Source of the DNA: Sunxiuqinia sp.
Lineage (GTDB): Bacteria; Bacteroidota; Bacteroidia; Bacteroidales; Prolixibacteraceae
Length of the DNA: 64,000 nt
Direction of reading: 5' to 3'
NCBI GenBank assembly: GCA_965230765.1
Contig: CBDDLR010000001.1
Location: 2,696,515-2,760,514 of the forward strand
In this document: in pieces, positions 1 through 64,000 of the stretch
How positions within the stretch are numbered: the first letter of the stretch is position 1
How the letters are laid out: the number at the start of each line of letters is the position of its first letter
Notes under the pieces: generated by a model
What the model was told of the DNA's origin: nothing
Databases searched by the model: none
The model's input: the letters and a program-made list of their open reading frames with translations, nothing else
Translations under genes and position numbers: made by a program

Positions 1-2
1 CG

Positions 3-1913
3 AATCAAACGGTTCGATAAAGACAAAAATAAATCTTCATCTTCAACGCCCATTGTAATTGCTCCCAATAAATCTTTAAAAGCTACGGTTGGCTTGCGTT
101 CCAATGGTCGGCTATCTGTTTTCTTACTTTTGGTTGCACCCACAGCATCCACAATTACAAAGTGGGTTTTACTGTTGGCGGTACGTGTAACCTGCATCAA
201 TTTATCGCCGTCGATGGTTCGTGTTCCCCGCCCCTTCATCTGCTCAAAGTAGTTGATGCTTTTTACATCGCGCATAAAAAGCAATACTTCAAGCGGTTTA
301 ACATCCGTTCCCGTTGCAATCATATCTACCGTAACCGCAATACGTGGAAAATACGAATTTCGGAATCGGTTTAGTACCGATTTTGGGTCTTCGTCAATTT
401 TGTAAGTTACCTTTTTACAAAAGTCGTTGCCCTCGTCGAATTCCTCACGAACGATTTTTATAATGTCATCGGCATGACTGTCGGTTTTGGCAAAGATGAG
501 CGTTTTAGGAACTTCGTATTCTCCGTTTTCATCAATACGATTCGGGAATATTTCAGCTTGTAATGCTCGTTTATATTCCTTTATAATATTTCGGATTTGG
601 CTTGGGTTAACAACTTTTCTATCCAAATCGTTTCTTGAATATTCGGTGTCTTCGTCTTCCTGTTGCCAACGTTTTTTACGAGTCAGTTTATCGCGGCGGT
701 CAACATACCAACCCGCTTTTATAACATCGCCCTTTTGTGATATTTCGGTTTCAATGGAATACACATCATAAGGCACGTTTACACCATCGGTAACCGATTG
801 TTCATAGGTGTACTGACTCACCACGTTTTCGTTAAAAAATCCGAAAGTTCGTTTGTCGGGTGTAGCGGTTAAGCCAATTAGGAAGGCATCGAAATAATCT
901 AACACCTGTTTCCAAAGGTTGTAAATAGAACGGTGGCATTCGTCAATGACAATAAAATCGAATTGCTCAATAGGTACTTTAGCCGAATATTCAACCGGAA
1001 TCACTTTCTTTTTTTTGGCTTGTTGTTGAAGCCAGGTATTGCTTTCGCTTGCTGTTTCCTCTGCACTATCGTCCAGTTCTTCTCCTTTTAGAATAGAATA
1101 CAAACGTTGTATCGTGGAGATACAGACCTGACTATCATTCGCTATGTAGCTTGATGAAAGTCGTTGCACATTATAAAGTTCCGTGAATTTTCGGTTATCA
1201 TCAGTTGGCTTAAAGGTCATGAATTCTTGTTCAGCCTGTTCGCCTAGGTTTTTGGTATCTACCAAAAACAAAATCCGCTTGGCGTCAGCGAATTTCAATA
1301 AACGATATATGAATGTGGCTGCCGTGAACGTTTTTCCTGCACCAGTTGCCATTTGGATCAATGCTTTCGGACGATTGTTTTTAAAGGATATCTCTAAATT
1401 TTCAATAGCAATAATCTGAGCAGGACGAAGCCCGATAGGGTCAAGTATTGGTATATTTTGAAGTCTTTCCCGTAGGCTTCTATCTTTTTTTATCCATTCT
1501 GCAATCGCGCCAGGTTTATGAAAACTAAAAACATTTCTTCCTCTTGGTTTCGGGTCTCGATAATCAGTGAATCGGGTTATAACTCCTGTGCTTTCATACA
1601 CAAAAGGGAGCGGGTCGTTATTCAGATATTTTAGTTTTGCATTCGCATATTCGGAAGATTGTTCCTCGACAACTGTTAAACGGTGTCCTTCCTCTTCGCG
1701 TTTAGCTTCAATGATTCCAACAGGTTTTCGGTCAACAAATAATACGTAATCAGCAGGACCAACATCTGTTTGATATTCTCTTACTGCAACACCATGGTTT
1801 GCCGATAAATCAACCCTGCTTTTCGATTGCACAAGCCACTGAGCATCCACCAACATTTGGTCGATTCGGTCTCTTGCAATCTGCTCAGGATTCTGGTTGA
1901 TGTTATCAGTCAT
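3..1913 (-). CDS. hsdR: Type I restriction enzyme R subunit (EcoAI/EcoEI-like HsdR), 5' part; runs off the left edge
   Basis: Not in the ORF track (no stop in window). Manual translation from ATG 1913: MTDNINQNPEQIARDRID...PADYVLFVDRKPVGIIEAK (nuclease), QMATGAGKT (Walker A), FDFIVIDECHRS (DExH). Confidence 0.85.
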   Translation of the reverse strand, partial: MTDNINQNPEQIARDRIDQMLVDAQWLVQSKSRVDLSANHGVAVREYQTDVGPADYVLFVDRKPVGIIEAKREEEGHRLTVVEEQSSEYANAKLKYLNNDPLPFVYESTGVITRFTDYRDPKPRGRNVFSFHKPGAIAEWIKKDRSLRERLQNIPILDPIGLRPAQIIAIENLEISFKNNRPKALIQMATGAGKTFTAATFIYRLLKFADAKRILFLVDTKNLGEQAEQEFMTFKPTDDNRKFTELYNVQRLSSSYIANDSQVCISTIQRLYSILKGEELDDSAEETASESNTWLQQQAKKKKVIPVEYSAKVPIEQFDFIVIDECHRSIYNLWKQVLDYFDAFLIGLTATPDKRTFGFFNENVVSQYTYEQSVTDGVNVPYDVYSIETEISQKGDVIKAGWYVDRRDKLTRKKRWQQEDEDTEYSRNDLDRKVVNPSQIRNIIKEYKRALQAEIFPNRIDENGEYEVPKTLIFAKTDSHADDIIKIVREEFDEGNDFCKKVTYKIDEDPKSVLNRFRNSYFPRIAVTVDMIATGTDVKPLEVLLFMRDVKSINYFEQMKGRGTRTIDGDKLMQVTRTANSKTHFVIVDAVGATKSKKTDSRPLERKPTVAFKDLLGAITMGVEDEDLFLSLSNRLI

Positions 1914-1985
1914 ATTTTATTATAAAATCATTTTTTAATTAAACCTCGAAAGATACTATTTTCAATCCTGTATCTCGCTGTGGGT

Positions 1986-2050
1986 TGGCAAAAATTGCAC
2001 TCTTGGGTAAATTTTGGTTTGTGCATCGGCTCGTGAAACTTGCTAGTGTA
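1986..2050. repeat. Defence-associated 9-25-9 repeat, copy a (degenerate), upstream of hsdR
   Basis: TGGCAAAAATTGCACTCTTGGGTAAATTTTGGTTTGTGCATCGGCTCGTGAAACTTGCTAGTGT aligns with copies at 36489, 41622, 61424. Confidence 0.6.
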
Positions 2051-2215
2051 TGCCTTGTACGTAAAACAATCAGTTTTTTACATAGGGGCATTCTTGTTTT
2101 AGTTTGGACAAGTTAATAAAATACCACTTAAGTGCAAAGGGGTATGTGCTAAGCGAAAAGTTTATCTATAACCCGAACCCCGCAACTAGTATCACTTCTT
2201 TTTCATCACTTTTTA

Positions 2216-2223
2216 TATCTTTG
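2216..2223 (+). promoter_or_regulatory. Bacteroidota sigma-A -7 element of recG
   Basis: TATCTTTG matches TAnnTTTG, 4 nt before the recG ATG. Confidence 0.55.
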
Positions 2224-2227
2224 TTTT

Positions 2228-4327
2228 ATGCCCGAATACCTTGATCAGGAAATAACCTATTTGGCTGGGGTTGGCCCCAAACGCGCAGAACTATTGGCAA
2301 AGGAGTTGCGCATTTTTACATTTAGGGATTTACTTTATTATTTTCCATACAAATACATCGACCGCACAAAATTTCATAAAATTTCTGAAGTGAATGCCAA
2401 TCAGGCCTATATTCAGGTAAAAGGAAAAATACGCACATTTGAAGTGCATGGTGAGCGCAACAAACAACGCTTGTCTGCCGTGTTTTATGATGAAACAGGT
2501 TCAATGGATTTGGTTTGGTTTAAGGGCGTAAAATACATTCGGGAAAGCCTTTCGCTGGAGAAAACCTTTGTTGCTTTTGGCAAGCCTTCGGTTTTTAACG
2601 GGCGGGTGAATATAATTCATCCCGAAATGGAGAACGAACACAGCGAGCAGTTTAAAACGGGTGTGTTGCAGGCTTTTTACAACACAACAGAGCTGCTGAA
2701 AAAACGGTTCCTGAATTCAAGGGCAATCAACAAGCTACAGTTTGCATTGGCCAATTCAATTCAGGGGAAAATTTATGAAACACTTCCAAAGCATGTGAGG
2801 GAGCCACTGAAACTGATGGATCTGCCCCAGGCTTTGCAACAAATCCATTTCCCTGAAAACACACGATTGCTGCAAAAGGCAAACTTCCGTCTAAAATTTG
2901 ATGAACTATTCTACATACAACTGAAAATACTTAGCTTAAAGCATAAACGATATGGTGCTTTTAAGGGATTTGTGTTTTCAGAAGTGGGCTACAACTTTAA
3001 TAAGTTTTACACGGACAACTTACCCTTTGAGCTTACCAATGCACAGAAAAAAGTGATTAGGGAAATACGAAAGGATTTAGGTTCTGCCAAACAAATGAAC
3101 CGGTTGTTGCAAGGCGATGTGGGCAGTGGCAAAACAATGGTGGCACTAATGGTTGCGCTGATTGCTTTTGACAATGGCTATCAGGTAAGCCTGATGGCAC
3201 CTACTGAGATTTTGGCCATTCAACATTTTAATACCATCCGGAAAATGGCTCAGGGGCTGGGATTAAAGATGGCCTTATTGACAGGCTCTACTAAAGCCAG
3301 TGAGCGGAAAGTTATCCACGAGCAATTGCAGAACGGCGATTTGCAGCTACTGGTGGGCACTCATGCACTAATAGAAGATACGGTTGGTTTCAAAAAGTTG
3401 GGGCTGGTGGTTATTGATGAGCAGCACCGTTTTGGGGTGGCACAGCGTGCAAAGCTTTGGAAGAAAAATGTAGGTGTACCACCGCATGTGTTGGTCATGA
3501 CGGCCACACCAATTCCCCGCACACTGGCAATGACGCTTTATGGCGACCTGGATGTTTCCGTGATTGATGAATTGCCGCCAGGAAGAAAACCCATTGAAAC
3601 GAAACACTTCTACGAGAACCGTCGCAAGCAGGTTTATGAGTTTATCCGGAAACAGGTAGATAGTGGCAGGCAGGTTTACATGGTTTATCCATTGATTAGC
3701 GAATCGGAAAAGCTTGACTTGAAAAACCTTGAGGATGGCTATGAATTGATGAAAGAAGTTTTTCCACGATATAAAATTAGCATGGTTCATGGCCGGATGA
3801 AACCTGCAGAGAAAGAAGCAGAGATGCAGCTTTTTAAGGAAGGGAAAACTCAAATTATGGTTGCCACAACTGTGATAGAGGTAGGTGTTGACGTACCCAA
3901 TGCTTCGGTGATGGTGATTGAGAGTGCCGAACGTTTTGGTTTATCGCAACTACACCAGCTTCGTGGACGGGTTGGTCGGGGGGCAGAGCAGTCCTACTGC
4001 CTGCTGATGTCTTCGTATAAAATTAGCAACGAAAGCAGAAAGCGTTTGGAGACCATGGTACGCACCAACGATGGCTTTGAAATAGCGGAAGTAGACTTGC
4101 AACTGCGTGGCCCGGGTGATATTGAAGGTACACAGCAAAGTGGCTTGGGCGTTGAACTAAAAATTGCGAACCTTGGAAAAGACGGCGAAATACTTCGAAT
4201 AGCACGTGATATTGCCAACGATATTCTCAATGATGATCCGCGACTTGAAAAAGAAGAGAATAAACTATTGATCTATCATCTTTCAAAAATGAAAAATACG
4301 GAGTTTAATTGGAGCGTAATTAGCTAA
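2228..4327 (+). CDS. recG: ATP-dependent DNA helicase RecG
   Basis: 699 aa; LLQGDVGSGKT, VVIDEQHRFG, MTATPIPRTL, QLHQLRGRVGRG. Confidence 0.97.
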   Translation: MPEYLDQEITYLAGVGPKRAELLAKELRIFTFRDLLYYFPYKYIDRTKFHKISEVNANQAYIQVKGKIRTFEVHGERNKQRLSAVFYDETGSMDLVWFKGVKYIRESLSLEKTFVAFGKPSVFNGRVNIIHPEMENEHSEQFKTGVLQAFYNTTELLKKRFLNSRAINKLQFALANSIQGKIYETLPKHVREPLKLMDLPQALQQIHFPENTRLLQKANFRLKFDELFYIQLKILSLKHKRYGAFKGFVFSEVGYNFNKFYTDNLPFELTNAQKKVIREIRKDLGSAKQMNRLLQGDVGSGKTMVALMVALIAFDNGYQVSLMAPTEILAIQHFNTIRKMAQGLGLKMALLTGSTKASERKVIHEQLQNGDLQLLVGTHALIEDTVGFKKLGLVVIDEQHRFGVAQRAKLWKKNVGVPPHVLVMTATPIPRTLAMTLYGDLDVSVIDELPPGRKPIETKHFYENRRKQVYEFIRKQVDSGRQVYMVYPLISESEKLDLKNLEDGYELMKEVFPRYKISMVHGRMKPAEKEAEMQLFKEGKTQIMVATTVIEVGVDVPNASVMVIESAERFGLSQLHQLRGRVGRGAEQSYCLLMSSYKISNESRKRLETMVRTNDGFEIAEVDLQLRGPGDIEGTQQSGLGVELKIANLGKDGEILRIARDIANDILNDDPRLEKEENKLLIYHLSKMKNTEFNWSVIS

Positions 4328-4359
4328 CTTTGTTACCAATAACCTAAAACCAACTTAAC

Positions 4360-5265
4360 ATGAAAAAGTTAACTTTTCTCTTATTATTTTCTATTGTGCT
4401 TAGCACATCTGTTTTTGCTAAGAAGTACAGACTTTTTTATTTGGGAGGTCAGTCGAATATGGACGGTTATGGCTATGTAAAAGAACTACCTGATTCGTTG
4501 AAAGCAGGATTTGAAAATGTCATGATTTTCCATGTTCAGATAACCAATGATGGAGAAGAGGTTAATGACAAAGGAATCTGGGCAAAATTAAAACCAGGTC
4601 ATGGTGTTGACTTTAAGTGTGATGGCTCGAAAAATATTTACGGTAAGCGATTTGGGCTTGAATTGAGTTTTGCAGATCGTATACAAAAGCTATTTCCCGG
4701 CGAAGCAATTGCTCTGGTAAAATATTCAAGAGGTGGTAGCTCAATTGATCTGAATGCATATAATTACGGAACATGGGATCCAGATTATTCCAAAAAGAAC
4801 GGTGTAAATCAGTATGATCATTTTCTGGCTACGATTAATGCAGCATTCAGCGTAGGGGATATTGATGGTGATGGGGAAGAAGATGAGCTAATTCCAACCG
4901 GGATATTGTGGATGCAGGGCGAGAGTGATGCAACCAAATATGAAACTTCAATGAAATACGGGTATAACCTGAAGCGATTAATGGATTTAATACGTGCCAG
5001 CCTGCGAAAAGATGATTTACCACTGGTAATCGGTCGGATTTCGGATAGCCAGAGTCACCATGCAGATAGCTTGATTTGGGAATATGGGAATGTTGTTCGT
5101 GCAGCTCAGCATAGTTTTGTTGAAAATGACCCGGCTGCTGCTATTGTTACTTCAACCGATAATTATGGCTATTCGGACAAATGGCACTACGATTCCGCAG
5201 GGTATATTGATCTGGGATTTCAGTTTGCTGAAAAAATGGCAAAGCTCGTCAATAAGAAAGAGTAA
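4360..5265 (+). CDS. Sialate O-acetylesterase (SASA / CE6-like SGNH esterase), secreted
   Basis: Signal peptide; GGQSNMDG, WMQGESDA, D-x-x-H (DKWHY). Confidence 0.8.
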   Translation: MKKLTFLLLFSIVLSTSVFAKKYRLFYLGGQSNMDGYGYVKELPDSLKAGFENVMIFHVQITNDGEEVNDKGIWAKLKPGHGVDFKCDGSKNIYGKRFGLELSFADRIQKLFPGEAIALVKYSRGGSSIDLNAYNYGTWDPDYSKKNGVNQYDHFLATINAAFSVGDIDGDGEEDELIPTGILWMQGESDATKYETSMKYGYNLKRLMDLIRASLRKDDLPLVIGRISDSQSHHADSLIWEYGNVVRAAQHSFVENDPAAAIVTSTDNYGYSDKWHYDSAGYIDLGFQFAEKMAKLVNKKE

Positions 5266-5314
5266 GAAACTGAATGTCTTACTCGGAGTGAGACCCTCAA
5301 TTTTTGCATCAATA

Positions 5315-6058
5315 TTATTCTACTTTCACCAAAAGTGTCCCACCCAGGTTTTCATTGCCGGTGTGCTCAATGATTATCCAAGCCTGCTTCTTCAATTGCC
5401 TGCGGAGCATATGGTTTAAATAGCCGTGTGCAACCAGCAAAACCTTCCCATTTTCTGAGGCTTTTTTCTCAAGGAATTGAGCTGCAGATATTGCCCGTCG
5501 ATGGGCCATGGCGCGGTTCTCTGTGGTTGATTTGGGTTTCGATCCCATCATCCAGAAAACCCGGTTTAAACCACTCCAAATTGGCTTTGGAAGATAGAGT
5601 AAGGGAATGTTTACAGTTCCTGGTTTTGTTTCATTAAAGATCGGATTTGCCTGGTAAACAAAACCGTCTCCAAGCAAGTTGCGGGCAGTTGTTTTTGCAC
5701 GATGGAGCTTACTGGTGAAAACCGTGTCAATTCCTTCTGCATTCAATACAAACTTTTGTGTAACCGGGTAAACATTGTTCGTGTCGTAATCCGATTTGTA
5801 CTTTTCAAGCTTCTTGTAGTTGTAAAAGAATTTCTTTTCAATATCAACCTTTTGGTGCCTGACCAGCATGATTTGCTTTATCTGGCCAGTGTTGCTTAAA
5901 TAAGGTGCAGAATCATTTAAAAAATGAAGTTGAAAATGATTTCCCGTTTTGATATTGCTTTCTTGCTGATAAACCTTAATCAGAAAGTCCTTCAGCTCAG
6001 CGGGTTGAGCTAAACAAATAACCGGACAAAAGAGTATGGCGATAAGCAGCTGTTTCAA
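5315..6058 (-). CDS. Secreted histidine-phosphatase superfamily protein
   Basis: Signal peptide; LVRHQ, TSKLHRAKTTA, FNE, LLVAHGYLN resemble the phosphoglycerate-mutase-like fold. Confidence 0.65.
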   Translation of the reverse strand: MKQLLIAILFCPVICLAQPAELKDFLIKVYQQESNIKTGNHFQLHFLNDSAPYLSNTGQIKQIMLVRHQKVDIEKKFFYNYKKLEKYKSDYDTNNVYPVTQKFVLNAEGIDTVFTSKLHRAKTTARNLLGDGFVYQANPIFNETKPGTVNIPLLYLPKPIWSGLNRVFWMMGSKPKSTTENRAMAHRRAISAAQFLEKKASENGKVLLVAHGYLNHMLRRQLKKQAWIIIEHTGNENLGGTLLVKVE

Positions 6059-9000
6059 AATAAGAAATTAAAATTAAGCGTGATTAAATCTTCTTCTTTT
6101 GAATGCTCATATTGCAGCGAAAGGTTCGTGAAGTAAAATGGTGCAAACCAAATACCGCCACCATAACCCTGGTGCCAGCTGTCAGAATCGTCGCCATCGA
6201 ACCAAACGCGGCCAACATCGTGAAATGCCAAAAGCCCTAAGCTACCATTGAAAATATAGGAGCGAACACTGGTTACCCGAAGCCTTAGGTCGGTATTTTG
6301 ATATACTGACGATTCTCCTGCAAACCGGGATGCCCGGTATCCGCGTAAGTTTGTTTTTTGTCCCAGTCGGGCAGCTTCAAATAATGGAAAATCACCAAAG
6401 TTTTTCTGGCCGCCAGCTTGCAATGCCAGCACCATCCTCGGATCTTTTCTGAAACTGAGGTAGGTAGCAATATGTCCTTTTATTTGAGTGAAGTCTTCAA
6501 AATCATTTACACCAAAAAAATGACCTGCTTCTGCACTTATGGTATAGCCCCGTGTTGGGTAGAGTTTATTGTCCAGTTTTTTGTAATCAAGCGATGCGTT
6601 TGCTGAAACATATTGGCGTCGGTCAAACAAGTCGCCGGGTACAGCTGGAGTAGGATTGTTTTGGATCGTCTCAAACAATTTATGATCCTTGGTTTCTTCC
6701 AGGTCTGTATGTAAAAAACGGACACCTGTTTTTAGCAATGCTTCTTTGTTGTGTATCCATGCAATGGATGGATTAATATCAAGAACCTTGTAGCGAATCC
6801 TGTAGTCTTTTTTATCCTCCAACAGGTTCTCGGTGTTGTTCCCATACCCAAAAAAGTTGTCGGTGGTAAATGGCATGCTGATATTTACATCCATGAACAG
6901 ATCAAAATTTCGCCAAAACGAAGTGGTGAACATTTTATAGTTTGCCTGGAAAGCACCAGTTAAAAACGATGTTTTTCCGGTAAACTGGTGCATGGTTGAA
7001 TCACGGAAATGATACCTGCTGTTCAAAAAACCACCACCCAGCAATACACCATCATCAACATTGTAGCCAAAAGCTACAAGAGGCATCGTGGTGTTGTATT
7101 TAAAAAGCTTGCGGTTGTATGCGTAAACATCTTTACTTTCCCTTAAACGAAGCGCAGTTTCTTTCCCCCTGGTGATTTCACTTTTTCCAAAGCGATCATA
7201 AATCAGTGTTTTCTTGCCACCGCTTTTTACGTTGGAATTATCCACATATTTATCTTTTCCTTTACCACCAACCAAGCGTAATTTGAGTCCTTTATTTGCG
7301 TTTCCTTCAAGCTTGAATTGGTCACCGTCGCCAAGGCCATAAAGCCTTATTTCACCTGTCTCGTTATTCACAAACGTTCTTCCATATAAATGATTTTTTA
7401 CCTTTTCCTTTTTTGGCGACCAGCTGAATACATCGATTCTGGTTGAGTCGTTAAATCGCTTAATTTGAAATAGGTCTTCATCTTCTGTGCCGACAATATC
7501 AACTCCATTATTCAGGAATAAGTGGTAATCATTTGCAAAATCAACCAGGTGTGCACGGCGGCTTTTCAATACATCCTTTATTCTGCCACCAGACAATTCA
7601 TTAATTTCCTTCGGAAGAGATGTGTTTACTGTATTATCAATTACATCATCCGTTAATCGTTCTTGAAGGTCTTTAGCAACCGATATCCAGTCTTCTTTAG
7701 TCAGTTCATTCAGAAATGTCCTGTCAAAATAACGGCCATTAAAATTAAAGCCTTCTATGTTTTTTGTGGCAGGTTCAAAGCCTTGAAACTTAGGCTGGAC
7801 CCAGCTCAGTTCAACAATTTTATAAATAGCACCATCCGAGTTGAAGAAAGCATTGTCACGGTCTCTCGGTATTGGCCGATAAATGGTTTTGCCGTCTTTT
7901 TTAAAGCTTGCCCATCGCCACTGGTCGTCGTGCCTGTCCCAATCGGCAATCCACATGTCAAAAAGCCTGTTCCGAAGTACAAATTTTTGATCGATCACTG
8001 CTTCATCATCCTCCACAATAGCTTCTAAAACATCGGGCGTAGAAACAACCTTTTTCGAAAAACCGAAGCTGGCTACATCGTCCCTGTTTTTTGCAGGGCG
8101 TTCTTCAAACAAAAACAGTTTGTTTTTCATTTCCTGCCTGTAAATTCCCAGCGCTGGGTCATCGGGGACGTAAAATATTTTTGGGTTGGTATGGTAAATT
8201 CTGGCAGCCTCGGCCAGTTCAGGAACAACAATTGCCCCGTAAGGGTGGGAAGCAGAAATCCCGTCCTGGATAATATCTACTGCAAACGTTCCACGCAATG
8301 CTGCAGGTAAGGCACCTTCCGCATTTTTATCAACCGAGCGAAGAACGTATTGCTTTTTGTTATCATTTTGAAGTCGGTACGATTGGGTTTGTTGCCCACC
8401 TCCGCGCTTTAAAATTTTAAGCCCACCTTTTTCTTTTTCAATATCAAAAACAGGGAAGGTACTTTCGGTTGCCCATACCTGGCGATAATTATCGCCCATG
8501 AGGAAGCGGGTAAACTTACCTTTTAGGTATTGCTCACTTATATCAGTATGAACAATGCTGTCGCTGTAATTTTCTTCGTTATCTTTTTCTGCCAGAAAGT
8601 GGGAAGGCTTCAGGTTTATTGTTTTATTGTATGCCGAACTCAAATGGTTGTTTTCAAGCGAGAAATAATCTACCTCAACAATATTGCCCTCATTTAATTT
8701 TAACCGGGTAAATCCGGGGAGAGCAACATCGACCTTGTTATTTTTAAAAGGTTTAGCAACAGCTCCAGCAATAACCTGGTTGGACATGCCCATCTGGTTT
8801 AGCTGAAAGTTTTTTTCATGCCCGGATACGTACAGTACATTTTTATATACCGAAAGCATGTTTTTTAGTCCATAAGACATCTCTTTGTACTGTGGATGGT
8901 TGATATCCTGCACGCCACCTAGCATTTTTCTTGGTGTGTAGTAAAGAAACCCGGGAAGTGGCAGGTAAAAACCAGAGTTGCCAGCTAGTGGAAAGAAATT

Positions 9001-9678
9001 ATTCTTAAAGTTAAAATTTCCTCCATGAAAACCTTCATTTACCGCGGGGTGATGCCCAAAAAGGAGTACATTTTTGTCCTGGTATTTTTTTAAAAGATCG
9101 GAGAAATAGACATATGCATTTCGTTGCAGGTCTCTTATGCTAACAGCATCATCAAAGTCGTGATTAATCCTTGTAACATCAATATTCTGTTGTAACCAAA
9201 ACTGTGTGTTAACGAAAATCAAGACGGTATTGTCATTCAACTCTTCCACGATGGGACCAGGCTGTGCATCATCGGGTATATATTTCACGTGTTTTTTAAA
9301 TCGTTTCTTGAATACCTTCTCAATCTCGTTTACCACATCCTGCCCAGTTTGCCTTCCGTTGTCCCATTCATGGTTTCCTGGCAAAAAATAGGTTTGAACT
9401 TCCTTATTTGCAATGAAATCGAGAAAAAACTCAGGGATATGGGTTTGGTAGTTTAACTCATCTGTTTCGAGATTGTAATCAATTTTACCTGAATAATTTC
9501 CAAGAAAAATCAATGAAGCATTTTCAGATTCAACCTTTTTTTGAAGTTCTTGAAAAATCTGGTCGGTAAATTGTGTTTTTTCTACGTTTCCAACCACATA
9601 AAAAACTGAACTATTTTGAGCGATAATAGAGGGGAGGTATAAAAACTGTAAAATCAGTAAAAGGTAGATTTGCTTCAT
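6055..9678 (-). CDS. Secreted metallophosphoesterase-like + kinase-like + Omp85/BamA-type barrel fusion protein
   Basis: 1207 aa; signal peptide; PGNHEW, GHHP, SGHE; central DWDRHDDQW; C-terminal RGYRASRFAGE, FHDVGRVW, GYGGGIW, terminal LNFNFLF. Confidence 0.7.
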   Translation of the reverse strand: MKQIYLLLILQFLYLPSIIAQNSSVFYVVGNVEKTQFTDQIFQELQKKVESENASLIFLGNYSGKIDYNLETDELNYQTHIPEFFLDFIANKEVQTYFLPGNHEWDNGRQTGQDVVNEIEKVFKKRFKKHVKYIPDDAQPGPIVEELNDNTVLIFVNTQFWLQQNIDVTRINHDFDDAVSIRDLQRNAYVYFSDLLKKYQDKNVLLFGHHPAVNEGFHGGNFNFKNNFFPLAGNSGFYLPLPGFLYYTPRKMLGGVQDINHPQYKEMSYGLKNMLSVYKNVLYVSGHEKNFQLNQMGMSNQVIAGAVAKPFKNNKVDVALPGFTRLKLNEGNIVEVDYFSLENNHLSSAYNKTINLKPSHFLAEKDNEENYSDSIVHTDISEQYLKGKFTRFLMGDNYRQVWATESTFPVFDIEKEKGGLKILKRGGGQQTQSYRLQNDNKKQYVLRSVDKNAEGALPAALRGTFAVDIIQDGISASHPYGAIVVPELAEAARIYHTNPKIFYVPDDPALGIYRQEMKNKLFLFEERPAKNRDDVASFGFSKKVVSTPDVLEAIVEDDEAVIDQKFVLRNRLFDMWIADWDRHDDQWRWASFKKDGKTIYRPIPRDRDNAFFNSDGAIYKIVELSWVQPKFQGFEPATKNIEGFNFNGRYFDRTFLNELTKEDWISVAKDLQERLTDDVIDNTVNTSLPKEINELSGGRIKDVLKSRRAHLVDFANDYHLFLNNGVDIVGTEDEDLFQIKRFNDSTRIDVFSWSPKKEKVKNHLYGRTFVNNETGEIRLYGLGDGDQFKLEGNANKGLKLRLVGGKGKDKYVDNSNVKSGGKKTLIYDRFGKSEITRGKETALRLRESKDVYAYNRKLFKYNTTMPLVAFGYNVDDGVLLGGGFLNSRYHFRDSTMHQFTGKTSFLTGAFQANYKMFTTSFWRNFDLFMDVNISMPFTTDNFFGYGNNTENLLEDKKDYRIRYKVLDINPSIAWIHNKEALLKTGVRFLHTDLEETKDHKLFETIQNNPTPAVPGDLFDRRQYVSANASLDYKKLDNKLYPTRGYTISAEAGHFFGVNDFEDFTQIKGHIATYLSFRKDPRMVLALQAGGQKNFGDFPLFEAARLGQKTNLRGYRASRFAGESSVYQNTDLRLRVTSVRSYIFNGSLGLLAFHDVGRVWFDGDDSDSWHQGYGGGIWFAPFYFTNLSLQYEHSKEEDLITLNFNFLF

Positions 9679-10868
9679 AATAAATTGGTAAGTTGAACAA
9701 CAATAATGCTAATGACAAAAGTGATCAATCCAAACATAAACGTATTGTAGGCAGTACGAATACGGTTGTATTTTGTTGCCAGCACTACGCCCAGGCTATA
9801 TTGATCCCTGATCATGGTGTTGTAGAGCCCGTCGTAATCTTTCATTACTTCCTTTAGTGCCCATTCGTATTCTTCGTATTTCATTCCATAAAAATTGCCA
9901 AAAAACATCAGGTTCACTTTTTTATTCCTGATGTCTTCTTTCGTGAATTTTCCTTTTGATAGTTTTGGACGGGTTGCCAGTATGGCAAAAATAATGGTTA
10001 CAAGTGAAGTTGATAAAATGATTAACATGGGCACAAGCATGCTCGGATTTTGGGCAATAATTCGTTGCACAAATGAAGCAAGAACTGAAATGATAATTGA
10101 ATTAACAGTGATAAGGATGTTTGCTTTGTTATCTGCAATTGAACTCAGGTTGATCTGGCTTCTGGCGGTATTCCTAAACATGGATTCAATGCCTCGCTCG
10201 GGCGAGTGCTGCTTAGCAAGCTTTTGCTCCAGTTTCGCAATCTTTTTTTGTTGCGTTTCAATAATCTTCTTGCTGTTGTCTTTCGTATTGGCCATGCTTT
10301 TTATTGCCTCGTAGTTTTGGCTTTTGCCAGGGGTGAATTCATTTTTTGCATAATCAGTAAAATAATCTTGATCTTCCATAAACGATAGGGTTTTTTTACA
10401 AAAGAATTTCTTCTTGACATCGACCTTATTAATTGCTGATATCTCCTGGCGTAGGTTTTCGCTTTTTACTAAAAAATCATTATTGCGCATATGCGCCATG
10501 TCAGCATCACACAAAACTTTCGAAAGTTCATCGGTCGGTTTTTGTGGGAACCGGGTGGCTTCAATACAGTTTTCAACCTTTTTTATTTTTTCTTCCGGAT
10601 AGGAATGCTTTTCCAGAAATTCACGGGCTAATTTTTGGCTGTGAGCTTCATGATCGGTGTAATTTAACGAGTAACCAGCATCATGGAACCAGGCTGCAAT
10701 CAACACAATTTCTATATCTTCTTCCGATAATTGCAAGTTTGATGCGATTTCCCTGCTTATTTCAACAACTTCTGAAGTGTGGTTAAGGTTGTGGTATTTA
10801 TATACTTCTGGATCGATTTTCGTTAAGATTCCTTCAACCTCTGCTTTCGCTTGCTCTATTATAGACAT
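9675..10868 (-). CDS. HD-domain phosphohydrolase fused to Pycsar-effector-type (PycTM/DUF5706) membrane domain
   Basis: YHNLNHT...AAWFHDAG...LCDAD (HD); RGIESMFR...LSSIADNKANILITVNSIIIS plus three TM helices. Confidence 0.8.
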   Translation of the reverse strand: MSIIEQAKAEVEGILTKIDPEVYKYHNLNHTSEVVEISREIASNLQLSEEDIEIVLIAAWFHDAGYSLNYTDHEAHSQKLAREFLEKHSYPEEKIKKVENCIEATRFPQKPTDELSKVLCDADMAHMRNNDFLVKSENLRQEISAINKVDVKKKFFCKKTLSFMEDQDYFTDYAKNEFTPGKSQNYEAIKSMANTKDNSKKIIETQQKKIAKLEQKLAKQHSPERGIESMFRNTARSQINLSSIADNKANILITVNSIIISVLASFVQRIIAQNPSMLVPMLIILSTSLVTIIFAILATRPKLSKGKFTKEDIRNKKVNLMFFGNFYGMKYEEYEWALKEVMKDYDGLYNTMIRDQYSLGVVLATKYNRIRTAYNTFMFGLITFVISIIVVQLTNLL

Positions 10869-11214
10869 GTACCTGATTTTATAATGACACTAAATTAGTA
10901 AAATTTGACAATGCAAGTAACGTTACAGCACCTTATTTGATTATTCAACAAACGGATTTTTCACATAAATTAACTGTTCTGTACATCAAATAACAGTTTT
11001 ATAAAAAAAATGATCGATTTGTTCGAATATTTCTGGTTTTTATGCGGCTTTATGATTGGGTAGAAACAATGATAAATGTCACAAAGGGTTGTAACATTCA
11101 GAAAATCAATGGAAAGAAGTAGGTAAAAAAAGCAACACTATTTGTAATCAGTATAAATAAGATAAGATGTTCTATAAATGATGTGCTTAGGCAATTGATT
11201 TTTCAAAACATATT

Positions 11215-11222
11215 TAGTTTTG
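11215..11222 (+). promoter_or_regulatory. Bacteroidota sigma-A -7 element of the rseC-rnf operon
   Basis: TAGTTTTG matches TAnnTTTG, 28 nt before the ATG at 11251. Confidence 0.55.
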
Positions 11223-11250
11223 CAGCAAAACAAAGCTTTTTAGGAATAAA

Positions 11251-11670
11251 ATGCCTGAAGATATTTCACACAAAGGAGTTATTAAGGAGCTTTCAGACAA
11301 TAAGATAATAGTAGGCATTATTAATGAATCTGCATGTGCCTCTTGTCATGCCAAAGGGGTTTGTACGGTAGCAGATATGAAGGATAAAGAAGTAGAAATT
11401 AGACATTTCGAGGGTGATTTCCGCATAGGGCAGCAAGTCCTTGTAGTCGGGAAAACATCACAAGGTTTTAAGGCCTTATTTTACGGCTACCTACTACCTT
11501 TCTTATTGCTTATGGCTGTTTTGATCGTTTCATTATCTGTTACAGAAAATGAAGGGTTGAGCGGTTTGTTGGCTTTGGGTGTAACCATACCTTATTACTT
11601 CACCATTTATTTATTCCGAGATAGACTCAAAAAGCATTTTGAATTTGAAATTAAGGCGATTCAATCATGA
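11251..11670 (+). CDS. rseC: SoxR-reducing system RseC family protein
   Basis: SACASCHAKGVC, YLLPFLLL, two TM helices; first gene of the rnf operon. Confidence 0.85.
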   Translation: MPEDISHKGVIKELSDNKIIVGIINESACASCHAKGVCTVADMKDKEVEIRHFEGDFRIGQQVLVVGKTSQGFKALFYGYLLPFLLLMAVLIVSLSVTENEGLSGLLALGVTIPYYFTIYLFRDRLKKHFEFEIKAIQS

Positions 11671-12593
11671 GTATGACCATTGTTTACACGATGATTGCTT
11701 TGAGCGCAATAGGGGCACTGGCTGCAGTGATCCTTTATTTTGTTGCTCAGAAGTTTAAAGTATATGAAGATCCAAGGATCGATGAAGTAGAAAGTGCCCT
11801 GCCGGGAGCAAACTGTGGTGGCTGTGGCTATGCCGGATGTCGAGCATTTGCTGAAGCTTGCGTTAAAGAAAATGACTTGACTGCATTGTTCTGCCCGGTG
11901 GGTGGTAATGATTGTATGACAGATGTCGCAGGTGTCTTGGGACTGGAAGCAGTAGCCCAGGATCCACGTGTTGCTATTGTGCGGTGCAACGGTTCGTGCG
12001 ATCACCGTCCAAAAACCAATCAGTTTGATGGTGCATCATCCTGTGCTGTAGCTTCTTCGTTGTACAGTGGCGATACCGGTTGCCAATATGGCTGTTTAAG
12101 TCATGGGGACTGTGTTGCAGCATGTGATTTCGATGCCATTCACATGAATCCTGAAACTGGTCTTCCGGAAGTGGTTGACGACAAGTGTGTAGCTTGTGGT
12201 GCATGTGTGGATGCTTGTCCAAAAGGATTGATTGAGCTTCGGAAGAAAGCAAAAAAAGACCGAAAAATTTATGTTTCGTGCCGAAATGAAGATAAAGGTG
12301 GAATAGCGAAAAAAGCTTGCTCCGTTGCATGTATCGGTTGCAGCAAGTGTTTCAAGGTATGTCCATTCGATGCAATTTCCATGAACAACAATCTGGCATT
12401 TATTGATTCAGATAAGTGTAAGTTGTGCAGGAAATGTGTTGTTGAATGCCCGACGAATGCTATTGTTGAACTGAACTTTCCACCACGAAAGGTAAAAGTT
12501 GAGGAAGCAGCAAAAGCAAAAAGCGCAAAGCCAGATGCTTCTACAATTAAAGCAGCTCAAGCGAAAGAATCTGATAATTCAGTTAATAAATAA
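11667..12593 (+). CDS. rnfB: Rnf electron transport complex subunit B
   Basis: N-terminal TM, LPGANCGGCGYAGC, several 4Fe-4S CxxCxxCxxxCP motifs. Confidence 0.93.
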   Translation: MSMTIVYTMIALSAIGALAAVILYFVAQKFKVYEDPRIDEVESALPGANCGGCGYAGCRAFAEACVKENDLTALFCPVGGNDCMTDVAGVLGLEAVAQDPRVAIVRCNGSCDHRPKTNQFDGASSCAVASSLYSGDTGCQYGCLSHGDCVAACDFDAIHMNPETGLPEVVDDKCVACGACVDACPKGLIELRKKAKKDRKIYVSCRNEDKGGIAKKACSVACIGCSKCFKVCPFDAISMNNNLAFIDSDKCKLCRKCVVECPTNAIVELNFPPRKVKVEEAAKAKSAKPDASTIKAAQAKESDNSVNK

Positions 12594-12605
12594 AGGAGGC
12601 CAGTC

Positions 12606-13937
12606 GTGTTAAAAACGTTTAAACTTGGAGGGGTTCATCCACCAGAAAATAAGCTTTCAGCTGATAAGGCAATTGAAACGCTGGAATTACCTGAACGTGT
12701 TTTTATCCCAGTAGCCCAACATATTGGAGCACCAGCACAAGCCCTGGTTAAAAAAGGCGATTCTGTAAAAGCAGGACAACTGATTGCAAAGTCTGGAGGT
12801 TTTGTTTCAGCCAACATTCATTCATCTGTATCCGGGAAAGTAACCAAAGTAGATTTGTCGCCAGACAGCTCTGGTTATCCAAAGCAAGGGATTTTTATTG
12901 CTGTTGAGGGTGATGATTGGGTAGAAGGAATTGATTTAAGTCCTGAGTTAAAAACAGAATTTGAAGCGGATAGCAAAAAAATTATTGACAAAATTAACGA
13001 AGCCGGTATCGTGGGGCTTGGGGGCGCAACTTTCCCAACACATGTAAAATTAATTCCACCACAGGGGTTAACGGCTGAAATGCTTATCATTAATGGCGTT
13101 GAGTGTGAACCTTATTTAACTTCAGATCATAGGGTAATGCTTGAAAAAGCCGATGAAATATTGGTAGGCGTGAAATTGTTGATGACTGCCCTGAAGGTTG
13201 ATCAAGCTTATATTGGAATTGAAAACAATAAAAAAGACGCGATACAGCATTTGTCCCAGTTGGTAAATGGAAATGAAAAGATATCTGTAGTCCCATTGAA
13301 AGTTAAGTATCCTCAAGGAGGGGAGAAACAACTTATTAAGGCAGTAACAGGCCGAGAAGTTGCATCCGGTGCGTTACCAATATCTGTTGGGGCAGTGGTA
13401 AGCAATGTTGGAACAGCATTGGCTGTATATGAAGCGGTTCAAAAGAATAAACCCTTGGTTGAACGGGTGGTAACACTTACCGGAAAATCGGTTGAGAAGC
13501 CATCAAACTTTATGGTTCGTGTTGGAACACCCGTAAAAAATCTTGTTGAAGCTGCGGGAGGTTTGCCTGAAGATACCGGGAAGATAATTAGCGGTGGCCC
13601 GATGATGGGAAAAGCCGTTGCTACCATGGAAGTACCTGTAACTAAAGGTACATCGGGTGTTTTAATTATGCCTGAAAAAGAAGCCTCACGTGAGAAGTTG
13701 CAGAACTGTATTCGTTGCTCACGTTGTGTAAGTGTTTGCCCAATGGGATTGGAACCTTATTTCCTGATGACAGTATCTGATAAACAGATTTGGGAAAAAG
13801 CTGAACACAACCATATAATGGATTGCATCGAGTGTGGTTCATGCAGTTATACTTGTCCGGCTGACAGGCCATTGCTTGACTATATACGACTTGGGAAAGG
13901 CAAAGTTGGTCAAATAATGCGTTCCAGAAAGAAATAA
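12606..13937 (+). CDS. rnfC: Rnf electron transport complex subunit C
   Basis: GIVGLGGATFPTHVK, INGVECEPYLTSD, YPQGGEKQL, CIRCSRC/CIECGSC. Confidence 0.96.
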   Translation: MLKTFKLGGVHPPENKLSADKAIETLELPERVFIPVAQHIGAPAQALVKKGDSVKAGQLIAKSGGFVSANIHSSVSGKVTKVDLSPDSSGYPKQGIFIAVEGDDWVEGIDLSPELKTEFEADSKKIIDKINEAGIVGLGGATFPTHVKLIPPQGLTAEMLIINGVECEPYLTSDHRVMLEKADEILVGVKLLMTALKVDQAYIGIENNKKDAIQHLSQLVNGNEKISVVPLKVKYPQGGEKQLIKAVTGREVASGALPISVGAVVSNVGTALAVYEAVQKNKPLVERVVTLTGKSVEKPSNFMVRVGTPVKNLVEAAGGLPEDTGKIISGGPMMGKAVATMEVPVTKGTSGVLIMPEKEASREKLQNCIRCSRCVSVCPMGLEPYFLMTVSDKQIWEKAEHNHIMDCIECGSCSYTCPADRPLLDYIRLGKGKVGQIMRSRKK

Positions 13938-13939
13938 AA

Positions 13940-14009
13940 AGCTGGGAGAGGGGAGTCAGAAGCTTGAAGAATCAAAATAATTTCCAGCTTCTAACTTCCA
14001 GCTTCCAAC
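13940..14009. repeat. Short intergenic heptamer-periodic imperfect inverted repeat (REP-like)
   Basis: AGCTGGGAG...GAAGCTTGAAG then TTCCAGC TTCTAAC TTCCAGC TTCCAAC between rnfC and rnfD. Confidence 0.4.
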
Positions 14010-14035
14010 CAAAATATTAAAAGATATTTTATAAA

Positions 14036-15016
14036 ATGAGTAAACTTCTAACCATATCCCCTTCACCGCATGTGCATACCAGCGATTCGGTGAATAAAAT
14101 AATGTACAGGGTTATATTTGCCCTTGTTCCGGCCTTGGTGTGGTCGGTTTTTATGTTTGGGCTGGAGGCTGTTCGTGTTACGCTCATTGCAGTTGCGGCG
14201 TGCATGGCTTTTGAGTACCTGATTCAAAAATTCATTTTAAAAGAAATTCCAAAGATTACCGATGGTTCAGCTGCCCTGACAGGTATTTTGCTTGCATTTA
14301 ATGTACCTGCATCTTTGCCAACATGGATGATTGTTGCAGGAGCACTGGTTGCCATTGGGGTTGGAAAATTGTCATTCGGTGGGCTCGGGAACAATCCGTT
14401 CAACCCTGCTTTGGTGGGACGTGTATTCCTGTTGATTTCTTTTCCGGTTGACATGACTTTATGGCCTGCTACACGCCATGTAGTTGATGCAACAACTTCT
14501 GCAACACCCTTAGCATTGTTAAAAGAAGGGGTGAAGAATGGAAAACCAATCGTGGATTTAATGCCTGAGCTACCAACAAATATGGATTTGTTTTTTGGAA
14601 ACATGTCCGGCTCATTGGGAGAAATATCAGCTGTATTTCTTCTGCTTGGATTTGGGTACATGCTATGGAAAAAGGTGATTACCTGGCACATCCCGGTGTT
14701 TGTTCTTGGAACCATATTCCTTTTCCAGGGTGGACTTTGGTTAATCAATCCAGAAAAATACATTGAACCTGTTTTTCACCTGCTAACTGGTGGGGCAATG
14801 CTGGGTGCTATTTTTATGGCTACCGATATGGTAACTTCACCAATGACCCATAAAGGTCAATTTTACTATGCAACAGGAATTGGGGTCATCACAGTATTAA
14901 TTCGGAACTTTGGAGCATACCCAGAGGGAATCTCTTTTGCAATACTGATTATGAATGGTTTTACTCCATTATTCAATGCATATATAAAACCTAAACGATT
15001 TGGAGGGAATAACTAA
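14036..15016 (+). CDS. rnfD: Rnf electron transport complex subunit D
   Basis: SPSPHVH, GGLGNNPFNPALVGR, ATTSATPL (FMN-Thr), FMATDMVTSP. Confidence 0.95.
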   Translation: MSKLLTISPSPHVHTSDSVNKIMYRVIFALVPALVWSVFMFGLEAVRVTLIAVAACMAFEYLIQKFILKEIPKITDGSAALTGILLAFNVPASLPTWMIVAGALVAIGVGKLSFGGLGNNPFNPALVGRVFLLISFPVDMTLWPATRHVVDATTSATPLALLKEGVKNGKPIVDLMPELPTNMDLFFGNMSGSLGEISAVFLLLGFGYMLWKKVITWHIPVFVLGTIFLFQGGLWLINPEKYIEPVFHLLTGGAMLGAIFMATDMVTSPMTHKGQFYYATGIGVITVLIRNFGAYPEGISFAILIMNGFTPLFNAYIKPKRFGGNN

Positions 15017-15657
15017 TGGCTCAAAAAGAATCTTCATTTCTGAATATGGTTTTAACCCTGACTGTGGTTACGCTGGTTGCAGCAACGGTTTTGGGTTTTG
15101 TACACGACGTAACTAAAGCAGATATCCAACTGGCAAAAGATATGGCACAGAAAAGTGCTATTGAGAGCGTATTGCCACCCTTTGAAACACTGGGCGAATC
15201 ATGGAAATCACTTCCTGTAGATGGTGCTGACAGCCTGGAGTTTTTTCCGGCTTATGATGCTGACCAAAAGTTGATTGGAATTGCAATAAAAACTTACACA
15301 AAGAATGGCTTTAGCGGTTTAATTACTGTAATGGCTGGTATTGCTGCCGATGGAACGATTTCCGGCTATGAAGTGTTGGAACATAAAGAAACTCCGGGAC
15401 TTGGTTCAAAAATGGATACCTGGTTCAACAATAAAGAAAAACCTACTCAAAATATTATTGGCAAAAGTCCTGAGAAATCAAATCTTCAGGTTACAAAAGA
15501 TGGTGGAGAAGTTGATGCAATAACTGCTTCAACAATTACTTCAAGGGCTTTTCTTGAGGCGATCAACCGAGCTTATAACACTTACAAAGAAGCGAAGCAG
15601 CATATGGATGGTGCTTCTGCAATGAAAAGCGAAAAAATGGAAGGAGGCGAATCATGA
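15016..15657 (+). CDS. rnfG: Rnf electron transport complex subunit G
   Basis: [23 protein letters not shown] (FMN-binding motif). Confidence 0.93.
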
Positions 15658-16238
15658 AACAATGGGCTAATTTTTCAAAAGGATTTGTAAAGGAAAACCC
15701 TGTATTTGTGCTGTTGTTAGGTTTGTGCCCCACGCTGGGGGTTACTACATCAGCTATTAATGGTCTAGGGATGGGCTTAGCTACAACCTTTGTGTTGGTG
15801 ATGTCAAACCTGGTAGTTTCATTAATAAAAAGCCAGATTCCAAGTAAGGTGCGTATTCCGAGTTTTATTGTAATTATTGCTGCGTTTGTTACCGTTGTTG
15901 AATTAACCATGCAGGCTTATCTGCCATCCCTGTTTAAAAGCCTGGGCTTGTTTATTCCATTGATTGTGGTAAACTGCCTTGTGCTTGGACGTGCTGAAGC
16001 TTTTGCATCAAAAAATAATCTAATTTCATCGTTAATAGATGGTGCTGGTATGGGACTGGGTTTCTCTTTTGCTCTTACATTGCTGGGAGCTGCAAGGGAA
16101 TTTTTAGGTGCTGGTAAAATATTCGATATGGTGATATTCCCGGAAGATTATGGCATGTTGTTGTTTGTATTGCCTCCAGGTGCCTTTATTGTGCTAGGCT
16201 ACTTAATTGTGTTAATTAACCGAATGAACAAAGCTTAA
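15654..16238 (+). CDS. rnfE: Rnf electron transport complex subunit E
   Basis: [37 protein letters not shown]. Confidence 0.95.
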
Positions 16239-16248
16239 ACGAATTACT

Positions 16249-16821
16249 ATGGAATATTTTGTAATTATAATAGCCGCCATATTTGTTAACAACATTGTAC
16301 TGAACCAATTTTTGGGTATTTGTCCATTCCTTGGTGTTTCCAAAAAAATATCTACCGCAGTTGGGATGACAGGAGCTGTTACTTTTGTGATGGTCATTGC
16401 AACCATCGTGACTTACCTTATTCAGATGTTTATTCTGAACCCTTATGGGTTGGGATTTTTGCAAACCATCTTTTTTATTCTGGTAATTGCTTCGCTGGTT
16501 CAGTTGGTTGAAATTATATTGAAAAAAGTCAGTCCGGCGCTTTATCAGGCGTTGGGAGTGTTTCTTCCATTGATTACAACTAACTGTGCTATATTGGGTG
16601 TAGCCATCTTAACCATTCAAAAGGAGTACAGCTTGTTAGAGGGTGTGGTTTATGCAATTGCTAATGCGATTGGTTTTGGCCTGGCTTTAGTGCTGTTTGC
16701 TGGTTTGCGCGAACACTTAGACCTGGTTGAGGTACCTAAAGGATTAAAAGGAACACCAATTGCATTGATTGTTGCCGGTATTTTGGCAATGGCCTTTATG
16801 GGATTCTCCGGATTAGTATAG
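16249..16821 (+). CDS. rnfA: Rnf electron transport complex subunit A
   Basis: [30 protein letters not shown]. Confidence 0.95.
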
Positions 16822-16839
16822 TTTCGAACAATATATTGC

Positions 16840-16870
16840 AAAAAAGCTTCCCAGTTAGGGAAGCTTTTTT
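16840..16870. terminator. Bidirectional rho-independent terminator
   Basis: AAAAAAGCTTCCC-AGTTA-GGGAAGCTTTTTT between convergent rnfA and the FecR gene. Confidence 0.85.
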
Positions 16871-16955
16871 TATACGCACTCGTGATGGATTGACTTTCCA
16901 GATTTAACTGGATTTTGGTAATACAAAACTAATCGAACTCTTCTCTGTCAAATAT

Positions 16956-17837
16956 CTATGGGTTTTGGTTCTCCTCAATAATAAATTGTTCGCTTGTTTC
17001 ATCAAAGCTATACTTCAAAGCAAGCGGTTCGCAAAGCATTTTAAGCGCTTCTTTGCAATCTGATGCATAGATATGACCAGAAAAATGCTTTTGCAAGGTT
17101 GTGTCTTTCAGTTCTATTTTAATGTTAAAAAAATACTCAATTTCTTCTGCTACAACTTTAATATTAACCTGTGAAAAATGTTGGTTAAACATGGCTATGT
17201 CCGGGTAATCTTCAGTTGTTTGTTTCTTTACTTCAATTTTCTCCCCTTTTAGTACTATTGCACTTCCGGCATCAATGTGCTGTTCATTACTTTTTGTTTT
17301 AAACTTGATTTTACCTTCAAAACATTCAATCAGTAACCCATCGTTGGTTTCTTCAATGTTAAAGCGTGTACCTAAAACTTTAACTTTCCCGTATTTTGTT
17401 TTTACTGTAAAGTTTTCACCTTTTTCAACTTCAAAATATGCATTCCCATTTAATGAAACTTCATGCTTCCACCAATAACGCGGGTATGAGAAACTACTTT
17501 CAAAATCAAGTACTATACGGCTATTGTCTGGTAGTGTGTATGAGCTGGAGATAAGATCTTTGCTGGAAATTTTTATAGTAGACATAAAAAAATGAAGAAG
17601 GAAAAGAAGCAAGAGAGAAGCTGCGGTTGATATTGCGATTCGATAAACAGGACTTAAAAAAAATATTTTGCTCTGCTCTTGCCCTTTGGTATTTCCTTCT
17701 TCAATTTTAGTTAAGATCTTTTCAAGAATTTCTTTTTTGTCAGAACCGGCAGGAACTTCATAACCTCTCATCGTTTCCCTAATCTTTCTATCAAATTCTT
17801 GGACAACGGATTCTGCCGGTTTCTTCAATTTATTCAT
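16956..17837 (-). CDS. FecR-family anti-sigma factor
   Basis: TM then LPDNSRIVL, LNGNAYFEVEK, VLGTRFN; probable start MNKLKK at 17837 (track start 17888). Confidence 0.85.
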   Translation of the reverse strand: MNKLKKPAESVVQEFDRKIRETMRGYEVPAGSDKKEILEKILTKIEEGNTKGQEQSKIFFLSPVYRIAISTAASLLLLFLLHFFMSTIKISSKDLISSSYTLPDNSRIVLDFESSFSYPRYWWKHEVSLNGNAYFEVEKGENFTVKTKYGKVKVLGTRFNIEETNDGLLIECFEGKIKFKTKSNEQHIDAGSAIVLKGEKIEVKKQTTEDYPDIAMFNQHFSQVNIKVVAEEIEYFFNIKIELKDTTLQKHFSGHIYASDCKEALKMLCEPLALKYSFDETSEQFIIEENQNP

Positions 17838-17935
17838 AATTCTTGTTGAACTTCTCTTCAATATCCATTTTCTACATGATATATCCATACCAATAGAAAT
17901 ACCCTACCAGAACATAAGAAAATATTGTGAAAATT

Positions 17936-18445
17936 TTAAAGTCGCCTGTCAAGCGATTCCTGAAGCATTCGAATCGCTTTGGTCATTTGCTTTTCAATAG
18001 CTTTTACCGAAACATCGAGTTCATCAGCTATTTGTCTATAGCTCTTGTCATCCAGACGGTTCATCAGAAAAATAACTCGAGTGCGTTCTGGAAGGCTGGA
18101 AATGGCAGTCTGAACTTTCTTATCGTATTCTTTAACTTCAATCAGATAGTCGGGAGATTTATAATCGCTGTTGTCACTTCCAATTAAAGAGTTATTGAAT
18201 TTTAAATCGACTGACTTTCGGCGGTGGTGTTTGAAATAACGATTGCGGGCAATTGTGAGGAGGTATGCCCTTAATGTGTTCTCACGCAGTTTATCCTTGT
18301 TTTCCCACAATGATAAAAAAACATCCTGCCCAAGGTCTTCTGATAGTTTCATGTCCCCCGACAGATAAAAAAGATAGTTTCTAACCGCATCAAAATGTTG
18401 GTCAAAAATACCTTCGAACCAATTTTTATCTTTTAAGTCCGTCAT
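17936..18445 (-). CDS. ECF RNA polymerase sigma-70 factor
   Basis: EDLGQDVFLSLW, LPERTRVIFLMNR, SYRQIADELDVSVKAIEKQM. Confidence 0.92.
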   Translation of the reverse strand: MTDLKDKNWFEGIFDQHFDAVRNYLFYLSGDMKLSEDLGQDVFLSLWENKDKLRENTLRAYLLTIARNRYFKHHRRKSVDLKFNNSLIGSDNSDYKSPDYLIEVKEYDKKVQTAISSLPERTRVIFLMNRLDDKSYRQIADELDVSVKAIEKQMTKAIRMLQESLDRRL

Positions 18446-18624
18446 CCAGCACCAAAAATAATTGATATTTACCTATTTCAAACAGAAATATCGAAGTAAT
18501 TCCACTTTTCTGTATAATTAAACCAATTCTCTACATACTAATCCGCCAAATCGCCAAAAGGTTCCTGGTTTTAGCTCAGTTTATATTCAACAAATGTTTA
18601 CAGAAAAGGTTAGATGTTTATAAG

Positions 18625-20589
18625 TTACTGTTTGATAAGTATTATGTCTTCATTTAACTTTTTGACAATTTTATCAAAGTAAGATTTTATTTTTGTGTAT
18701 GTTTCAGGAGGGTAGGTGGATTTCTTGAATACAATGCGTGAAGACGCTGATATGATATTGTTAAAAGCATTATAAGTTACTTCAATGTTTGCCAGCGAGT
18801 TATCCATTTTGTAGTTTTCAGGCTTTTCAAATAACTTAAATCCATTAGGGATTTTAATTGACGATTGGATTGTTTCAATATATGGATATATCAGATCAAC
18901 CGGATAACTTCTTGTTTTTTGTTTAAGTAAGTTTTCCTGAAGAGGAAAGTGTAGAAAAGGTCGAATGATAATTTTGTTTTCAAACTGGTCAAGTGAAGAT
19001 TTCCCAGCAAATTTTATATCATAGTGTTTTTCTGTGTCATTCTGATTTGTAAATTCAATTTTTACTGCATCCCGGATTCCTCTTTTTTCTAGTTCGTCTT
19101 TAACCTTGGTTGTATCCCCATTAAATTCTTTTCTCTGTTCAAGTGCTTCATATCCGCTTGTTTTAATAGAGCCTTTTGTGTTGATGATATATTCAGTGGT
19201 GTCAATTTCAAAATTCAAAAATAATTTTTTAGTTGAATTGCTATTAGCTCCTAATTTTACCCAGTTTACATTATCTTTTTGAATAAGTAATCCTTTGCCA
19301 TTGATACATCTTGGAGGAATATTTTTATGCGAAAGGAAACTTTCTGTACCATCAGTTAAATAACTCTGCTTCTCTGTTTTAATAAAAGGAAGCGTATAAT
19401 TAAAAAAGTGATCAAAGGGATAATCGGTCAGTACTTTACCATGATCTCTCGTACTCAGGATTATTGGCGTAGCCTCAATTCCTGCGGCCTCCATCAAGCC
19501 TATTAAAAAGAGGTTTATATCGGCAGAAGTCCCATTTTTTTGCTCATAAAACTCTTTTGCGTTCTTTGATGCGTATTTTGACATGTACCCATTCCAGGAA
19601 AAATTGGATTTCATATAGTTAATGATTGCTTCGGCCTTTTCCTCTTCGTTGAGGGAGTTTATTGATAACTCCGATTCAAAAATAGATTTACTTAGCTTGC
19701 TGGCACGATTAATATATTTTCCAAATTTATCGTGTTTCAATAATGACTCTGACATTTTTTCCCATGTTGTTACAATATCCTGTGTCGATCCATTAAGGTA
19801 GTGGATACAGGATAACTGAAAATCAATTTTCATGATATAATCTTCAATTGTTGAGATAAATGCTTCGTCTTTAAATGCAGGTATATCTTCCATTCGGAAT
19901 ATATATTCAACATCATAGAACTCAGTGCCACCGAATTTGCGTGAGATTCCTTTTTTTACCTGCGAATCGAAAAAAGTAAATTTAGATATGCCCTGAGCAA
20001 TGTATTGGTATTCATAAAATGGTATCTGGCTTAATGTATATTCGCTATAAAAAGTAGGTATCCGATCTTGAAATTTCCAGTCTGGAAGGTTGAAATGGAA
20101 TGGGGATTCCAGGACGTACTTGTATTCAATTATAGATCCTTCTTTTACATCGGGGAATACAAATTTTTTGGACATCCATCTCTTATTGATTTTTTCTTCA
20201 TAAACAGACTTCTTGTCAAGTGCTTTTTTTATAATTTGACCATTTTCATAATTATATGTAAAGGCCTCAATTTCTCTTATGACTTCTGTTCTGCCAAATC
20301 CGTCAACATAAAAAGGAATGGATATTTCTGCATAGTCTATGCCTTCCTTATCTAGTATTTTAATACGTTTTGAACGAGTAAACCTGATAATAAATCCGTT
20401 ATCGTCATTTGCAAAATAAGACTCACCTTTATCAAATAGGATTACGGCTTCAGCTTCAGGGTCATTATCTACTTCTTTTAAATCAAACTCACTCTTTCCA
20501 ACAACCATAAATCGTGTTGAATATTTCTGACAAAAAGCAACGTTGGAGGTGAAGAAAAATAGAAGAGTGTAAACAAAAATCGTTTTCAT
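18625..20589 (-). CDS. DUF3857 / transglutaminase-like domain protein
   Basis: Signal peptide; FPDVKEGSIIEY, DINLFLIGLM...STRDHG...FNY. Confidence 0.8.
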   Translation of the reverse strand: MKTIFVYTLLFFFTSNVAFCQKYSTRFMVVGKSEFDLKEVDNDPEAEAVILFDKGESYFANDDNGFIIRFTRSKRIKILDKEGIDYAEISIPFYVDGFGRTEVIREIEAFTYNYENGQIIKKALDKKSVYEEKINKRWMSKKFVFPDVKEGSIIEYKYVLESPFHFNLPDWKFQDRIPTFYSEYTLSQIPFYEYQYIAQGISKFTFFDSQVKKGISRKFGGTEFYDVEYIFRMEDIPAFKDEAFISTIEDYIMKIDFQLSCIHYLNGSTQDIVTTWEKMSESLLKHDKFGKYINRASKLSKSIFESELSINSLNEEEKAEAIINYMKSNFSWNGYMSKYASKNAKEFYEQKNGTSADINLFLIGLMEAAGIEATPIILSTRDHGKVLTDYPFDHFFNYTLPFIKTEKQSYLTDGTESFLSHKNIPPRCINGKGLLIQKDNVNWVKLGANSNSTKKLFLNFEIDTTEYIINTKGSIKTSGYEALEQRKEFNGDTTKVKDELEKRGIRDAVKIEFTNQNDTEKHYDIKFAGKSSLDQFENKIIIRPFLHFPLQENLLKQKTRSYPVDLIYPYIETIQSSIKIPNGFKLFEKPENYKMDNSLANIEVTYNAFNNIISASSRIVFKKSTYPPETYTKIKSYFDKIVKKLNEDIILIKQ

Positions 20590-22467
20590 TTAGTGGGGTT
20601 TTAATATTATCGTGTTTTTATTGTTAACTTCTTTTATCTGTTCAAAAAATGAATAGAAATCCTCATATTCACTCTTTGGGTATTGACCTGCAAAAAGTTT
20701 AAATTGCTTTGACACCCTAAGTGTATCTTTATGTAGCTTATAGTACTCACTAAATTCTCCATATTTGGTTTTAATGGTTTTATTTTCAGGAAGCCTCGCC
20801 GTGTATTTGTCAAAAGGAAAATGATATAAATATGAATCTTGATTATTTATTGGAATTGAAACTTTTATCGGATATTCCCTTTTCTCAGGTGGTGTAAGTT
20901 TGATTAGATTTGATGATTGTTTGATCAGAATTGCATTGCCAATTCGTTTTATTTGGTCTTTTGCTAAAACTTCGCACGAAAGGGAAATTGTGGGGGTGTC
21001 GCTGTTGGCTTTATAATAATTCCATGATTGTATTTCGAAGTTTTTCAAGCTAAGATTTTTTCTTATCAAGTCTTTTTGGTCTTCTTTTTTTGATAGTGAG
21101 TGATTCCGTAAATGTTTCTCAAATCTCCAACCCTTAAATTCATGAGATGTCTTAACATTGCAGTTACCATCTTCGTTCAATTTAAGCTCATAAATATTTT
21201 TATTGAGTACATCTTGCAGGGAAAATTTAGGGATATTGACCAATTTGCTTTCACTTTCATTTACCAGCAACCCTTTCCTTCCCTGGCTGAATGTACCTAA
21301 ATAGTTATACGGTTTTAGTTTTGACGTATTCTCCAGCCATAAGGTATCATTATTTAAGGGAACACATAAAATGACGTGGTTAAATTGATGACTTGGAAAA
21401 TCTGTTTTTATTTTTTCAGGGTTTATACCTGCATTAACTATTGTGTAATACGAATTAATACCAGCATATTTGAGCAATGCTTTCATGTAAATGGTAAGGG
21501 CTTTGCAGTCACCATATTTTTTTTCGCATACATAGCTTGCAGGGTAAGGTTTTAACCCTCCAATATCCAAAGAGATGTTAACGTATCGGGTATTTTCTTG
21601 CAAATATTTGAAAAGGGTGTTAATGATTTCTATTTCATTTTCCAGACCATGAATTAATCTGTCAACTTTTGCTTTTTCATTATCCGTTAATATGTCCAAG
21701 CCATGATTGATTAGGCTAAGCCATTCACCGTAACTTTGCCAGCTGTCAAAACATCCATCATGGCCATAGGTGAAATGCATTGGGATCACCTTGATATATG
21801 GTGTAAGTTCTTTTGATGGTGGGGAAAAATATTCGTTATTTATAGCAGGGATATTTTCGATCTCCCAATTATACATCATTCGCTCATCAACCTTATTTAC
21901 TCTTTCTTTATATTCGCCTGAAATACTTGTTTTAAATGCTTTATCGATAGGTAGGTCGATTGTTAGACTTGCATTTAGCGTAGGAACATTTTTATAAACG
22001 AGTGGAAACCAGTTTGCAATTGATAGAAACTCATCGAAAGTTTTTTTGTACTGGTACTTGATAATATACGGATATTGATGCCAATTAAGCTGAAACTCTT
22101 TGACGTAATAGTCATCATGAAATGTATCTTGTGAACGATAGTTACGTGTAACAATTTCTTTTTTCTTTAGTTTTCTCAAGACTTTATTGTCAAGGCTCCT
22201 AATCGATGCCTCGATGATTTCAATTTTCTGATTGTTTTGGAATGGGATTTCAATTTCAGAGATCCAGTTTTCCTGCTTGCAGGATACTAATATTTCGTAA
22301 GTGTTTTCTTCAATCAGTTTATCTTTTTCTACTCTAACGTTTGCAGTGAAGTTTAAAATTTTATTTGCTGATTCATTAGCTTGGATGCAGTAAAAGCCAA
22401 AAATCAGAATAAGGAATAGTGATATTTTTTTAAAGTTTCTGAATGCTTTTCTGATTGGGGTATTCAT
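20590..22467 (-). CDS. DUF3857 / transglutaminase-like domain protein
   Basis: RYVNISLDIGG, KYGDCKALT, FNHVILCV (Cys-His triad residues). Confidence 0.82.
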   Translation of the reverse strand: MNTPIRKAFRNFKKISLFLILIFGFYCIQANESANKILNFTANVRVEKDKLIEENTYEILVSCKQENWISEIEIPFQNNQKIEIIEASIRSLDNKVLRKLKKKEIVTRNYRSQDTFHDDYYVKEFQLNWHQYPYIIKYQYKKTFDEFLSIANWFPLVYKNVPTLNASLTIDLPIDKAFKTSISGEYKERVNKVDERMMYNWEIENIPAINNEYFSPPSKELTPYIKVIPMHFTYGHDGCFDSWQSYGEWLSLINHGLDILTDNEKAKVDRLIHGLENEIEIINTLFKYLQENTRYVNISLDIGGLKPYPASYVCEKKYGDCKALTIYMKALLKYAGINSYYTIVNAGINPEKIKTDFPSHQFNHVILCVPLNNDTLWLENTSKLKPYNYLGTFSQGRKGLLVNESESKLVNIPKFSLQDVLNKNIYELKLNEDGNCNVKTSHEFKGWRFEKHLRNHSLSKKEDQKDLIRKNLSLKNFEIQSWNYYKANSDTPTISLSCEVLAKDQIKRIGNAILIKQSSNLIKLTPPEKREYPIKVSIPINNQDSYLYHFPFDKYTARLPENKTIKTKYGEFSEYYKLHKDTLRVSKQFKLFAGQYPKSEYEDFYSFFEQIKEVNNKNTIILKPH

Positions 22468-22551
22468 CGAGTATGTAAAAGGTTTCTATATTTTGGGTGA
22501 CTCTTGTGCTTGTAGGCGAAAGATAATAAAAACAGAATAAATAATGTGTGG

Positions 22552-23334
22552 TCAATTACTTTTTATTGAAAATTTTAATCCATCGTATGCCATAAATACA
22601 TTTTCAGGAAGTTCTTTTGAAACTTCATCATGAAAACCCATTAAGTGGGAAATATGCGTGAGGTATGCTGTTTTTGGTTTTACTTCTTCAATTAATTGTA
22701 ATGCTTCTTCCAGGTTGTAATGCGAAATGTGCTTCTCTTTGCGTAGGGCATTGACAATCAGAACATCCAGTCCCTGTAGTTTTTCTTTTTCTGGCTCGTC
22801 AATGAAATTTACATCGGTAATGTATGCCATGTTGCCAATCCGGTATCCAAAAACAGGCAGTTTATAATGCAACCCACGAATTGGTATAACTTCTAAATCA
22901 TGTATGCAAAACGGTTTGTTTTCAACCTGGTGCAAGTTCATTTGTGGAATACCCGGGTATTTATAACGAGCAAATACATAATTAAAAACCCGCTTTATGG
23001 CTTCCTGTACCCTGGCTTCTGCATAAATATCGGTTGGGTGTTTTTGTACCCAGTTAAACGAGCGGATGTCATCGAGCCCAAACAGGTGGTCAACATGTTC
23101 ATGGGTAAGCAAAATAGCATTGAGCTGCCTTAATTTTGTACGAAGCATTTGTTGCCTGAAATCAGGGCCGGCATCAATAACCAGCTTCAATCCATTTACT
23201 TCAATCAACAATGATGAACGCAAGCGTTTGTCCTTTGGGTTCTCGGAAACACACACCTCACAGTCGCATGCAACTACGGGTACACCTTGTGATGTACCTG
23301 TACCCAAAAATTCAATATTTATGCTTGTGTTCAT
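22552..23334 (-). CDS. MBL-fold metallo-hydrolase (PhnP-like)
   Basis: FLGTGTSQGVP, IDAGPDFRQQ, THEHVDHLFGLDD; probable start MNTSIN at 23334. Confidence 0.88.
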   Translation of the reverse strand: MNTSINIEFLGTGTSQGVPVVACDCEVCVSENPKDKRLRSSLLIEVNGLKLVIDAGPDFRQQMLRTKLRQLNAILLTHEHVDHLFGLDDIRSFNWVQKHPTDIYAEARVQEAIKRVFNYVFARYKYPGIPQMNLHQVENKPFCIHDLEVIPIRGLHYKLPVFGYRIGNMAYITDVNFIDEPEKEKLQGLDVLIVNALRKEKHISHYNLEEALQLIEEVKPKTAYLTHISHLMGFHDEVSKELPENVFMAYDGLKFSIKSN

Positions 23335-23410
23335 GAATAAGATAAAACTACAAAAAAATGAAATCATGCCAAGGAAAGTAATTTTTTTATTTTTGAAGAA
23401 AAATTCAATA

Positions 23411-24112
23411 ATGGGCAAGCTTTTTCTTATTCCGGTTACTTTGGGCGATAGCGCAATTAGCTCAGTTATTCCATCCGATCATCAGGGAACAATAACTGGC
23501 ATCAAGCATTTTATTGTCGAAAATGTTCGTACAGCAAGACGTTTCCTAAAAAAAGTTGATAGGAATATCGATATTGATTCGTTGCAATTTTACGAGCTGA
23601 ACAAGCACACCGACAAAAATCAGATTTCAGGCTACTTAAACCCGATTAAAGCAGGTGAACATGTTGGACTGATGTCGGAGGCAGGTTGTCCGGGTGTGGC
23701 TGATCCGGGGGCTGATGTTGTGCGCATTGCCCATCAACAAAACATTGAGGTGGTTCCATTGGTTGGCCCATCATCCATCTTACTGGCCATGATGGCTTCT
23801 GGCATGAACGGCCAAAACTTTGCATTTAATGGTTATTTGCCAATAAAAAAAGGCGAAAAACAGAAAGAAATCCGTAGGCTTGAAAGTAGGGTGTATTCCG
23901 AAAACCAAAGCCAGGTTTTTATTGAGGCCCCATACCGAAACATAGCTTTGCTGGAAGATTTTTTGTCGACTTGCAACAGCCAAACTTTGTTGTGTATTGC
24001 CTGTGATATTACCTTGGATACTGAATTTATTCAAACAAAAACCATTGCAACCTGGAAGAAGACTTTACCTGATATTCAGAAACGGCCGACAATATTTATT
24101 TTGGGGAAGTAG
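23411..24112 (+). CDS. SAM-dependent tetrapyrrole-methylase family protein (RsmI-like)
   Basis: MGKLFLIPVTLG, SEAGCPGVADPG, PLVGPSSI, FIEAPYRN; true start 23411, not 23066. Confidence 0.85.
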   Translation: MGKLFLIPVTLGDSAISSVIPSDHQGTITGIKHFIVENVRTARRFLKKVDRNIDIDSLQFYELNKHTDKNQISGYLNPIKAGEHVGLMSEAGCPGVADPGADVVRIAHQQNIEVVPLVGPSSILLAMMASGMNGQNFAFNGYLPIKKGEKQKEIRRLESRVYSENQSQVFIEAPYRNIALLEDFLSTCNSQTLLCIACDITLDTEFIQTKTIATWKKTLPDIQKRPTIFILGK

Positions 24113-24124
24113 AAACTATTGGAC

Positions 24125-24152
24125 AAAAAAATAGCAGGAAAAAATCCTGCTA
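24125..24152 (-). terminator. Rho-independent terminator
   Basis: TAGCAGGA-AAAAA-TCCTGCTA with an A7 run on its left (U-tract on minus), downstream of the DUF2795 gene. Confidence 0.7.
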
Positions 24153-24174
24153 CCATATTTGTTTTGCCTACAAT

Positions 24175-24396
24175 TTAATATTCATCCTCGTTGAAGAAAA
24201 AATCATCTTTGCTGGGGTAATCTGGCCAGATGTCTTCAATACTCTCGTAAATTTCCCCCACATCTTCAATTTCCTGTAGGTTTTCAATAACCTCGAGTGG
24301 CGCCCCAGAGCGAATTGCGTAATCAATAAGCTCATCCTTACTTGCCGGCCAGGGTGCATCCTCAAGTTTTGAAGCTAGTTCTAATGTCCAGTACAT
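24175..24396 (-). CDS. DUF2795 family protein
   Basis: MYWTLELASKLEDAPWPASKDELIDYAIRSGAP, a highly conserved small Bacteroidota protein. Confidence 0.88.
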   Translation of the reverse strand: MYWTLELASKLEDAPWPASKDELIDYAIRSGAPLEVIENLQEIEDVGEIYESIEDIWPDYPSKDDFFFNEDEY

Positions 24397-24474
24397 ATTC
24401 GAAGGAATTTATGTTATACCTAATTTTTGATTTTGCGAATATATAAAAAAATACTTCAAATCAAACAAAAAAAA

Positions 24475-25047
24475 CTAAGGCTTATTTTCCTCCGGAATCC
24501 AAGGGTTTTCAGGGGCATCCTGATCGGCTGCAATTTTGCGGCCTAACACAAATAAATAGTCAGAAAGTCGATTAATATATTTTATTAACTTTTCATCAAC
24601 AACAATGTTTTCACTTAACTCAATAATGCGCCTTTCAGCTCTTCTGCAAACGGTTCGTGCAATCTGTATTTGTGCAGAAGCCTGACTTCCACCTGGCAAA
24701 ATAAAGTAATCCAGTTTTGGCAATGTTTCAAACATCTTGTCCATTTCGTTTTCCAGCAACTGAATATCTTCATCTTTGCAGGGATATCTTTTTATATACT
24801 CCTGGGCAGATTCGTCGGCTGCTAAAATGGATCCAATAGCAAACAGTTTTTTCTGAATGGTTAACAATGTTTTCTCCGAATGTTCGTCAAGTTTGTTCGT
24901 TATCACCAGCCCAATGTGGCTGTTAAGCTCGTCGACAGTTCCATAGGCTTCCAGCCGGTCGTCGTATTTTTTCACCCTGCTACCACCTAGCAAGCCAGTG
25001 GTTCCGTCATCTCCTGTCTTCGTGTAAACGCGTGTTATTTTTGTCAT
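24475..25047 (-). CDS. PduO-type cob(I)alamin adenosyltransferase
   Basis: RVYTKTGDDGTT, YGTVDELNS, RTVCRRAER, YINRLSDYLF. Confidence 0.93.
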   Translation of the reverse strand: MTKITRVYTKTGDDGTTGLLGGSRVKKYDDRLEAYGTVDELNSHIGLVITNKLDEHSEKTLLTIQKKLFAIGSILAADESAQEYIKRYPCKDEDIQLLENEMDKMFETLPKLDYFILPGGSQASAQIQIARTVCRRAERRIIELSENIVVDEKLIKYINRLSDYLFVLGRKIAADQDAPENPWIPEENKP

Positions 25048-25745
25048 TAAACTAATGGATTTGGATTGATTTCATCCGATTCAACTTCGCCGTCTTTCAA
25101 CCGGATAATGCGGTGTGCATGACGGGCTATATCTTCTTCATGGGTTACAACAATTAAGGTGTTACCTTGTTGATGAATGTCTGCAAACAACTGCATAATC
25201 TCTTCTGAAATTTTTGAGTCCAGGTTTCCAGTTGGCTCATCAGCCAGGAGGATTGATGGATTGTTCACCAGTGCCCTGGCAACAGCAACACGCTGGCGTT
25301 GACCACCAGACAATTCATTGGGTTTGTGTTCAACCCGGTCGGCAAGGCCAACATCTGTGAGTATTTTATTGGCCTGTTCAATGCGTTTTTGTTTTTTTAT
25401 TCCTGCATAAATTAGTGGCAACATCACATTGTCAAGGGCAGTATTCCTGGGCAGCAAATTAAAGGTCTGAAAAACAAAGCCAATTTCAGAGTTCCTGATT
25501 TCAGCCAATTCATCATCGGAAAGGTCGCTCACTTTTTTATCATTCAAAATATACTCTCCACTTGTGGGTGTGTCCAAACAACCAATAATGTTCATTAAGG
25601 TTGATTTACCCGAACCGGAGGCACCCATAATGGCCACATATTCGCCCTCTTTAATTTCAAGTGTTACCGAACGTAATGCACGAACGATTTGAGTTCCGAC
25701 TTTATAATTTTTTACGATGTTTTTAAGGTGGATGATTTGTTTCAT
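25047..25745 (-). CDS. ABC transporter ATP-binding protein (LolD/MacB-like)
   Basis: [34 protein letters not shown]. Confidence 0.92.
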
Positions 25746-25913
25746 GTTTTCAGTATCTGTTGTTTTAATGGTTGTCGGTTTGTGATCATCTTTTTAAAAT
25801 ACAGTGAGCTTGAACAAAAACTAAGCCACAAGTTATCAAAATATTCTTAAAAATATTTGGTGGCAACTTGTATATTTATACCTGCTATTTTCAAACTTCA
25901 ATATTCAGATATC

Positions 25914-26939
25914 ATGAAGAGAACATTGTTTTATTTGCTTATTGTATTCATCGTTTCCTGTTCGCATAAACAAGAACCACTGGTAAAAGTAATTAATTAT
26001 AAAGGATGGGAACAGTCTGTAGCGTTAAAAAATGCTAAGGTGAAGGTGGTCGTAGTTCCGCAAATAGGACGCATTATGAACCTGTCTTTTATTGGTGATG
26101 AAAATATTTTGTTTGAAGATGAAAAGCTTATTGGGAAAAAGCTGGCTGATTTTTATGCTGAAGGAGAAGAAATTGTTCCCAAAGGATTTGGTGGCGACCG
26201 GATTTGGCCTTGCTCGCAGGATTTGTTTGAGGGGATTTACGGAAACCGTTTTGTCGCTGATCGCTGGATTGATGGGGGAGAGTGGTCGTACGAATTGATT
26301 AAAAACGGGGTGAAAATTGAAAGTCCTGTAAGTGAAAAACTAGGGGTAAAAGTGACCCGTGAAATTATTCTGGATGAACAGGAAGCAAAAATAACGATCA
26401 ACCAAAAGATGGAGAAGGTGCAGCTTGCTGAAAATACAGCTCTTGAGCCTGTGCCGCTAACCATATGGAACCTGACACAGCTAAAAGCTACCAGCCAGGG
26501 CTTGATTCAGTTAAATGACAACAGCTTGTTTGAAAATAGGATTTTTATTCCCGAATGGCCAGATGCCATAAACTATGCGCAGCACAATTATTTCAGGGAA
26601 GATAAGGTTGGTGTGCTGCTCCCGCCTGATTCTGTGCAGTCGCAAAAAATTGGTGCCGATTCCCCGGGCTGGGTTGCCGGAATTGTTGGTAATACCTTAT
26701 TGGTTGAAGAATTTATTATGGAGCAAGGCCAGAATTACCCCGATGGTGGAACCAGTGCGACAATCTATAGCTCTGCTAGCATGACAGAGCTCGAATGCCT
26801 CAGCCCTGAAATTAAATTAAATATCGGTGAATCGATCAAACATTCAATGACCTGGCAGTTGTATAAAATCCCTAAAGAAATTACTGGATTAGAGGCGCAG
26901 CGGGAGAAGGCTTTGGAGATGATATTCGAGAAAAGTTAA
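25914..26939 (+). CDS. Lipoprotein, DUF4380-like
   Basis: MKRTLFYLLIVFIVSC lipobox; GGDRIWP, YPDGG, ELECLSP; family call from memory. Confidence 0.5.
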   Translation: MKRTLFYLLIVFIVSCSHKQEPLVKVINYKGWEQSVALKNAKVKVVVVPQIGRIMNLSFIGDENILFEDEKLIGKKLADFYAEGEEIVPKGFGGDRIWPCSQDLFEGIYGNRFVADRWIDGGEWSYELIKNGVKIESPVSEKLGVKVTREIILDEQEAKITINQKMEKVQLAENTALEPVPLTIWNLTQLKATSQGLIQLNDNSLFENRIFIPEWPDAINYAQHNYFREDKVGVLLPPDSVQSQKIGADSPGWVAGIVGNTLLVEEFIMEQGQNYPDGGTSATIYSSASMTELECLSPEIKLNIGESIKHSMTWQLYKIPKEITGLEAQREKALEMIFEKS

Positions 26940-27012
26940 TTAATGCCAAGTTTAAGCTGTATTTGTGACATATTGTATCATACACGTTGGTTTGTTGTGC
27001 CGTTTTACTTTT

Positions 27013-27378
27013 CTATTTCCCTTTATTCTTATATGTTACCCAATTTTTCTCCATCATAAAATTCAAAAAATATTCTTCGCCTTTTTCCTTTATCATTTCA
27101 ATTCCTTTTCTGCGGTTTGTTCCTGTTACAAACTGACCAAATCTTATCATGAATGGATTATACTTTTTACACTCCCTGACTGATTGAAATTCATTACATT
27201 CTGCACAAGAGTTTATCCCTTTTTCTATACAACAAGGTCTCACTTGACATTTAGGATAACCAACTGCACATTTTGGGTTATCTCCTTTGCAGCCTTCACA
27301 TTCTTCTTTCTTATATTTTGGGCATGCTGCACAGTAAAAACCGCAATAAGAAATTATACTTTTTTTTTCTTCTATCAT
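27013..27378 (-). CDS. DUF3795 Cys-rich protein
   Basis: YCGFYCAACP, CEGCK, CCIEKGINSCAEC. Confidence 0.75.
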   Translation of the reverse strand: MIEEKKSIISYCGFYCAACPKYKKEECEGCKGDNPKCAVGYPKCQVRPCCIEKGINSCAECNEFQSVRECKKYNPFMIRFGQFVTGTNRRKGIEMIKEKGEEYFLNFMMEKNWVTYKNKGK

Positions 27379-28331
27379 CGTATTTCGTTGTTTAAGAATT
27401 CAATGATTTTATCAATTGCCTTATTATTTTGCCTTAGTAACTCATTGCTGTGACCATTTTCAACAATGTACAGCTCCGTCTTGATATTCATTCCTTTCAA
27501 TAAGTTATAAAAATCCTCTACTTGTTTTAAACTAACAGCAGGGTCATTTTTTGAATGAACAATCAATGTTGGGGGATAATCAGGTTTTATATTGTCAACT
27601 AACGTATATTTTTTTAGTTTTTCAGGCTCTTTGCCTGGGTCAAAACCAAAAGTCTGATATATTCCTAAATTGTTTCTAGTAAGGAATCTCCACAATTTCA
27701 TTCTTGTATCATAGTCGCCGTATGAAACTATTGAGTCTTTGACAATTTCATATGGTCCTGGCTGTTTCAATATTGACAAATCTCCAACTTCAATGACTTT
27801 TGAAGAAAACCCTGTAGGTGCAGATATATCAATTATTGCATTAGGGGCTGATTTCTTGTTAAATCCAGTTGTAAGTGCCAAATATCCTCCTGCTGAACCA
27901 CCTGCAACGGCAATCTGATTGGTATTAATATTGAACTTTTCTAATCCGTTTTCCCTTACCCAATTTACAATATCTAACGCATCGGTCATTATCTGGTCAA
28001 GTTTTGTCTCAGGAACTAAGCGGTAATCAGCAGAAATTGCCGCATAACCCGAATCAAGCAGTTTATTTTTTAGCCTTTCATTTAATCCACTGTCCCTGTT
28101 TCCAAAAATAAATCCGCCCCCATGAAAATAAATCAGAACAGGATGTAGTCCTTTTGACTTTGGTAAAAAGATATTTGCCTTTATCTCATGTCCTTCAACT
28201 GTCTTGTAAACAAATTCAATTTTCTCTGAAGGATGATTCCATGAGAAAGATTTAAGGAAGGGATTTTCTTGTGAGAATGATTGTAGTGAAAAAAACAATA
28301 ACAATCCAATCACCATTTTTTTAATTTTCAT
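27375..28331 (-). CDS. Secreted alpha/beta hydrolase (HSL-like esterase)
   Basis: HGGGF, GGSAGG, HSKNDPAV, NGHS. Confidence 0.85.
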   Translation of the reverse strand: MKIKKMVIGLLLFFSLQSFSQENPFLKSFSWNHPSEKIEFVYKTVEGHEIKANIFLPKSKGLHPVLIYFHGGGFIFGNRDSGLNERLKNKLLDSGYAAISADYRLVPETKLDQIMTDALDIVNWVRENGLEKFNINTNQIAVAGGSAGGYLALTTGFNKKSAPNAIIDISAPTGFSSKVIEVGDLSILKQPGPYEIVKDSIVSYGDYDTRMKLWRFLTRNNLGIYQTFGFDPGKEPEKLKKYTLVDNIKPDYPPTLIVHSKNDPAVSLKQVEDFYNLLKGMNIKTELYIVENGHSNELLRQNNKAIDKIIEFLNNEIR

Positions 28332-28360
28332 ATTATCTAATTTTCAAACTTTAATATTTA

Positions 28361-28403
28361 CCACTACGCCTGCCATTATTTATACAAAATTTAAGCAATA
28401 GGT
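28361..28403 (-). pseudogene. Eroded attC-like remnant (one arm only)
   Basis: CCTGCCATTATTTATACAAAAT-TTAAGCAATAGG matches the arm of site 33093 (CCTGCCATTACTTATACAAAATGTT). Confidence 0.5.
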
Positions 28404-28460
28404 TTTCTTTTACAATTTATATAATTGTAAACCATTATTTTTTCATCGTTAATTCGTTTT

Positions 28461-29483
28461 TCAGTTTTCAGGCTTATACCTAAATGTTGCCTTTACAATT
28501 CCGTGATCAGAAGAACCAACCTCTTTGTGCTCTTCCGTATTTAAATGATCGTTTATCAATTCCATACCTGAAAAAGCCCAAATGCGTTTTTTGCTATTAT
28601 CATAAAACTCTTGGGACACTAAAATGTGATCCAATGATTCTTTGATATTCTTGTGTATGTGTGTGTAATAAACATCACGTAAACTTCTATATTCTTGCAG
28701 AGTCGCAACAGAATATAAGTCAGAATCACTACCTCCTTTGGATAACACGGAAAGATAAGTGGGTTGTCCAGTTATTACATTTAAGGTATTACTTAACTGC
28801 GAATCGTTTAAGTCACCTAATACCACCATTGGTTTATCCGTATCTTTCAATTCATCCACAAGTGTCATACGTAGTGCAGCTGCTTCAGCCGTGCGTCGTA
28901 TTGTTGATAGGGCAGAACCAATACCTTCTGAGTGAGGAGAATAAAAATCTTTATCGTCTTTGTACCATTGATTCTTCCATATTTGTGTGGGTGCTTTTGA
29001 CTTAAAATGACAGACGCAAAAATATATTTTATGATTATTTCGAGGTTCAATTGCGAAACGCAATACAGGGCGAGAATAACTATCAATGTTCACTTGTATG
29101 TCTGGTGTCTGAGGATCATCTCCCTTACTTTCTAGTTTAAATTTATCGGGAAAGTCTGTAATCCATTCTGGAGCACTTGGAGATAAGCTCTTTCGCACCG
29201 CTGCTGCACAAATGATCTTTGATCCATTAGCAGGACTTGCCATTAAGGTATAATCATCCAAAAGCCTTGATTTTTCAAACACTTCCACTAGTGCATCTGC
29301 ATGCCACAGTTCTTGAAAGCCAATAATATCAGCACCTATTGATTGAATAATGGTGCTCGTCCATTCAATTTTTTTATCGTATTGTTCTTGAGTCCATTTG
29401 CTCCCTCGATACATCGGTTTATTTGGAAGCTGTAAGTTGTAAAGGTTACAATTTGCGAATGTGATTTCTTTGAGATTTGCCAT
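28461..29483 (-). CDS. Endonuclease/exonuclease/phosphatase (EEP) family protein
   Basis: ANCNLYNL, GFQE, HFKSK, LGDLND, LDHILVS, SDHG. Confidence 0.85.
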   Translation of the reverse strand: MANLKEITFANCNLYNLQLPNKPMYRGSKWTQEQYDKKIEWTSTIIQSIGADIIGFQELWHADALVEVFEKSRLLDDYTLMASPANGSKIICAAAVRKSLSPSAPEWITDFPDKFKLESKGDDPQTPDIQVNIDSYSRPVLRFAIEPRNNHKIYFCVCHFKSKAPTQIWKNQWYKDDKDFYSPHSEGIGSALSTIRRTAEAAALRMTLVDELKDTDKPMVVLGDLNDSQLSNTLNVITGQPTYLSVLSKGGSDSDLYSVATLQEYRSLRDVYYTHIHKNIKESLDHILVSQEFYDNSKKRIWAFSGMELINDHLNTEEHKEVGSSDHGIVKATFRYKPEN

Positions 29484-29559
29484 AGTTTAACTTTTTAGTT
29501 TATTAATAGTATCTTTCCTATATTATATCATAGTTCCCAAAAATCTTTCTTACCTAATT

Positions 29560-29693
29560 GCTGAACGGTTTAGTGCATGTTACTGTGTCGGATTTGGGAG
29601 CGAGTTACTGTCCGCGAGGACATGAACTGCGATGCGAGAATCCGGCGAACGACGATGCACTGCACCCGCTCGGAAATATGTACTTTGTTACCT
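29560..29693 (-). repeat. attC-like site 1 (family C)
   Basis: + strand GCTGAAC(29566)...G(29687)TTACCTTC. Confidence 0.7.
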
Positions 29694-29701
29694 TCTGGTG
29701 T

Positions 29702-31048
29702 TTATTCATTAAGCAATCCAAGCACTTTATTTTCCAATTCTTTTCCACGTAGATTTTTTGCTACGATTATTCCATCAGGATTTACAAGAAAAGTAGTTGG
29801 GTATCCATGAACCCCAAATGTTTCCTTGATTTTATTGGAATCGGTCGAAAGTATTTGAGTCCAGTTAATAGAGTCTTTTTCTATCATCTCTTTAAGAGCT
29901 TTTGATGGGCTATCTCCAACTATTCCCACAATTTCAAATTTGTCTCTATCAGTTTTTTCATAGAGTTCTTTCAAGTTTGGGATTTCTTGTCGACATGGTC
30001 CACACCAAACCGCCCAAAAATCGAGCAAGATATATTTACCTTTCAATTGTTCAGATGATATTTGAGATTCTGTAATAAAATCGCTACCGTTAAAAGAAAA
30101 TGATTTAAATCCAATCTGTGTTGAATACAATTTACTCTTTGGTATTGTCATTTCTTCTAATTCCAAAGTATTGCTATTTAAATTTACACCGACATTCTTA
30201 TATAGCTTTCCATTGATTTCAATGAATTCATTTTTTGCTATTAACTGTTCATGACTGATTTTATCACCTTTGTTTAGGCTATCTGTCAACAAAACAATAT
30301 TTGGGTTTTTAAATGATAAATTGGTAAAACCATTAGAACAAACTGCAATTTTTTTTCCTTCAAAATCAGCTACTGAATGTTGTGGAAAATTACACATAAA
30401 CATATTGTATTGACTCATATGCACGATAAAGAGAGGGACTGTGAGTAACTGTTTTTTGTTGTCAATCAATCTCTCAAATGAAACTTTGATTGAATTACTT
30501 GATGCAATTGAATCTTTATTGATTTTTTCCCTTGGGGAATAATTAAATGGAATGAAACTTTTATCATCACTAAAATCAAGATTGTTATTTGCATCAACTA
30601 TCATGTTTGTTATTCTTGCTGAGTCTTTACCAAAAGCAAATGCTATCTTCGTTTTCAACGGTTCTTTTGATAGTTCAAGGGTATCAGGTTTCCAATCCCA
30701 AGATTTTTGTAATTCTTCATATCTCTCTTGTGTTATGTTTCCAACTAAATAGTTTTGATAAACTGATTGGTAAATATTTGTCTCAATGTCACCAAATTTA
30801 ATGTCAGTCCAATTCTCTGGAGCTCCTGTTACTGACAAATATGTTTTTTTCCATGGATTATTTTCGTCTTCGGAGTATGGAGAAATTCCACCAAGTGCAG
30901 AGTTAAAATAACCATATCCTTGCTGATGAGTTAATGGAAGTTTAATTGTTTTTTCCGTTGAGCAACTATTTAAGATTGTAATACAAATTGCTAATAAGGT
31001 CAATGTTTTTAAATTCATTTTATTGGGTTTAAATAATAATTTTCTCAT
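29702..31048 (-). CDS. TlpA-family disulfide reductase lipoprotein (cassette)
   Basis: LNSC lipobox (alternative start 31018); DFWAVWCGPCR, YPTTFLVNPDG. Confidence 0.85.
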   Translation of the reverse strand: MRKLLFKPNKMNLKTLTLLAICITILNSCSTEKTIKLPLTHQQGYGYFNSALGGISPYSEDENNPWKKTYLSVTGAPENWTDIKFGDIETNIYQSVYQNYLVGNITQERYEELQKSWDWKPDTLELSKEPLKTKIAFAFGKDSARITNMIVDANNNLDFSDDKSFIPFNYSPREKINKDSIASSNSIKVSFERLIDNKKQLLTVPLFIVHMSQYNMFMCNFPQHSVADFEGKKIAVCSNGFTNLSFKNPNIVLLTDSLNKGDKISHEQLIAKNEFIEINGKLYKNVGVNLNSNTLELEEMTIPKSKLYSTQIGFKSFSFNGSDFITESQISSEQLKGKYILLDFWAVWCGPCRQEIPNLKELYEKTDRDKFEIVGIVGDSPSKALKEMIEKDSINWTQILSTDSNKIKETFGVHGYPTTFLVNPDGIIVAKNLRGKELENKVLGLLNE

Positions 31049-31083
31049 TCTGTTTATTATTTGGCAGTGTCGTTTTTACACTT

Positions 31084-31212
31084 GAAGGGTTTGTACATGT
31101 TGTCGGGGCGGATTTTCAATAGAAATCCAGTCAGACCCGCAGGGGAGTAGCCGGAAGGTTTGACTTGTCAAACCGATAAATGCCCCGCCTGCCATATTGC
31201 AATTTGTTACAG
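31084..31212 (-). repeat. attC-like site 2 (family A) with deleted core
   Basis: GAAGG|GTTTGTAC, expected GAAGGTAACGGTTTGTAC; other end G(31206)TTACAGT. Confidence 0.7.
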
Positions 31213-31227
31213 TGCGTTTTTTCATTT

Positions 31228-32073
31228 TTAGTTAGCGTATACTACATTTATCCCATGCCTTTTACTCAAGCTTGCTTGGTCTCCATTACTGCTAAACAAA
31301 TAAATATTCAAATCATATTTATTGAAATGTTCTTTTGATAATTCAAAAATTGTACGAAAGCTGATGTCCATGGAATAGAGAAAAGATAAACTATGCTTGT
31401 CTGGCTCCCAGTGCCTGTCAATTGTTTTCCCTGTTTCATCCACATTTAAATTGAATGGGGGATTTGAGACGATAGTATCCTTTAGTCCAATTGCTTTTAA
31501 TTTTTCGAAAAACTCATTAGCAAACTCCGTTTTTTCTTCTCCATTAAAAATTACACTACCGTATAATAAATCTGTTGGTGTAGGAAATACGTCTTTAATT
31601 GAACATGAAAAATATTGGTTTTCTGGAATCTCCAATGAAACTTTATTTTCACTAATCAAGAAATTTGATTGAATCGAAAAATCAAAAGTTCTAACCGTAA
31701 AAGTATAATCTCCCGATTTAAGAGAATTCTCAGGTATAAAAAAATCTCCGTCTGAAATGCATAGATTATCTGTTTTATTTGGACTTGGAAATACAGGACA
31801 TTTTCCTTCGTCAATTTTGTCAATTAAATAAATATCGATACTTCTCTGTTTATTATCAATTTTGTATTCAAAGATTAATTCATAGAAATTCTCAAAACGT
31901 TGGGCTTCATAAAACTCAAATACAAATCCTCTTCCTTCTTCTCCAAAGATTTTATGATTCCACCACAAATTTAGTCCTTCAGAGCTTAAAAGTGAGTTTC
32001 TATCAAATTCATCTTTCTGACAACCAAATATCAAAACTCCAATTAGGATTAAGCAAATCAATTTTTCGTTCAT
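31228..32073 (-). CDS. Hypothetical lipoprotein (cassette)
   Basis: MNEKLICLILIGVLIFGC lipobox; probable start 32073. Confidence 0.65.
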   Translation of the reverse strand: MNEKLICLILIGVLIFGCQKDEFDRNSLLSSEGLNLWWNHKIFGEEGRGFVFEFYEAQRFENFYELIFEYKIDNKQRSIDIYLIDKIDEGKCPVFPSPNKTDNLCISDGDFFIPENSLKSGDYTFTVRTFDFSIQSNFLISENKVSLEIPENQYFSCSIKDVFPTPTDLLYGSVIFNGEEKTEFANEFFEKLKAIGLKDTIVSNPPFNLNVDETGKTIDRHWEPDKHSLSFLYSMDISFRTIFELSKEHFNKYDLNIYLFSSNGDQASLSKRHGINVVYAN

Positions 32074-32202
32074 AGTTTTTATTTTTTTGATAGATGCTTC
32101 ATTGCTTTTTTGGTTGCTTATTCCCTCAGCATTGAAGCACATTTCTTTTGGATGATAGGGAACGTAAGTTTCCCAGACAAAAGTCAGCTTTAGCTGAATT
32201 TG

Positions 32203-32335
32203 CCATAACGGTCACTTGTAAGTTGTCGGGGCGGATTTCGAAGAGCGTTCCAGTCCGCCAGGACGGAACGATGATGCGAGAGCAGCAGTTGCAGTGCCGC
32301 ACCAGCCCCGCTCTGAAATATGTACTTTGTTATAG
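32203..32335 (-). repeat. attC-like site 3 (family C)
   Basis: CCATAAC(32209)...G(32329)TTATAGCC. Confidence 0.8.
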
Positions 32336-32347
32336 CCAGTAATTTTA

Positions 32348-33070
32348 TCAATTTGGTTTACATCCTATGTTGTTTACTTTCTTAAGTTGATGCAATTTAT
32401 CTAAATTCAATCCTGTCTTTACCAAAGAAAAATTATCCAGATTAAATTCATAGATATTATCAGATTCTTTGTTCTCAACCCATTCTGCAGCGTAGTATTT
32501 CCCTGCATTCTCATACCATTTTGAAAGATAAACTGGTAGCTCTTTTGAATAAATAATTTTACTTGTTTCGAAATCGAAAATTGTTATTCCTGACAAATCA
32601 GAATACCAGTCTGAGATTATAAACCTGTTGTTGTCCGAGATGAAATAATCGCCTCCTGATTCCTTTATTATTTTTCCTTTATTGTCAATTATTATTAATT
32701 GTCCTGAATAGTCACCATATTTTGAACCTATTAAAAAATTGTCATTTGGTTGTCTTTTGTTAAAGCAGATTCCATATGAACTCCCAACAGGTTCAATATT
32801 TTCAAAATACAATTCATCAATTATTTTATTTTTTCTTGTCGTTTGGATTATTGATTTGCAGTTAAAATCATCACCATTAAATTCTTTCCTAAAAACTTGA
32901 GCGATGGTAATTGTCACTGAACCTAAAGCGAAAGTGTGAAATTCTATATTGTATTCTTTGTCAGAATATTGTTTCCCTTTTATTGAAACTCCATTTTTAA
33001 GTTTATCAAGACTTTGTCCGTTTAGTAAAAGTCCGACAAATAGAAAGCTAATTAATAGTGATAGTCTCAT
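32348..33070 (-). CDS. Hypothetical secreted protein (cassette)
   Basis: 240 aa ORF with signal peptide filling the cassette. Confidence 0.65.
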   Translation of the reverse strand: MRLSLLISFLFVGLLLNGQSLDKLKNGVSIKGKQYSDKEYNIEFHTFALGSVTITIAQVFRKEFNGDDFNCKSIIQTTRKNKIIDELYFENIEPVGSSYGICFNKRQPNDNFLIGSKYGDYSGQLIIIDNKGKIIKESGGDYFISDNNRFIISDWYSDLSGITIFDFETSKIIYSKELPVYLSKWYENAGKYYAAEWVENKESDNIYEFNLDNFSLVKTGLNLDKLHQLKKVNNIGCKPN

Positions 33071-33092
33071 CTTTTGCTTGTTTTTTTATTGG

Positions 33093-33224
33093 CTATAACG
33101 GTAAATTGTATGAGTAGTGGCAGATTGCGTGACACTTTCCTGTCAAACCGCTACGTAGTTTGAGCGGGCTACAAACCATGATATTTAGCACCTTACCTGC
33201 CATTACTTATACAAAATGTTGCCA
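33093..33224 (-). repeat. attC-like site 4 (family B)
   Basis: GGCTATAAC(33099)...G(33218)TTGCCAAC. Confidence 0.8.
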
Positions 33225-34126
33225 ACAGTTAATTCATTTATTCCACCGCTAATTTTTACAACTCGTTCAATCGGAATTTCATTATTTTCAAGAATAATTG
33301 TTCCTTTTATAGCATAAATCCCTTGATCTAAATTGGTGATCACCTTACTTTCCTGCATTTGTTTAAGTTCAAAGGAGTTGTTGTTAATAGTAAATTTTCC
33401 TGCCTTTATGTTTTTATAGTTGAAAGTTATTTGAAGAATTCCTTTTTCGGAAGAAACTTTATTTTCAGCCTCCTCCTCTTTTTTTGCCTTTTCTTCTTCT
33501 TTCTTTTTAGTTTCCAACTTGATGCGTTCCTGAGCAAGATTTTGTCTTGCACTTGTCAATTCTGAATCAACTTTGTTTGTTAATGCAGTGATCTGATTGC
33601 GAAGATTAGTACTCCAATTACTCGTTTCATCAATTATTATAGTTCTTAAAGATTTATCTAAATTGAGAATAGTATCAATTTGCAGTTTCATTAAATCTTC
33701 ATTTGTTCCATCTAATTGATTAATTGAAATAAATTGCGCTTGATATTCAGATATGACTTTTTCAATTTCAAATTGCGCTTGAATATACCTCATCCACCCT
33801 TCGGATAGTCCAAATTGACGATCAATTAGCAATAGTAGACTTGCAAGTACTAATGACCCAACATTCATTGTCAAGATCCTATACTCCTCTTTGTCTGGTG
33901 TGAAATTAATTGTAAGGGCTAAAATCAATGCTAATGCAAAGAGTGCTACAGACCCTATCCTCAAAGTGATTGACCAAATTCTTTTCCATATAACATGATC
34001 AAAGTAAAACTTATGCATTTCATCTGCATAAGCTAAAACACGGTTCAAATAATCGGCTGTGAGTTCATTTGAGATTTCTCCCCACTTCCGATCTACAGCA
34101 ATGCTCTTCCATTCTTTTTTTTTCAT
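33203..34126 (-). CDS. SLATT-domain 2TM effector (SLATT_2-like) with coiled coil and C-terminal beta domain
   Basis: KRIWSITLR-TM-TM-DRQFGLSEGWMRY; ORF reads through the attC box (...VGNILYK*). Confidence 0.7.
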   Translation of the reverse strand: MKKKEWKSIAVDRKWGEISNELTADYLNRVLAYADEMHKFYFDHVIWKRIWSITLRIGSVALFALALILALTINFTPDKEEYRILTMNVGSLVLASLLLLIDRQFGLSEGWMRYIQAQFEIEKVISEYQAQFISINQLDGTNEDLMKLQIDTILNLDKSLRTIIIDETSNWSTNLRNQITALTNKVDSELTSARQNLAQERIKLETKKKEEEKAKKEEEAENKVSSEKGILQITFNYKNIKAGKFTINNNSFELKQMQESKVITNLDQGIYAIKGTIILENNEIPIERVVKISGGINELTVGNILYK

Positions 34127-34150
34127 ATCTATTCGAATTGTTGCAAACAG

Positions 34151-35194
34151 TTATTTCAAAAGAATTGGAATACCTACATAGAAATTTATCGAAAAAATAT
34201 CATCAATGTCTTTTTTTCCTGTTGAGTCATTAAAATCAATGAAGGCGAACTGGAGAGAAGAAATAATATTTGATGAAGACCATTTAGGATGAATGGATGG
34301 TCCTATTGAGAAGTTCCAAGACATCACATCTTCATTGAAATTATATTTTGTTGATAACGATCCAAGAAGTCCAATTCTTGGTCCAATTTCATTCCCATTA
34401 CTATCTTTCTGTAAAAATGGTGTCCATGCGAAATCTAATTTAGGAAGTATAGAAAAATAATCATCCTGAAATTTTGGATATGCTTTCTCAGTTTTTTGAA
34501 TCATACCATTGCTTACTGTTGAATCAATGATAACGAAATCCTTTGTTTTCATATCCGATATAGGGTTAATACTATACTGAATTGCCATTGACAAAGCAAT
34601 TATTAAGTTATCAGAATTATTATTAGTTGAAAGAACCCAGTTAAAACCAGGAGTAATATTAAAGATATGAGATACTTTTTTCTCAATTGTAATTGAGTCA
34701 GTTGTACTTATGCTTCCGAATTTATTTTGTTGCAACCCATAACCAAGTCTAAGAAAGCTATATCTACTTTCTGTCTGAAACTCATCACGGTTATTAATCA
34801 TCTCATAAGATAGTCCTAATCCCGGATTATATTTGCCTCCGCTATAAATCGCATTGGCACCATCAGTTACAGGAACTATAAATTTAAAATTTCTCCCCTT
34901 AAAAGGATTTACATACAATGTATCCGTAATCTTAGTTTTATCTATTTTTGATTCATCAAAGTCTTTCGTAATTTCAATTTTACTGCCATCCTTCATTACA
35001 AGATAACTAATCATTTTACTATGCGTTTTACCATAAGTAAAACGAGCTTCCGACTTGGAAAAATCATATCCGATGTTCATTCCATTTTCTTGTGAAAAAA
35101 CAATTCCATTCTCTGTTTTCGCACTCTTCATGTTAACCTGAGCATAAGATAAATTCACACAAAATATGGCTATAATTGGTAATATCCTTTTCAT
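34151..35194 (-). CDS. Hypothetical secreted / outer-membrane protein
   Basis: Signal peptide, beta-strand-rich, ends FYVGIPILLK. Confidence 0.55.
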   Translation of the reverse strand: MKRILPIIAIFCVNLSYAQVNMKSAKTENGIVFSQENGMNIGYDFSKSEARFTYGKTHSKMISYLVMKDGSKIEITKDFDESKIDKTKITDTLYVNPFKGRNFKFIVPVTDGANAIYSGGKYNPGLGLSYEMINNRDEFQTESRYSFLRLGYGLQQNKFGSISTTDSITIEKKVSHIFNITPGFNWVLSTNNNSDNLIIALSMAIQYSINPISDMKTKDFVIIDSTVSNGMIQKTEKAYPKFQDDYFSILPKLDFAWTPFLQKDSNGNEIGPRIGLLGSLSTKYNFNEDVMSWNFSIGPSIHPKWSSSNIISSLQFAFIDFNDSTGKKDIDDIFSINFYVGIPILLK

Positions 35195-35197
35195 GGC

Positions 35198-35497
35198 TTA
35201 TAAGTTAAATGATGAAATTTTGAATGAACGTGTTATTCTATTTATTCCGCTCTTTTTTAGCTTACCTTTAATTTCTTTTTTAACGGAATTAAGAGTCATA
35301 GACAATTCATATTCTTGTCCTAATTGTCCTCTAATTACAATGGTTACATCTACAGAGTTATCCATATAAGTTACATTTTCCTCTGCTTTCCATTTATCAC
35401 CATGTGAGTAAATATTAAAAGATGTTGTCTCTACCATTAAACCTAGAGGTCCAGGTCTTTTTGAAATTTCAAACTTCGTTACATTTGTTGTTGGCAT
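35198..35497 (-). CDS. Hypothetical protein (99 aa)
   Basis: First gene of the three-gene cassette, 3 nt from the next ORF. Confidence 0.55.
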   Translation of the reverse strand: MPTTNVTKFEISKRPGPLGLMVETTSFNIYSHGDKWKAEENVTYMDNSVDVTIVIRGQLGQEYELSMTLNSVKKEIKGKLKKSGINRITRSFKISSFNL

Positions 35498-35552
35498 ATT
35501 TTTATGGTTTTAGTTTCGTTTAGATTTAATTATAACCTATCTGTCTAATTGT

Positions 35553-35684
35553 TGGCAACGGTCACTTGTATGTGGTCGGGCGGGCTTTCGTGCAGAAATC
35601 CAGTCAGACCCGCAGGAAAGTGGGCGAAAGGTCTGACTTGTCAAACCGATAAAAGCCCCGCCTGCCATATACAATTTGTTGTAC
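35553..35684 (-). repeat. attC-like site 5 (family A)
   Basis: GTTGGCAAC(35559)...G(35678)TTGTACAC. Confidence 0.82.
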
Positions 35685-35691
35685 ACCGTAT

Positions 35692-36252
35692 TTATTTTAG
35701 TTTTTTTCTCATCACATAATAATTATCATACTCCTTGTGCATTAGAAATTCGTTTCTTTTATATAATTCCATAGGACCTTTGAAATTATTTTCACCCGAT
35801 TTTCCTTTTCTCGGATATGCTTCAAGATAATCATAGTCTGTATTCGAATAATCCTCAATGACTTTTTCAAGAAGCTTTTGAGAAATCCCCTTTCTTCTGT
35901 AATCAGGGTGGATTAAAAAACAAACAACTGAGCAAACTTTATCATTTGGATTATCGATCAAATCAAAATCTCTTAATAATCGTTGATAATTTAATCTATT
36001 GTTTGCATTACACCATCCAATCGGTTTACCATTCTCAAAAACCAAATAACCTTGTAGCTCGTTCTCATCTATGCGATTAATTATCAATGAGCGACTCATA
36101 TCACGTGTACAAGTTTCGACATCTCCGAGGAAATGATAGTCATTACAATAACATTTTGACCATTCAGGGTTTTCTTTATGAATCATATTATCAAAAAGAG
36201 ACAAGTAATCGTCTTTTAAATCTTTGGTCAATGGTCTAATTTCAACATTCAT
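35692..36252 (-). CDS. GNAT N-acetyltransferase (cassette)
   Basis: CYC, IGWC, VVCFLIHPDYRRKGIS, EAYP, YKRNEF. Confidence 0.85.
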   Translation of the reverse strand: MNVEIRPLTKDLKDDYLSLFDNMIHKENPEWSKCYCNDYHFLGDVETCTRDMSRSLIINRIDENELQGYLVFENGKPIGWCNANNRLNYQRLLRDFDLIDNPNDKVCSVVCFLIHPDYRRKGISQKLLEKVIEDYSNTDYDYLEAYPRKGKSGENNFKGPMELYKRNEFLMHKEYDNYYVMRKKLK

Positions 36253-36271
36253 TTTTTTCGTCTTTTTTATG

Positions 36272-36403
36272 TGGTAACGGTAAATTGTATGTGGCGTAGC
36301 GGATTACGTGATTCTTTTCTGTCAAGATAGCATTGAAGTACGGGCGAGTGACAAACCTTAAAATACCCGCAAAACCCGCTATGACATATACAAAATGTTA
36401 CCT
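36272..36403 (-). repeat. attC-like site 6 (family B)
   Basis: GTGGTAAC(36278)...G(36397)TTACCTGC. Confidence 0.8.
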
Positions 36404-36488
36404 GCTGGGTTTAGTCTTTCCATTCATAGGACTTCATAATTTTCAATTTTAGCACTATCCCGATTTTGTTTTTCGGGTCGGCAAAAAA

Positions 36489-36560
36489 GCGATGGAAGAC
36501 AGGCAAGCTCTTTTGCAATTTTTGGTTTGTGCGTCTGCTTGTGCGAATTGCAAATGTGCT
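36489..36560. repeat. Defence-associated 9-25-9 repeat, copy b
   Basis: Arms TTTGCAATT (36512-20) and AATTGCAAA (36546-54), 25 nt spacer. Confidence 0.75.
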
Positions 36561-36616
36561 TGGCTGTGTGGGCTGGCTTAATTTATTAATGTGCAATATG
36601 TGCAATTATTGTGCAA

Positions 36617-37942
36617 TCAACTATTTTTAATAACGTAATAAGCTCCAGCTCCCTTTTGTCCACTACTTTCCAATAATTCTTTATTCACTAACTCAGTAAG
36701 GTCATTACTTGCAGTGTTTCTTGAGCAATCATTTATACTCTGATATTCACTATTCGTAATCTTACCTTTTTCTTTGACGTATTTCAAAGCTTCAATTTGC
36801 CTCGGGTTTAATCCAAGAGATTCAAAATACTCAACGTTGAAATTATCTTTCCTAAACTCCACCCAAAAACCCGACATGTCGTAATAATATTTGGGCTGGG
36901 GAATGCCAAACTGAATACATTCGTTAATAATTTTAATCGTTCCTCTTCCCCAGGATTCGATATACCCACTTCTAAAAAGAGCATTTGCAATGTCCGGATT
37001 GTAGGGTTTTGATGGATGTTTAGTCAACAATTTCTCAATTGTCCAGTTTTCAGGTAACTGTCCCTCATTCCAGAAAATCAACTTGTCGTTATAAACGCTG
37101 ATTTGGATTGGTACACCACCAGAATAATCTTTATGGCAAACAGCATTTAATAGTGCTTCACGAACAGCATTTTTTGGATATTCAAACTTTTCAATCCTGT
37201 TTAAGCCTTCATAGCTAATTGATGATTTGATGTATTTGGAGAAAAGTAAATCCATAGTTTTCTCAACCTGTTCAAAAATATTTCCCGTAATTTCATCCTG
37301 AAATTTCAATTCATCATCGGTCTCGAAATATCCAATTTTAATAAATGCACCAGTAATGTATTTTGTTGGTTTGGGATGAAACAATAGAATTGCAGCTCGT
37401 TTCAGGTAATCATTTTCAATCAACTGCAAATTGTCCGCCAAATCTTCGTCCGTATCTGTTAAAACATCATCTTCAATTCGCTGCGCTTTAACCGCTTTTT
37501 TTCTGAAAAAATCAAAAGTTTCATTCTTTAAATCGGCAATTGAAATATTTGGAACAGGAACACCATCCCACTTTTTTCCTTTGCGCTCCAACATAAATTT
37601 ATCGAGAGATGCTCCTTTTAATTCTTGTTTTGTGCTACCACTCCGATAATGATATTGTCCTTTGTAGTTTACTGGGTTTGGATAAGGTTCTACAATTATT
37701 TCAATAAACTGCTTTTCATTTTCGCCCAATAAATTTATGTCGCAAACAACACCTAAGTTGGTAACAATTTTATTGGGTAGGTTATCCATCAATCTTTTAG
37801 CATTGTCAATGCCAACAACTTCACCTTTGTCGTTTTTGCCGATGTAGATTTTGCCTCCTTGTGCATTTGCAAAACCGCAAATCCATTTAAGGTATTCATC
37901 GCGCCAGCTTTCTTTCCACTCTATGTTTTGACTTTCTGCCAT
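36617..37942 (-). CDS. Schlafen/AlbA_2 + HATPase_c_4 + winged-HTH protein
   Basis: ESQNIEWK, CGFANAQGGKIYIG, VREALLNAVCHKDY, NPDIANALFRSGYIESWGRG, C-terminal HTH. Confidence 0.85.
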   Translation of the reverse strand: MAESQNIEWKESWRDEYLKWICGFANAQGGKIYIGKNDKGEVVGIDNAKRLMDNLPNKIVTNLGVVCDINLLGENEKQFIEIIVEPYPNPVNYKGQYHYRSGSTKQELKGASLDKFMLERKGKKWDGVPVPNISIADLKNETFDFFRKKAVKAQRIEDDVLTDTDEDLADNLQLIENDYLKRAAILLFHPKPTKYITGAFIKIGYFETDDELKFQDEITGNIFEQVEKTMDLLFSKYIKSSISYEGLNRIEKFEYPKNAVREALLNAVCHKDYSGGVPIQISVYNDKLIFWNEGQLPENWTIEKLLTKHPSKPYNPDIANALFRSGYIESWGRGTIKIINECIQFGIPQPKYYYDMSGFWVEFRKDNFNVEYFESLGLNPRQIEALKYVKEKGKITNSEYQSINDCSRNTASNDLTELVNKELLESSGQKGAGAYYVIKNS

Positions 37943-37945
37943 TAA

Positions 37946-39406
37946 TTAACAAACATTAAAAATTTTGGCTCTTTCGTATTCCTTAATATTTGAAATCGCC
38001 TGCCTGTTTTGAATTTTCTCCATTGAGCGAGCTACTTTAGTACTTTCCTTATCGCTAAAACCAAGGAATTTGTTTATTACTTTCAATTCATTCTTGCTTT
38101 TAATATTCATCAAGAAAGCAGTTTCACACATGCTTGAAAAATCGAATGAAGGTTGATTAAACTCTTCAATACCTTGAGATAATAATACTACAGATACTCC
38201 TTTTGAACGGATTTCGCGCAAAATCTTTTCAAGTATTTCTTTTGATTTTTTGTCTTTGAAAACGTTATGAGCTTCATCTATTATTAAAACATACCTCATT
38301 CCTTTCATATCATTTTCAACAACAGAATTTTCCATATTCATGAAAGTGTTGTAAATGTAATTTATAATTAGGAATGCGGCTGTAAACCGAACATTTCGAC
38401 TCAAATCGCCGGATAAACTTAAATAATAGTTTTGATTTAAAAATGAACCATCAGAGTTCGTGTCGAACAAATTAATTTCGCTTAAACCAATTAATATTTC
38501 GGTTAGAGTGCTGGGCTTGTCTCCAGCAATCTCATAAACGTTATTGAGAATTTCTTTTAAAGTTGGGTATTTTCCACTATGATGATTGTCAAAAGCTTGT
38601 TTTGTTGCTTCTTTTAAATGTTGAACCTGAACCTTTCCCAACCCCGCATAATCCGTAATAATATCGACAAATTTATTTATGCCCAATATCTTATTGTTAG
38701 CATTGATATTATCTATAAACGACAGTGGATTAACAGGGAATGGCTTATGCGGCGTATCAATCAAATTTGCTTGTGTATTTCTAAAGAAATTTTTGAATTC
38801 ATTGCTTTCTTTTTCCGATTCGCTAATTCCTTTAAAATCGAGGAAAATGAAGTTTGTTCGGAAATTACTTGCTTCAACGATTCGTTCTAAAAGTCTTTGG
38901 GCAAAATAGGTTTTACCAGAACCGGATTGTCCAGCAACTGCTATGTGAGCATTGCTATACAAGATTGTGTCATTTGGCGTGAAGTAAATATCTTTTCCTT
39001 CATCGTCCTTGCCAACCAGTAATTTCCAAGGATTACAAGACAATGTTTTTTCGATATTTTGACTGTAATTATCAACATGTTCTAATCCGACAATGGCGTT
39101 TTCAAGCTCGGAAATACCACTATCAATACTGTCAATTAGAAAGTCGAATCCTGAATAATTTGCATTGTCCTCAAACAGTTTATTAATGTGTTCCAAGCCG
39201 TGGTCAACATGCATTTTTACGAACTTTCCAATATCTGTATTTGATTTGTGAAAACTATAATGCTGGCAAATTAATGCAATGTAGTAATCTTTGTATTTCC
39301 CAAAAAAAGTATCATCCTTGTAAGATTTCCCTTTTGAATCTTTCAGGTTTTGAGTGATGGAAAAGCTGCTCAAATGAGTATTTATATGTTGGCTGCGCAG
39401 ATTCAT
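37946..39406 (-). CDS. DndE-like domain fused to HerA/FtsK-type ATPase (N-terminus possibly truncated)
   Basis: DSKGKSYKDD...YIALICQHY...MHVDHGLE (DndE-like, from memory); AGQSGSGKT, FLDFKG, IIDEAH. Confidence 0.65.
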   Translation of the reverse strand: MNLRSQHINTHLSSFSITQNLKDSKGKSYKDDTFFGKYKDYYIALICQHYSFHKSNTDIGKFVKMHVDHGLEHINKLFEDNANYSGFDFLIDSIDSGISELENAIVGLEHVDNYSQNIEKTLSCNPWKLLVGKDDEGKDIYFTPNDTILYSNAHIAVAGQSGSGKTYFAQRLLERIVEASNFRTNFIFLDFKGISESEKESNEFKNFFRNTQANLIDTPHKPFPVNPLSFIDNINANNKILGINKFVDIITDYAGLGKVQVQHLKEATKQAFDNHHSGKYPTLKEILNNVYEIAGDKPSTLTEILIGLSEINLFDTNSDGSFLNQNYYLSLSGDLSRNVRFTAAFLIINYIYNTFMNMENSVVENDMKGMRYVLIIDEAHNVFKDKKSKEILEKILREIRSKGVSVVLLSQGIEEFNQPSFDFSSMCETAFLMNIKSKNELKVINKFLGFSDKESTKVARSMEKIQNRQAISNIKEYERAKIFNVC

Positions 39407-40368
39407 CCTTTAAAAATATTAAAGTTATGCCAACGGATATTTTCTACAGAAGGATAAAACTTTTCTTCGGCAGGCAATTGAATTTGTTTTCCTCGAAACT
39501 GAGTTAGTGAATAATCAGTTTTGTTTTCGCTAAATTTTGTTGAAATAAGTACATTAAAATTTTCATCTATTGATAATAAACCTCTGTCAAAAGCTCTGTG
39601 GAGATTGGGACAAAGTGCTAATCCATTTGATATTGTGTCGTTATTACTTTCAGAAAATGGAACAATATGACAAGCATCAATCATTGAAATATTAACTACA
39701 CTGTCAATTCTTAATTCTGAAATACAACATGTGTAATTATATATTTTAGGAATCTCGCGTTTAAAAACATTGCTCCGAATAAATATTTCTTCCTGGTATG
39801 ATTCTTCTTTTAATTCTTTTCTAAGTTCTAAAAGTCTTTTTGAATAAACTTCTGAATCTTCGTTTGCAATTTGATTTTCAATATCATTCAAATATGAATT
39901 ATGTCCGTAATTACCTTTTGTTTCATGAAAGTAAGAATCTAAAACAAATTGTTTTGCAATCTGGTTGTTTTCAGGAATAAGAAGTAATTCAAATAATTCG
40001 TTGTCAATCAATGCATATTTTACGGCTGTTGTGATATTTTGCAGACTTCTCATCGAACTTTTTGATTTTACCCAAATCTCACAACCTTTATTTGGAACAA
40101 GTTTCCAAAACGGTTCTGAATTCATATGATAATAAGGTAAAGCAAAGAGGCATTGATGGTTTGATGTTACCAAACTATTCCAGTTTGATTTGAAAAGTCC
40201 TACAAATTCAGGAGAAATGGAAATCTTATTGTTTGAGAACAGACCGTTTCTAATTCCTTGAAAAAGGCTCAATAACAAAATCGGTTTATGAGGAGCACCT
40301 CCATTTTTATAGTCTCGCCTGAGTTTCTCAAAACGGTTCAAATAATATTTTAAATTTTTATTCTTCAA
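39403..40368 (-). CDS. SBD-HNH endonuclease (putative phosphorothioate-dependent type IV restriction enzyme)
   Basis: APHKPILLL and LPYYHM (sulfur-binding-domain-like); ACHIVPF...NGLALCPNLHRAFDRG (HNH); TTG start. Confidence 0.75.
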   Translation of the reverse strand: MKNKNLKYYLNRFEKLRRDYKNGGAPHKPILLLSLFQGIRNGLFSNNKISISPEFVGLFKSNWNSLVTSNHQCLFALPYYHMNSEPFWKLVPNKGCEIWVKSKSSMRSLQNITTAVKYALIDNELFELLLIPENNQIAKQFVLDSYFHETKGNYGHNSYLNDIENQIANEDSEVYSKRLLELRKELKEESYQEEIFIRSNVFKREIPKIYNYTCCISELRIDSVVNISMIDACHIVPFSESNNDTISNGLALCPNLHRAFDRGLLSIDENFNVLISTKFSENKTDYSLTQFRGKQIQLPAEEKFYPSVENIRWHNFNIFKG

Positions 40369-40377
40369 TTTTGTTAT

Positions 40378-41577
40378 TTAAGCTGCTTTCAACATTACAT
40401 CTTCTTTATCCTGACGTTCAGTTTTATTCTTCATATCAAGTTCGATGTTAAACACTTCGTTATATATTTGGGATACTTTTTTGTCAAAAAATAAATCTCT
40501 TGTCCAAATTACCTGAATTGCAATAAGTTCTTGATTGGTAATTAATTCAACGTGAGGTTTGTCTTCTTGAATAATTTTTTGTGTTTCAAGCACTCGCTTC
40601 AAAATATTGGCTCTGTACGTTGGTTTGTACGTGCCCATTTCATTGATTGCTTTGGTGCCATCACGCCGAGTAGGCATTCTAATTTCAATATTATTTCTTT
40701 CCGATTCCAAATCATCTCGTAATTTCAACAATGGTTTAAGCCAATCAAAACCATTGTTAATTAGTGCAGCCATCGACTTATCAACTTTAACAACAGTACA
40801 AGTCCAGCAACCAAATCGGCTCTGTCCGCACGATGAATGTTCTTTATTTGTAACTAAAGTTGGACATTCATAATCGTCTGAACTTGCATCTGCATAAATT
40901 TGAAAAAGCTCAGAATTGTCAGCCCCCCAAGGAGAAGGGTGAGAATTTATGATTCCCCAAATTTCTTCAAGCATCAAATGTTTAATTGGAGAATAAACAA
41001 AAGTGTTTGCTTGTAACGAATGTTTTGTAAGCCGTTTCCCACGAATTTCGTGCTTTTTAATAGACTTAGCTCTTGAAGCACTTTCCGCAGAACGTGTCCC
41101 AATTAAAATGATTGCTTCTCCATTTTCAGCAACTTGCTCATTAATGTATCGTGATGTTGGTTTAATTTTTAATTTGTCGGTACACCAACGGAAAGCATTA
41201 TTCGGAACCGGGTAACCTTTTCCAATAATGTTTACCCAAAATGAATCTTCTAACCTTGGAATCGTTTTTCTGACAAATATTGGCAAATCATTTTCCCTTG
41301 CTGCTTTGCTAATTTTATTTAGAACTCGTTCGGTATATTCTACGATTATTGGATTTTCAACTAAAGTGTCGTTGCATACTACATAAACTGGTCTTTTGAG
41401 TTGAAAAGGATTTGGCATTTTTCTGATTTTTAAAAGTGCCTCCCAAACCAGAGTTAATAATACTGTCGAATCTTTTCCTCCACTAAAACCTATTATCCAA
41501 GGTTTTTCTGTGTCGTCAGCATAACAGTATTGGTCGATTATTTCGTTTATTATATGTTCAATTCTTTTATTTCTCAT
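40378..41577 (-). CDS. dndC: DNA phosphorothioation sulfurtransferase DndC (PAPS-reductase fold), C-terminus possibly shortened
   Basis: WIIGFSGGKDST, NDTLVENP, FRWCTDKLKIKPT, SCGQSRFGCWTCTVVKVDKSM. Confidence 0.85.
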   Translation of the reverse strand: MRNKRIEHIINEIIDQYCYADDTEKPWIIGFSGGKDSTVLLTLVWEALLKIRKMPNPFQLKRPVYVVCNDTLVENPIIVEYTERVLNKISKAARENDLPIFVRKTIPRLEDSFWVNIIGKGYPVPNNAFRWCTDKLKIKPTSRYINEQVAENGEAIILIGTRSAESASRAKSIKKHEIRGKRLTKHSLQANTFVYSPIKHLMLEEIWGIINSHPSPWGADNSELFQIYADASSDDYECPTLVTNKEHSSCGQSRFGCWTCTVVKVDKSMAALINNGFDWLKPLLKLRDDLESERNNIEIRMPTRRDGTKAINEMGTYKPTYRANILKRVLETQKIIQEDKPHVELITNQELIAIQVIWTRDLFFDKKVSQIYNEVFNIELDMKNKTERQDKEDVMLKAA

Positions 41578-41621
41578 TTATTTCATCTTGAAAACCCAAA
41601 AATAACAAATTATGCCATGGA

Positions 41622-41694
41622 GCGATGGCAAAATTGCAGCTCTTTTGCAAAGCTTTGGATTGTGTGCCGGCTTGTGCGGCTTTGCAAATGTGCT
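41622..41694. repeat. Defence-associated 9-25-9 repeat, copy c
   Basis: Arms TTTGCAAAGC (41644-53) and GCTTTGCAAA (41679-88), 25 nt spacer. Confidence 0.75.
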
Positions 41695-41839
41695 GCAATG
41701 TAGGCGGGATTTCCCAAACTGCCCCATAGGGCAGAAGCGCGTGGGCAAAACAAAATCTTCATCGAAGCTGTCAATTTTCTTTTTTTATTGGTTTAGTTAG
41801 TCTCTTATTTCTGGTTCTTTTTCTTCAATTTAACCTTGC

Positions 41840-41972
41840 AGGTAACGTTCAGTTGTATGTGGTCTGGCGGGATTTCGTGCAGAAATCCTGTCAGACCGGT
41901 AGGAGAGTAGCCGGAAGGTTTGACGTGTCAAACCGATAAGTACCCCGCCTGCCATATTACAATTTGTTATGT
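41840..41972 (-). repeat. attC-like site 7 (family A)
   Basis: GCAGGTAAC(41846)...G(41966)TTATGTGC. Confidence 0.85.
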
Positions 41973-41979
41973 GCTGTAT

Positions 41980-42405
41980 TTATTCTTTTTTTGATTCAAT
42001 TTTTATAGGAATATTGTATTCTGGTATATAGTCACATTTAATATCCGTTTTAACTATTTCTATCGGTCCAATGTTTTTGATTATTTCAGTCATGTTATTT
42101 TCAAGGAATTTAAAATTTCCTAGTTTATTCTCTAATCGTATTTCAATACTGTCTCCTTCATCTATGTTTGAGTAAAGTTTGGCAAATTTTATTCTAAAAT
42201 CTCTCAAATTTAATCTTACAGTATCACAACTAGCTGGAATTAACATTTTGCCGTAATAGTTTCCTCTAAGCGTTATTGGATTGATTTTATTTGCATTTTT
42301 TAAGTTATAGCAAGGGATTAATGGGGTTATAATCTCTTCGTTAACCTGGCAAAATGCATTTAAGTTTGAAAAAACTATTGATATTATTATAACAAATTTT
42401 ATCAT
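41980..42405 (-). CDS. Hypothetical secreted protein (cassette)
   Basis: 141 aa with signal peptide. Confidence 0.6.
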   Translation of the reverse strand: MIKFVIIISIVFSNLNAFCQVNEEIITPLIPCYNLKNANKINPITLRGNYYGKMLIPASCDTVRLNLRDFRIKFAKLYSNIDEGDSIEIRLENKLGNFKFLENNMTEIIKNIGPIEIVKTDIKCDYIPEYNIPIKIESKKE

Positions 42406-42420
42406 ATCGTTCTATATTGC

Positions 42421-42551
42421 ACATAACGGCCGCGGATATGTTGCGGCGGGGTTTTATTTGCACTAAAGTTTCATATATTTTTTAAAATTATGTATTGTAT
42501 TGTTAAAATCAAATAGCACCAAACACCCCGCTGAAATATAAAATGTTAGGC
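42421..42551 (-). repeat. attC-like site 8 (family D, AT-rich loop)
   Basis: GCACATAAC(42427)...G(42545)TTAGGCAAA. Confidence 0.82.
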
Positions 42552-42559
42552 AAAGTAGT

Positions 42560-43615
42560 TTATGTATTTATCTTATTTTCAAAATCTTCAATAACTTTAT
42601 CCAGTTTTTCACCAAATATTAATTTCGCATTATCATAAGTCTGATTGCCAAAAAAATCTATAAACTTTTCTCGTCCAAAATTATCAATCAACTCTTTTAT
42701 AAATAATCCTGAAAGTGGGTAAGTTAATGCGTCAGGATAATCTCTAAAATTTGTCCAAAGCTCATTAATCGTAATTTCTTTGTCATTTGTTTTTAACCAA
42801 TCTTTTACAATTTGTTCTTTGTCCTGATTTGTCTGGTCAAAACAAACGGCTGTGCCTTCATTAATTAAACCAGTTTTCATAACCATCTTAGTCGAGTAGT
42901 TTGAAATCACATGTGTCATTTCATGTCCAACAGTCTGTTGAAAATGCGAGTGAACAATACACATATTTGGTCTTGCAAATCCTAAATTCGCCCTTAAAAT
43001 TCTTTTCGCATCTTCTCTGGAATCCCAAACGAAAAAGTCAATTTTCTTGGGTAATTCACTTGCAAAAAACTCATTAATATTTTTAAAAGCTTTTTCTCTA
43101 GATGAAATATATCTTTCAATATCCGAATCGCTCATGTTTTGAAAATGAAATCTGAAATTATCTGATTCTACAATTTTCCAATCTTTGTAAAAATCATCGA
43201 AACCAAACATTAAAATTCTTTTGTATGCGTATCGGGTTGCATTTTTAGTGGCATTTAAATCAAAACATTCTTTTGTCGATATTCTTGAGTTTTCATAATC
43301 CTGGAGTATGAAATGACAAGTGCCCAAATATCCAAGAGCCCATGCTTTTCTCCATGAATTATTCTGGTCATTGTTTGCAGTAAAATCGAGATATGGAATT
43401 GCCGATTTAAAATCTCCTTTGTCAGCATAGGTGCGACCTAACAACAAATTCAAATCTACTTTTAATGAATCAGTATCAAGATGTGGTTTTGCTTCTTTAA
43501 TCACTTTTTCATAATCTCGAGATTGGTAAAGTTTCCACAAATCATCTAAAACTGGATTTTGTCCAAATGTTATCAGACTTGAAAGAATAAAAATTGAAGT
43601 AATAATTTTTTTCAT
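42560..43615 (-). CDS. TPR + gluzincin metallopeptidase-like protein (cassette)
   Basis: Signal peptide, TPR-like helices, GHEMTH...NEGTA. Confidence 0.65.
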   Translation of the reverse strand: MKKIITSIFILSSLITFGQNPVLDDLWKLYQSRDYEKVIKEAKPHLDTDSLKVDLNLLLGRTYADKGDFKSAIPYLDFTANNDQNNSWRKAWALGYLGTCHFILQDYENSRISTKECFDLNATKNATRYAYKRILMFGFDDFYKDWKIVESDNFRFHFQNMSDSDIERYISSREKAFKNINEFFASELPKKIDFFVWDSREDAKRILRANLGFARPNMCIVHSHFQQTVGHEMTHVISNYSTKMVMKTGLINEGTAVCFDQTNQDKEQIVKDWLKTNDKEITINELWTNFRDYPDALTYPLSGLFIKELIDNFGREKFIDFFGNQTYDNAKLIFGEKLDKVIEDFENKINT

Positions 43616-43659
43616 AATATGTTGGTTTGTATTTAGTATGCTGGTTCTTTCTCTATTTT

Positions 43660-43790
43660 GCCTAACGTTCAGTTGTATGTGGTCGGGCGGGATTTCGGAC
43701 TGCGTCTGTATCCCCCGTTACCGAAATTGAAGCGGGAGACTATGCTTCGCATACCACTGAAACCCTTATGAATTATACACATTGTTGTGC
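43660..43790 (-). repeat. attC-like site 9 (hybrid: family A left part, unrelated right part)
   Basis: TTTGCCTAAC(43666)...G(43784)TTGTGCGTA. Confidence 0.75.
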
Positions 43791-43805
43791 GTAGATTATT
43801 TTTCA

Positions 43806-44522
43806 TCACTGTCTTAAATTTTGCATCTTCTCATACCAGTGAAAATGCATTCCTAAAAACGCAATCAAGTTACTAAATCCATGTGCGATTATCACAGGCC
43901 AAAGTTTTTTATGTTTATAATAATAGTATCCAAATACCAATCCAGTTGGAAGAATCATAATCAAGCTTAACCAACCTTGATAAGTATGATAAAGTTGTCG
44001 AATCAGCATGCTTAATCCAATAATTATAACTGGATTATATTTTTCAAGTCGTTTAAACAAGTATCCAATTAATATAAATTCCTCAAAAATCGAATTGATT
44101 ATAATAATCAATGAAATGCTAATCCAATTTGCTTCTAATCCATATTGCACATGTTTTACAGTCGTGTCATCAACAACTTGAAATGCCTCAAGTATCTTAA
44201 ATCCAACATTCCCAATTACGTTTCGAATAAACATTATCAACAGAGCAATCCAAATCAAACGAAATGTAAAAGTCAAGTTAAAATCCGACATTTTCCATTC
44301 TCTGACTTTCAAGATGTAGAAAATTATCAGAAGTGCAACAATCTCATAAATCACAATCGAGAAGTGAGATTGGCTTGTAATTTTATAAGTCCAGGAATGA
44401 GTATAGTCTGAGTTTACAACAAAAAATGAACAAGTCGAAGAATAAATAAACAATCCGAATCCGATTATCAATATTGTAATCAGTTCAGTTGTCGGTGAGA
44501 GTTTTTTAATCAGTTTATTCAT
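43806..44522 (-). CDS. CPBP (Abi/CAAX) intramembrane glutamic endopeptidase (cassette)
   Basis: FEEFILIGYL, HTYQG, IIAHGFSN, multi-TM. Confidence 0.85.
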   Translation of the reverse strand: MNKLIKKLSPTTELITILIIGFGLFIYSSTCSFFVVNSDYTHSWTYKITSQSHFSIVIYEIVALLIIFYILKVREWKMSDFNLTFTFRLIWIALLIMFIRNVIGNVGFKILEAFQVVDDTTVKHVQYGLEANWISISLIIIINSIFEEFILIGYLFKRLEKYNPVIIIGLSMLIRQLYHTYQGWLSLIMILPTGLVFGYYYYKHKKLWPVIIAHGFSNLIAFLGMHFHWYEKMQNLRQ

Positions 44523-44547
44523 ATGCAGTATGGGTCTTTTAATTTAC

Positions 44548-44680
44548 GCACAACGGCCGCGGATATGTTGCGGCGGGGTTTTATTTGCACTAAAGTTTCA
44601 TATATTTTTTAAAATTATGTATTGTATTGTTAAAATCAAATAGCACCAAACACCCCGCTGAAATATAAACGATGTTATGG
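44548..44680 (-). repeat. attC-like site 10 (family D)
   Basis: TACGCACAAC(44554)...G(44674)TTATGGTT. Confidence 0.82.
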
Positions 44681-45294
44681 TTAGGCAGGGCAATACGGGC
44701 GTGCTCAGTCATTGTAACAAAACCAGCCTGGCAGTTTGTTTGCCCCTCCCAAGTGATGTGCCAAGTTTGCAAAACCAGTAGTTGCTTACCGCTGTCCCTG
44801 TTTGGTGTTGTTTGCCTTTCCTTAATTTACATATCTTTAAGCAACAATACCTGTCCCAGGTTACCCGTTCAGGTAGGGGCAAACATGGCGCAGGAGTTGA
44901 TTAACCGCAAACAAGGTGACAGGCTGTAGATGCTTTTGGGCGTGATTTTATGAAAATTGCTTCCCAATGACCACTAGTCAGGTAGATGTATTACCTGAAA
45001 CTATGTTCCACTTTCACAAGTGCCATTTACAAAAACCAAGCTTTTAAAGAACGCTTTTTTTAATAAACTGAAATGCTGAATTTTGCAGCTTGTGATTTTC
45101 CGGTCAGAAAACACGGACACGTACCAACTTGTCAGGTAACCTTTCCTCTGCGAATCCCTCTCAATCAAACTCTGGTGGGTTGGGGTGTCAATTTGAACAC
45201 TTGGTTTTAAAAATAATTATTTCAAAGAAGAATTGGAAGTGTCCAATTTAGAGAATCGTTCTAAATAATCAGTTTTTTAGAAATAAACCATAAC
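44675..45294. other. ORF-less cassette cargo X' (X body plus the module shared with Y)
   Basis: No credible ORF; near-identical to 59198-59600 over ~400 bp, and to the last ~200 bp of Y. Confidence 0.7.
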
Positions 45295-45420
45295 GTTCAG
45301 TTGTATGTGGTCGGGCGGGATTTCGAAGAGAAATCCAGTCAGACCGGTAGGGGAGTAGCCGGAAGGTTTGACCAGTCAAACCGATAAATGCCCCGCCTGC
45401 CATATTACAATTTGTTATGG
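45288..45420 (-). repeat. attC-like site 11 (family A)
   Basis: AACCATAAC(45294)...G(45414)TTATGGTTT. Confidence 0.85.
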
Positions 45421-45877
45421 TTTGTTTTTTTGTTATCATCTTTTTCAAGTACCGATGAAAAGGAAACGTTCCTTTCAAACGGTGAGCAGTTTTCTGGTTT
45501 TTACAAACCTTTCAAAAAACTGCTTAAACTACACTTTGTTTCAAACTTCGTTTCTTCACTCCCGTCAAAAAGAATGGGGTGCGAAGGGTGTTTATAATGC
45601 AGTGTCAAGTTTTTGCGTTCTTGTCAGATAAGGAAAACAAGCGGACTTGTCAAACAGCAAGACTTTATCAACTTGTAACATTCTGGTCAATAAGCACGGA
45701 CACGTACCAACTTGTCAGGTAACCTTTCCTCTGCGAATCCCTCTCAATCAAACTCTGGTGGGTTGGGGTGTCAATTTGAACACTTGGTTTTAAAAATAAT
45801 TATTTCAAAGAAGAATCGGAAGTGTCCAATTTAGAGAATCGTTCTAAATAATCAGTTTTTTATAAATAAACCATAAC
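45415..45877. other. ORF-less cassette cargo Y, copy 1
   Basis: Close copy at 57361-57825; no credible ORF. Confidence 0.7.
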
Positions 45878-46002
45878 GGTTTGTGCATGTTGTCGTAGCG
45901 GATTTCGGAGCGCGTTCCAGTCCGGTAGGACTGAACGATGATGCGAGAGCCGCAGTTGGCACACCACCAAATCCCGCTATGCAATATGGCACGTTGTTAT
46001 AA
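45871..46002 (-). repeat. attC-like site 12 (family C)
   Basis: AAACCATAAC(45877)...G(45996)TTATAACAC. Confidence 0.82.
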
Positions 46003-46107
46003 CACGTTTTTTTCATTTAAACCATGCACAGATTTCTAATATTATTGTTTTCAATTTTATTCACTAAGTGATAATAAGAATTATAAATTTGAAACTAGGT
46101 TGACTTT

Positions 46108-48999
46108 TCATCGAATAATCTTTTTTGACCAAATAAATCTACCTTTTTTTTCAATCGTCAAAATATTCAAACTTGGAGTTTTACTTATACTTGTAATCCA
46201 TAATAACTCGTTATTAATGCTCTGTTTTAAAGACTTAACCTTACTACCTTTTGTATCCCATAAAGTGATGGTATATATTTCAAACGATGTAGAATTATTC
46301 TTCAGATAAATGTTTTTTTCTGACTGGATCAAACTAAATTTTTTTTCATCTTTTAAACTGACAGAATTTAAACCTGTATTAATATCCTGATATTCACATG
46401 CACCAATGTCTATCACATTGTTAGAAATTCTTGGATTTCCCACAATATCTAGTCTGGGAAATTCAACATCATCGATGAACATATCCCCAGCATCGATACA
46501 GGGAGAACTACTTAAAATATCAAAATCATCAGTTTCATAGCTGAAAAAATGGGGATCATTAAGATAATTATTTGAAAAGATATATTCAGATTGGGATCCA
46601 GAATATTTTTTGAATTCTTGATAGTCGTTTGGTTGGTTGTTGAAAATGATGTTATTTTTTGTAACTACTTTATCTGAAAGGCTAAGATAAATACCGCCGC
46701 CGCCTTCAACAGCAAAATTATTAGTAATTGTATTATTTACAATGTAACATATTGGCGAATTAGATATAAACATGCCTCCTCCCCATTGAGATATCCCTGT
46801 ACCTTGTTTATTGTTGTTTATAACATTATTAACGATAATCAAGGAGTCATTTTCGGAAAAGATACCAGCGCTACCATATTTAGAACTATTGTTAGATATG
46901 TAATTTGAACTAATGGTTAAGTTTGATCCTCTGCTGCTAATTCCGCCTTCACGTTTATTATAGTTATTGTTAATAATATTCCCTAGAATCTTGCCTTTAG
47001 AAGAACGTACAGCGATGGTTCCAGTGGAAGCCACGTTAATAGGTTTAATTGAGAAATAATTATTTTTAGTAACAAAATTATTCATAAAAGAAAAGTCACA
47101 CTGTTCTAAAAATATTGAAGTTCCATATAGTGCACCGTTTTGTAAAAAGCTGCAACTGTCGATTAACATTTCTGAATTAGTAGCGCAAATTGCTCCCCCA
47201 TATTCGGATTTGCAGTTTTTAAAATGACAATTTTTGATTGTCACATTCTTTGAATCAATACATGTAATACCCCCAGCATATCTATCGTCATAGTAAGTTC
47301 TATTTGTCGTTAAACAATTAGTTATGTTTGAATATTCTATTTTTATACCATTATGATTCTTGATCATAATAGCAGAGTAATAATTATTAGCCCAAGTAGC
47401 ATTATAATTTTTTGTATACTGTATATCTGTATAACTTAAAGTTGACGCGGTCGCCTGATCATAATTTTCGCCAAAAACAAGTCCTTTCCATCCCAGCCAA
47501 TTTAGTTTCTCTGGCTTTAAATCCCAATAGTGGTCAGTACTAATAAAACTGATTCTTTCCGTTGGTGTTCCATTACATAAAAGTTGACCGTTAATATTCA
47601 TTTTCACATCCTTCCCAAAGATTGCTCTTACGCTTGGTTCAACTATCAACTGATTATTTTCCAGAATCTCAATATTATTCTTTATGAGATATGGCGATTT
47701 TTCTTTTGTCCAAATCCCATTTACTGTTTCATCATTGATTTCGGTAACAACTGAAATATAATTTTCATAAATCAACGTATTTTGATTACCGTTGGAGTTT
47801 GTAATTTGTAAGCTAACATCAAATGATCCATTCTGCTGATATGTATGTGATGGATTTTCGTCGGATGAAGTATTGCCATCCCCAAAGTTCCATAAACATG
47901 TGTATTGATCGTTTAAGAAAAAAGAACGATTGCTAAAGGTAACTGTCTCTCCAATTGCTATGTAATTTGTGTCAGCGGAGAAATAAGCCATTGGAATTTT
48001 TTCAAAATCTTCCTGAAAAAAACTGAGAGCACCAATATCAGGAACTGAACCGTCATAATCCTCACCTGAAAATGGATCACCTGCATCTATACATTTGGAC
48101 TTTGAATTATCGTCAATAGGATAACCAGACCAACTCAAATGATAGTCTCCGTTTTCAGGGTCAACGAATAAGGGATCTTCATCGATATTCCCTTCTCCTT
48201 CCCATCCTCCTTCAATATTTGAATATCTAACATTAACCAGGTCATGAACAGTATTTTGTATTATTGATCCTCTATTATTCCTCATAATTGAATTACATAT
48301 TTCTACTTCTCCAAATGAATATTCAATATATATAGCATTACTTTTATTATCAACAATAGTATTGTTCTTTAATGAAAATTTATAATCATTAATAGCATTT
48401 ATTACGATTACTCCATCACGGGAATGAGTATTTTCATTACTATAAAACAAACAATTGTTTACATTGCTCATCCCTTTCAGACTTAAAGGAACTTGGTTAT
48501 CATGAAACACAGAGTTATTAACTTGAAGTGTTGCTCCATCTATTGAAAAACCCAATTGACAATTTGTAAAAACACAACTATCAATTACAACATCATGTCT
48601 TGCATAAATTGAGGCGATGCTATCTACTTTGCAATATTTAAACGAACTAGCAAGTTTCTCATTCTTATATTGAGGATAAGACAAGTAAATTGGTTGATAA
48701 TTCCATTTGCCTCCTCCTTTAAATTCAATGTGTTGTGATTGCGTGCCTTCAGCACTAATTCTTCCATCGACCAATAAGTAAGCTTTATCTTGAAAAATGA
48801 TTTTACAACCAGCTTCAATTATTAAGACCGAATCTTTTGGAACAGTAATAAATTTATTAATAATGTATGGCGAAGACTCTTTCGTTAAATTACCGTATAA
48901 AATATCATTCTCAATAATAGTTTGACATTGAATAGGGTTGAAAGAGATATTAAATAATAATAACGCAATAGTGCACAAGGTATAATTTTTATTAGTCAT
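46108..48999 (-). CDS. Secreted right-handed beta-helix + PKD protein with probable T9SS C-terminal domain (cassette)
   Basis: Signal peptide; N/I-rich pectin-lyase-like repeats; WNFGDGNTSSDENPSHTY (PKD); SPCIDAG/DIGAxEY; ends WSKKIIR. Confidence 0.7.
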   Translation of the reverse strand: MTNKNYTLCTIALLLFNISFNPIQCQTIIENDILYGNLTKESSPYIINKFITVPKDSVLIIEAGCKIIFQDKAYLLVDGRISAEGTQSQHIEFKGGGKWNYQPIYLSYPQYKNEKLASSFKYCKVDSIASIYARHDVVIDSCVFTNCQLGFSIDGATLQVNNSVFHDNQVPLSLKGMSNVNNCLFYSNENTHSRDGVIVINAINDYKFSLKNNTIVDNKSNAIYIEYSFGEVEICNSIMRNNRGSIIQNTVHDLVNVRYSNIEGGWEGEGNIDEDPLFVDPENGDYHLSWSGYPIDDNSKSKCIDAGDPFSGEDYDGSVPDIGALSFFQEDFEKIPMAYFSADTNYIAIGETVTFSNRSFFLNDQYTCLWNFGDGNTSSDENPSHTYQQNGSFDVSLQITNSNGNQNTLIYENYISVVTEINDETVNGIWTKEKSPYLIKNNIEILENNQLIVEPSVRAIFGKDVKMNINGQLLCNGTPTERISFISTDHYWDLKPEKLNWLGWKGLVFGENYDQATASTLSYTDIQYTKNYNATWANNYYSAIMIKNHNGIKIEYSNITNCLTTNRTYYDDRYAGGITCIDSKNVTIKNCHFKNCKSEYGGAICATNSEMLIDSCSFLQNGALYGTSIFLEQCDFSFMNNFVTKNNYFSIKPINVASTGTIAVRSSKGKILGNIINNNYNKREGGISSRGSNLTISSNYISNNSSKYGSAGIFSENDSLIIVNNVINNNKQGTGISQWGGGMFISNSPICYIVNNTITNNFAVEGGGGIYLSLSDKVVTKNNIIFNNQPNDYQEFKKYSGSQSEYIFSNNYLNDPHFFSYETDDFDILSSSPCIDAGDMFIDDVEFPRLDIVGNPRISNNVIDIGACEYQDINTGLNSVSLKDEKKFSLIQSEKNIYLKNNSTSFEIYTITLWDTKGSKVKSLKQSINNELLWITSISKTPSLNILTIEKKGRFIWSKKIIR

Positions 49000-49024
49000 A
49001 GTCTCATTGATATTTTAAAATGTG

Positions 49025-49156
49025 TTATAACGGTCAGTTGTATGTGGTCGGGCGGGATTTCGTGCAGAAATCCTGTCAGACCGGTAGGAGAGTAGCCAGA
49101 AGGTTTGACTTGTCAAACCGCTAAAACCCCCGCCTGCCATATACAATTTGTTGTGC
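49025..49156 (-). repeat. attC-like site 13 (family A)
   Basis: GTGTTATAAC(49031)...G(49150)TTGTGCAAC. Confidence 0.85.
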
Positions 49157-49163
49157 AACGTAA

Positions 49164-50345
49164 TTATTTAATCTCTTTTGTATATGAATCAATCACCTCA
49201 AATACTTTATGGTCTGATTCGTAAACTTTTTTAAATATCTCCCGTGACTTCTCAAAGTTGTCTTTAGAGTTTTTAAAAGCCTCTTTGTCATATTGAATCA
49301 CAGCTGTATAAAAATATATGTTACCATCTACTTTATTGTCAGTTTGGTATTTATCATGTTGTGATGCCAAGAAAGTTAGTAATTCATCAATCTTTTCATT
49401 ATTCCAATACATTTTCATTAAATCCTGATATATCGTTGGATTTCCTGGTGCAATTGAAAAAAACTGATTTGTCCTATCAAGATAGTTTTCCTTGTCTAAA
49501 GAAATCTCCAAATCAAGTAGAGGTTTTAATGTATAATAATCATTAGGTTGAATTTTATCTGCTTGTTTATAAAAGTCAATTGAGTTATCGAAATCCTCAA
49601 GTTCTCGATACATAACTGCAATCATTCTAGCAGCATCCGCTTTATACTGAGGATAATCATACAAATTCATTGCTACTTTAGCACTCTCAATCCCTTTTTC
49701 TCGCTGGTCGTCATACAAATATGCATATGCAAGGTTATAATAACTTGATGGGTAATCTTTTTTTAATTCTGTCGATTTTTCCAAATAAGGTATCGCGGAC
49801 TTATAATCTTGTTGCATTAAATATGCATATCCTAATCCATATGCCGACCAGTAATCATAAATCCCGTTGTCATAAGCAATCTTGTAATTATCAAAGAATC
49901 GCTTTATCACAATTGAATCAGGCTCTAACCAGTTCTGCTGATATTTTAAATGTACCTCATGATAATAATAGCCAAGTGATTTTCTCAAATTGTAGTTGTC
50001 AGGGTATTTGTAAATTAGAGGATTTAAAATAGAATCGGGCGCAAAAGTAAACATTGCAAAACTTCCATTACTTCCACGAATATCCATAACATCTTGGTCT
50101 TGCTCTAAATCTGTTAATGCGAACATTTTATGCATTATACTAGTAACAAAGTATTTTAAATACAAGTCCGTTTTGGCAATGACAATATCTGGATTTTCAT
50201 TTCTCGGGTCTGCATCATTTAATACTTTAATTGCAGATTCATACTTTTTATTCTCAATCAGCTTATTCGCATCTACAATTGCATCATTCTGAGCAAATGT
50301 TATCCCGAAGGTGAAAATTAAAATCAGTGTAAATGTTTGTTTCAT
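49164..50345 (-). CDS. Secreted TPR protein (cassette)
   Basis: Probable start MKQTF at 50345; YGLGYAYL, YYNLAYAY TPR patterns. Confidence 0.72.
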   Translation of the reverse strand: MKQTFTLILIFTFGITFAQNDAIVDANKLIENKKYESAIKVLNDADPRNENPDIVIAKTDLYLKYFVTSIMHKMFALTDLEQDQDVMDIRGSNGSFAMFTFAPDSILNPLIYKYPDNYNLRKSLGYYYHEVHLKYQQNWLEPDSIVIKRFFDNYKIAYDNGIYDYWSAYGLGYAYLMQQDYKSAIPYLEKSTELKKDYPSSYYNLAYAYLYDDQREKGIESAKVAMNLYDYPQYKADAARMIAVMYRELEDFDNSIDFYKQADKIQPNDYYTLKPLLDLEISLDKENYLDRTNQFFSIAPGNPTIYQDLMKMYWNNEKIDELLTFLASQHDKYQTDNKVDGNIYFYTAVIQYDKEAFKNSKDNFEKSREIFKKVYESDHKVFEVIDSYTKEIK

Positions 50346-50368
50346 GTTATTTCGATTCTGTTTATGTT

Positions 50369-50500
50369 GCACAACGGTGGCGGTATGAAATGTTGCGCAT
50401 TTCGAAGCACAAACTTATCAGCCCACTAAGTCGTTGATTAAATGTTATTTCGTTTAAATTTAGCACAATCTGCGCAATGTTTTATGACCGCGTGTTAGGC
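50369..50500 (-). repeat. attC-like site 14 (family E, unique)
   Basis: GTTGCACAAC(50375)...G(50494)TTAGGCATA; arms GCGGTATGAAATGTTGCGCA / TGCGCAATGTTTTATGACCGC. Confidence 0.8.
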
Positions 50501-50507
50501 ATAGTAC

Positions 50508-51878
50508 TTATTTTAGAATTTTCAGAAATGGGAAAAAGATATTTAAAGCAAGACCTCCAATTATAATTATTAAGAATACACTGATAATTCCTGATTTAAG
50601 ACCAAACCGTGGTAAAAGATTTTTTAATGAAAAACTTCTCACTTTAGGTTCTGGAGGATTCCATTCTGGTAATATATTTTTAGGTATTGTAACTTCTAAA
50701 TCACCAATTACTAATAGGGGTACTAAAAATTCAAATTCAAGCTGGTCATTTTGTTGTTCTAGACCAAGTAATTTCCGTCTTGACCCTAAATTATCAGTCC
50801 AAAGTCGAAAATAATATTTTCTATCCCAAATATTTAATCTGTTAAATTCATTGTATTTGCGGAGAATTGCAGTCTTTTCTGTACTAAGGTTTTTTGATGA
50901 TATGCTGTCAGAAAGTTCAAATGTGCTAAAATATAACGGTTCTGCAGAACCAGCAAAAGTATTTATATTTATTTCCTTTTTTCTGGGCACTTTAGGGTTA
51001 TAGTGCTTACAAAAAATACCTCCTACAGCAATCATTGGTTTTGGTGACTTAATATTTTCGTGTTTTATATACCATGGAGATGCGTTTGGATTAATCTCAA
51101 AAGAAATGGTCAAATCTCGATAAAATTGGTCATCATTCTCATCGAGATGTGGAAATTCATTGATACTAACCAGTCCTCTCCCTGCACCATACCAAGCAGC
51201 GGGAAAAAGCTTCATATTTCTCTCTTCTTCTGTTGGCTTAATAATATCTTTGTTAGATGTTGGAGAAATCTTAACTAAAACGTTAAATGTTGTTAACCAT
51301 AAATCAATTAAAAGTGTTTTAGAAACTGCATTTCCTGTCAAAGTATCAATTTCGATTATTTGCTTTTGGTATGTCTTATATGGCTTATTTTCTTTGTCCT
51401 TACTTTTTGAGAAAAGTCTCTTAAAACTACTTTCTTCCGGAGTGTAATATTCTACGGGACCAACTGTAACATTAACGTTTGGTAGTCCATAATATTCATG
51501 ATCAGGGTCAAATCCTATTTCATTACAATCATATCTGTAAACATTGCAATTTTCAAAACCTTTCTCACCTCTATGAGATTTATTAAAAAATTTTCTATTA
51601 AAATACTTAATACCAGCTATCTTCACTTCGGCTCCTTCAAAGTTTGTTATCTTGCAAACATCAAAGTCTCCCATTTCTCCAGTAAATTCAAGTTGAAATT
51701 CTTGAGATAATTCTTTCGTTACCTTATTATATTCCCTTTTTACCGAATCCTGATATTCGGAAAGGTATAATATATAGTTTGGATTATCTTTCTTCTTTGA
51801 AAGGTTGTCAAAGTCTCGAAACATACCAATTAACCAAATAATTGATAATGGGATAATAATAAAATAACTTTTTTTCAT
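50508..51878 (-). CDS. Hypothetical membrane-anchored protein (N- and C-terminal TM)
   Basis: 456 aa; hydrophobic ends. Confidence 0.6.
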   Translation of the reverse strand: MKKSYFIIIPLSIIWLIGMFRDFDNLSKKKDNPNYILYLSEYQDSVKREYNKVTKELSQEFQLEFTGEMGDFDVCKITNFEGAEVKIAGIKYFNRKFFNKSHRGEKGFENCNVYRYDCNEIGFDPDHEYYGLPNVNVTVGPVEYYTPEESSFKRLFSKSKDKENKPYKTYQKQIIEIDTLTGNAVSKTLLIDLWLTTFNVLVKISPTSNKDIIKPTEEERNMKLFPAAWYGAGRGLVSINEFPHLDENDDQFYRDLTISFEINPNASPWYIKHENIKSPKPMIAVGGIFCKHYNPKVPRKKEININTFAGSAEPLYFSTFELSDSISSKNLSTEKTAILRKYNEFNRLNIWDRKYYFRLWTDNLGSRRKLLGLEQQNDQLEFEFLVPLLVIGDLEVTIPKNILPEWNPPEPKVRSFSLKNLLPRFGLKSGIISVFLIIIIGGLALNIFFPFLKILK

Positions 51879-51907
51879 TTTGATTAGGTTTAGTTTATCT
51901 TAAAATC

Positions 51908-52351
51908 TTAGATTAATCTTCTCACTCCAAGAATTCTGTTTTTATCATAAGGGCTTATATTTACTTCATCAGATTGGTTACCCCCTAAAATATAAACATA
52001 ATTTTCATCTAAGCCAGCAAATAACCCAACATGTCCAGGTGCATCAATAATTTCAGGTCCTGGCTGTTCACCTTGCCCTCGCTTAAGAATGACGACATCA
52101 TTTTCTGGTTTTGCTGAATCAAGTTTAATTACTTGACCTACTTTGAGCCAAGAACGAGCTCTCAAAGATTTTGAACGAGGCAATCTTAATTGCCAAGCAA
52201 TATAATTAATAAACGCTGAACACCATGGAACATGGTCTCCCTCTGGCCAAGAACTATCTAATTTCAGCATTTTTAATATTGTCTCATTTGAAGCTATTCC
52301 TTCAACTTCTTCTAATCCAATATATCGGCTTGCAAGTTCATATAGTTTCAT
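51908..52351 (-). CDS. TIGR02594-family protein (NlpC/P60-like Cys-His hydrolase)
   Basis: VPWCSAFIN, RARSWL, GHVGLFAG, LGGNQSDEV. Confidence 0.8.
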   Translation of the reverse strand: MKLYELASRYIGLEEVEGIASNETILKMLKLDSSWPEGDHVPWCSAFINYIAWQLRLPRSKSLRARSWLKVGQVIKLDSAKPENDVVILKRGQGEQPGPEIIDAPGHVGLFAGLDENYVYILGGNQSDEVNISPYDKNRILGVRRLI

Positions 52352-52430
52352 ATTTTTTTGAATTAAAATTATTAAACCTTAACTAAATTTTCACCTTTTC
52401 TATTTGTAGTTTCATCTCGGCGTGTATTAT

Positions 52431-52562
52431 GCCTAACGGTTGGTGTAAGTTTTTGTAGCGGATTCAGAGCGATCGTCAGCGTCTGTTAGGACGGGACGTT
52501 CGAAAAAGAATTCGCTGCCAGGGCTGCACCAACCCCGCTATAAAATTTACACTTTGTTACCG
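52431..52562 (-). repeat. attC-like site 15 (family C)
   Basis: TATGCCTAAC(52437)...G(52556)TTACCGCCA. Confidence 0.82.
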
Positions 52563-52610
52563 CCAGTATTTTCATTATAGTCGTTAGTCTTTTATCGTTT
52601 ACAATCAGTT

Positions 52611-53444
52611 TTAGTAATTAAAATATAAAAATCTAATAAGTTCTCCTGTTTGAGTGTCAATACAAACGAGAACATCGTCAAATCTGGATAGGACTTCCCA
52701 GCATTCTCTTAATTCTAATTTATTCTCGAGTTTATAGGGAACAAGAATTTTATTGAATTTATCTGAATCATCAATGTTTATGTCTAGCGGCATTAATTCA
52801 TTGTAATTTTCGACAATATAATTGATTGCAATTTCAAAAGCTTTCTTAGCGTTTATTATTTCATTCTTTGGGACAAAAGCTTCTCTAAACCAGTTTCCTG
52901 ATATTTCAAGAACTGATTCCTTCTGATTAAAATGAAAAATAATAGGAGCATTTATAATACGGTAGTTTCCTAATTGTTCCTGTTCCAAATAAAACTCTAA
53001 TTTATTTGCCCATAATTCATGGTCAAAATAATCATCCAATGAAGAGTAATATCCACTTGATAGACGTATGTAAATTTGCTCATTAAATAAAATGTCTTTA
53101 GATTTCTCAATACCTAAATAATCTTTGTAATAGGAAACAAAATCAGAGATGTTTTTTATAATAAAATCTTTATCTATTTCATTTATAAAATCAATCGGGA
53201 TTTTCCCATGAACAAATCCAAATTGGTTTATCACTAGATTCTCATGTTGATTGATTAAATTAAATTGTTCTATTTTTTCTTTTATTTCTGTTTTATTTAA
53301 ACTATAAATCGTAAATGGATAATTAATATCAGGAAGAGGAATTTCGTCTTTGTTTTTTCTGCATGCTTGTCCTAAAATCAATAAAATTGAAAGTATTGGA
53401 ATAAGATATTTTTTTATAATTGTCATCATTTTATCTTCATTCAA
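52611..53444 (-). CDS. Hypothetical lipoprotein (cassette)
   Basis: ILGQAC lipobox; PepSY-like end (CIDTQTGE). Confidence 0.6.
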   Translation of the reverse strand: MNEDKMMTIIKKYLIPILSILLILGQACRKNKDEIPLPDINYPFTIYSLNKTEIKEKIEQFNLINQHENLVINQFGFVHGKIPIDFINEIDKDFIIKNISDFVSYYKDYLGIEKSKDILFNEQIYIRLSSGYYSSLDDYFDHELWANKLEFYLEQEQLGNYRIINAPIIFHFNQKESVLEISGNWFREAFVPKNEIINAKKAFEIAINYIVENYNELMPLDINIDDSDKFNKILVPYKLENKLELRECWEVLSRFDDVLVCIDTQTGELIRFLYFNY

Positions 53445-53448
53445 TTGG

Positions 53449-53581
53449 CGGTAACGGTTGGTGTAAGTTTTTGTAGCGGATTCAAGGCGATCGTCAGCGT
53501 CCGGTAGGACGGGACGGTCAATAGAGAATCCGCCGCCAGCGATGCCACCAAAACCGCTATTAAATTTACACTGTGTTGTGT
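53449..53581 (-). repeat. attC-like site 16 (family C)
   Basis: TGGCGGTAAC(53455)...G(53575)TTGTGTTTA. Confidence 0.82.
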
Positions 53582-53624
53582 TTAGTTTTTTATTTAAATC
53601 TATTCAAAGTCAGTTAATTATTTA

Positions 53625-54179
53625 TCAAATCCATGCTGTTCCATTTGCTACTAAATATATCAATCCCCACCATAGCCCATGATAAATTATTCCAATGATA
53701 GCTGATTTTATCAAATCGAGTTTAAATAATCTATAAAATCCAAGTATCTCAATTGCCAACCCTACAATAATCCCAATATTTGAAAGGCTTGGAACAGCCG
53801 AAACTATTAATCCAATCGTTGCAAAAGTCTCAATCTGTTTAGCCTTTAACACATTATCAAGTTCAGTTTTTAAAATCGGTGTGGCAATATATCGTAGGTA
53901 CAAATGAAGTATCGCTCCTTTAAAATGAACAATTAGTAATCCAAAAAGCGGCGTAATCAATAATCCAATTGCGATATATAACAAGTACATCCAAGGTTCA
54001 TAGAAATTGTTAGTCTGGTTTAATGTTCTAACAATCACAGTAAATCCTGATAATACTGATGCCACAAAAACTAAACTTTTGTCATTGTCAAGATTGTCAA
54101 TTGGCTTGTAAAATGGATTTCTTATAAAATCGTAAATTATTATCAGCGAATCGTTTACCCTCTCTTTAAAATTGTTCAT
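53625..54179 (-). CDS. Hypothetical multi-pass membrane protein (cassette)
   Basis: 184 aa, about 5 hydrophobic segments. Confidence 0.6.
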   Translation of the reverse strand: MNNFKERVNDSLIIIYDFIRNPFYKPIDNLDNDKSLVFVASVLSGFTVIVRTLNQTNNFYEPWMYLLYIAIGLLITPLFGLLIVHFKGAILHLYLRYIATPILKTELDNVLKAKQIETFATIGLIVSAVPSLSNIGIIVGLAIEILGFYRLFKLDLIKSAIIGIIYHGLWWGLIYLVANGTAWI

Positions 54180-54256
54180 TAATCAATTTTTTTGTTTAAT
54201 AAATCTTTAATCATATATCTTTATTTAAATCATGTTTGCTCGTTTTCCAAAATTAA

Positions 54257-54388
54257 ACACAACGTTCAGTTGTATGTGGTCGGGCGGGATTTCGTGCAGA
54301 AATCCAGTCAGACCCGCAGGAAAGTGGGCGCTAGGTCTGACTTGTCAGACCGCCAAGCACCCCGCCTGCCATATACAATTTGTTAACG
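54257..54388 (-). repeat. attC-like site 17 (family A)
   Basis: TAAACACAAC(54263)...G(54382)TTAACGCC. Confidence 0.85.
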
Positions 54389-54407
54389 CCTGGTTTTTTC
54401 TTTTTTA

Positions 54408-55073
54408 TCATTGTATCATTACTAAAAATCCATTTTTTCTAAATTTTGATAGTTTAAATTTTGATGGTTTATTTCTTTCAAAAATATAGTCATTGTCGTT
54501 TAAAGAGTAATACTTTACTTTGTCTGGTTCATATTTGTTTGGAACGATTTTTATGAATTTCCCTAATTGAATATCAGAACAAAAATGTATTACATAATTG
54601 TCCAAAAACACAATAAAATTATTGACAATACCCTTAATTTGTTTAATCTGCTTCAAAAATATTGTGAATTCTAAATCTCCATCTTTAATTGTCAATTTCG
54701 ATTTTTCTTGGAAATAGATTTTTTTGAATGGTAGTAAATATTCGTTTATGGTCTGAATACTGTTTTCGCTATCCAGAACTTTTATTTTACGATAAAATTT
54801 TGAAAAGAAAATAATTAACTCCAAGGCGATGCTTTGTGCATCTTCATTCTGGTAGTTAAAAGAATAAACTTTTTTGTTGAAGTCATTTTCGTGATTTTTT
54901 TTCTTGGCTTCAAATATTTCTGTAATTACTAAAACAGAATAACTAAAATCAAATCCGGGATTAGAGATTTGCTTTAAAACAGATTTCTCAGTTTTGTCAT
55001 ACTTTTTATATTCTCGCAGAAACTCTGCACGAGAAACAACAAAGGAGATATTCTTATGTACTATTATTGGCAT
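54408..55073 (-). CDS. Hypothetical protein (second gene of a two-gene cassette)
   Basis: 221 aa ORF. Confidence 0.55.
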   Translation of the reverse strand: MPIIVHKNISFVVSRAEFLREYKKYDKTEKSVLKQISNPGFDFSYSVLVITEIFEAKKKNHENDFNKKVYSFNYQNEDAQSIALELIIFFSKFYRKIKVLDSENSIQTINEYLLPFKKIYFQEKSKLTIKDGDLEFTIFLKQIKQIKGIVNNFIVFLDNYVIHFCSDIQLGKFIKIVPNKYEPDKVKYYSLNDNDYIFERNKPSKFKLSKFRKNGFLVMIQ

Positions 55074-55099
55074 TAAATTATTTTAGTGTTTTCGTTGTT

Positions 55100-55570
55100 T
55101 TAGTTGACTTCCCACTCATTATATTTTTTCAACTCTTCAATGAATTCCTTGCCAGTAATTTTTAAATGGTTTTCAATGAATTTTTTTCTTTTGTCCATTG
55201 GAATAGTGACGAGGAGATTATAAATACCTTCACATATTTCATCATACCTTTCCTGCATTTGAGAAACACTATTGTTAATATCGGCTTGTAAAACTTCTCT
55301 AATGTATGGCTCGGCATTTTCCGCAAATTCTTTTTTGTTTTTTTCAATGTAGTTTTCCAAGTTTAACTGCATTGTTTCAGTACGGACATCAACAAATTTT
55401 TTTAATTCGTCAATGCTGAATATTTCCATAAATGACTTCATCTTTTCATTAATGTTGTCTTGGGATTTTAGGCGTTGTTTTATTACAGTATTTGACCAAA
55501 CTACAAAAGTTATTAAAATCAAGTACAGTATAATTTGGGCAATTGCGATTATGATTTGGTTATCAGTCAT
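55100..55570 (-). CDS. Hypothetical protein with N-terminal TM (first gene of a two-gene cassette)
   Basis: 156 aa; hydrophobic N-terminus, helical remainder. Confidence 0.6.
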   Translation of the reverse strand: MTDNQIIIAIAQIILYLILITFVVWSNTVIKQRLKSQDNINEKMKSFMEIFSIDELKKFVDVRTETMQLNLENYIEKNKKEFAENAEPYIREVLQADINNSVSQMQERYDEICEGIYNLLVTIPMDKRKKFIENHLKITGKEFIEELKKYNEWEVN

Positions 55571-55601
55571 TTTGTATCTGTTTATTCGTCTTTAAACTTG
55601 G

Positions 55602-55733
55602 CGTTAACGTTCAGTTGTATGTGGTCGGGCGGGATTTCGTGCAGAAATCCAGTCAGACCGGTAGGAGAGTAGCCGGAAGGTTTGACTTGTTAAACCGATA
55701 AATGCCCCGCCTGCCATATACAATTTGTTAGCG
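55602..55733 (-). repeat. attC-like site 18 (family A)
   Basis: GGCGTTAAC(55608)...G(55727)TTAGCGCG. Confidence 0.85.
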
Positions 55734-55738
55734 CGTCG

Positions 55739-56245
55739 TTATTTTTCTTTTTTATTAATTCTCAATAGTCGTAAAATAAAGTTTATGTTGGTAATCATTA
55801 AGTATCCAAGTAAAATATTTAATCCATTTACAATCCAATTCCAATTGAAATTTGAAGTCATATTTTGTGAATTTATATCCGAATAAAATGCACTAAAGGT
55901 TTGATTTATAAAAATTGGAATGTTGTCAATAATTAAAAAGCCTCCAATTATGAAGATTGCAATTTTTACAATCTCAGTTGTGGACAAATTTCCCAATTCA
56001 ATTTTGTCATTGTCAAAACCTTTTTCGAGTTTTAGTATCCTAACAACATGATGAGATTTAAAAATCAAAAAAATAAAAAGTGCAATGAGTATTCCTAAAA
56101 TCATCACCAAATAAATAATGGATATAAGCCCAATTTCCATAAAAACAAAGGAAAAATTACTTGGCAATGTGACAAATAATGCAGTGATTATCGAGTAAAG
56201 TCCAAAGAGTTTTATTATCAGAATAAAGAAGTCCTTTTTAGTCAT
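55739..56245 (-). CDS. Hypothetical 4-TM membrane protein (cassette)
   Basis: 168 aa, hydrophobic. Confidence 0.6.
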   Translation of the reverse strand: MTKKDFFILIIKLFGLYSIITALFVTLPSNFSFVFMEIGLISIIYLVMILGILIALFIFLIFKSHHVVRILKLEKGFDNDKIELGNLSTTEIVKIAIFIIGGFLIIDNIPIFINQTFSAFYSDINSQNMTSNFNWNWIVNGLNILLGYLMITNINFILRLLRINKKEK

Positions 56246-56445
56246 AAATCTGGTTTTATTGTTTGTAATTCTGACTAACGTTAAAGTTAGTCTTTGATTA
56301 TCAGTGTTTTATATTTTGCTCAAAATTGTCATTTTCTTTACATTTTTGCTACCCACTTTACGTTAGCAACCGGATTTAATATGCTCTGGAAAAATAGATA
56401 ATTTACTTTTAAATCTATTTCGGAAGTGCTTATGTGGGGAATGCG

Positions 56446-56577
56446 CGCTAACGGTCACTTGTATGTGGTCGGGCGGGATTTCGAAGAGAAATCCTGTCAG
56501 ACCCGCAGGAAAGTGGGTGAAAGATCTGACTTGTCAGACCGCCAAGCACCCCGCCTGCCATATACAATTTGTTACCA
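56446..56577 (-). repeat. attC-like site 19 (family A)
   Basis: CGCGCTAAC(56452)...G(56571)TTACCAGTA. Confidence 0.85.
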
Positions 56578-56581
56578 GTAG

Positions 56582-57217
56582 TTATTTATTTTTTAAACAC
56601 TTTATAATTTCTTTATTTTCTTTTTCGCTAAACTGAAAATCTTCGATTTGAAATTCGCTTAAAACTGGATAAGTTTTGTTCAATTTGGCAAAAGACATGC
56701 TGTAATAAGCAATTACCAAGTCATTTCCTTTTTCAGATTCGACTGTTTTTATTGCATCGTTAAGCTTGCTTTCTGTCCATCCATTGTCCAGGTAAAGCTT
56801 TTTCTTGAGATTAAATTCAGATTTTGTTTTATTTATTTTTTTCTTGTCCTGCGAAAGTGTGTAAGTTGTTTTTGATGGCATCCCACATTCAATATCTGCA
56901 TTTTCTTTCCCGTCGGAATCCAAGAAATATGCAACAATTGTTGTGTCATTAGGGTATTCAAATTTAATCCATACACTCAAATAGCACAAATGGCTATATT
57001 TTAAACTCCCATCTTTATAAAATTTGAGTTCAGTCACTCTCCCATTATTATCTATAGTTTCCTCTACGTATTTTTTTGGTAAATTATTCTTGTCAACATT
57101 CCATTCTTTTACATGTATATCTGATGCGGTATTGTAGTACTCATGAAATATTATTTTTTGTCCATAACAATTAATATTTAAGAAGAGTAGGATGAATAAG
57201 ATTAGTCTAAGTTTCAT
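56582..57217 (-). CDS. Hypothetical secreted protein (cassette)
   Basis: 211 aa with signal peptide. Confidence 0.6.
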   Translation of the reverse strand: MKLRLILFILLFLNINCYGQKIIFHEYYNTASDIHVKEWNVDKNNLPKKYVEETIDNNGRVTELKFYKDGSLKYSHLCYLSVWIKFEYPNDTTIVAYFLDSDGKENADIECGMPSKTTYTLSQDKKKINKTKSEFNLKKKLYLDNGWTESKLNDAIKTVESEKGNDLVIAYYSMSFAKLNKTYPVLSEFQIEDFQFSEKENKEIIKCLKNK

Positions 57218-57233
57218 GTCTTTTTATAATTAC

Positions 57234-57366
57234 TGGTAACGTTCAGTTGTATGTGGTCGGGCGGGATTTCGTGCAGAAATCCTGTCAGACCGGTAGGAGA
57301 GTAGCTGGAAGGTTTGACATGTCAAACCGATAAATGCCCCGCCTGCCATATTACAATTTGTTATGG
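57234..57366 (-). repeat. attC-like site 20 (family A)
   Basis: TACTGGTAAC(57240)...G(57360)TTATGGTTT. Confidence 0.85.
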
Positions 57367-57825
57367 TTTGTTTTTTCGTTATCATCTTTTTCAAGTACCG
57401 ATGAAATGGGAACGTACCTTTCAAACGGTGAGCAGCTTTCTGGTTTTTAAATATTTTTCAAAAAGCTGCTTAAACTACACTTTGTTTCAAACTTCGTTCC
57501 TTCACTCCCGTCAAAAAAGATTGGGGTGCGAAGGATGTTTATAATGCAGTGTCAAGTTTTTGCTTTCTTGTCAGACCAGGAAAACAAGCGGACTGGTCAA
57601 AAAGCAAAACTTTATCAACTTGTAACATTCCAGTCAGAAAAGCACGGACACGTACCAACTTGTCAGGTAACCTTTCCTCTGCGAATCCCTCTCAATCAAA
57701 CTCTGGTGGGTTGGGGTGTCAATTTGAACACTTGGTTTTAAAAATAATTATTTCAAAGAAGAATCGGAAGTGTCCAATTTAGAGAATCGTTCTAAATAAT
57801 CAGTTTTTTAGAAATAAACCATAAC
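57361..57825. other. ORF-less cassette cargo Y, copy 2
   Basis: Close copy of 45415-45877. Confidence 0.7.
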
Positions 57826-57951
57826 GGTCACTTGTAAGTTGTCGTTGCGGATTATGGTGAGCGTCAGCGTCCGGTAGGACCTGACTGCGATACGAGAATC
57901 CGGCGAACAACGCTGCACTACACCCGCAATGCAATTTACAATTTGTTATGT
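57819..57951 (-). repeat. attC-like site 21 (family C)
   Basis: AAACCATAAC(57825)...G(57945)TTATGTAGC. Confidence 0.82.
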
Positions 57952-57968
57952 AGCGATTTTTTATGTTT

Positions 57969-59051
57969 CTATTCCATATATCCATTTAAATATAAAACTG
58001 TTACAGTAATAAGTGGTATTATAAATGTCAAAATCCATACGAAAAGGAACAAAACTTTTCCTCCTATTTTTATGTCTTTAGTCGGTTGTCTTTGAACCAC
58101 TTGTTTCATTACATCAATTATGCGATTCTCAGCAGGAATTGGGCGATATCGTTTAGGTTCCACCATATTTGAAATAACTTTAATATTTACCGCTATTTCA
58201 TCTCGAAGTGTCCAATATTCCTCATTTGATAACTCGTTAAAGTCTCTGTCAATGTTAAATCCTTTATTTTTGATATAAGTTTTGAAATTCCTCATTTCTG
58301 TCTGGTTTTTTATTTGCATGAAAAGAAAAAATGGAATTACCAATAAAATGTAAGATTCCAGTTTTAATGCAATCAGACTTATGATGATTATCGAAATCCA
58401 GACGAATACAATATTTATCTTATCGTTGTTTTGGAAAAACATGTTTTTTATAATTTGTCCTCCGTCTAAAGGCAATACTGGCAAAAGATTAAATAAATTT
58501 AGAAATATAAATATTGCCCCAGTTTTCCATAAAAAATCGTTTTCGTTTACCAAGCTTAGGGCTATTAAACCAGAGCCTATTAATACTCCTGGCAATGGTC
58601 CTGCAAGTGAGTTTATTGTTTTTTGTTTTTGAGAAATTTCATCTTTTTGTCCAGATGCAAGTGCTCCGATTAATGGTATGAAAAAAATACTCAAGTCTTT
58701 GTATTTGTAAAATCTCATTGCCAAGAAATGACCGAGTTCATGAATTAAAATGACTCCTGTAAGTATGAGTATATATTGTAAGTCCCATTTAAAAATGAAG
58801 TAAAAGGCTGCGATAAATAATACAAAACTGATTAAGGATTTTTTTGTCGATTGTTTCCTTTCGTCTGGAATTGGTTTTTCTGGGAACTCAGGTTCAACAT
58901 TAAAAGATTGATTTTTCTTTCTTTTCTTTATTTCGTTTTCGGCTTCCAATAATGCATCACTTTCCAAACTGTCAGGATTTTCTTTCAGAATTTCCTCCAG
59001 TTGAGCATCTGTTTTCATGTCCATTATTTTCTCCCAATTATATGCTGCCAT
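57969..59051 (-). CDS. Site-2 protease (M50) family metalloprotease (cassette)
   Basis: IHELGH, LAGPLPG, NLFNLLPVLPLDGG. Confidence 0.88.
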   Translation of the reverse strand: MAAYNWEKIMDMKTDAQLEEILKENPDSLESDALLEAENEIKKRKKNQSFNVEPEFPEKPIPDERKQSTKKSLISFVLFIAAFYFIFKWDLQYILILTGVILIHELGHFLAMRFYKYKDLSIFFIPLIGALASGQKDEISQKQKTINSLAGPLPGVLIGSGLIALSLVNENDFLWKTGAIFIFLNLFNLLPVLPLDGGQIIKNMFFQNNDKINIVFVWISIIIISLIALKLESYILLVIPFFLFMQIKNQTEMRNFKTYIKNKGFNIDRDFNELSNEEYWTLRDEIAVNIKVISNMVEPKRYRPIPAENRIIDVMKQVVQRQPTKDIKIGGKVLFLFVWILTFIIPLITVTVLYLNGYME

Positions 59052-59070
59052 GTTCTTCTTTTAAATTGCT

Positions 59071-59203
59071 ACATAACGGCCGCGGATATGTTGCGGCGGG
59101 GTTTTATTTGCACTAAAGTTTCATATATTTTTTAAAATTATGTATTGTATTGTTAAAATCAAATAGCACCAAACACCCCGCTGAAATATAAACGATGTTA
59201 TGG
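59071..59203 (-). repeat. attC-like site 22 (family D, same as site 10)
   Basis: GCTACATAAC(59077)...G(59197)TTATGGTTA. Confidence 0.82.
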
Positions 59204-59610
59204 TTAGGCAGGGCAATACGGGCGTGCTCAGTCATTGTAACAAAACCAGCCTGGCAGTTTGTTTGCCCCTCCCAAGTGATGTGCCAAGTTTGCAAAACCA
59301 GTTGTTGCTTACCGCTGTCCCTGTTTGGTGTTGTTTGCCTTTCCTTAATTTACATATCTTTAAGCAACAATACCTGTCCCAGGTTACCCGTTCAGGTAGG
59401 GGCAAACATGGCGCAGGAGTTGATTAACCGCAAACAAGGTGACAGGCTGTAGATGCTTTTGGGCGTGATTTTATGAAAATTGCTTTCCAATGACCACTAG
59501 TCAGGTAGATGTATTACCTGAAACTATGTTCCACTTTCACAAGTGCCATTTACAAAAACCAAGCTTTTAAAGAACGCTTTTTTTAATAAACTGAAATGCT
59601 TAACCATAAC
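59198..59610. other. ORF-less cassette cargo X
   Basis: Near-identical to 44675-45078; flanks GTTATGGTTA / TAACCATAAC. Confidence 0.7.
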
Positions 59611-59735
59611 GGTCACTTGTATGTGGTCGGGCGGGATTTCGTGCAGAAATCCAGTCAGACCGGTAGGAGAGTAGCCGGAAGGTTTGACTTGTCAAACCGA
59701 TAAAAGCCCCGCCTGCCATATACAATTTGTTAACC
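59604..59735 (-). repeat. attC-like site 23 (family A)
   Basis: TAACCATAAC(59610)...G(59729)TTAACCAC. Confidence 0.85.
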
Positions 59736-59743
59736 ACTGATTT

Positions 59744-60358
59744 TTAATATTTTTCTTTTCTTTCAAATTTGTCGTTTTGTGTCAAGTAATGAATTGCAAT
59801 TATTAGCCTGACTTTTGGGTCTTTGATGTTATAATTTTTATAATTCTTAATTAAGTCTCCTACCATTGTAGGTGAAATATCTCCTGCGATTTCGAGAGAG
59901 TTGTAATAATTGTTAATTACACTGTCTTGTTGCCCTAATGACTTTAAAAACTCCACGTATTTGCCTTGCCGATTTAATTGAATGTATTTCAATGAGTCAT
60001 TCGAGTCAGGTTTAGTCAACCAGCTAATTGTCCAAATATTATCAAATGTCTTTTTGTCGAGTTGATTATACATTCCCTTTTGGTCGTTGAAATTAATCGA
60101 TAGTTTAAAGTCTGACATTTTTTCAATGTCGGAGTTTTGCAGAAAAAAGTCTGTGTACACTTTTTCCAAATTATCTTGTTTATCACTCTCCGTCAAACCA
60201 ATACTTTTGTCAAAGAAACTTTGGATTTTTGTTAAGTCATTAATTTCAGTTGTATTAAACGACTCTTTGATTGTTAGGTCATTTGATAAGTCGTTTTGTC
60301 TTTGAGTAGTGCAACTGAGTGCAATAATCATGGTTGAAATCAGAAATAAATTTTTCAT
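59744..60358 (-). CDS. Hypothetical lipoprotein (cassette)
   Basis: MKNLFLISTMIIALSC lipobox. Confidence 0.65.
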   Translation of the reverse strand: MKNLFLISTMIIALSCTTQRQNDLSNDLTIKESFNTTEINDLTKIQSFFDKSIGLTESDKQDNLEKVYTDFFLQNSDIEKMSDFKLSINFNDQKGMYNQLDKKTFDNIWTISWLTKPDSNDSLKYIQLNRQGKYVEFLKSLGQQDSVINNYYNSLEIAGDISPTMVGDLIKNYKNYNIKDPKVRLIIAIHYLTQNDKFERKEKY

Positions 60359-60380
60359 TTGGCGTCAATTTTAAATTTGT

Positions 60381-60513
60381 GGTTAACGGTCACTTGTAAG
60401 TTGTCGTTGCGGATTTCGGTGAGCGTCAGCGTCCGGTAGGACCTGACTGCGATGCGAGAATCCGGCGAACAACACACCACGAACCCCGCAATGCAATTTA
60501 CAATTTGTTAGCA
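60381..60513 (-). repeat. attC-like site 24 (family C)
   Basis: GTGGTTAAC(60387)...G(60507)TTAGCAATT. Confidence 0.82.
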
Positions 60514-60520
60514 ATTGTTT

Positions 60521-61234
60521 TTATTTAATTTGTTGTCCACCTATATATTTTACGGAATCGAGTTTTATAAACTCAAATATCCCATTGTTGTATATTTGAA
60601 TTTTTGCAAATAATGTGTCAATCTCAAAACTGGTTGAATCATCGTTTAAACTTTCGTCATTGAATTGAGCCTTGTTAATTTTGAAAATACTATCATTTTC
60701 CCAGTAACCTGTGTCATTTTCACTCCAACCACCGTCACCTCCGGTAAGCCCAAAAACAGCTATGTTTATTGGTGTTAAATTCTCTTTACTCAATGAAACA
60801 CCATAAACAGTATTGCAACAATATTCATTTGCATGTATGAATGAAAAGAAATGAAAGTTTGAAAATTCCTTATGTTGATAAAACCTGAATTCTTCTGGGT
60901 ATTTTACTCCTAGTTTATCTGTCCAGCCAAATTTTATATCTTGCTCTTTTACATACTTCTCAAGGAACTCAACAGGAATTTTTTGGAGATCGTAAATATT
61001 TAAGTTCTCAATATTAAATGAATCACTCATTAGTATCGTTGAGTTTTTTATATAGTTCCAGTCGTATGTTTTACTTGAATTATTTGGCTTTTTTTTCACA
61101 ACAATCTCAAATCCATCTTCAACGGGAATAATTTCTCCTGTTCTTATCGTTTCGCCATTTAGTTTAATCGATTTATTCTGAGTATAACCAATAAGAAAAG
61201 AACCTAATAATAGTAATGTCAAAATAATTTTCAT
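60521..61234 (-). CDS. Hypothetical secreted protein (cassette)
   Basis: Probable start MKIILTLLLL at 61234; the track's upstream extension lies inside the attC. Confidence 0.6.
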   Translation of the reverse strand: MKIILTLLLLGSFLIGYTQNKSIKLNGETIRTGEIIPVEDGFEIVVKKKPNNSSKTYDWNYIKNSTILMSDSFNIENLNIYDLQKIPVEFLEKYVKEQDIKFGWTDKLGVKYPEEFRFYQHKEFSNFHFFSFIHANEYCCNTVYGVSLSKENLTPINIAVFGLTGGDGGWSENDTGYWENDSIFKINKAQFNDESLNDDSTSFEIDTLFAKIQIYNNGIFEFIKLDSVKYIGGQQIK

Positions 61235-61254
61235 ACTTCTGTTTTTAAAATAAT

Positions 61255-61376
61255 TGCTAACGGTTGGTACATGTTGCGGAGCGGATTTCGGAGTGATTTT
61301 CCGTCCGATAGGATGGAAAATTGATGCGAGAGCCGCAGTTACAAACCGCACCACCCCCGCTCTGAAAATGTTGTGT
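61255..61376 (-). repeat. attC-like site 25 (family C, about 10 nt short)
   Basis: AATTGCTAAC(61261)...G(61370)TTGTGTGCC. Confidence 0.65.
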
Positions 61377-61423
61377 GCCCGTGCTTTGTCTTCGTAGTCA
61401 GTCTGTGCGAGGGACTAGCCATA

Positions 61424-61476
61424 CTCTTTGGCAAGTTTTGGATTGCGTGATGGCTTGTGCGACTTGCCAATGTGTA
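61424..61476. repeat. Defence-associated 9-25-9 repeat, copy d
   Basis: Arms TTGGCAAGT (61428-36) and ACTTGCCAA (61462-70), 25 nt spacer. Confidence 0.72.
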
Positions 61477-61492
61477 TGGATGTGCGGCTCGG

Positions 61493-63004
61493 CTAGAATC
61501 CATAAACACTTTTAATCAATTCATTATTTCTTTTTTCAAGTTCTGAATCGTAATCTTCTCCATTTTTTAGTTGATTCATAATTTGAGAAATATTGTCTGA
61601 TATCTGAATCCTAATATTTTCATTTGGTTTTATAAATGGAATTTTCTTAATGTAATTCGATGAATTGTTTGTTGATGGGTTAATTGTCCTAATTAAAGTA
61701 TTACAAGTTGGAGAATTAAAAAAAGCTAATAGATATTCTAATAGCTCTATTTTTTTTGGGAAAATCCCAACTATCGATTGGTCAAATAATCTTTTATCAA
61801 TTAAAGCTCCGGTAATTGAACTTGAACTAACCATTGGAACAGCAATTCCCTTTTTAAAATAAAATGAAGAGTTCTGATATCGTGCTTTTTTATCCTTTTT
61901 AAAAAAACTAACCAAATCAGATGACCAGTTCATAAACCAATTGTCAGGTTTGTAATATTTTGTATTGCCTCCTTTTACGATTGGTACAAATGCTTTTTCT
62001 GTTTGTATTCCGTTTAATAGAGTTTCATTACATTGAAAAGTAATTTTATCTTTCGGTACTACATCGTATCTTTTTGAGTTTCTAATTTTCTTGCTTATAA
62101 CTTTTAAGTATTCTTTGTCATTTCCTGAATAAAATCCAGTAACACAATCACAGATTTCGCCAATAATCATTTCTGTTTCTTTAATGCAAGAAGAAATTTG
62201 AGGATTTGAATTATTTATAAAAGCATGGTCATTATTAGAAATAACATCTTTCTGCTTTAGTTTAATTACCTCCAAATTTTCCGAGTCATTAGTTCCGAGT
62301 TCATCAACATTGTTGTAACCTTTTATAATTTTAAACTCATTGCCTGCGCAGGCTTTGTAGTCCGAGCATTTTTCTAAAGCTATAATTGAAAGATTTGCAT
62401 AACCAAAATTAACACCTGGAAAATATGAAGATGGGAAAAGGGCAATCTCTTTTAATTTTGTTTTTGAAAGTATAAACTTTCTGATATCCTTATGCATATG
62501 AAGATTTAGATATGTATCGGGAATGATAAATACCAAACGACCTCCCTCTTTTAATGATTCTATGCTTCTATAAAGGAAAAGCGAATAGCTTTCTTTTGCA
62601 TAGAAACCATTAAACCTCTTTTTTAACAGTTTTCTGTCTTCTGTGTTTCTCCACGCTCCATATGGCGGATTTGCAATTACCGCATCATATTTACCACCCA
62701 TTGAACATAGAAACTCCAATTCACTGTCGGTTAAAGTATCTGTTTGTTTAATGGAAATATTTTTAAAGTTAGAATACTTTACTGCTAAGTTTTTTATTGA
62801 GTCTTCATTTAGCTCATAAGCTTCAATGCTTACCTCTCTATGTTTATTTACTATTGGGTCAATAAAGACGCCATCTCCAGCGCAAGGTTCAAATATTGTC
62901 TCATTACCTTTAAGGTTTAAAAGGTTTACCATGTAATCTACAATGGGAGTTGATTTTGTATAGTAAGCCTGATATATTCTATTTTCACTAATCATAGCTA
63001 CCAA
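61493..63004 (-). CDS. N6-adenine DNA methyltransferase (type II R-M, gamma class)
   Basis: FEPCAGDG (motif I), IANPPYG (motif IV), FIIPDTYL, C-terminal TRD. Confidence 0.9.
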   Translation of the reverse strand: MVAMISENRIYQAYYTKSTPIVDYMVNLLNLKGNETIFEPCAGDGVFIDPIVNKHREVSIEAYELNEDSIKNLAVKYSNFKNISIKQTDTLTDSELEFLCSMGGKYDAVIANPPYGAWRNTEDRKLLKKRFNGFYAKESYSLFLYRSIESLKEGGRLVFIIPDTYLNLHMHKDIRKFILSKTKLKEIALFPSSYFPGVNFGYANLSIIALEKCSDYKACAGNEFKIIKGYNNVDELGTNDSENLEVIKLKQKDVISNNDHAFINNSNPQISSCIKETEMIIGEICDCVTGFYSGNDKEYLKVISKKIRNSKRYDVVPKDKITFQCNETLLNGIQTEKAFVPIVKGGNTKYYKPDNWFMNWSSDLVSFFKKDKKARYQNSSFYFKKGIAVPMVSSSSITGALIDKRLFDQSIVGIFPKKIELLEYLLAFFNSPTCNTLIRTINPSTNNSSNYIKKIPFIKPNENIRIQISDNISQIMNQLKNGEDYDSELEKRNNELIKSVYGF

Positions 63005-63912
63005 GTTAAATATTGAATTAAATCGTTTTCCTTAAGGTGTTTAATGAAGTCAGCATTCAAATCTTCAGTCCACTTAATGTGTGTGTCAATCCATGCTCTA
63101 ATATCATACCCCGAATACTTTTTTAACTGTTCATATGTGTCAGTTCCTGAATAAGCACTCCAAATTCCAGAGTTTTTTAAAGTATTAAAATAATTATTAT
63201 TCTCGTCAGAACGAACGAAAATCAATGGTTCATAATTCTCTTCCAAGTTGTGATATATACTTGCAACAAGTAATAGTCTATTAGTGTTTCCTTTTTCATT
63301 TGAACCGAAACCACTTTTAAAATCAACAACATATTTTCTGCCATCGTAAATGAAATGAAGGTCAAGTTCTAGCTGAATTTCTCCAGATGTAACAAGTCCC
63401 CAAACTTTGTTATAATACTTCAATAATTGTTCTTTCTGCTTGTCTGTAATGTTTAAACTGTCTATATATTCTTCGATTTCACTTGCAAGTTGTTTTTTAA
63501 CGTCAGAAAAGAGGGGTGGAATAAATAACTCTAAATCGTTAATTGGATATTCAAAAGCAAGTTTGCAAAAAGGTTCCCAAAGTTCTCCAATTCGACGAGA
63601 AAATGCCATGTATTCATATGACCAAACAGAATGGCGTACCTCAAGCATTACAACATAATTGCAATAGGTTACCATCAATACACTTTCAAGAATTTCGGCA
63701 TTTGTCCAATCGTCTTTCTTCGCTTTCTGTTCAATTATTTCAATAACCGTTGAACGTGCTTTAACAAGTAAGGTGTTTAATTTCTTTGCCTTTTTCTTGT
63801 ATTCAGTATTGCCATATTCGTCATTAACTTCTGCGATAAATTCAGTTGACCTATCCCTGAAATATTTAAGAAGTTTTTCCTTTTCGTTTCTTATTTCTTT
63901 TGAAATATCCAT
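62998..63912 (-). CDS. Putative type II restriction endonuclease
   Basis: Overlaps the MTase start; RRIGELWE...ELDLHF...VVDFKSG PD-(D/E)xK-like. Confidence 0.6.
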   Translation of the reverse strand: MDISKEIRNEKEKLLKYFRDRSTEFIAEVNDEYGNTEYKKKAKKLNTLLVKARSTVIEIIEQKAKKDDWTNAEILESVLMVTYCNYVVMLEVRHSVWSYEYMAFSRRIGELWEPFCKLAFEYPINDLELFIPPLFSDVKKQLASEIEEYIDSLNITDKQKEQLLKYYNKVWGLVTSGEIQLELDLHFIYDGRKYVVDFKSGFGSNEKGNTNRLLLVASIYHNLEENYEPLIFVRSDENNNYFNTLKNSGIWSAYSGTDTYEQLKKYSGYDIRAWIDTHIKWTEDLNADFIKHLKENDLIQYLTW

Positions 63913-63914
63913 AA

Positions 63915-63998
63915 TTATTTTTTCTGCTTTAAATAATTTACTTTTTGCTCCGCAACTTTCAGGGCATCAATTCCATATTCATCATCCTCAATGTCATA
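63915..63998 (-). CDS. 3' end of a gene, possibly an XRE-HTH controller (C) protein
   Basis: ...YDIEDDEYGIDALKVAEQKVNYLKQKK* ends 2 nt before the REase start; family call from memory. Confidence 0.4.
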   Translation of the reverse strand, partial: YDIEDDEYGIDALKVAEQKVNYLKQKK

Positions 63999-64000
63999 TA

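What the first reader, a model, noticed from the sequence alone, without database searches (positions are those of the whole stretch)
44554..59609. Four ORF-less cassettes of two types, duplicated and modular
Y occurs twice (45415-45877, 57361-57825) and X twice (59198-59610; 44675-45294, extended by the ~200 bp module that ends Y). All use the GTTATGGTT/AACCATAAC box, each type keeps its own attC, and no credible ORF is present. Y has iterated TGTCA motifs (three TGTCAA, i.e. TTGACA on the coding strand) and X has a TCAGGTA-n7-TACCTGA hairpin. They are the only repeated cargo in the array and are spaced through it, as expected for internal promoter cassettes, sRNA genes or recombinase-binding elements.
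Basis: partly seen in the sequence, partly recalled or inferred. Interest (0 to 1): 0.66.

Follow-up and report, generated by a model that had tools for sequence, protein, structure and literature searches.

The report
Multi-copy gene-less cassettes; one conserved hairpin
The four ORF-less units are real mobile cassettes of a huge integron-like gene array in a Bacteroidota genome, belong to two non-coding families present in 21 and 25 copies, and one family carries a folded nucleic-acid element that is conserved with compensatory base changes in four genera and matches no known RNA family.

Summary
Observation confirmed and extended. The window lies in an integron-like array of at least 164 kb and about 129 attC-type sites, with cassettes on the minus strand. 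X (532 nt) and Y (583 nt) are precisely bounded cassettes. Genome-wide there are 21 X copies (98.9-100% identical) and 25 Y copies (92-98%), about a third of all cassettes. Identical copies sit between different neighbours, so they move as single cassettes. The "extended" X (44554-45293) is a unique Y::X fusion made by a deletion at a 7-nt microhomology.

No conserved ORF, protein homologue or Rfam match was found for either family.

New result: X has homologues in four other genomes of three other genera (15, 15, 2 and 1 copies). They share only a ~205-nt core, a long irregular hairpin with an invariant internal loop. Compensatory changes support it (7-9 pairs; 0 of 500 shuffles reach this). 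G-U pairs and folding z-scores (-3.2 to -3.7 against about -1.7) favour the window's + strand, antisense to the cassette genes.

X is therefore most likely a structured RNA, or a single-stranded-DNA element. Y has no homologue or supported fold and stays unresolved.

Amplified non-coding cassettes are known from Vibrio; the conserved fold is new.

The parts
44554..45293 (-). Cassette X1: the only chimeric copy. It joins the first ~215 nt of a Y cassette (Z module) to X from its position 9 onward, and keeps the X-type attC.
   Evidence: The junction lies at the shared 7-nt AGCATTT, found in Y allele b and at X positions 9-15.
44552..44676 (-). X-type attC of X1: 125 nt from AAC to GTT, with an AT-rich centre.
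   Evidence: There are 22 copies in the genome, 21 of them attached to X.
44723..44927 (+). Conserved folded core of X1 (helices P1, P1b, P2, P4 and an invariant internal loop).
45078..45285 (-). Z module inside X1. It is the most conserved part of Y and shows no excess folding.
   Evidence: (family D2).
45294..45876 (-). Cassette Y1 (583 nt): Z module, a YTGAC-rich variable middle, a hairpin-rich 3' part and a D1-type attC (45292-45416).
57240..57824 (-). Cassette Y2 with a D1-type attC (57238-57362).
59078..59609 (-). Cassette X2 (532 nt), the standard form of X, with the X-type attC at 59076-59200.
   Evidence: Five other copies are 100% identical to it.
59246..59450 (+). Conserved folded core of X2.
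44978..44998 (.). It lies outside the conserved core and is absent from X homologues in other genera.

Best explanation
X and Y are two families of non-coding cassettes in a Bacteroidota-type integron-like array. Each has its own attC-type hairpin site and a 9-nt end box. The array's site-specific recombination has copied each family many times: 21 X and 25 Y, about one cassette in three.

In X, selection preserves a ~205-nt irregular hairpin. It consists of helices P1, P1b, P2 and P4 around an invariant internal loop, and is topped by a variable ~135-nt domain. The fold forms best on the window's + strand, opposite to the cassette genes. I read it as a small structured non-coding RNA gene carried as cassette cargo. 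Its target is unknown; it most plausibly acts on the cassette system or its neighbours.

Y is specific to this genome among those searched. It has a strongly conserved, unstructured 5' module, one-strand YTGAC repeats and no supported fold. It is most plausibly a protein-binding or promoter-type regulatory cassette, or simply a successful passenger.

The extended X1 is a by-product: a deletion between a Y and the following X at a 7-nt microhomology.

Shown: cassette anatomy, copy numbers, movement as single cassettes, absence of coding signal, and the conserved covarying fold. Inferred: that the fold acts as RNA, which strand is used, and any function of Y.
For: **Cassette anatomy**
- Every cassette's 5' end is complementary over 9 nt to its own attC box.
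- attC lengths are 122-125 nt.
- X and Y boxes occur only at their own ends.

**Copy number and mobility**
- Five identical Y copies and six identical X copies lie between different neighbours.

**No coding signal**
- Open frames differ between Y copies, and 1-nt indels occur.
- The spacer inside the X core is 5, 6 or 7 nt in different genera.
- No protein homologue exists among 5.8 billion proteins, no paralogue in the genome and no Pfam match.

**Composition**
- GC is 0.43 for X and 0.38 for Y, against about 0.30 for coding cassettes.

**X homologues**
- Five of 335 genomes of the family, in four genera, hold 21, 15, 15, 2 and 1 copies.
- Only blocks are shared; the rest cannot be aligned.

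**Fold**
- 95.7% of cells are paired and 7 pairs changed on both sides; 0 of 500 shuffles reach this, and slid controls give at most 2.
- RNAalifold finds the same helices on its own, with 9 double changes.

**Strand**
- G-U pairs fill 14 cells (4 columns) on + against 1 on -.
- Core folding z-scores are -3.7, -3.3 and -3.2 on + against -1.8, -1.7 and -1.5 on - in three of four lineages.

**Y**
- The Z module is unusually conserved: 10 variable sites in columns 61-180, against about 28 if variable sites were evenly spread.
- YTGAC is enriched and kept in nearly all copies.
Against:
- No convincing promoter lies upstream of the core on the + strand in any lineage, and the attC sequences upstream differ between genera.
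- The strand call rests on 4 columns against 1, which is not significant on its own. In G017 both strands fold alike.
- Only five lineages are available, two of them close, and I derived the structure from the same sequences.
- RNA and single-stranded DNA folds cannot be told apart by sequence (also stated in PMC5737381).
- This genome's X lacks the 5' half of a further hairpin (P6) that the other genera have.
- For Y, covariation analysis gave almost only one-sided changes and breaks, and no homologue exists to test constraint.
Confidence: 0.5

Rival explanations
1. The X hairpin works as single-stranded DNA. It forms on the same strand as the recombinogenic (bottom) strand of the attC sites. 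It helps the cassette itself, for example as an accessory site for the recombinase or a host protein, or as a priming signal on the excised circle. That would make X a hyper-mobile, self-amplifying cassette.
For: - The better-folding strand is the + strand. This is the strand opposite the cassette genes and lies directly 3' of X's own attC on that strand.
- No promoter is needed, and none was found.
- X is multi-copy in four of five genomes, tandem in G523, and occupies the first two positions next to the recombinase gene in G017.
- X and Y, unrelated in content, share the same 9-nt end box, which no other cassette uses.
- ssDNA and RNA motifs cannot be separated by sequence (PMC5737381).
Against: - A G-T wobble kept in all five lineages (columns 37/195) fits RNA better than DNA.
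- No known integron cassette uses an accessory hairpin.
- The own attC differs between genera while the core is kept. The core is therefore not tied to one site.
- In the second array of this genome the first cassette is a coding one.
Confidence: 0.2
2. X and Y are promoter cassettes like the gene-less cassettes of Vibrio superintegrons. They carry sense or antisense promoters that switch on, or dampen, neighbouring cassettes far from the array's own promoter.
For: - Most of 29 gene-less Vibrio cassettes tested had sense-strand promoter activity (PMC11014356).
- The Z module of Y holds a TGGACA-18-AATAAT match on the cassette strand, and X1 kept exactly this module.
- Z is conserved but shows no excess folding.
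- About 43 copies are scattered through 164 kb.
Against: - There is no exact match to the Bacteroidota -33 TTTG / -7 TAnnTTTG pattern in Y. X has only one-mismatch matches, 2 per strand against 0.46 per 560 nt in random genome segments, too few to weigh.
- Sigma-70-type hexamers are not what the main Bacteroidota sigma factor reads (general knowledge).
- A promoter does not explain a 31-pair covarying hairpin in X.
- Placement of the copies is no different from random.
- Promoter prediction was shown to be unreliable for such cassettes (PMC11014356).
Confidence: 0.15
3. X and Y are functionless passengers that spread only because their attC sites and shared end box recombine efficiently. The apparent conservation reflects recent spread and gene conversion.
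For: - X copies are 98.9-100% identical, which suggests a recent burst.
- Y shows mosaic variation typical of gene conversion.
- Boucher et al. proposed selfish elements as one reading of paralogous non-coding Vibrio cassettes (PMC1382264).
- Y has no homologue anywhere searched.
Against: - Across genera the X core blocks are identical (24 of 24 nt) while the rest of the cassette cannot be aligned and the attC is replaced. This is a signature of selection on the core, not of recency.
- Compensatory changes keep the helices.
- Variation within Y is strongly uneven.
Confidence: 0.1
4. X or Y encodes a small protein that was missed.
For: Stop-free stretches of up to 85 codons (X, + strand) and 87 codons (Y) exist.
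Against: - The frames are not kept between Y copies.
- The X frame stops right after the conserved block in other genera, and the spacer length varies by 1-2 nt.
- No homologue and no Pfam match were found.
Confidence: 0.03

Closest known systems
Paralogous non-coding cassettes of Vibrio chromosomal integrons (Boucher et al. 2006, PMC1382264)
   Same: Both are cassettes without an ORF or BLASTX match. Both are highly repeated within one array (45 and 34 copies of one family in two V. vulnificus strains). Both have close homologues only in related species. The open question is the same: selfish or regulatory.
   Different: The host phylum differs, and the recombinase here is Xer-like and lacks the IntI-specific segment. 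X has a demonstrated covarying fold shared across genera, which was not reported for the Vibrio cassettes in the passages I read.
Gene-less promoter cassettes of Vibrionaceae superintegrons (Blanco et al. 2024, PMC11014356)
   Same: Both are gene-less cassettes interspersed in a very long array where distal cassettes would otherwise be silent.
   Different: Promoter activity is untested here. Gene-less cassettes are a small minority there (9 selected in V. cholerae N16961), but two families make up about a third of the array here. The conserved feature of X is a hairpin, not a promoter.
DUF1874 motif and the attC-matching Transposase-resistance motif (Weinberg et al. 2017, PMC5737381)
   Same: These are multistem motifs with a conserved internal loop, found in integron-like repeated arrangements, for which RNA and ssDNA function cannot be told apart.
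   Different: Those motifs sit between genes like attC sites. The X core is cargo inside a cassette that has a separate attC. No Rfam family matched.
Bacteroidota-type integron-like cassette arrays noted earlier in this scan (e.g. e1-3956843, e1-4155137)
   Same: The ~125-nt hairpin sites and GTTA/TAAC cores are the same, and the recombinase is Xer-like and lacks the integron-integrase hallmark.
   Different: Those notes concern the arrays themselves. None that I saw describes amplified non-coding cassettes or the X core, and a sequence look-up found nothing.

Membership tests
Integron-type gene cassette | Bounded by an imperfect-hairpin attC site with an inverse core ...AAC and a core GTT... 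| tested here: met
   all four units and about 125 others have AAC...GTT sites of 122-125 nt with paired arms. Site families were found by nhmmer.
Integron-type gene cassette | The cassette's first bases are complementary to its own attC inverse core (crossover at G|TT), so the unit can circularise. | tested here: met
   the 9-nt complementarity holds cassette by cassette along the array. X and Y use AACCATAAC/GTTATGGTT.
Integron-type gene cassette | Served by an IntI integrase that carries the IntI-specific additional segment. | tested here: not met
   The only candidate (C2:1083423-1084562, 379 aa) scores 202 bits on TIGR02249 against a cut-off of 265. It matches in two stretches that skip model positions ~180-240. 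Its best family is Xer-like (NF040815, 213.8 against 220).
Integron-type gene cassette | Moves as a unit by site-specific recombination. | tested here: inconclusive
   Indirect only. Identical copies lie between different neighbours, tandem X-X pairs exist, and attC types are exchanged.
Gene-less / non-coding paralogous cassettes (Vibrio type) | No conserved ORF and no protein similarity in any frame. | tested here: met
Gene-less / non-coding paralogous cassettes (Vibrio type) | Several paralogous copies in the same array. | tested here: met
   21 X and 25 Y copies.
Promoter cassette | Measurable promoter activity or mapped transcription starts. | not testable with these tools
Consensus scans were inconclusive.
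Described RNA family (Rfam 15) | Match to a covariance model at its gathering score. | tested here: not met
   No match at gathering score in the window. Nothing credible at E up to 5 in 44400-46100. Nothing at E up to 1 in the homologues of four other genomes.
Structured non-coding RNA (generic criteria) | Helices kept by compensatory changes across lineages. | tested here: met
   X core only. Y: not met.
Structured non-coding RNA (generic criteria) | Folding energy below that of shuffled sequence. | tested here: met
   X core on the + strand: z = -3.7, -3.3, -3.2 and -1.4. The whole X content gives z about 0. The Z module of Y gives z of 0 or above.
Structured non-coding RNA (generic criteria) | A transcript of defined ends exists. 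| not testable with these tools
MITE / transposon-derived repeat | Terminal inverted repeats with a target-site duplication, inserted at many kinds of sites. | tested here: not met
   The 9-nt inverted ends are the attC boxes that every cassette has. All 46 copies lie in cassette arrays at G|TT junctions, and none lies elsewhere in the genome.

The most novel reading that the evidence does not exclude
The X core is a device that serves the cassette itself. It would be a folded strand (ssDNA or RNA) that recruits the Xer-like recombinase or a host factor, or primes synthesis on the excised circle, and so drives its own amplification. That would be the first known cassette cargo whose function is cassette mobility. 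It would explain why one non-coding family reaches 15-21 copies in several genera and sits first after the recombinase gene in one of them.
Probability: 0.2. Interest if true: 0.8.

Novelty: new variant of a known kind. Interest (0 to 1): 0.58.

Why it matters
Very large cassette arrays are thought to be mostly silent stores of genes. Why a third or more of some arrays consists of repeated non-coding cassettes has been open since 2006: are they selfish or regulatory?

X offers a concrete handle. It is a short element that can be mutated, with defined helices and an invariant loop, and it is conserved across genera. Testing it for RNA production, recombinase binding and effect on cassette movement would decide between those readings.

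It also adds a candidate structured RNA or ssDNA class to the little-studied Bacteroidota integron-like system.

Tried and rejected
**Known RNA families and whole-cassette folding**
- Rfam at gathering and permissive thresholds found nothing, on this window and on the homologues.
- Whole-cassette folding z-scores were about 0. This was misleading for X until the core alone was folded.

**Homologue searches that found nothing**
- The 85-aa X frame had no candidate among 5.8 billion proteins.
- Exact 20-mers of X and Y gave nothing in metagenome contigs. In genome contigs there were only two single chance hits in high-GC MAGs.
- Plasmid and phage collections had no match, and viral contigs had none.
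- The X block-1 pattern was absent from 400 sampled genomes of the order.
- The covariance model R1 found only known members in 150 family genomes.
- Y gave only chance matches in 41 relatives, in the four X-bearing genomes and in 335 family genomes. The G474 hit was inspected and is an ordinary intergenic region.

**Ideas tested and dropped**
- Y covariation on both strands showed no compensatory pattern.
- The shared X/Y motif TACCTGAC is not above chance for two ~400-nt sequences.
- X and Y have no similarity elsewhere in the genome or to the attI region.
- The Bacteroidota-type promoter scan found no exact match.
- Pseudogene origin was rejected: tblastn of all frames hits only other X and Y copies.
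- Clustering of X with Y was rejected: 18 adjacent pairs against about 14 expected.

- One call failed on a bad argument.
Full report
**Setting**

The window is C1:2696515-2760514 of a 4.06-Mb, two-contig genome. Its 16S genes carry an exact target of the Cytophaga-Flavobacteria probe CF319a (probe specificity is from my own knowledge). The flanking genes include DUF3857/DUF3858 proteins.

From window position ~29,560 to the end of contig C1 (2,726,078-2,890,159, 164 kb) I mapped about 129 attC-type sites. I used iterative nhmmer with 13 seed sites plus a structure-based scan. A second array of 15 sites lies on contig C2 (1,086,773-1,110,143).

Almost every unit holds one or more minus-strand ORFs that take up most of its length, with GC about 0.30. 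Site lengths are 122-125 nt. Each cassette's first 9 nt are complementary to the inverse core of its own site, so the crossover is at G|TT as in integrons.

The only candidate recombinase sits next to the C2 array and points the same way as the cassettes. It is Xer-like:
- 202 bits on the integron-integrase model against a cut-off of 265;
- two matched stretches that skip the IntI-specific part;
- best match to the XerA-type model.

Earlier notes of this scan describe the same Bacteroidota-type system in other genomes. I checked only the recombinase and site features here.

**The observation**

The four units are real, and their limits are exact: X1 44554-45293, Y1 45294-45876, Y2 57240-57824, X2 59078-59609. 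The box AACCATAAC/GTTATGGTT occurs eight times in the window, only at their ends. In the array it marks only X and Y.

The orientation is the minus strand. X always keeps the attC on its left (22 copies of that type, 21 with X). Y1 and Y2 share their left attC at about 91%, but their right-hand sites at only 72%.

Genome-wide there are 21 X copies (532-533 nt, 98.9-100% identical, all on C1). There are 25 Y copies (583-585 nt, 92-98% identical; 22 on C1 and 3 on C2). Together they make up 43 of about 129 cassettes of the large array.

**They move as cassettes**

- Six X copies are identical, five Y copies are identical, and several Y pairs are identical or nearly so. The cassettes on either side of them differ.
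- X-X tandems occur four times.
- Seven Y copies carry a different attC family, with the switch just inside the site.
- One X-type attC belongs to a 351-aa coding cassette (window 42422-42548).
- X/Y adjacency (18 pairs) is close to the random expectation of about 14, so the units are scattered rather than placed.

**The extended X**

X1 is the only chimera among the 21 copies. In cassette orientation it starts with the first ~215 nt of a Y (the Z module plus the "allele b" form of Y's variable segment) and continues with X from its position 9. Both parents read AGCATTT at the junction. A deletion between a Y and the following X at this 7-nt microhomology explains it. It removed Y's 3' half, Y's attC and the first 8 nt of X.

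**Not coding**

- Stop-free stretches differ from copy to copy in Y, and 1-nt indels occur.
- All six-frame pieces hit only other X and Y copies in the genome.
- There is no Pfam match.
- The 85-codon X frame has no relative among 5.8 billion proteins.
- In other genera that frame stops right after the conserved block, and a spacer inside the conserved region is 5, 6 or 7 nt long.
- GC is 0.43 (X) and 0.38 (Y) against 0.30 for coding cassettes.

**X has relatives, and a conserved fold**

A BLAST search of 60 relatives gave two 33-nt matches, 662 nt apart, in G017, a genome of another genus. Reading that locus showed two tandem gene-less cassettes with the same attC type and a near-identical end box (GTTATGGTG/CACCATAAC). 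They lie directly after a recombinase gene that is 40% identical to this genome's.

A 25-nt pattern from the shared block, allowing up to 3 mismatches, then found X-like cassettes in 5 of 335 genomes of the family, in four genera:

| Genome | Copies | Arrangement |
|---|---|---|
| G000 (this genome) | 21 | scattered through the array |
| G523 | 15 | mostly tandem, 646-nt spacing |
| G588 | 15 | dispersed among attC sites of the same families as here |
| G017 | 2 | tandem, next to the recombinase gene |
| G647 | 1 | single |

The pattern found none in the 11 other genomes of this genus and none in a 400-genome sample of the order. It found none in viral contigs. BLAST with the X1-Y1 stretch found nothing in the plasmid or phage collections. 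A covariance model added no members in 150 family genomes.

Between genera only blocks are shared, and the own attC is replaced in G523 and G588.

The blocks pair with each other. On the window's + strand:
- P1 is GGGCTG/CAGCCC; this genome has AGCCTG/CAGGCT, which is two compensatory changes.
- P2 is TGTTTGC/GCAAACA, extended by two covarying pairs.
- The internal loop is invariant: CC(C/G)CTCCCAAGTG(A/C) facing GGAGTTGA plus 5-7 nt.
- P4 has 10-14 pairs and occurs in three compensating versions.
- These helices enclose a variable domain of about 135 nt.

On the six-sequence alignment A1, 95.7% of cells pair and 7 pairs changed on both sides. None of 500 shuffles reaches this, and sliding the partners by 1-3 columns gives at most 2 such pairs. 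RNAalifold, run without my structure, returns the same helices with 9 double changes.

Caveats: there are five lineages, two of them close, and I derived the structure from the same sequences. No Rfam family matches any lineage.

**Which strand, and RNA or DNA**

- G-U pairs occupy 14 cells (4 columns) on the + strand against 1 on the minus strand. One U-G is present in all lineages and becomes U-A in 8 of this genome's copies.
- The core folds well below shuffles on the + strand (z = -3.7, -3.3, -3.2). The minus strand gives about -1.7. G017 is alike on both strands.

The + strand is antisense to the cassette genes. By analogy with integrons, it is also the strand whose attC hairpins recombine.

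I found no promoter upstream on that strand, and transcripts could not be checked. I therefore rank a structured RNA first (about 0.5 as part of the overall explanation). An ssDNA element that serves the cassette's own mobility comes second (about 0.2). The two cannot be separated by sequence, as Weinberg et al. also note (PMC5737381).

**Y**

No homologue was found in 41 relatives, in the four X-bearing genomes, or in 335 family genomes at limited sensitivity.

Variation among the 19 distinct copies is uneven. Columns 61-180 (the Z module) have 10 variable sites, against about 28 expected if variable sites were evenly spread. Columns 181-240 hold two diverged alleles.

Predicted pairs vary almost only on one side or break. 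The Z module folds no better than shuffles, while the 3' part holds local hairpins on both strands. YTGAC occurs seven times on the cassette strand and never on the other. It is kept in nearly all copies and is moderately enriched (2 of 300 shuffles).

Y therefore looks constrained in its 5' module, but I cannot say for what. A protein-binding or promoter role and a selfish passenger both remain open.

**Comparison with what is known**

Boucher et al. (PMC1382264) reported that non-coding Vibrio cassettes tend to be paralogous. One family has 45 and 34 copies in two V. vulnificus strains, and such cassettes have close homologues only in related species. They proposed selfish or regulatory roles.

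Blanco et al. (PMC11014356) showed promoter activity in most of 29 gene-less Vibrio cassettes. They also showed that in-silico promoter calls did not predict it.

The present case is the same kind of thing in a different phylum with a different recombinase. What is new is a covarying fold, shared across genera, as the conserved content of one such family.

**Verdict**

- This is a new variant of a known kind, of moderate-to-good interest.

Noticed in passing
window 2143-32203 (C1:2698657-2728717) versus C2:1107504-1138958 and beyond: About 50 kb of C1 is present a second time on contig C2 at ~98% identity (88% in one 9-kb piece). The stretch covers the array's three distal cassettes and its chromosomal flank. 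In both copies the array runs into the same flank. This could be a real large duplication, two arrays, or an assembly of two close variants.
   Followed up: partly
G000 C2:1083423-1084562 (locus L021 1183-2322): The only integrase-like gene next to a cassette array is Xer-like. It has a ~100-aa N-terminal extension, lacks the integron-integrase-specific segment and points the same way as the cassettes. The large C1 array ends at the contig end with no recombinase in view.
   Followed up: partly
window 42422-42548: An X-type attC (98% identical) is attached to a coding cassette, the 351-aa TPR/peptidase-like ORF at 42560-43615. Seven Y copies likewise carry a D6-type rather than a D1-type attC. 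Cargo and recombination site are therefore exchanged between cassettes.
   Followed up: partly
loci L030-L039 (ten genomes of other families of the order): The D1-type attC (~125 nt) recurs at 77-85% identity in ten genomes of other families. G588 has D1- and D6-type sites almost identical to those here. These site families are shared far more widely than the cargo.
   Followed up: no
G000 C2:134448-136501, 282441-285740, 611076-612058; C1:2231041-2232375, 2383049-2383831: Small clusters of 2-3 attC-type sites lie far from both arrays, like integrase-less cassette clusters.
   Followed up: no
G523 C1:6342081-6351834 (loci L059-L077): Thirteen X-like cassettes lie within 10 kb, in tandem runs of 646 nt with two 2477-nt repeats of X plus another unit. 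This is amplification in place, not scattering as in this genome.
   Followed up: no
X homologues, loci L051, L052, L053, L050: Downstream of the core the other genera share a further hairpin, GCCCCAC...GTGGGGC. G017 has the compensated form CGCCCCG...CGGGGCG. A block TTTTAAAGAAC is shared by G523, G588 and this genome. This genome's X keeps only the 3' half of that hairpin (GGGCGTG), so it looks like a shortened derivative.
   Followed up: partly
window 24000-64000: GC skew is negative on the + strand through the array. This fits genes and the leading strand both being on the minus strand. The attC bottom strands and the better-folding strand of X would then lie on the leading-strand template, as reported for Vibrio arrays. 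The skew may only reflect coding-strand bias.
   Followed up: no
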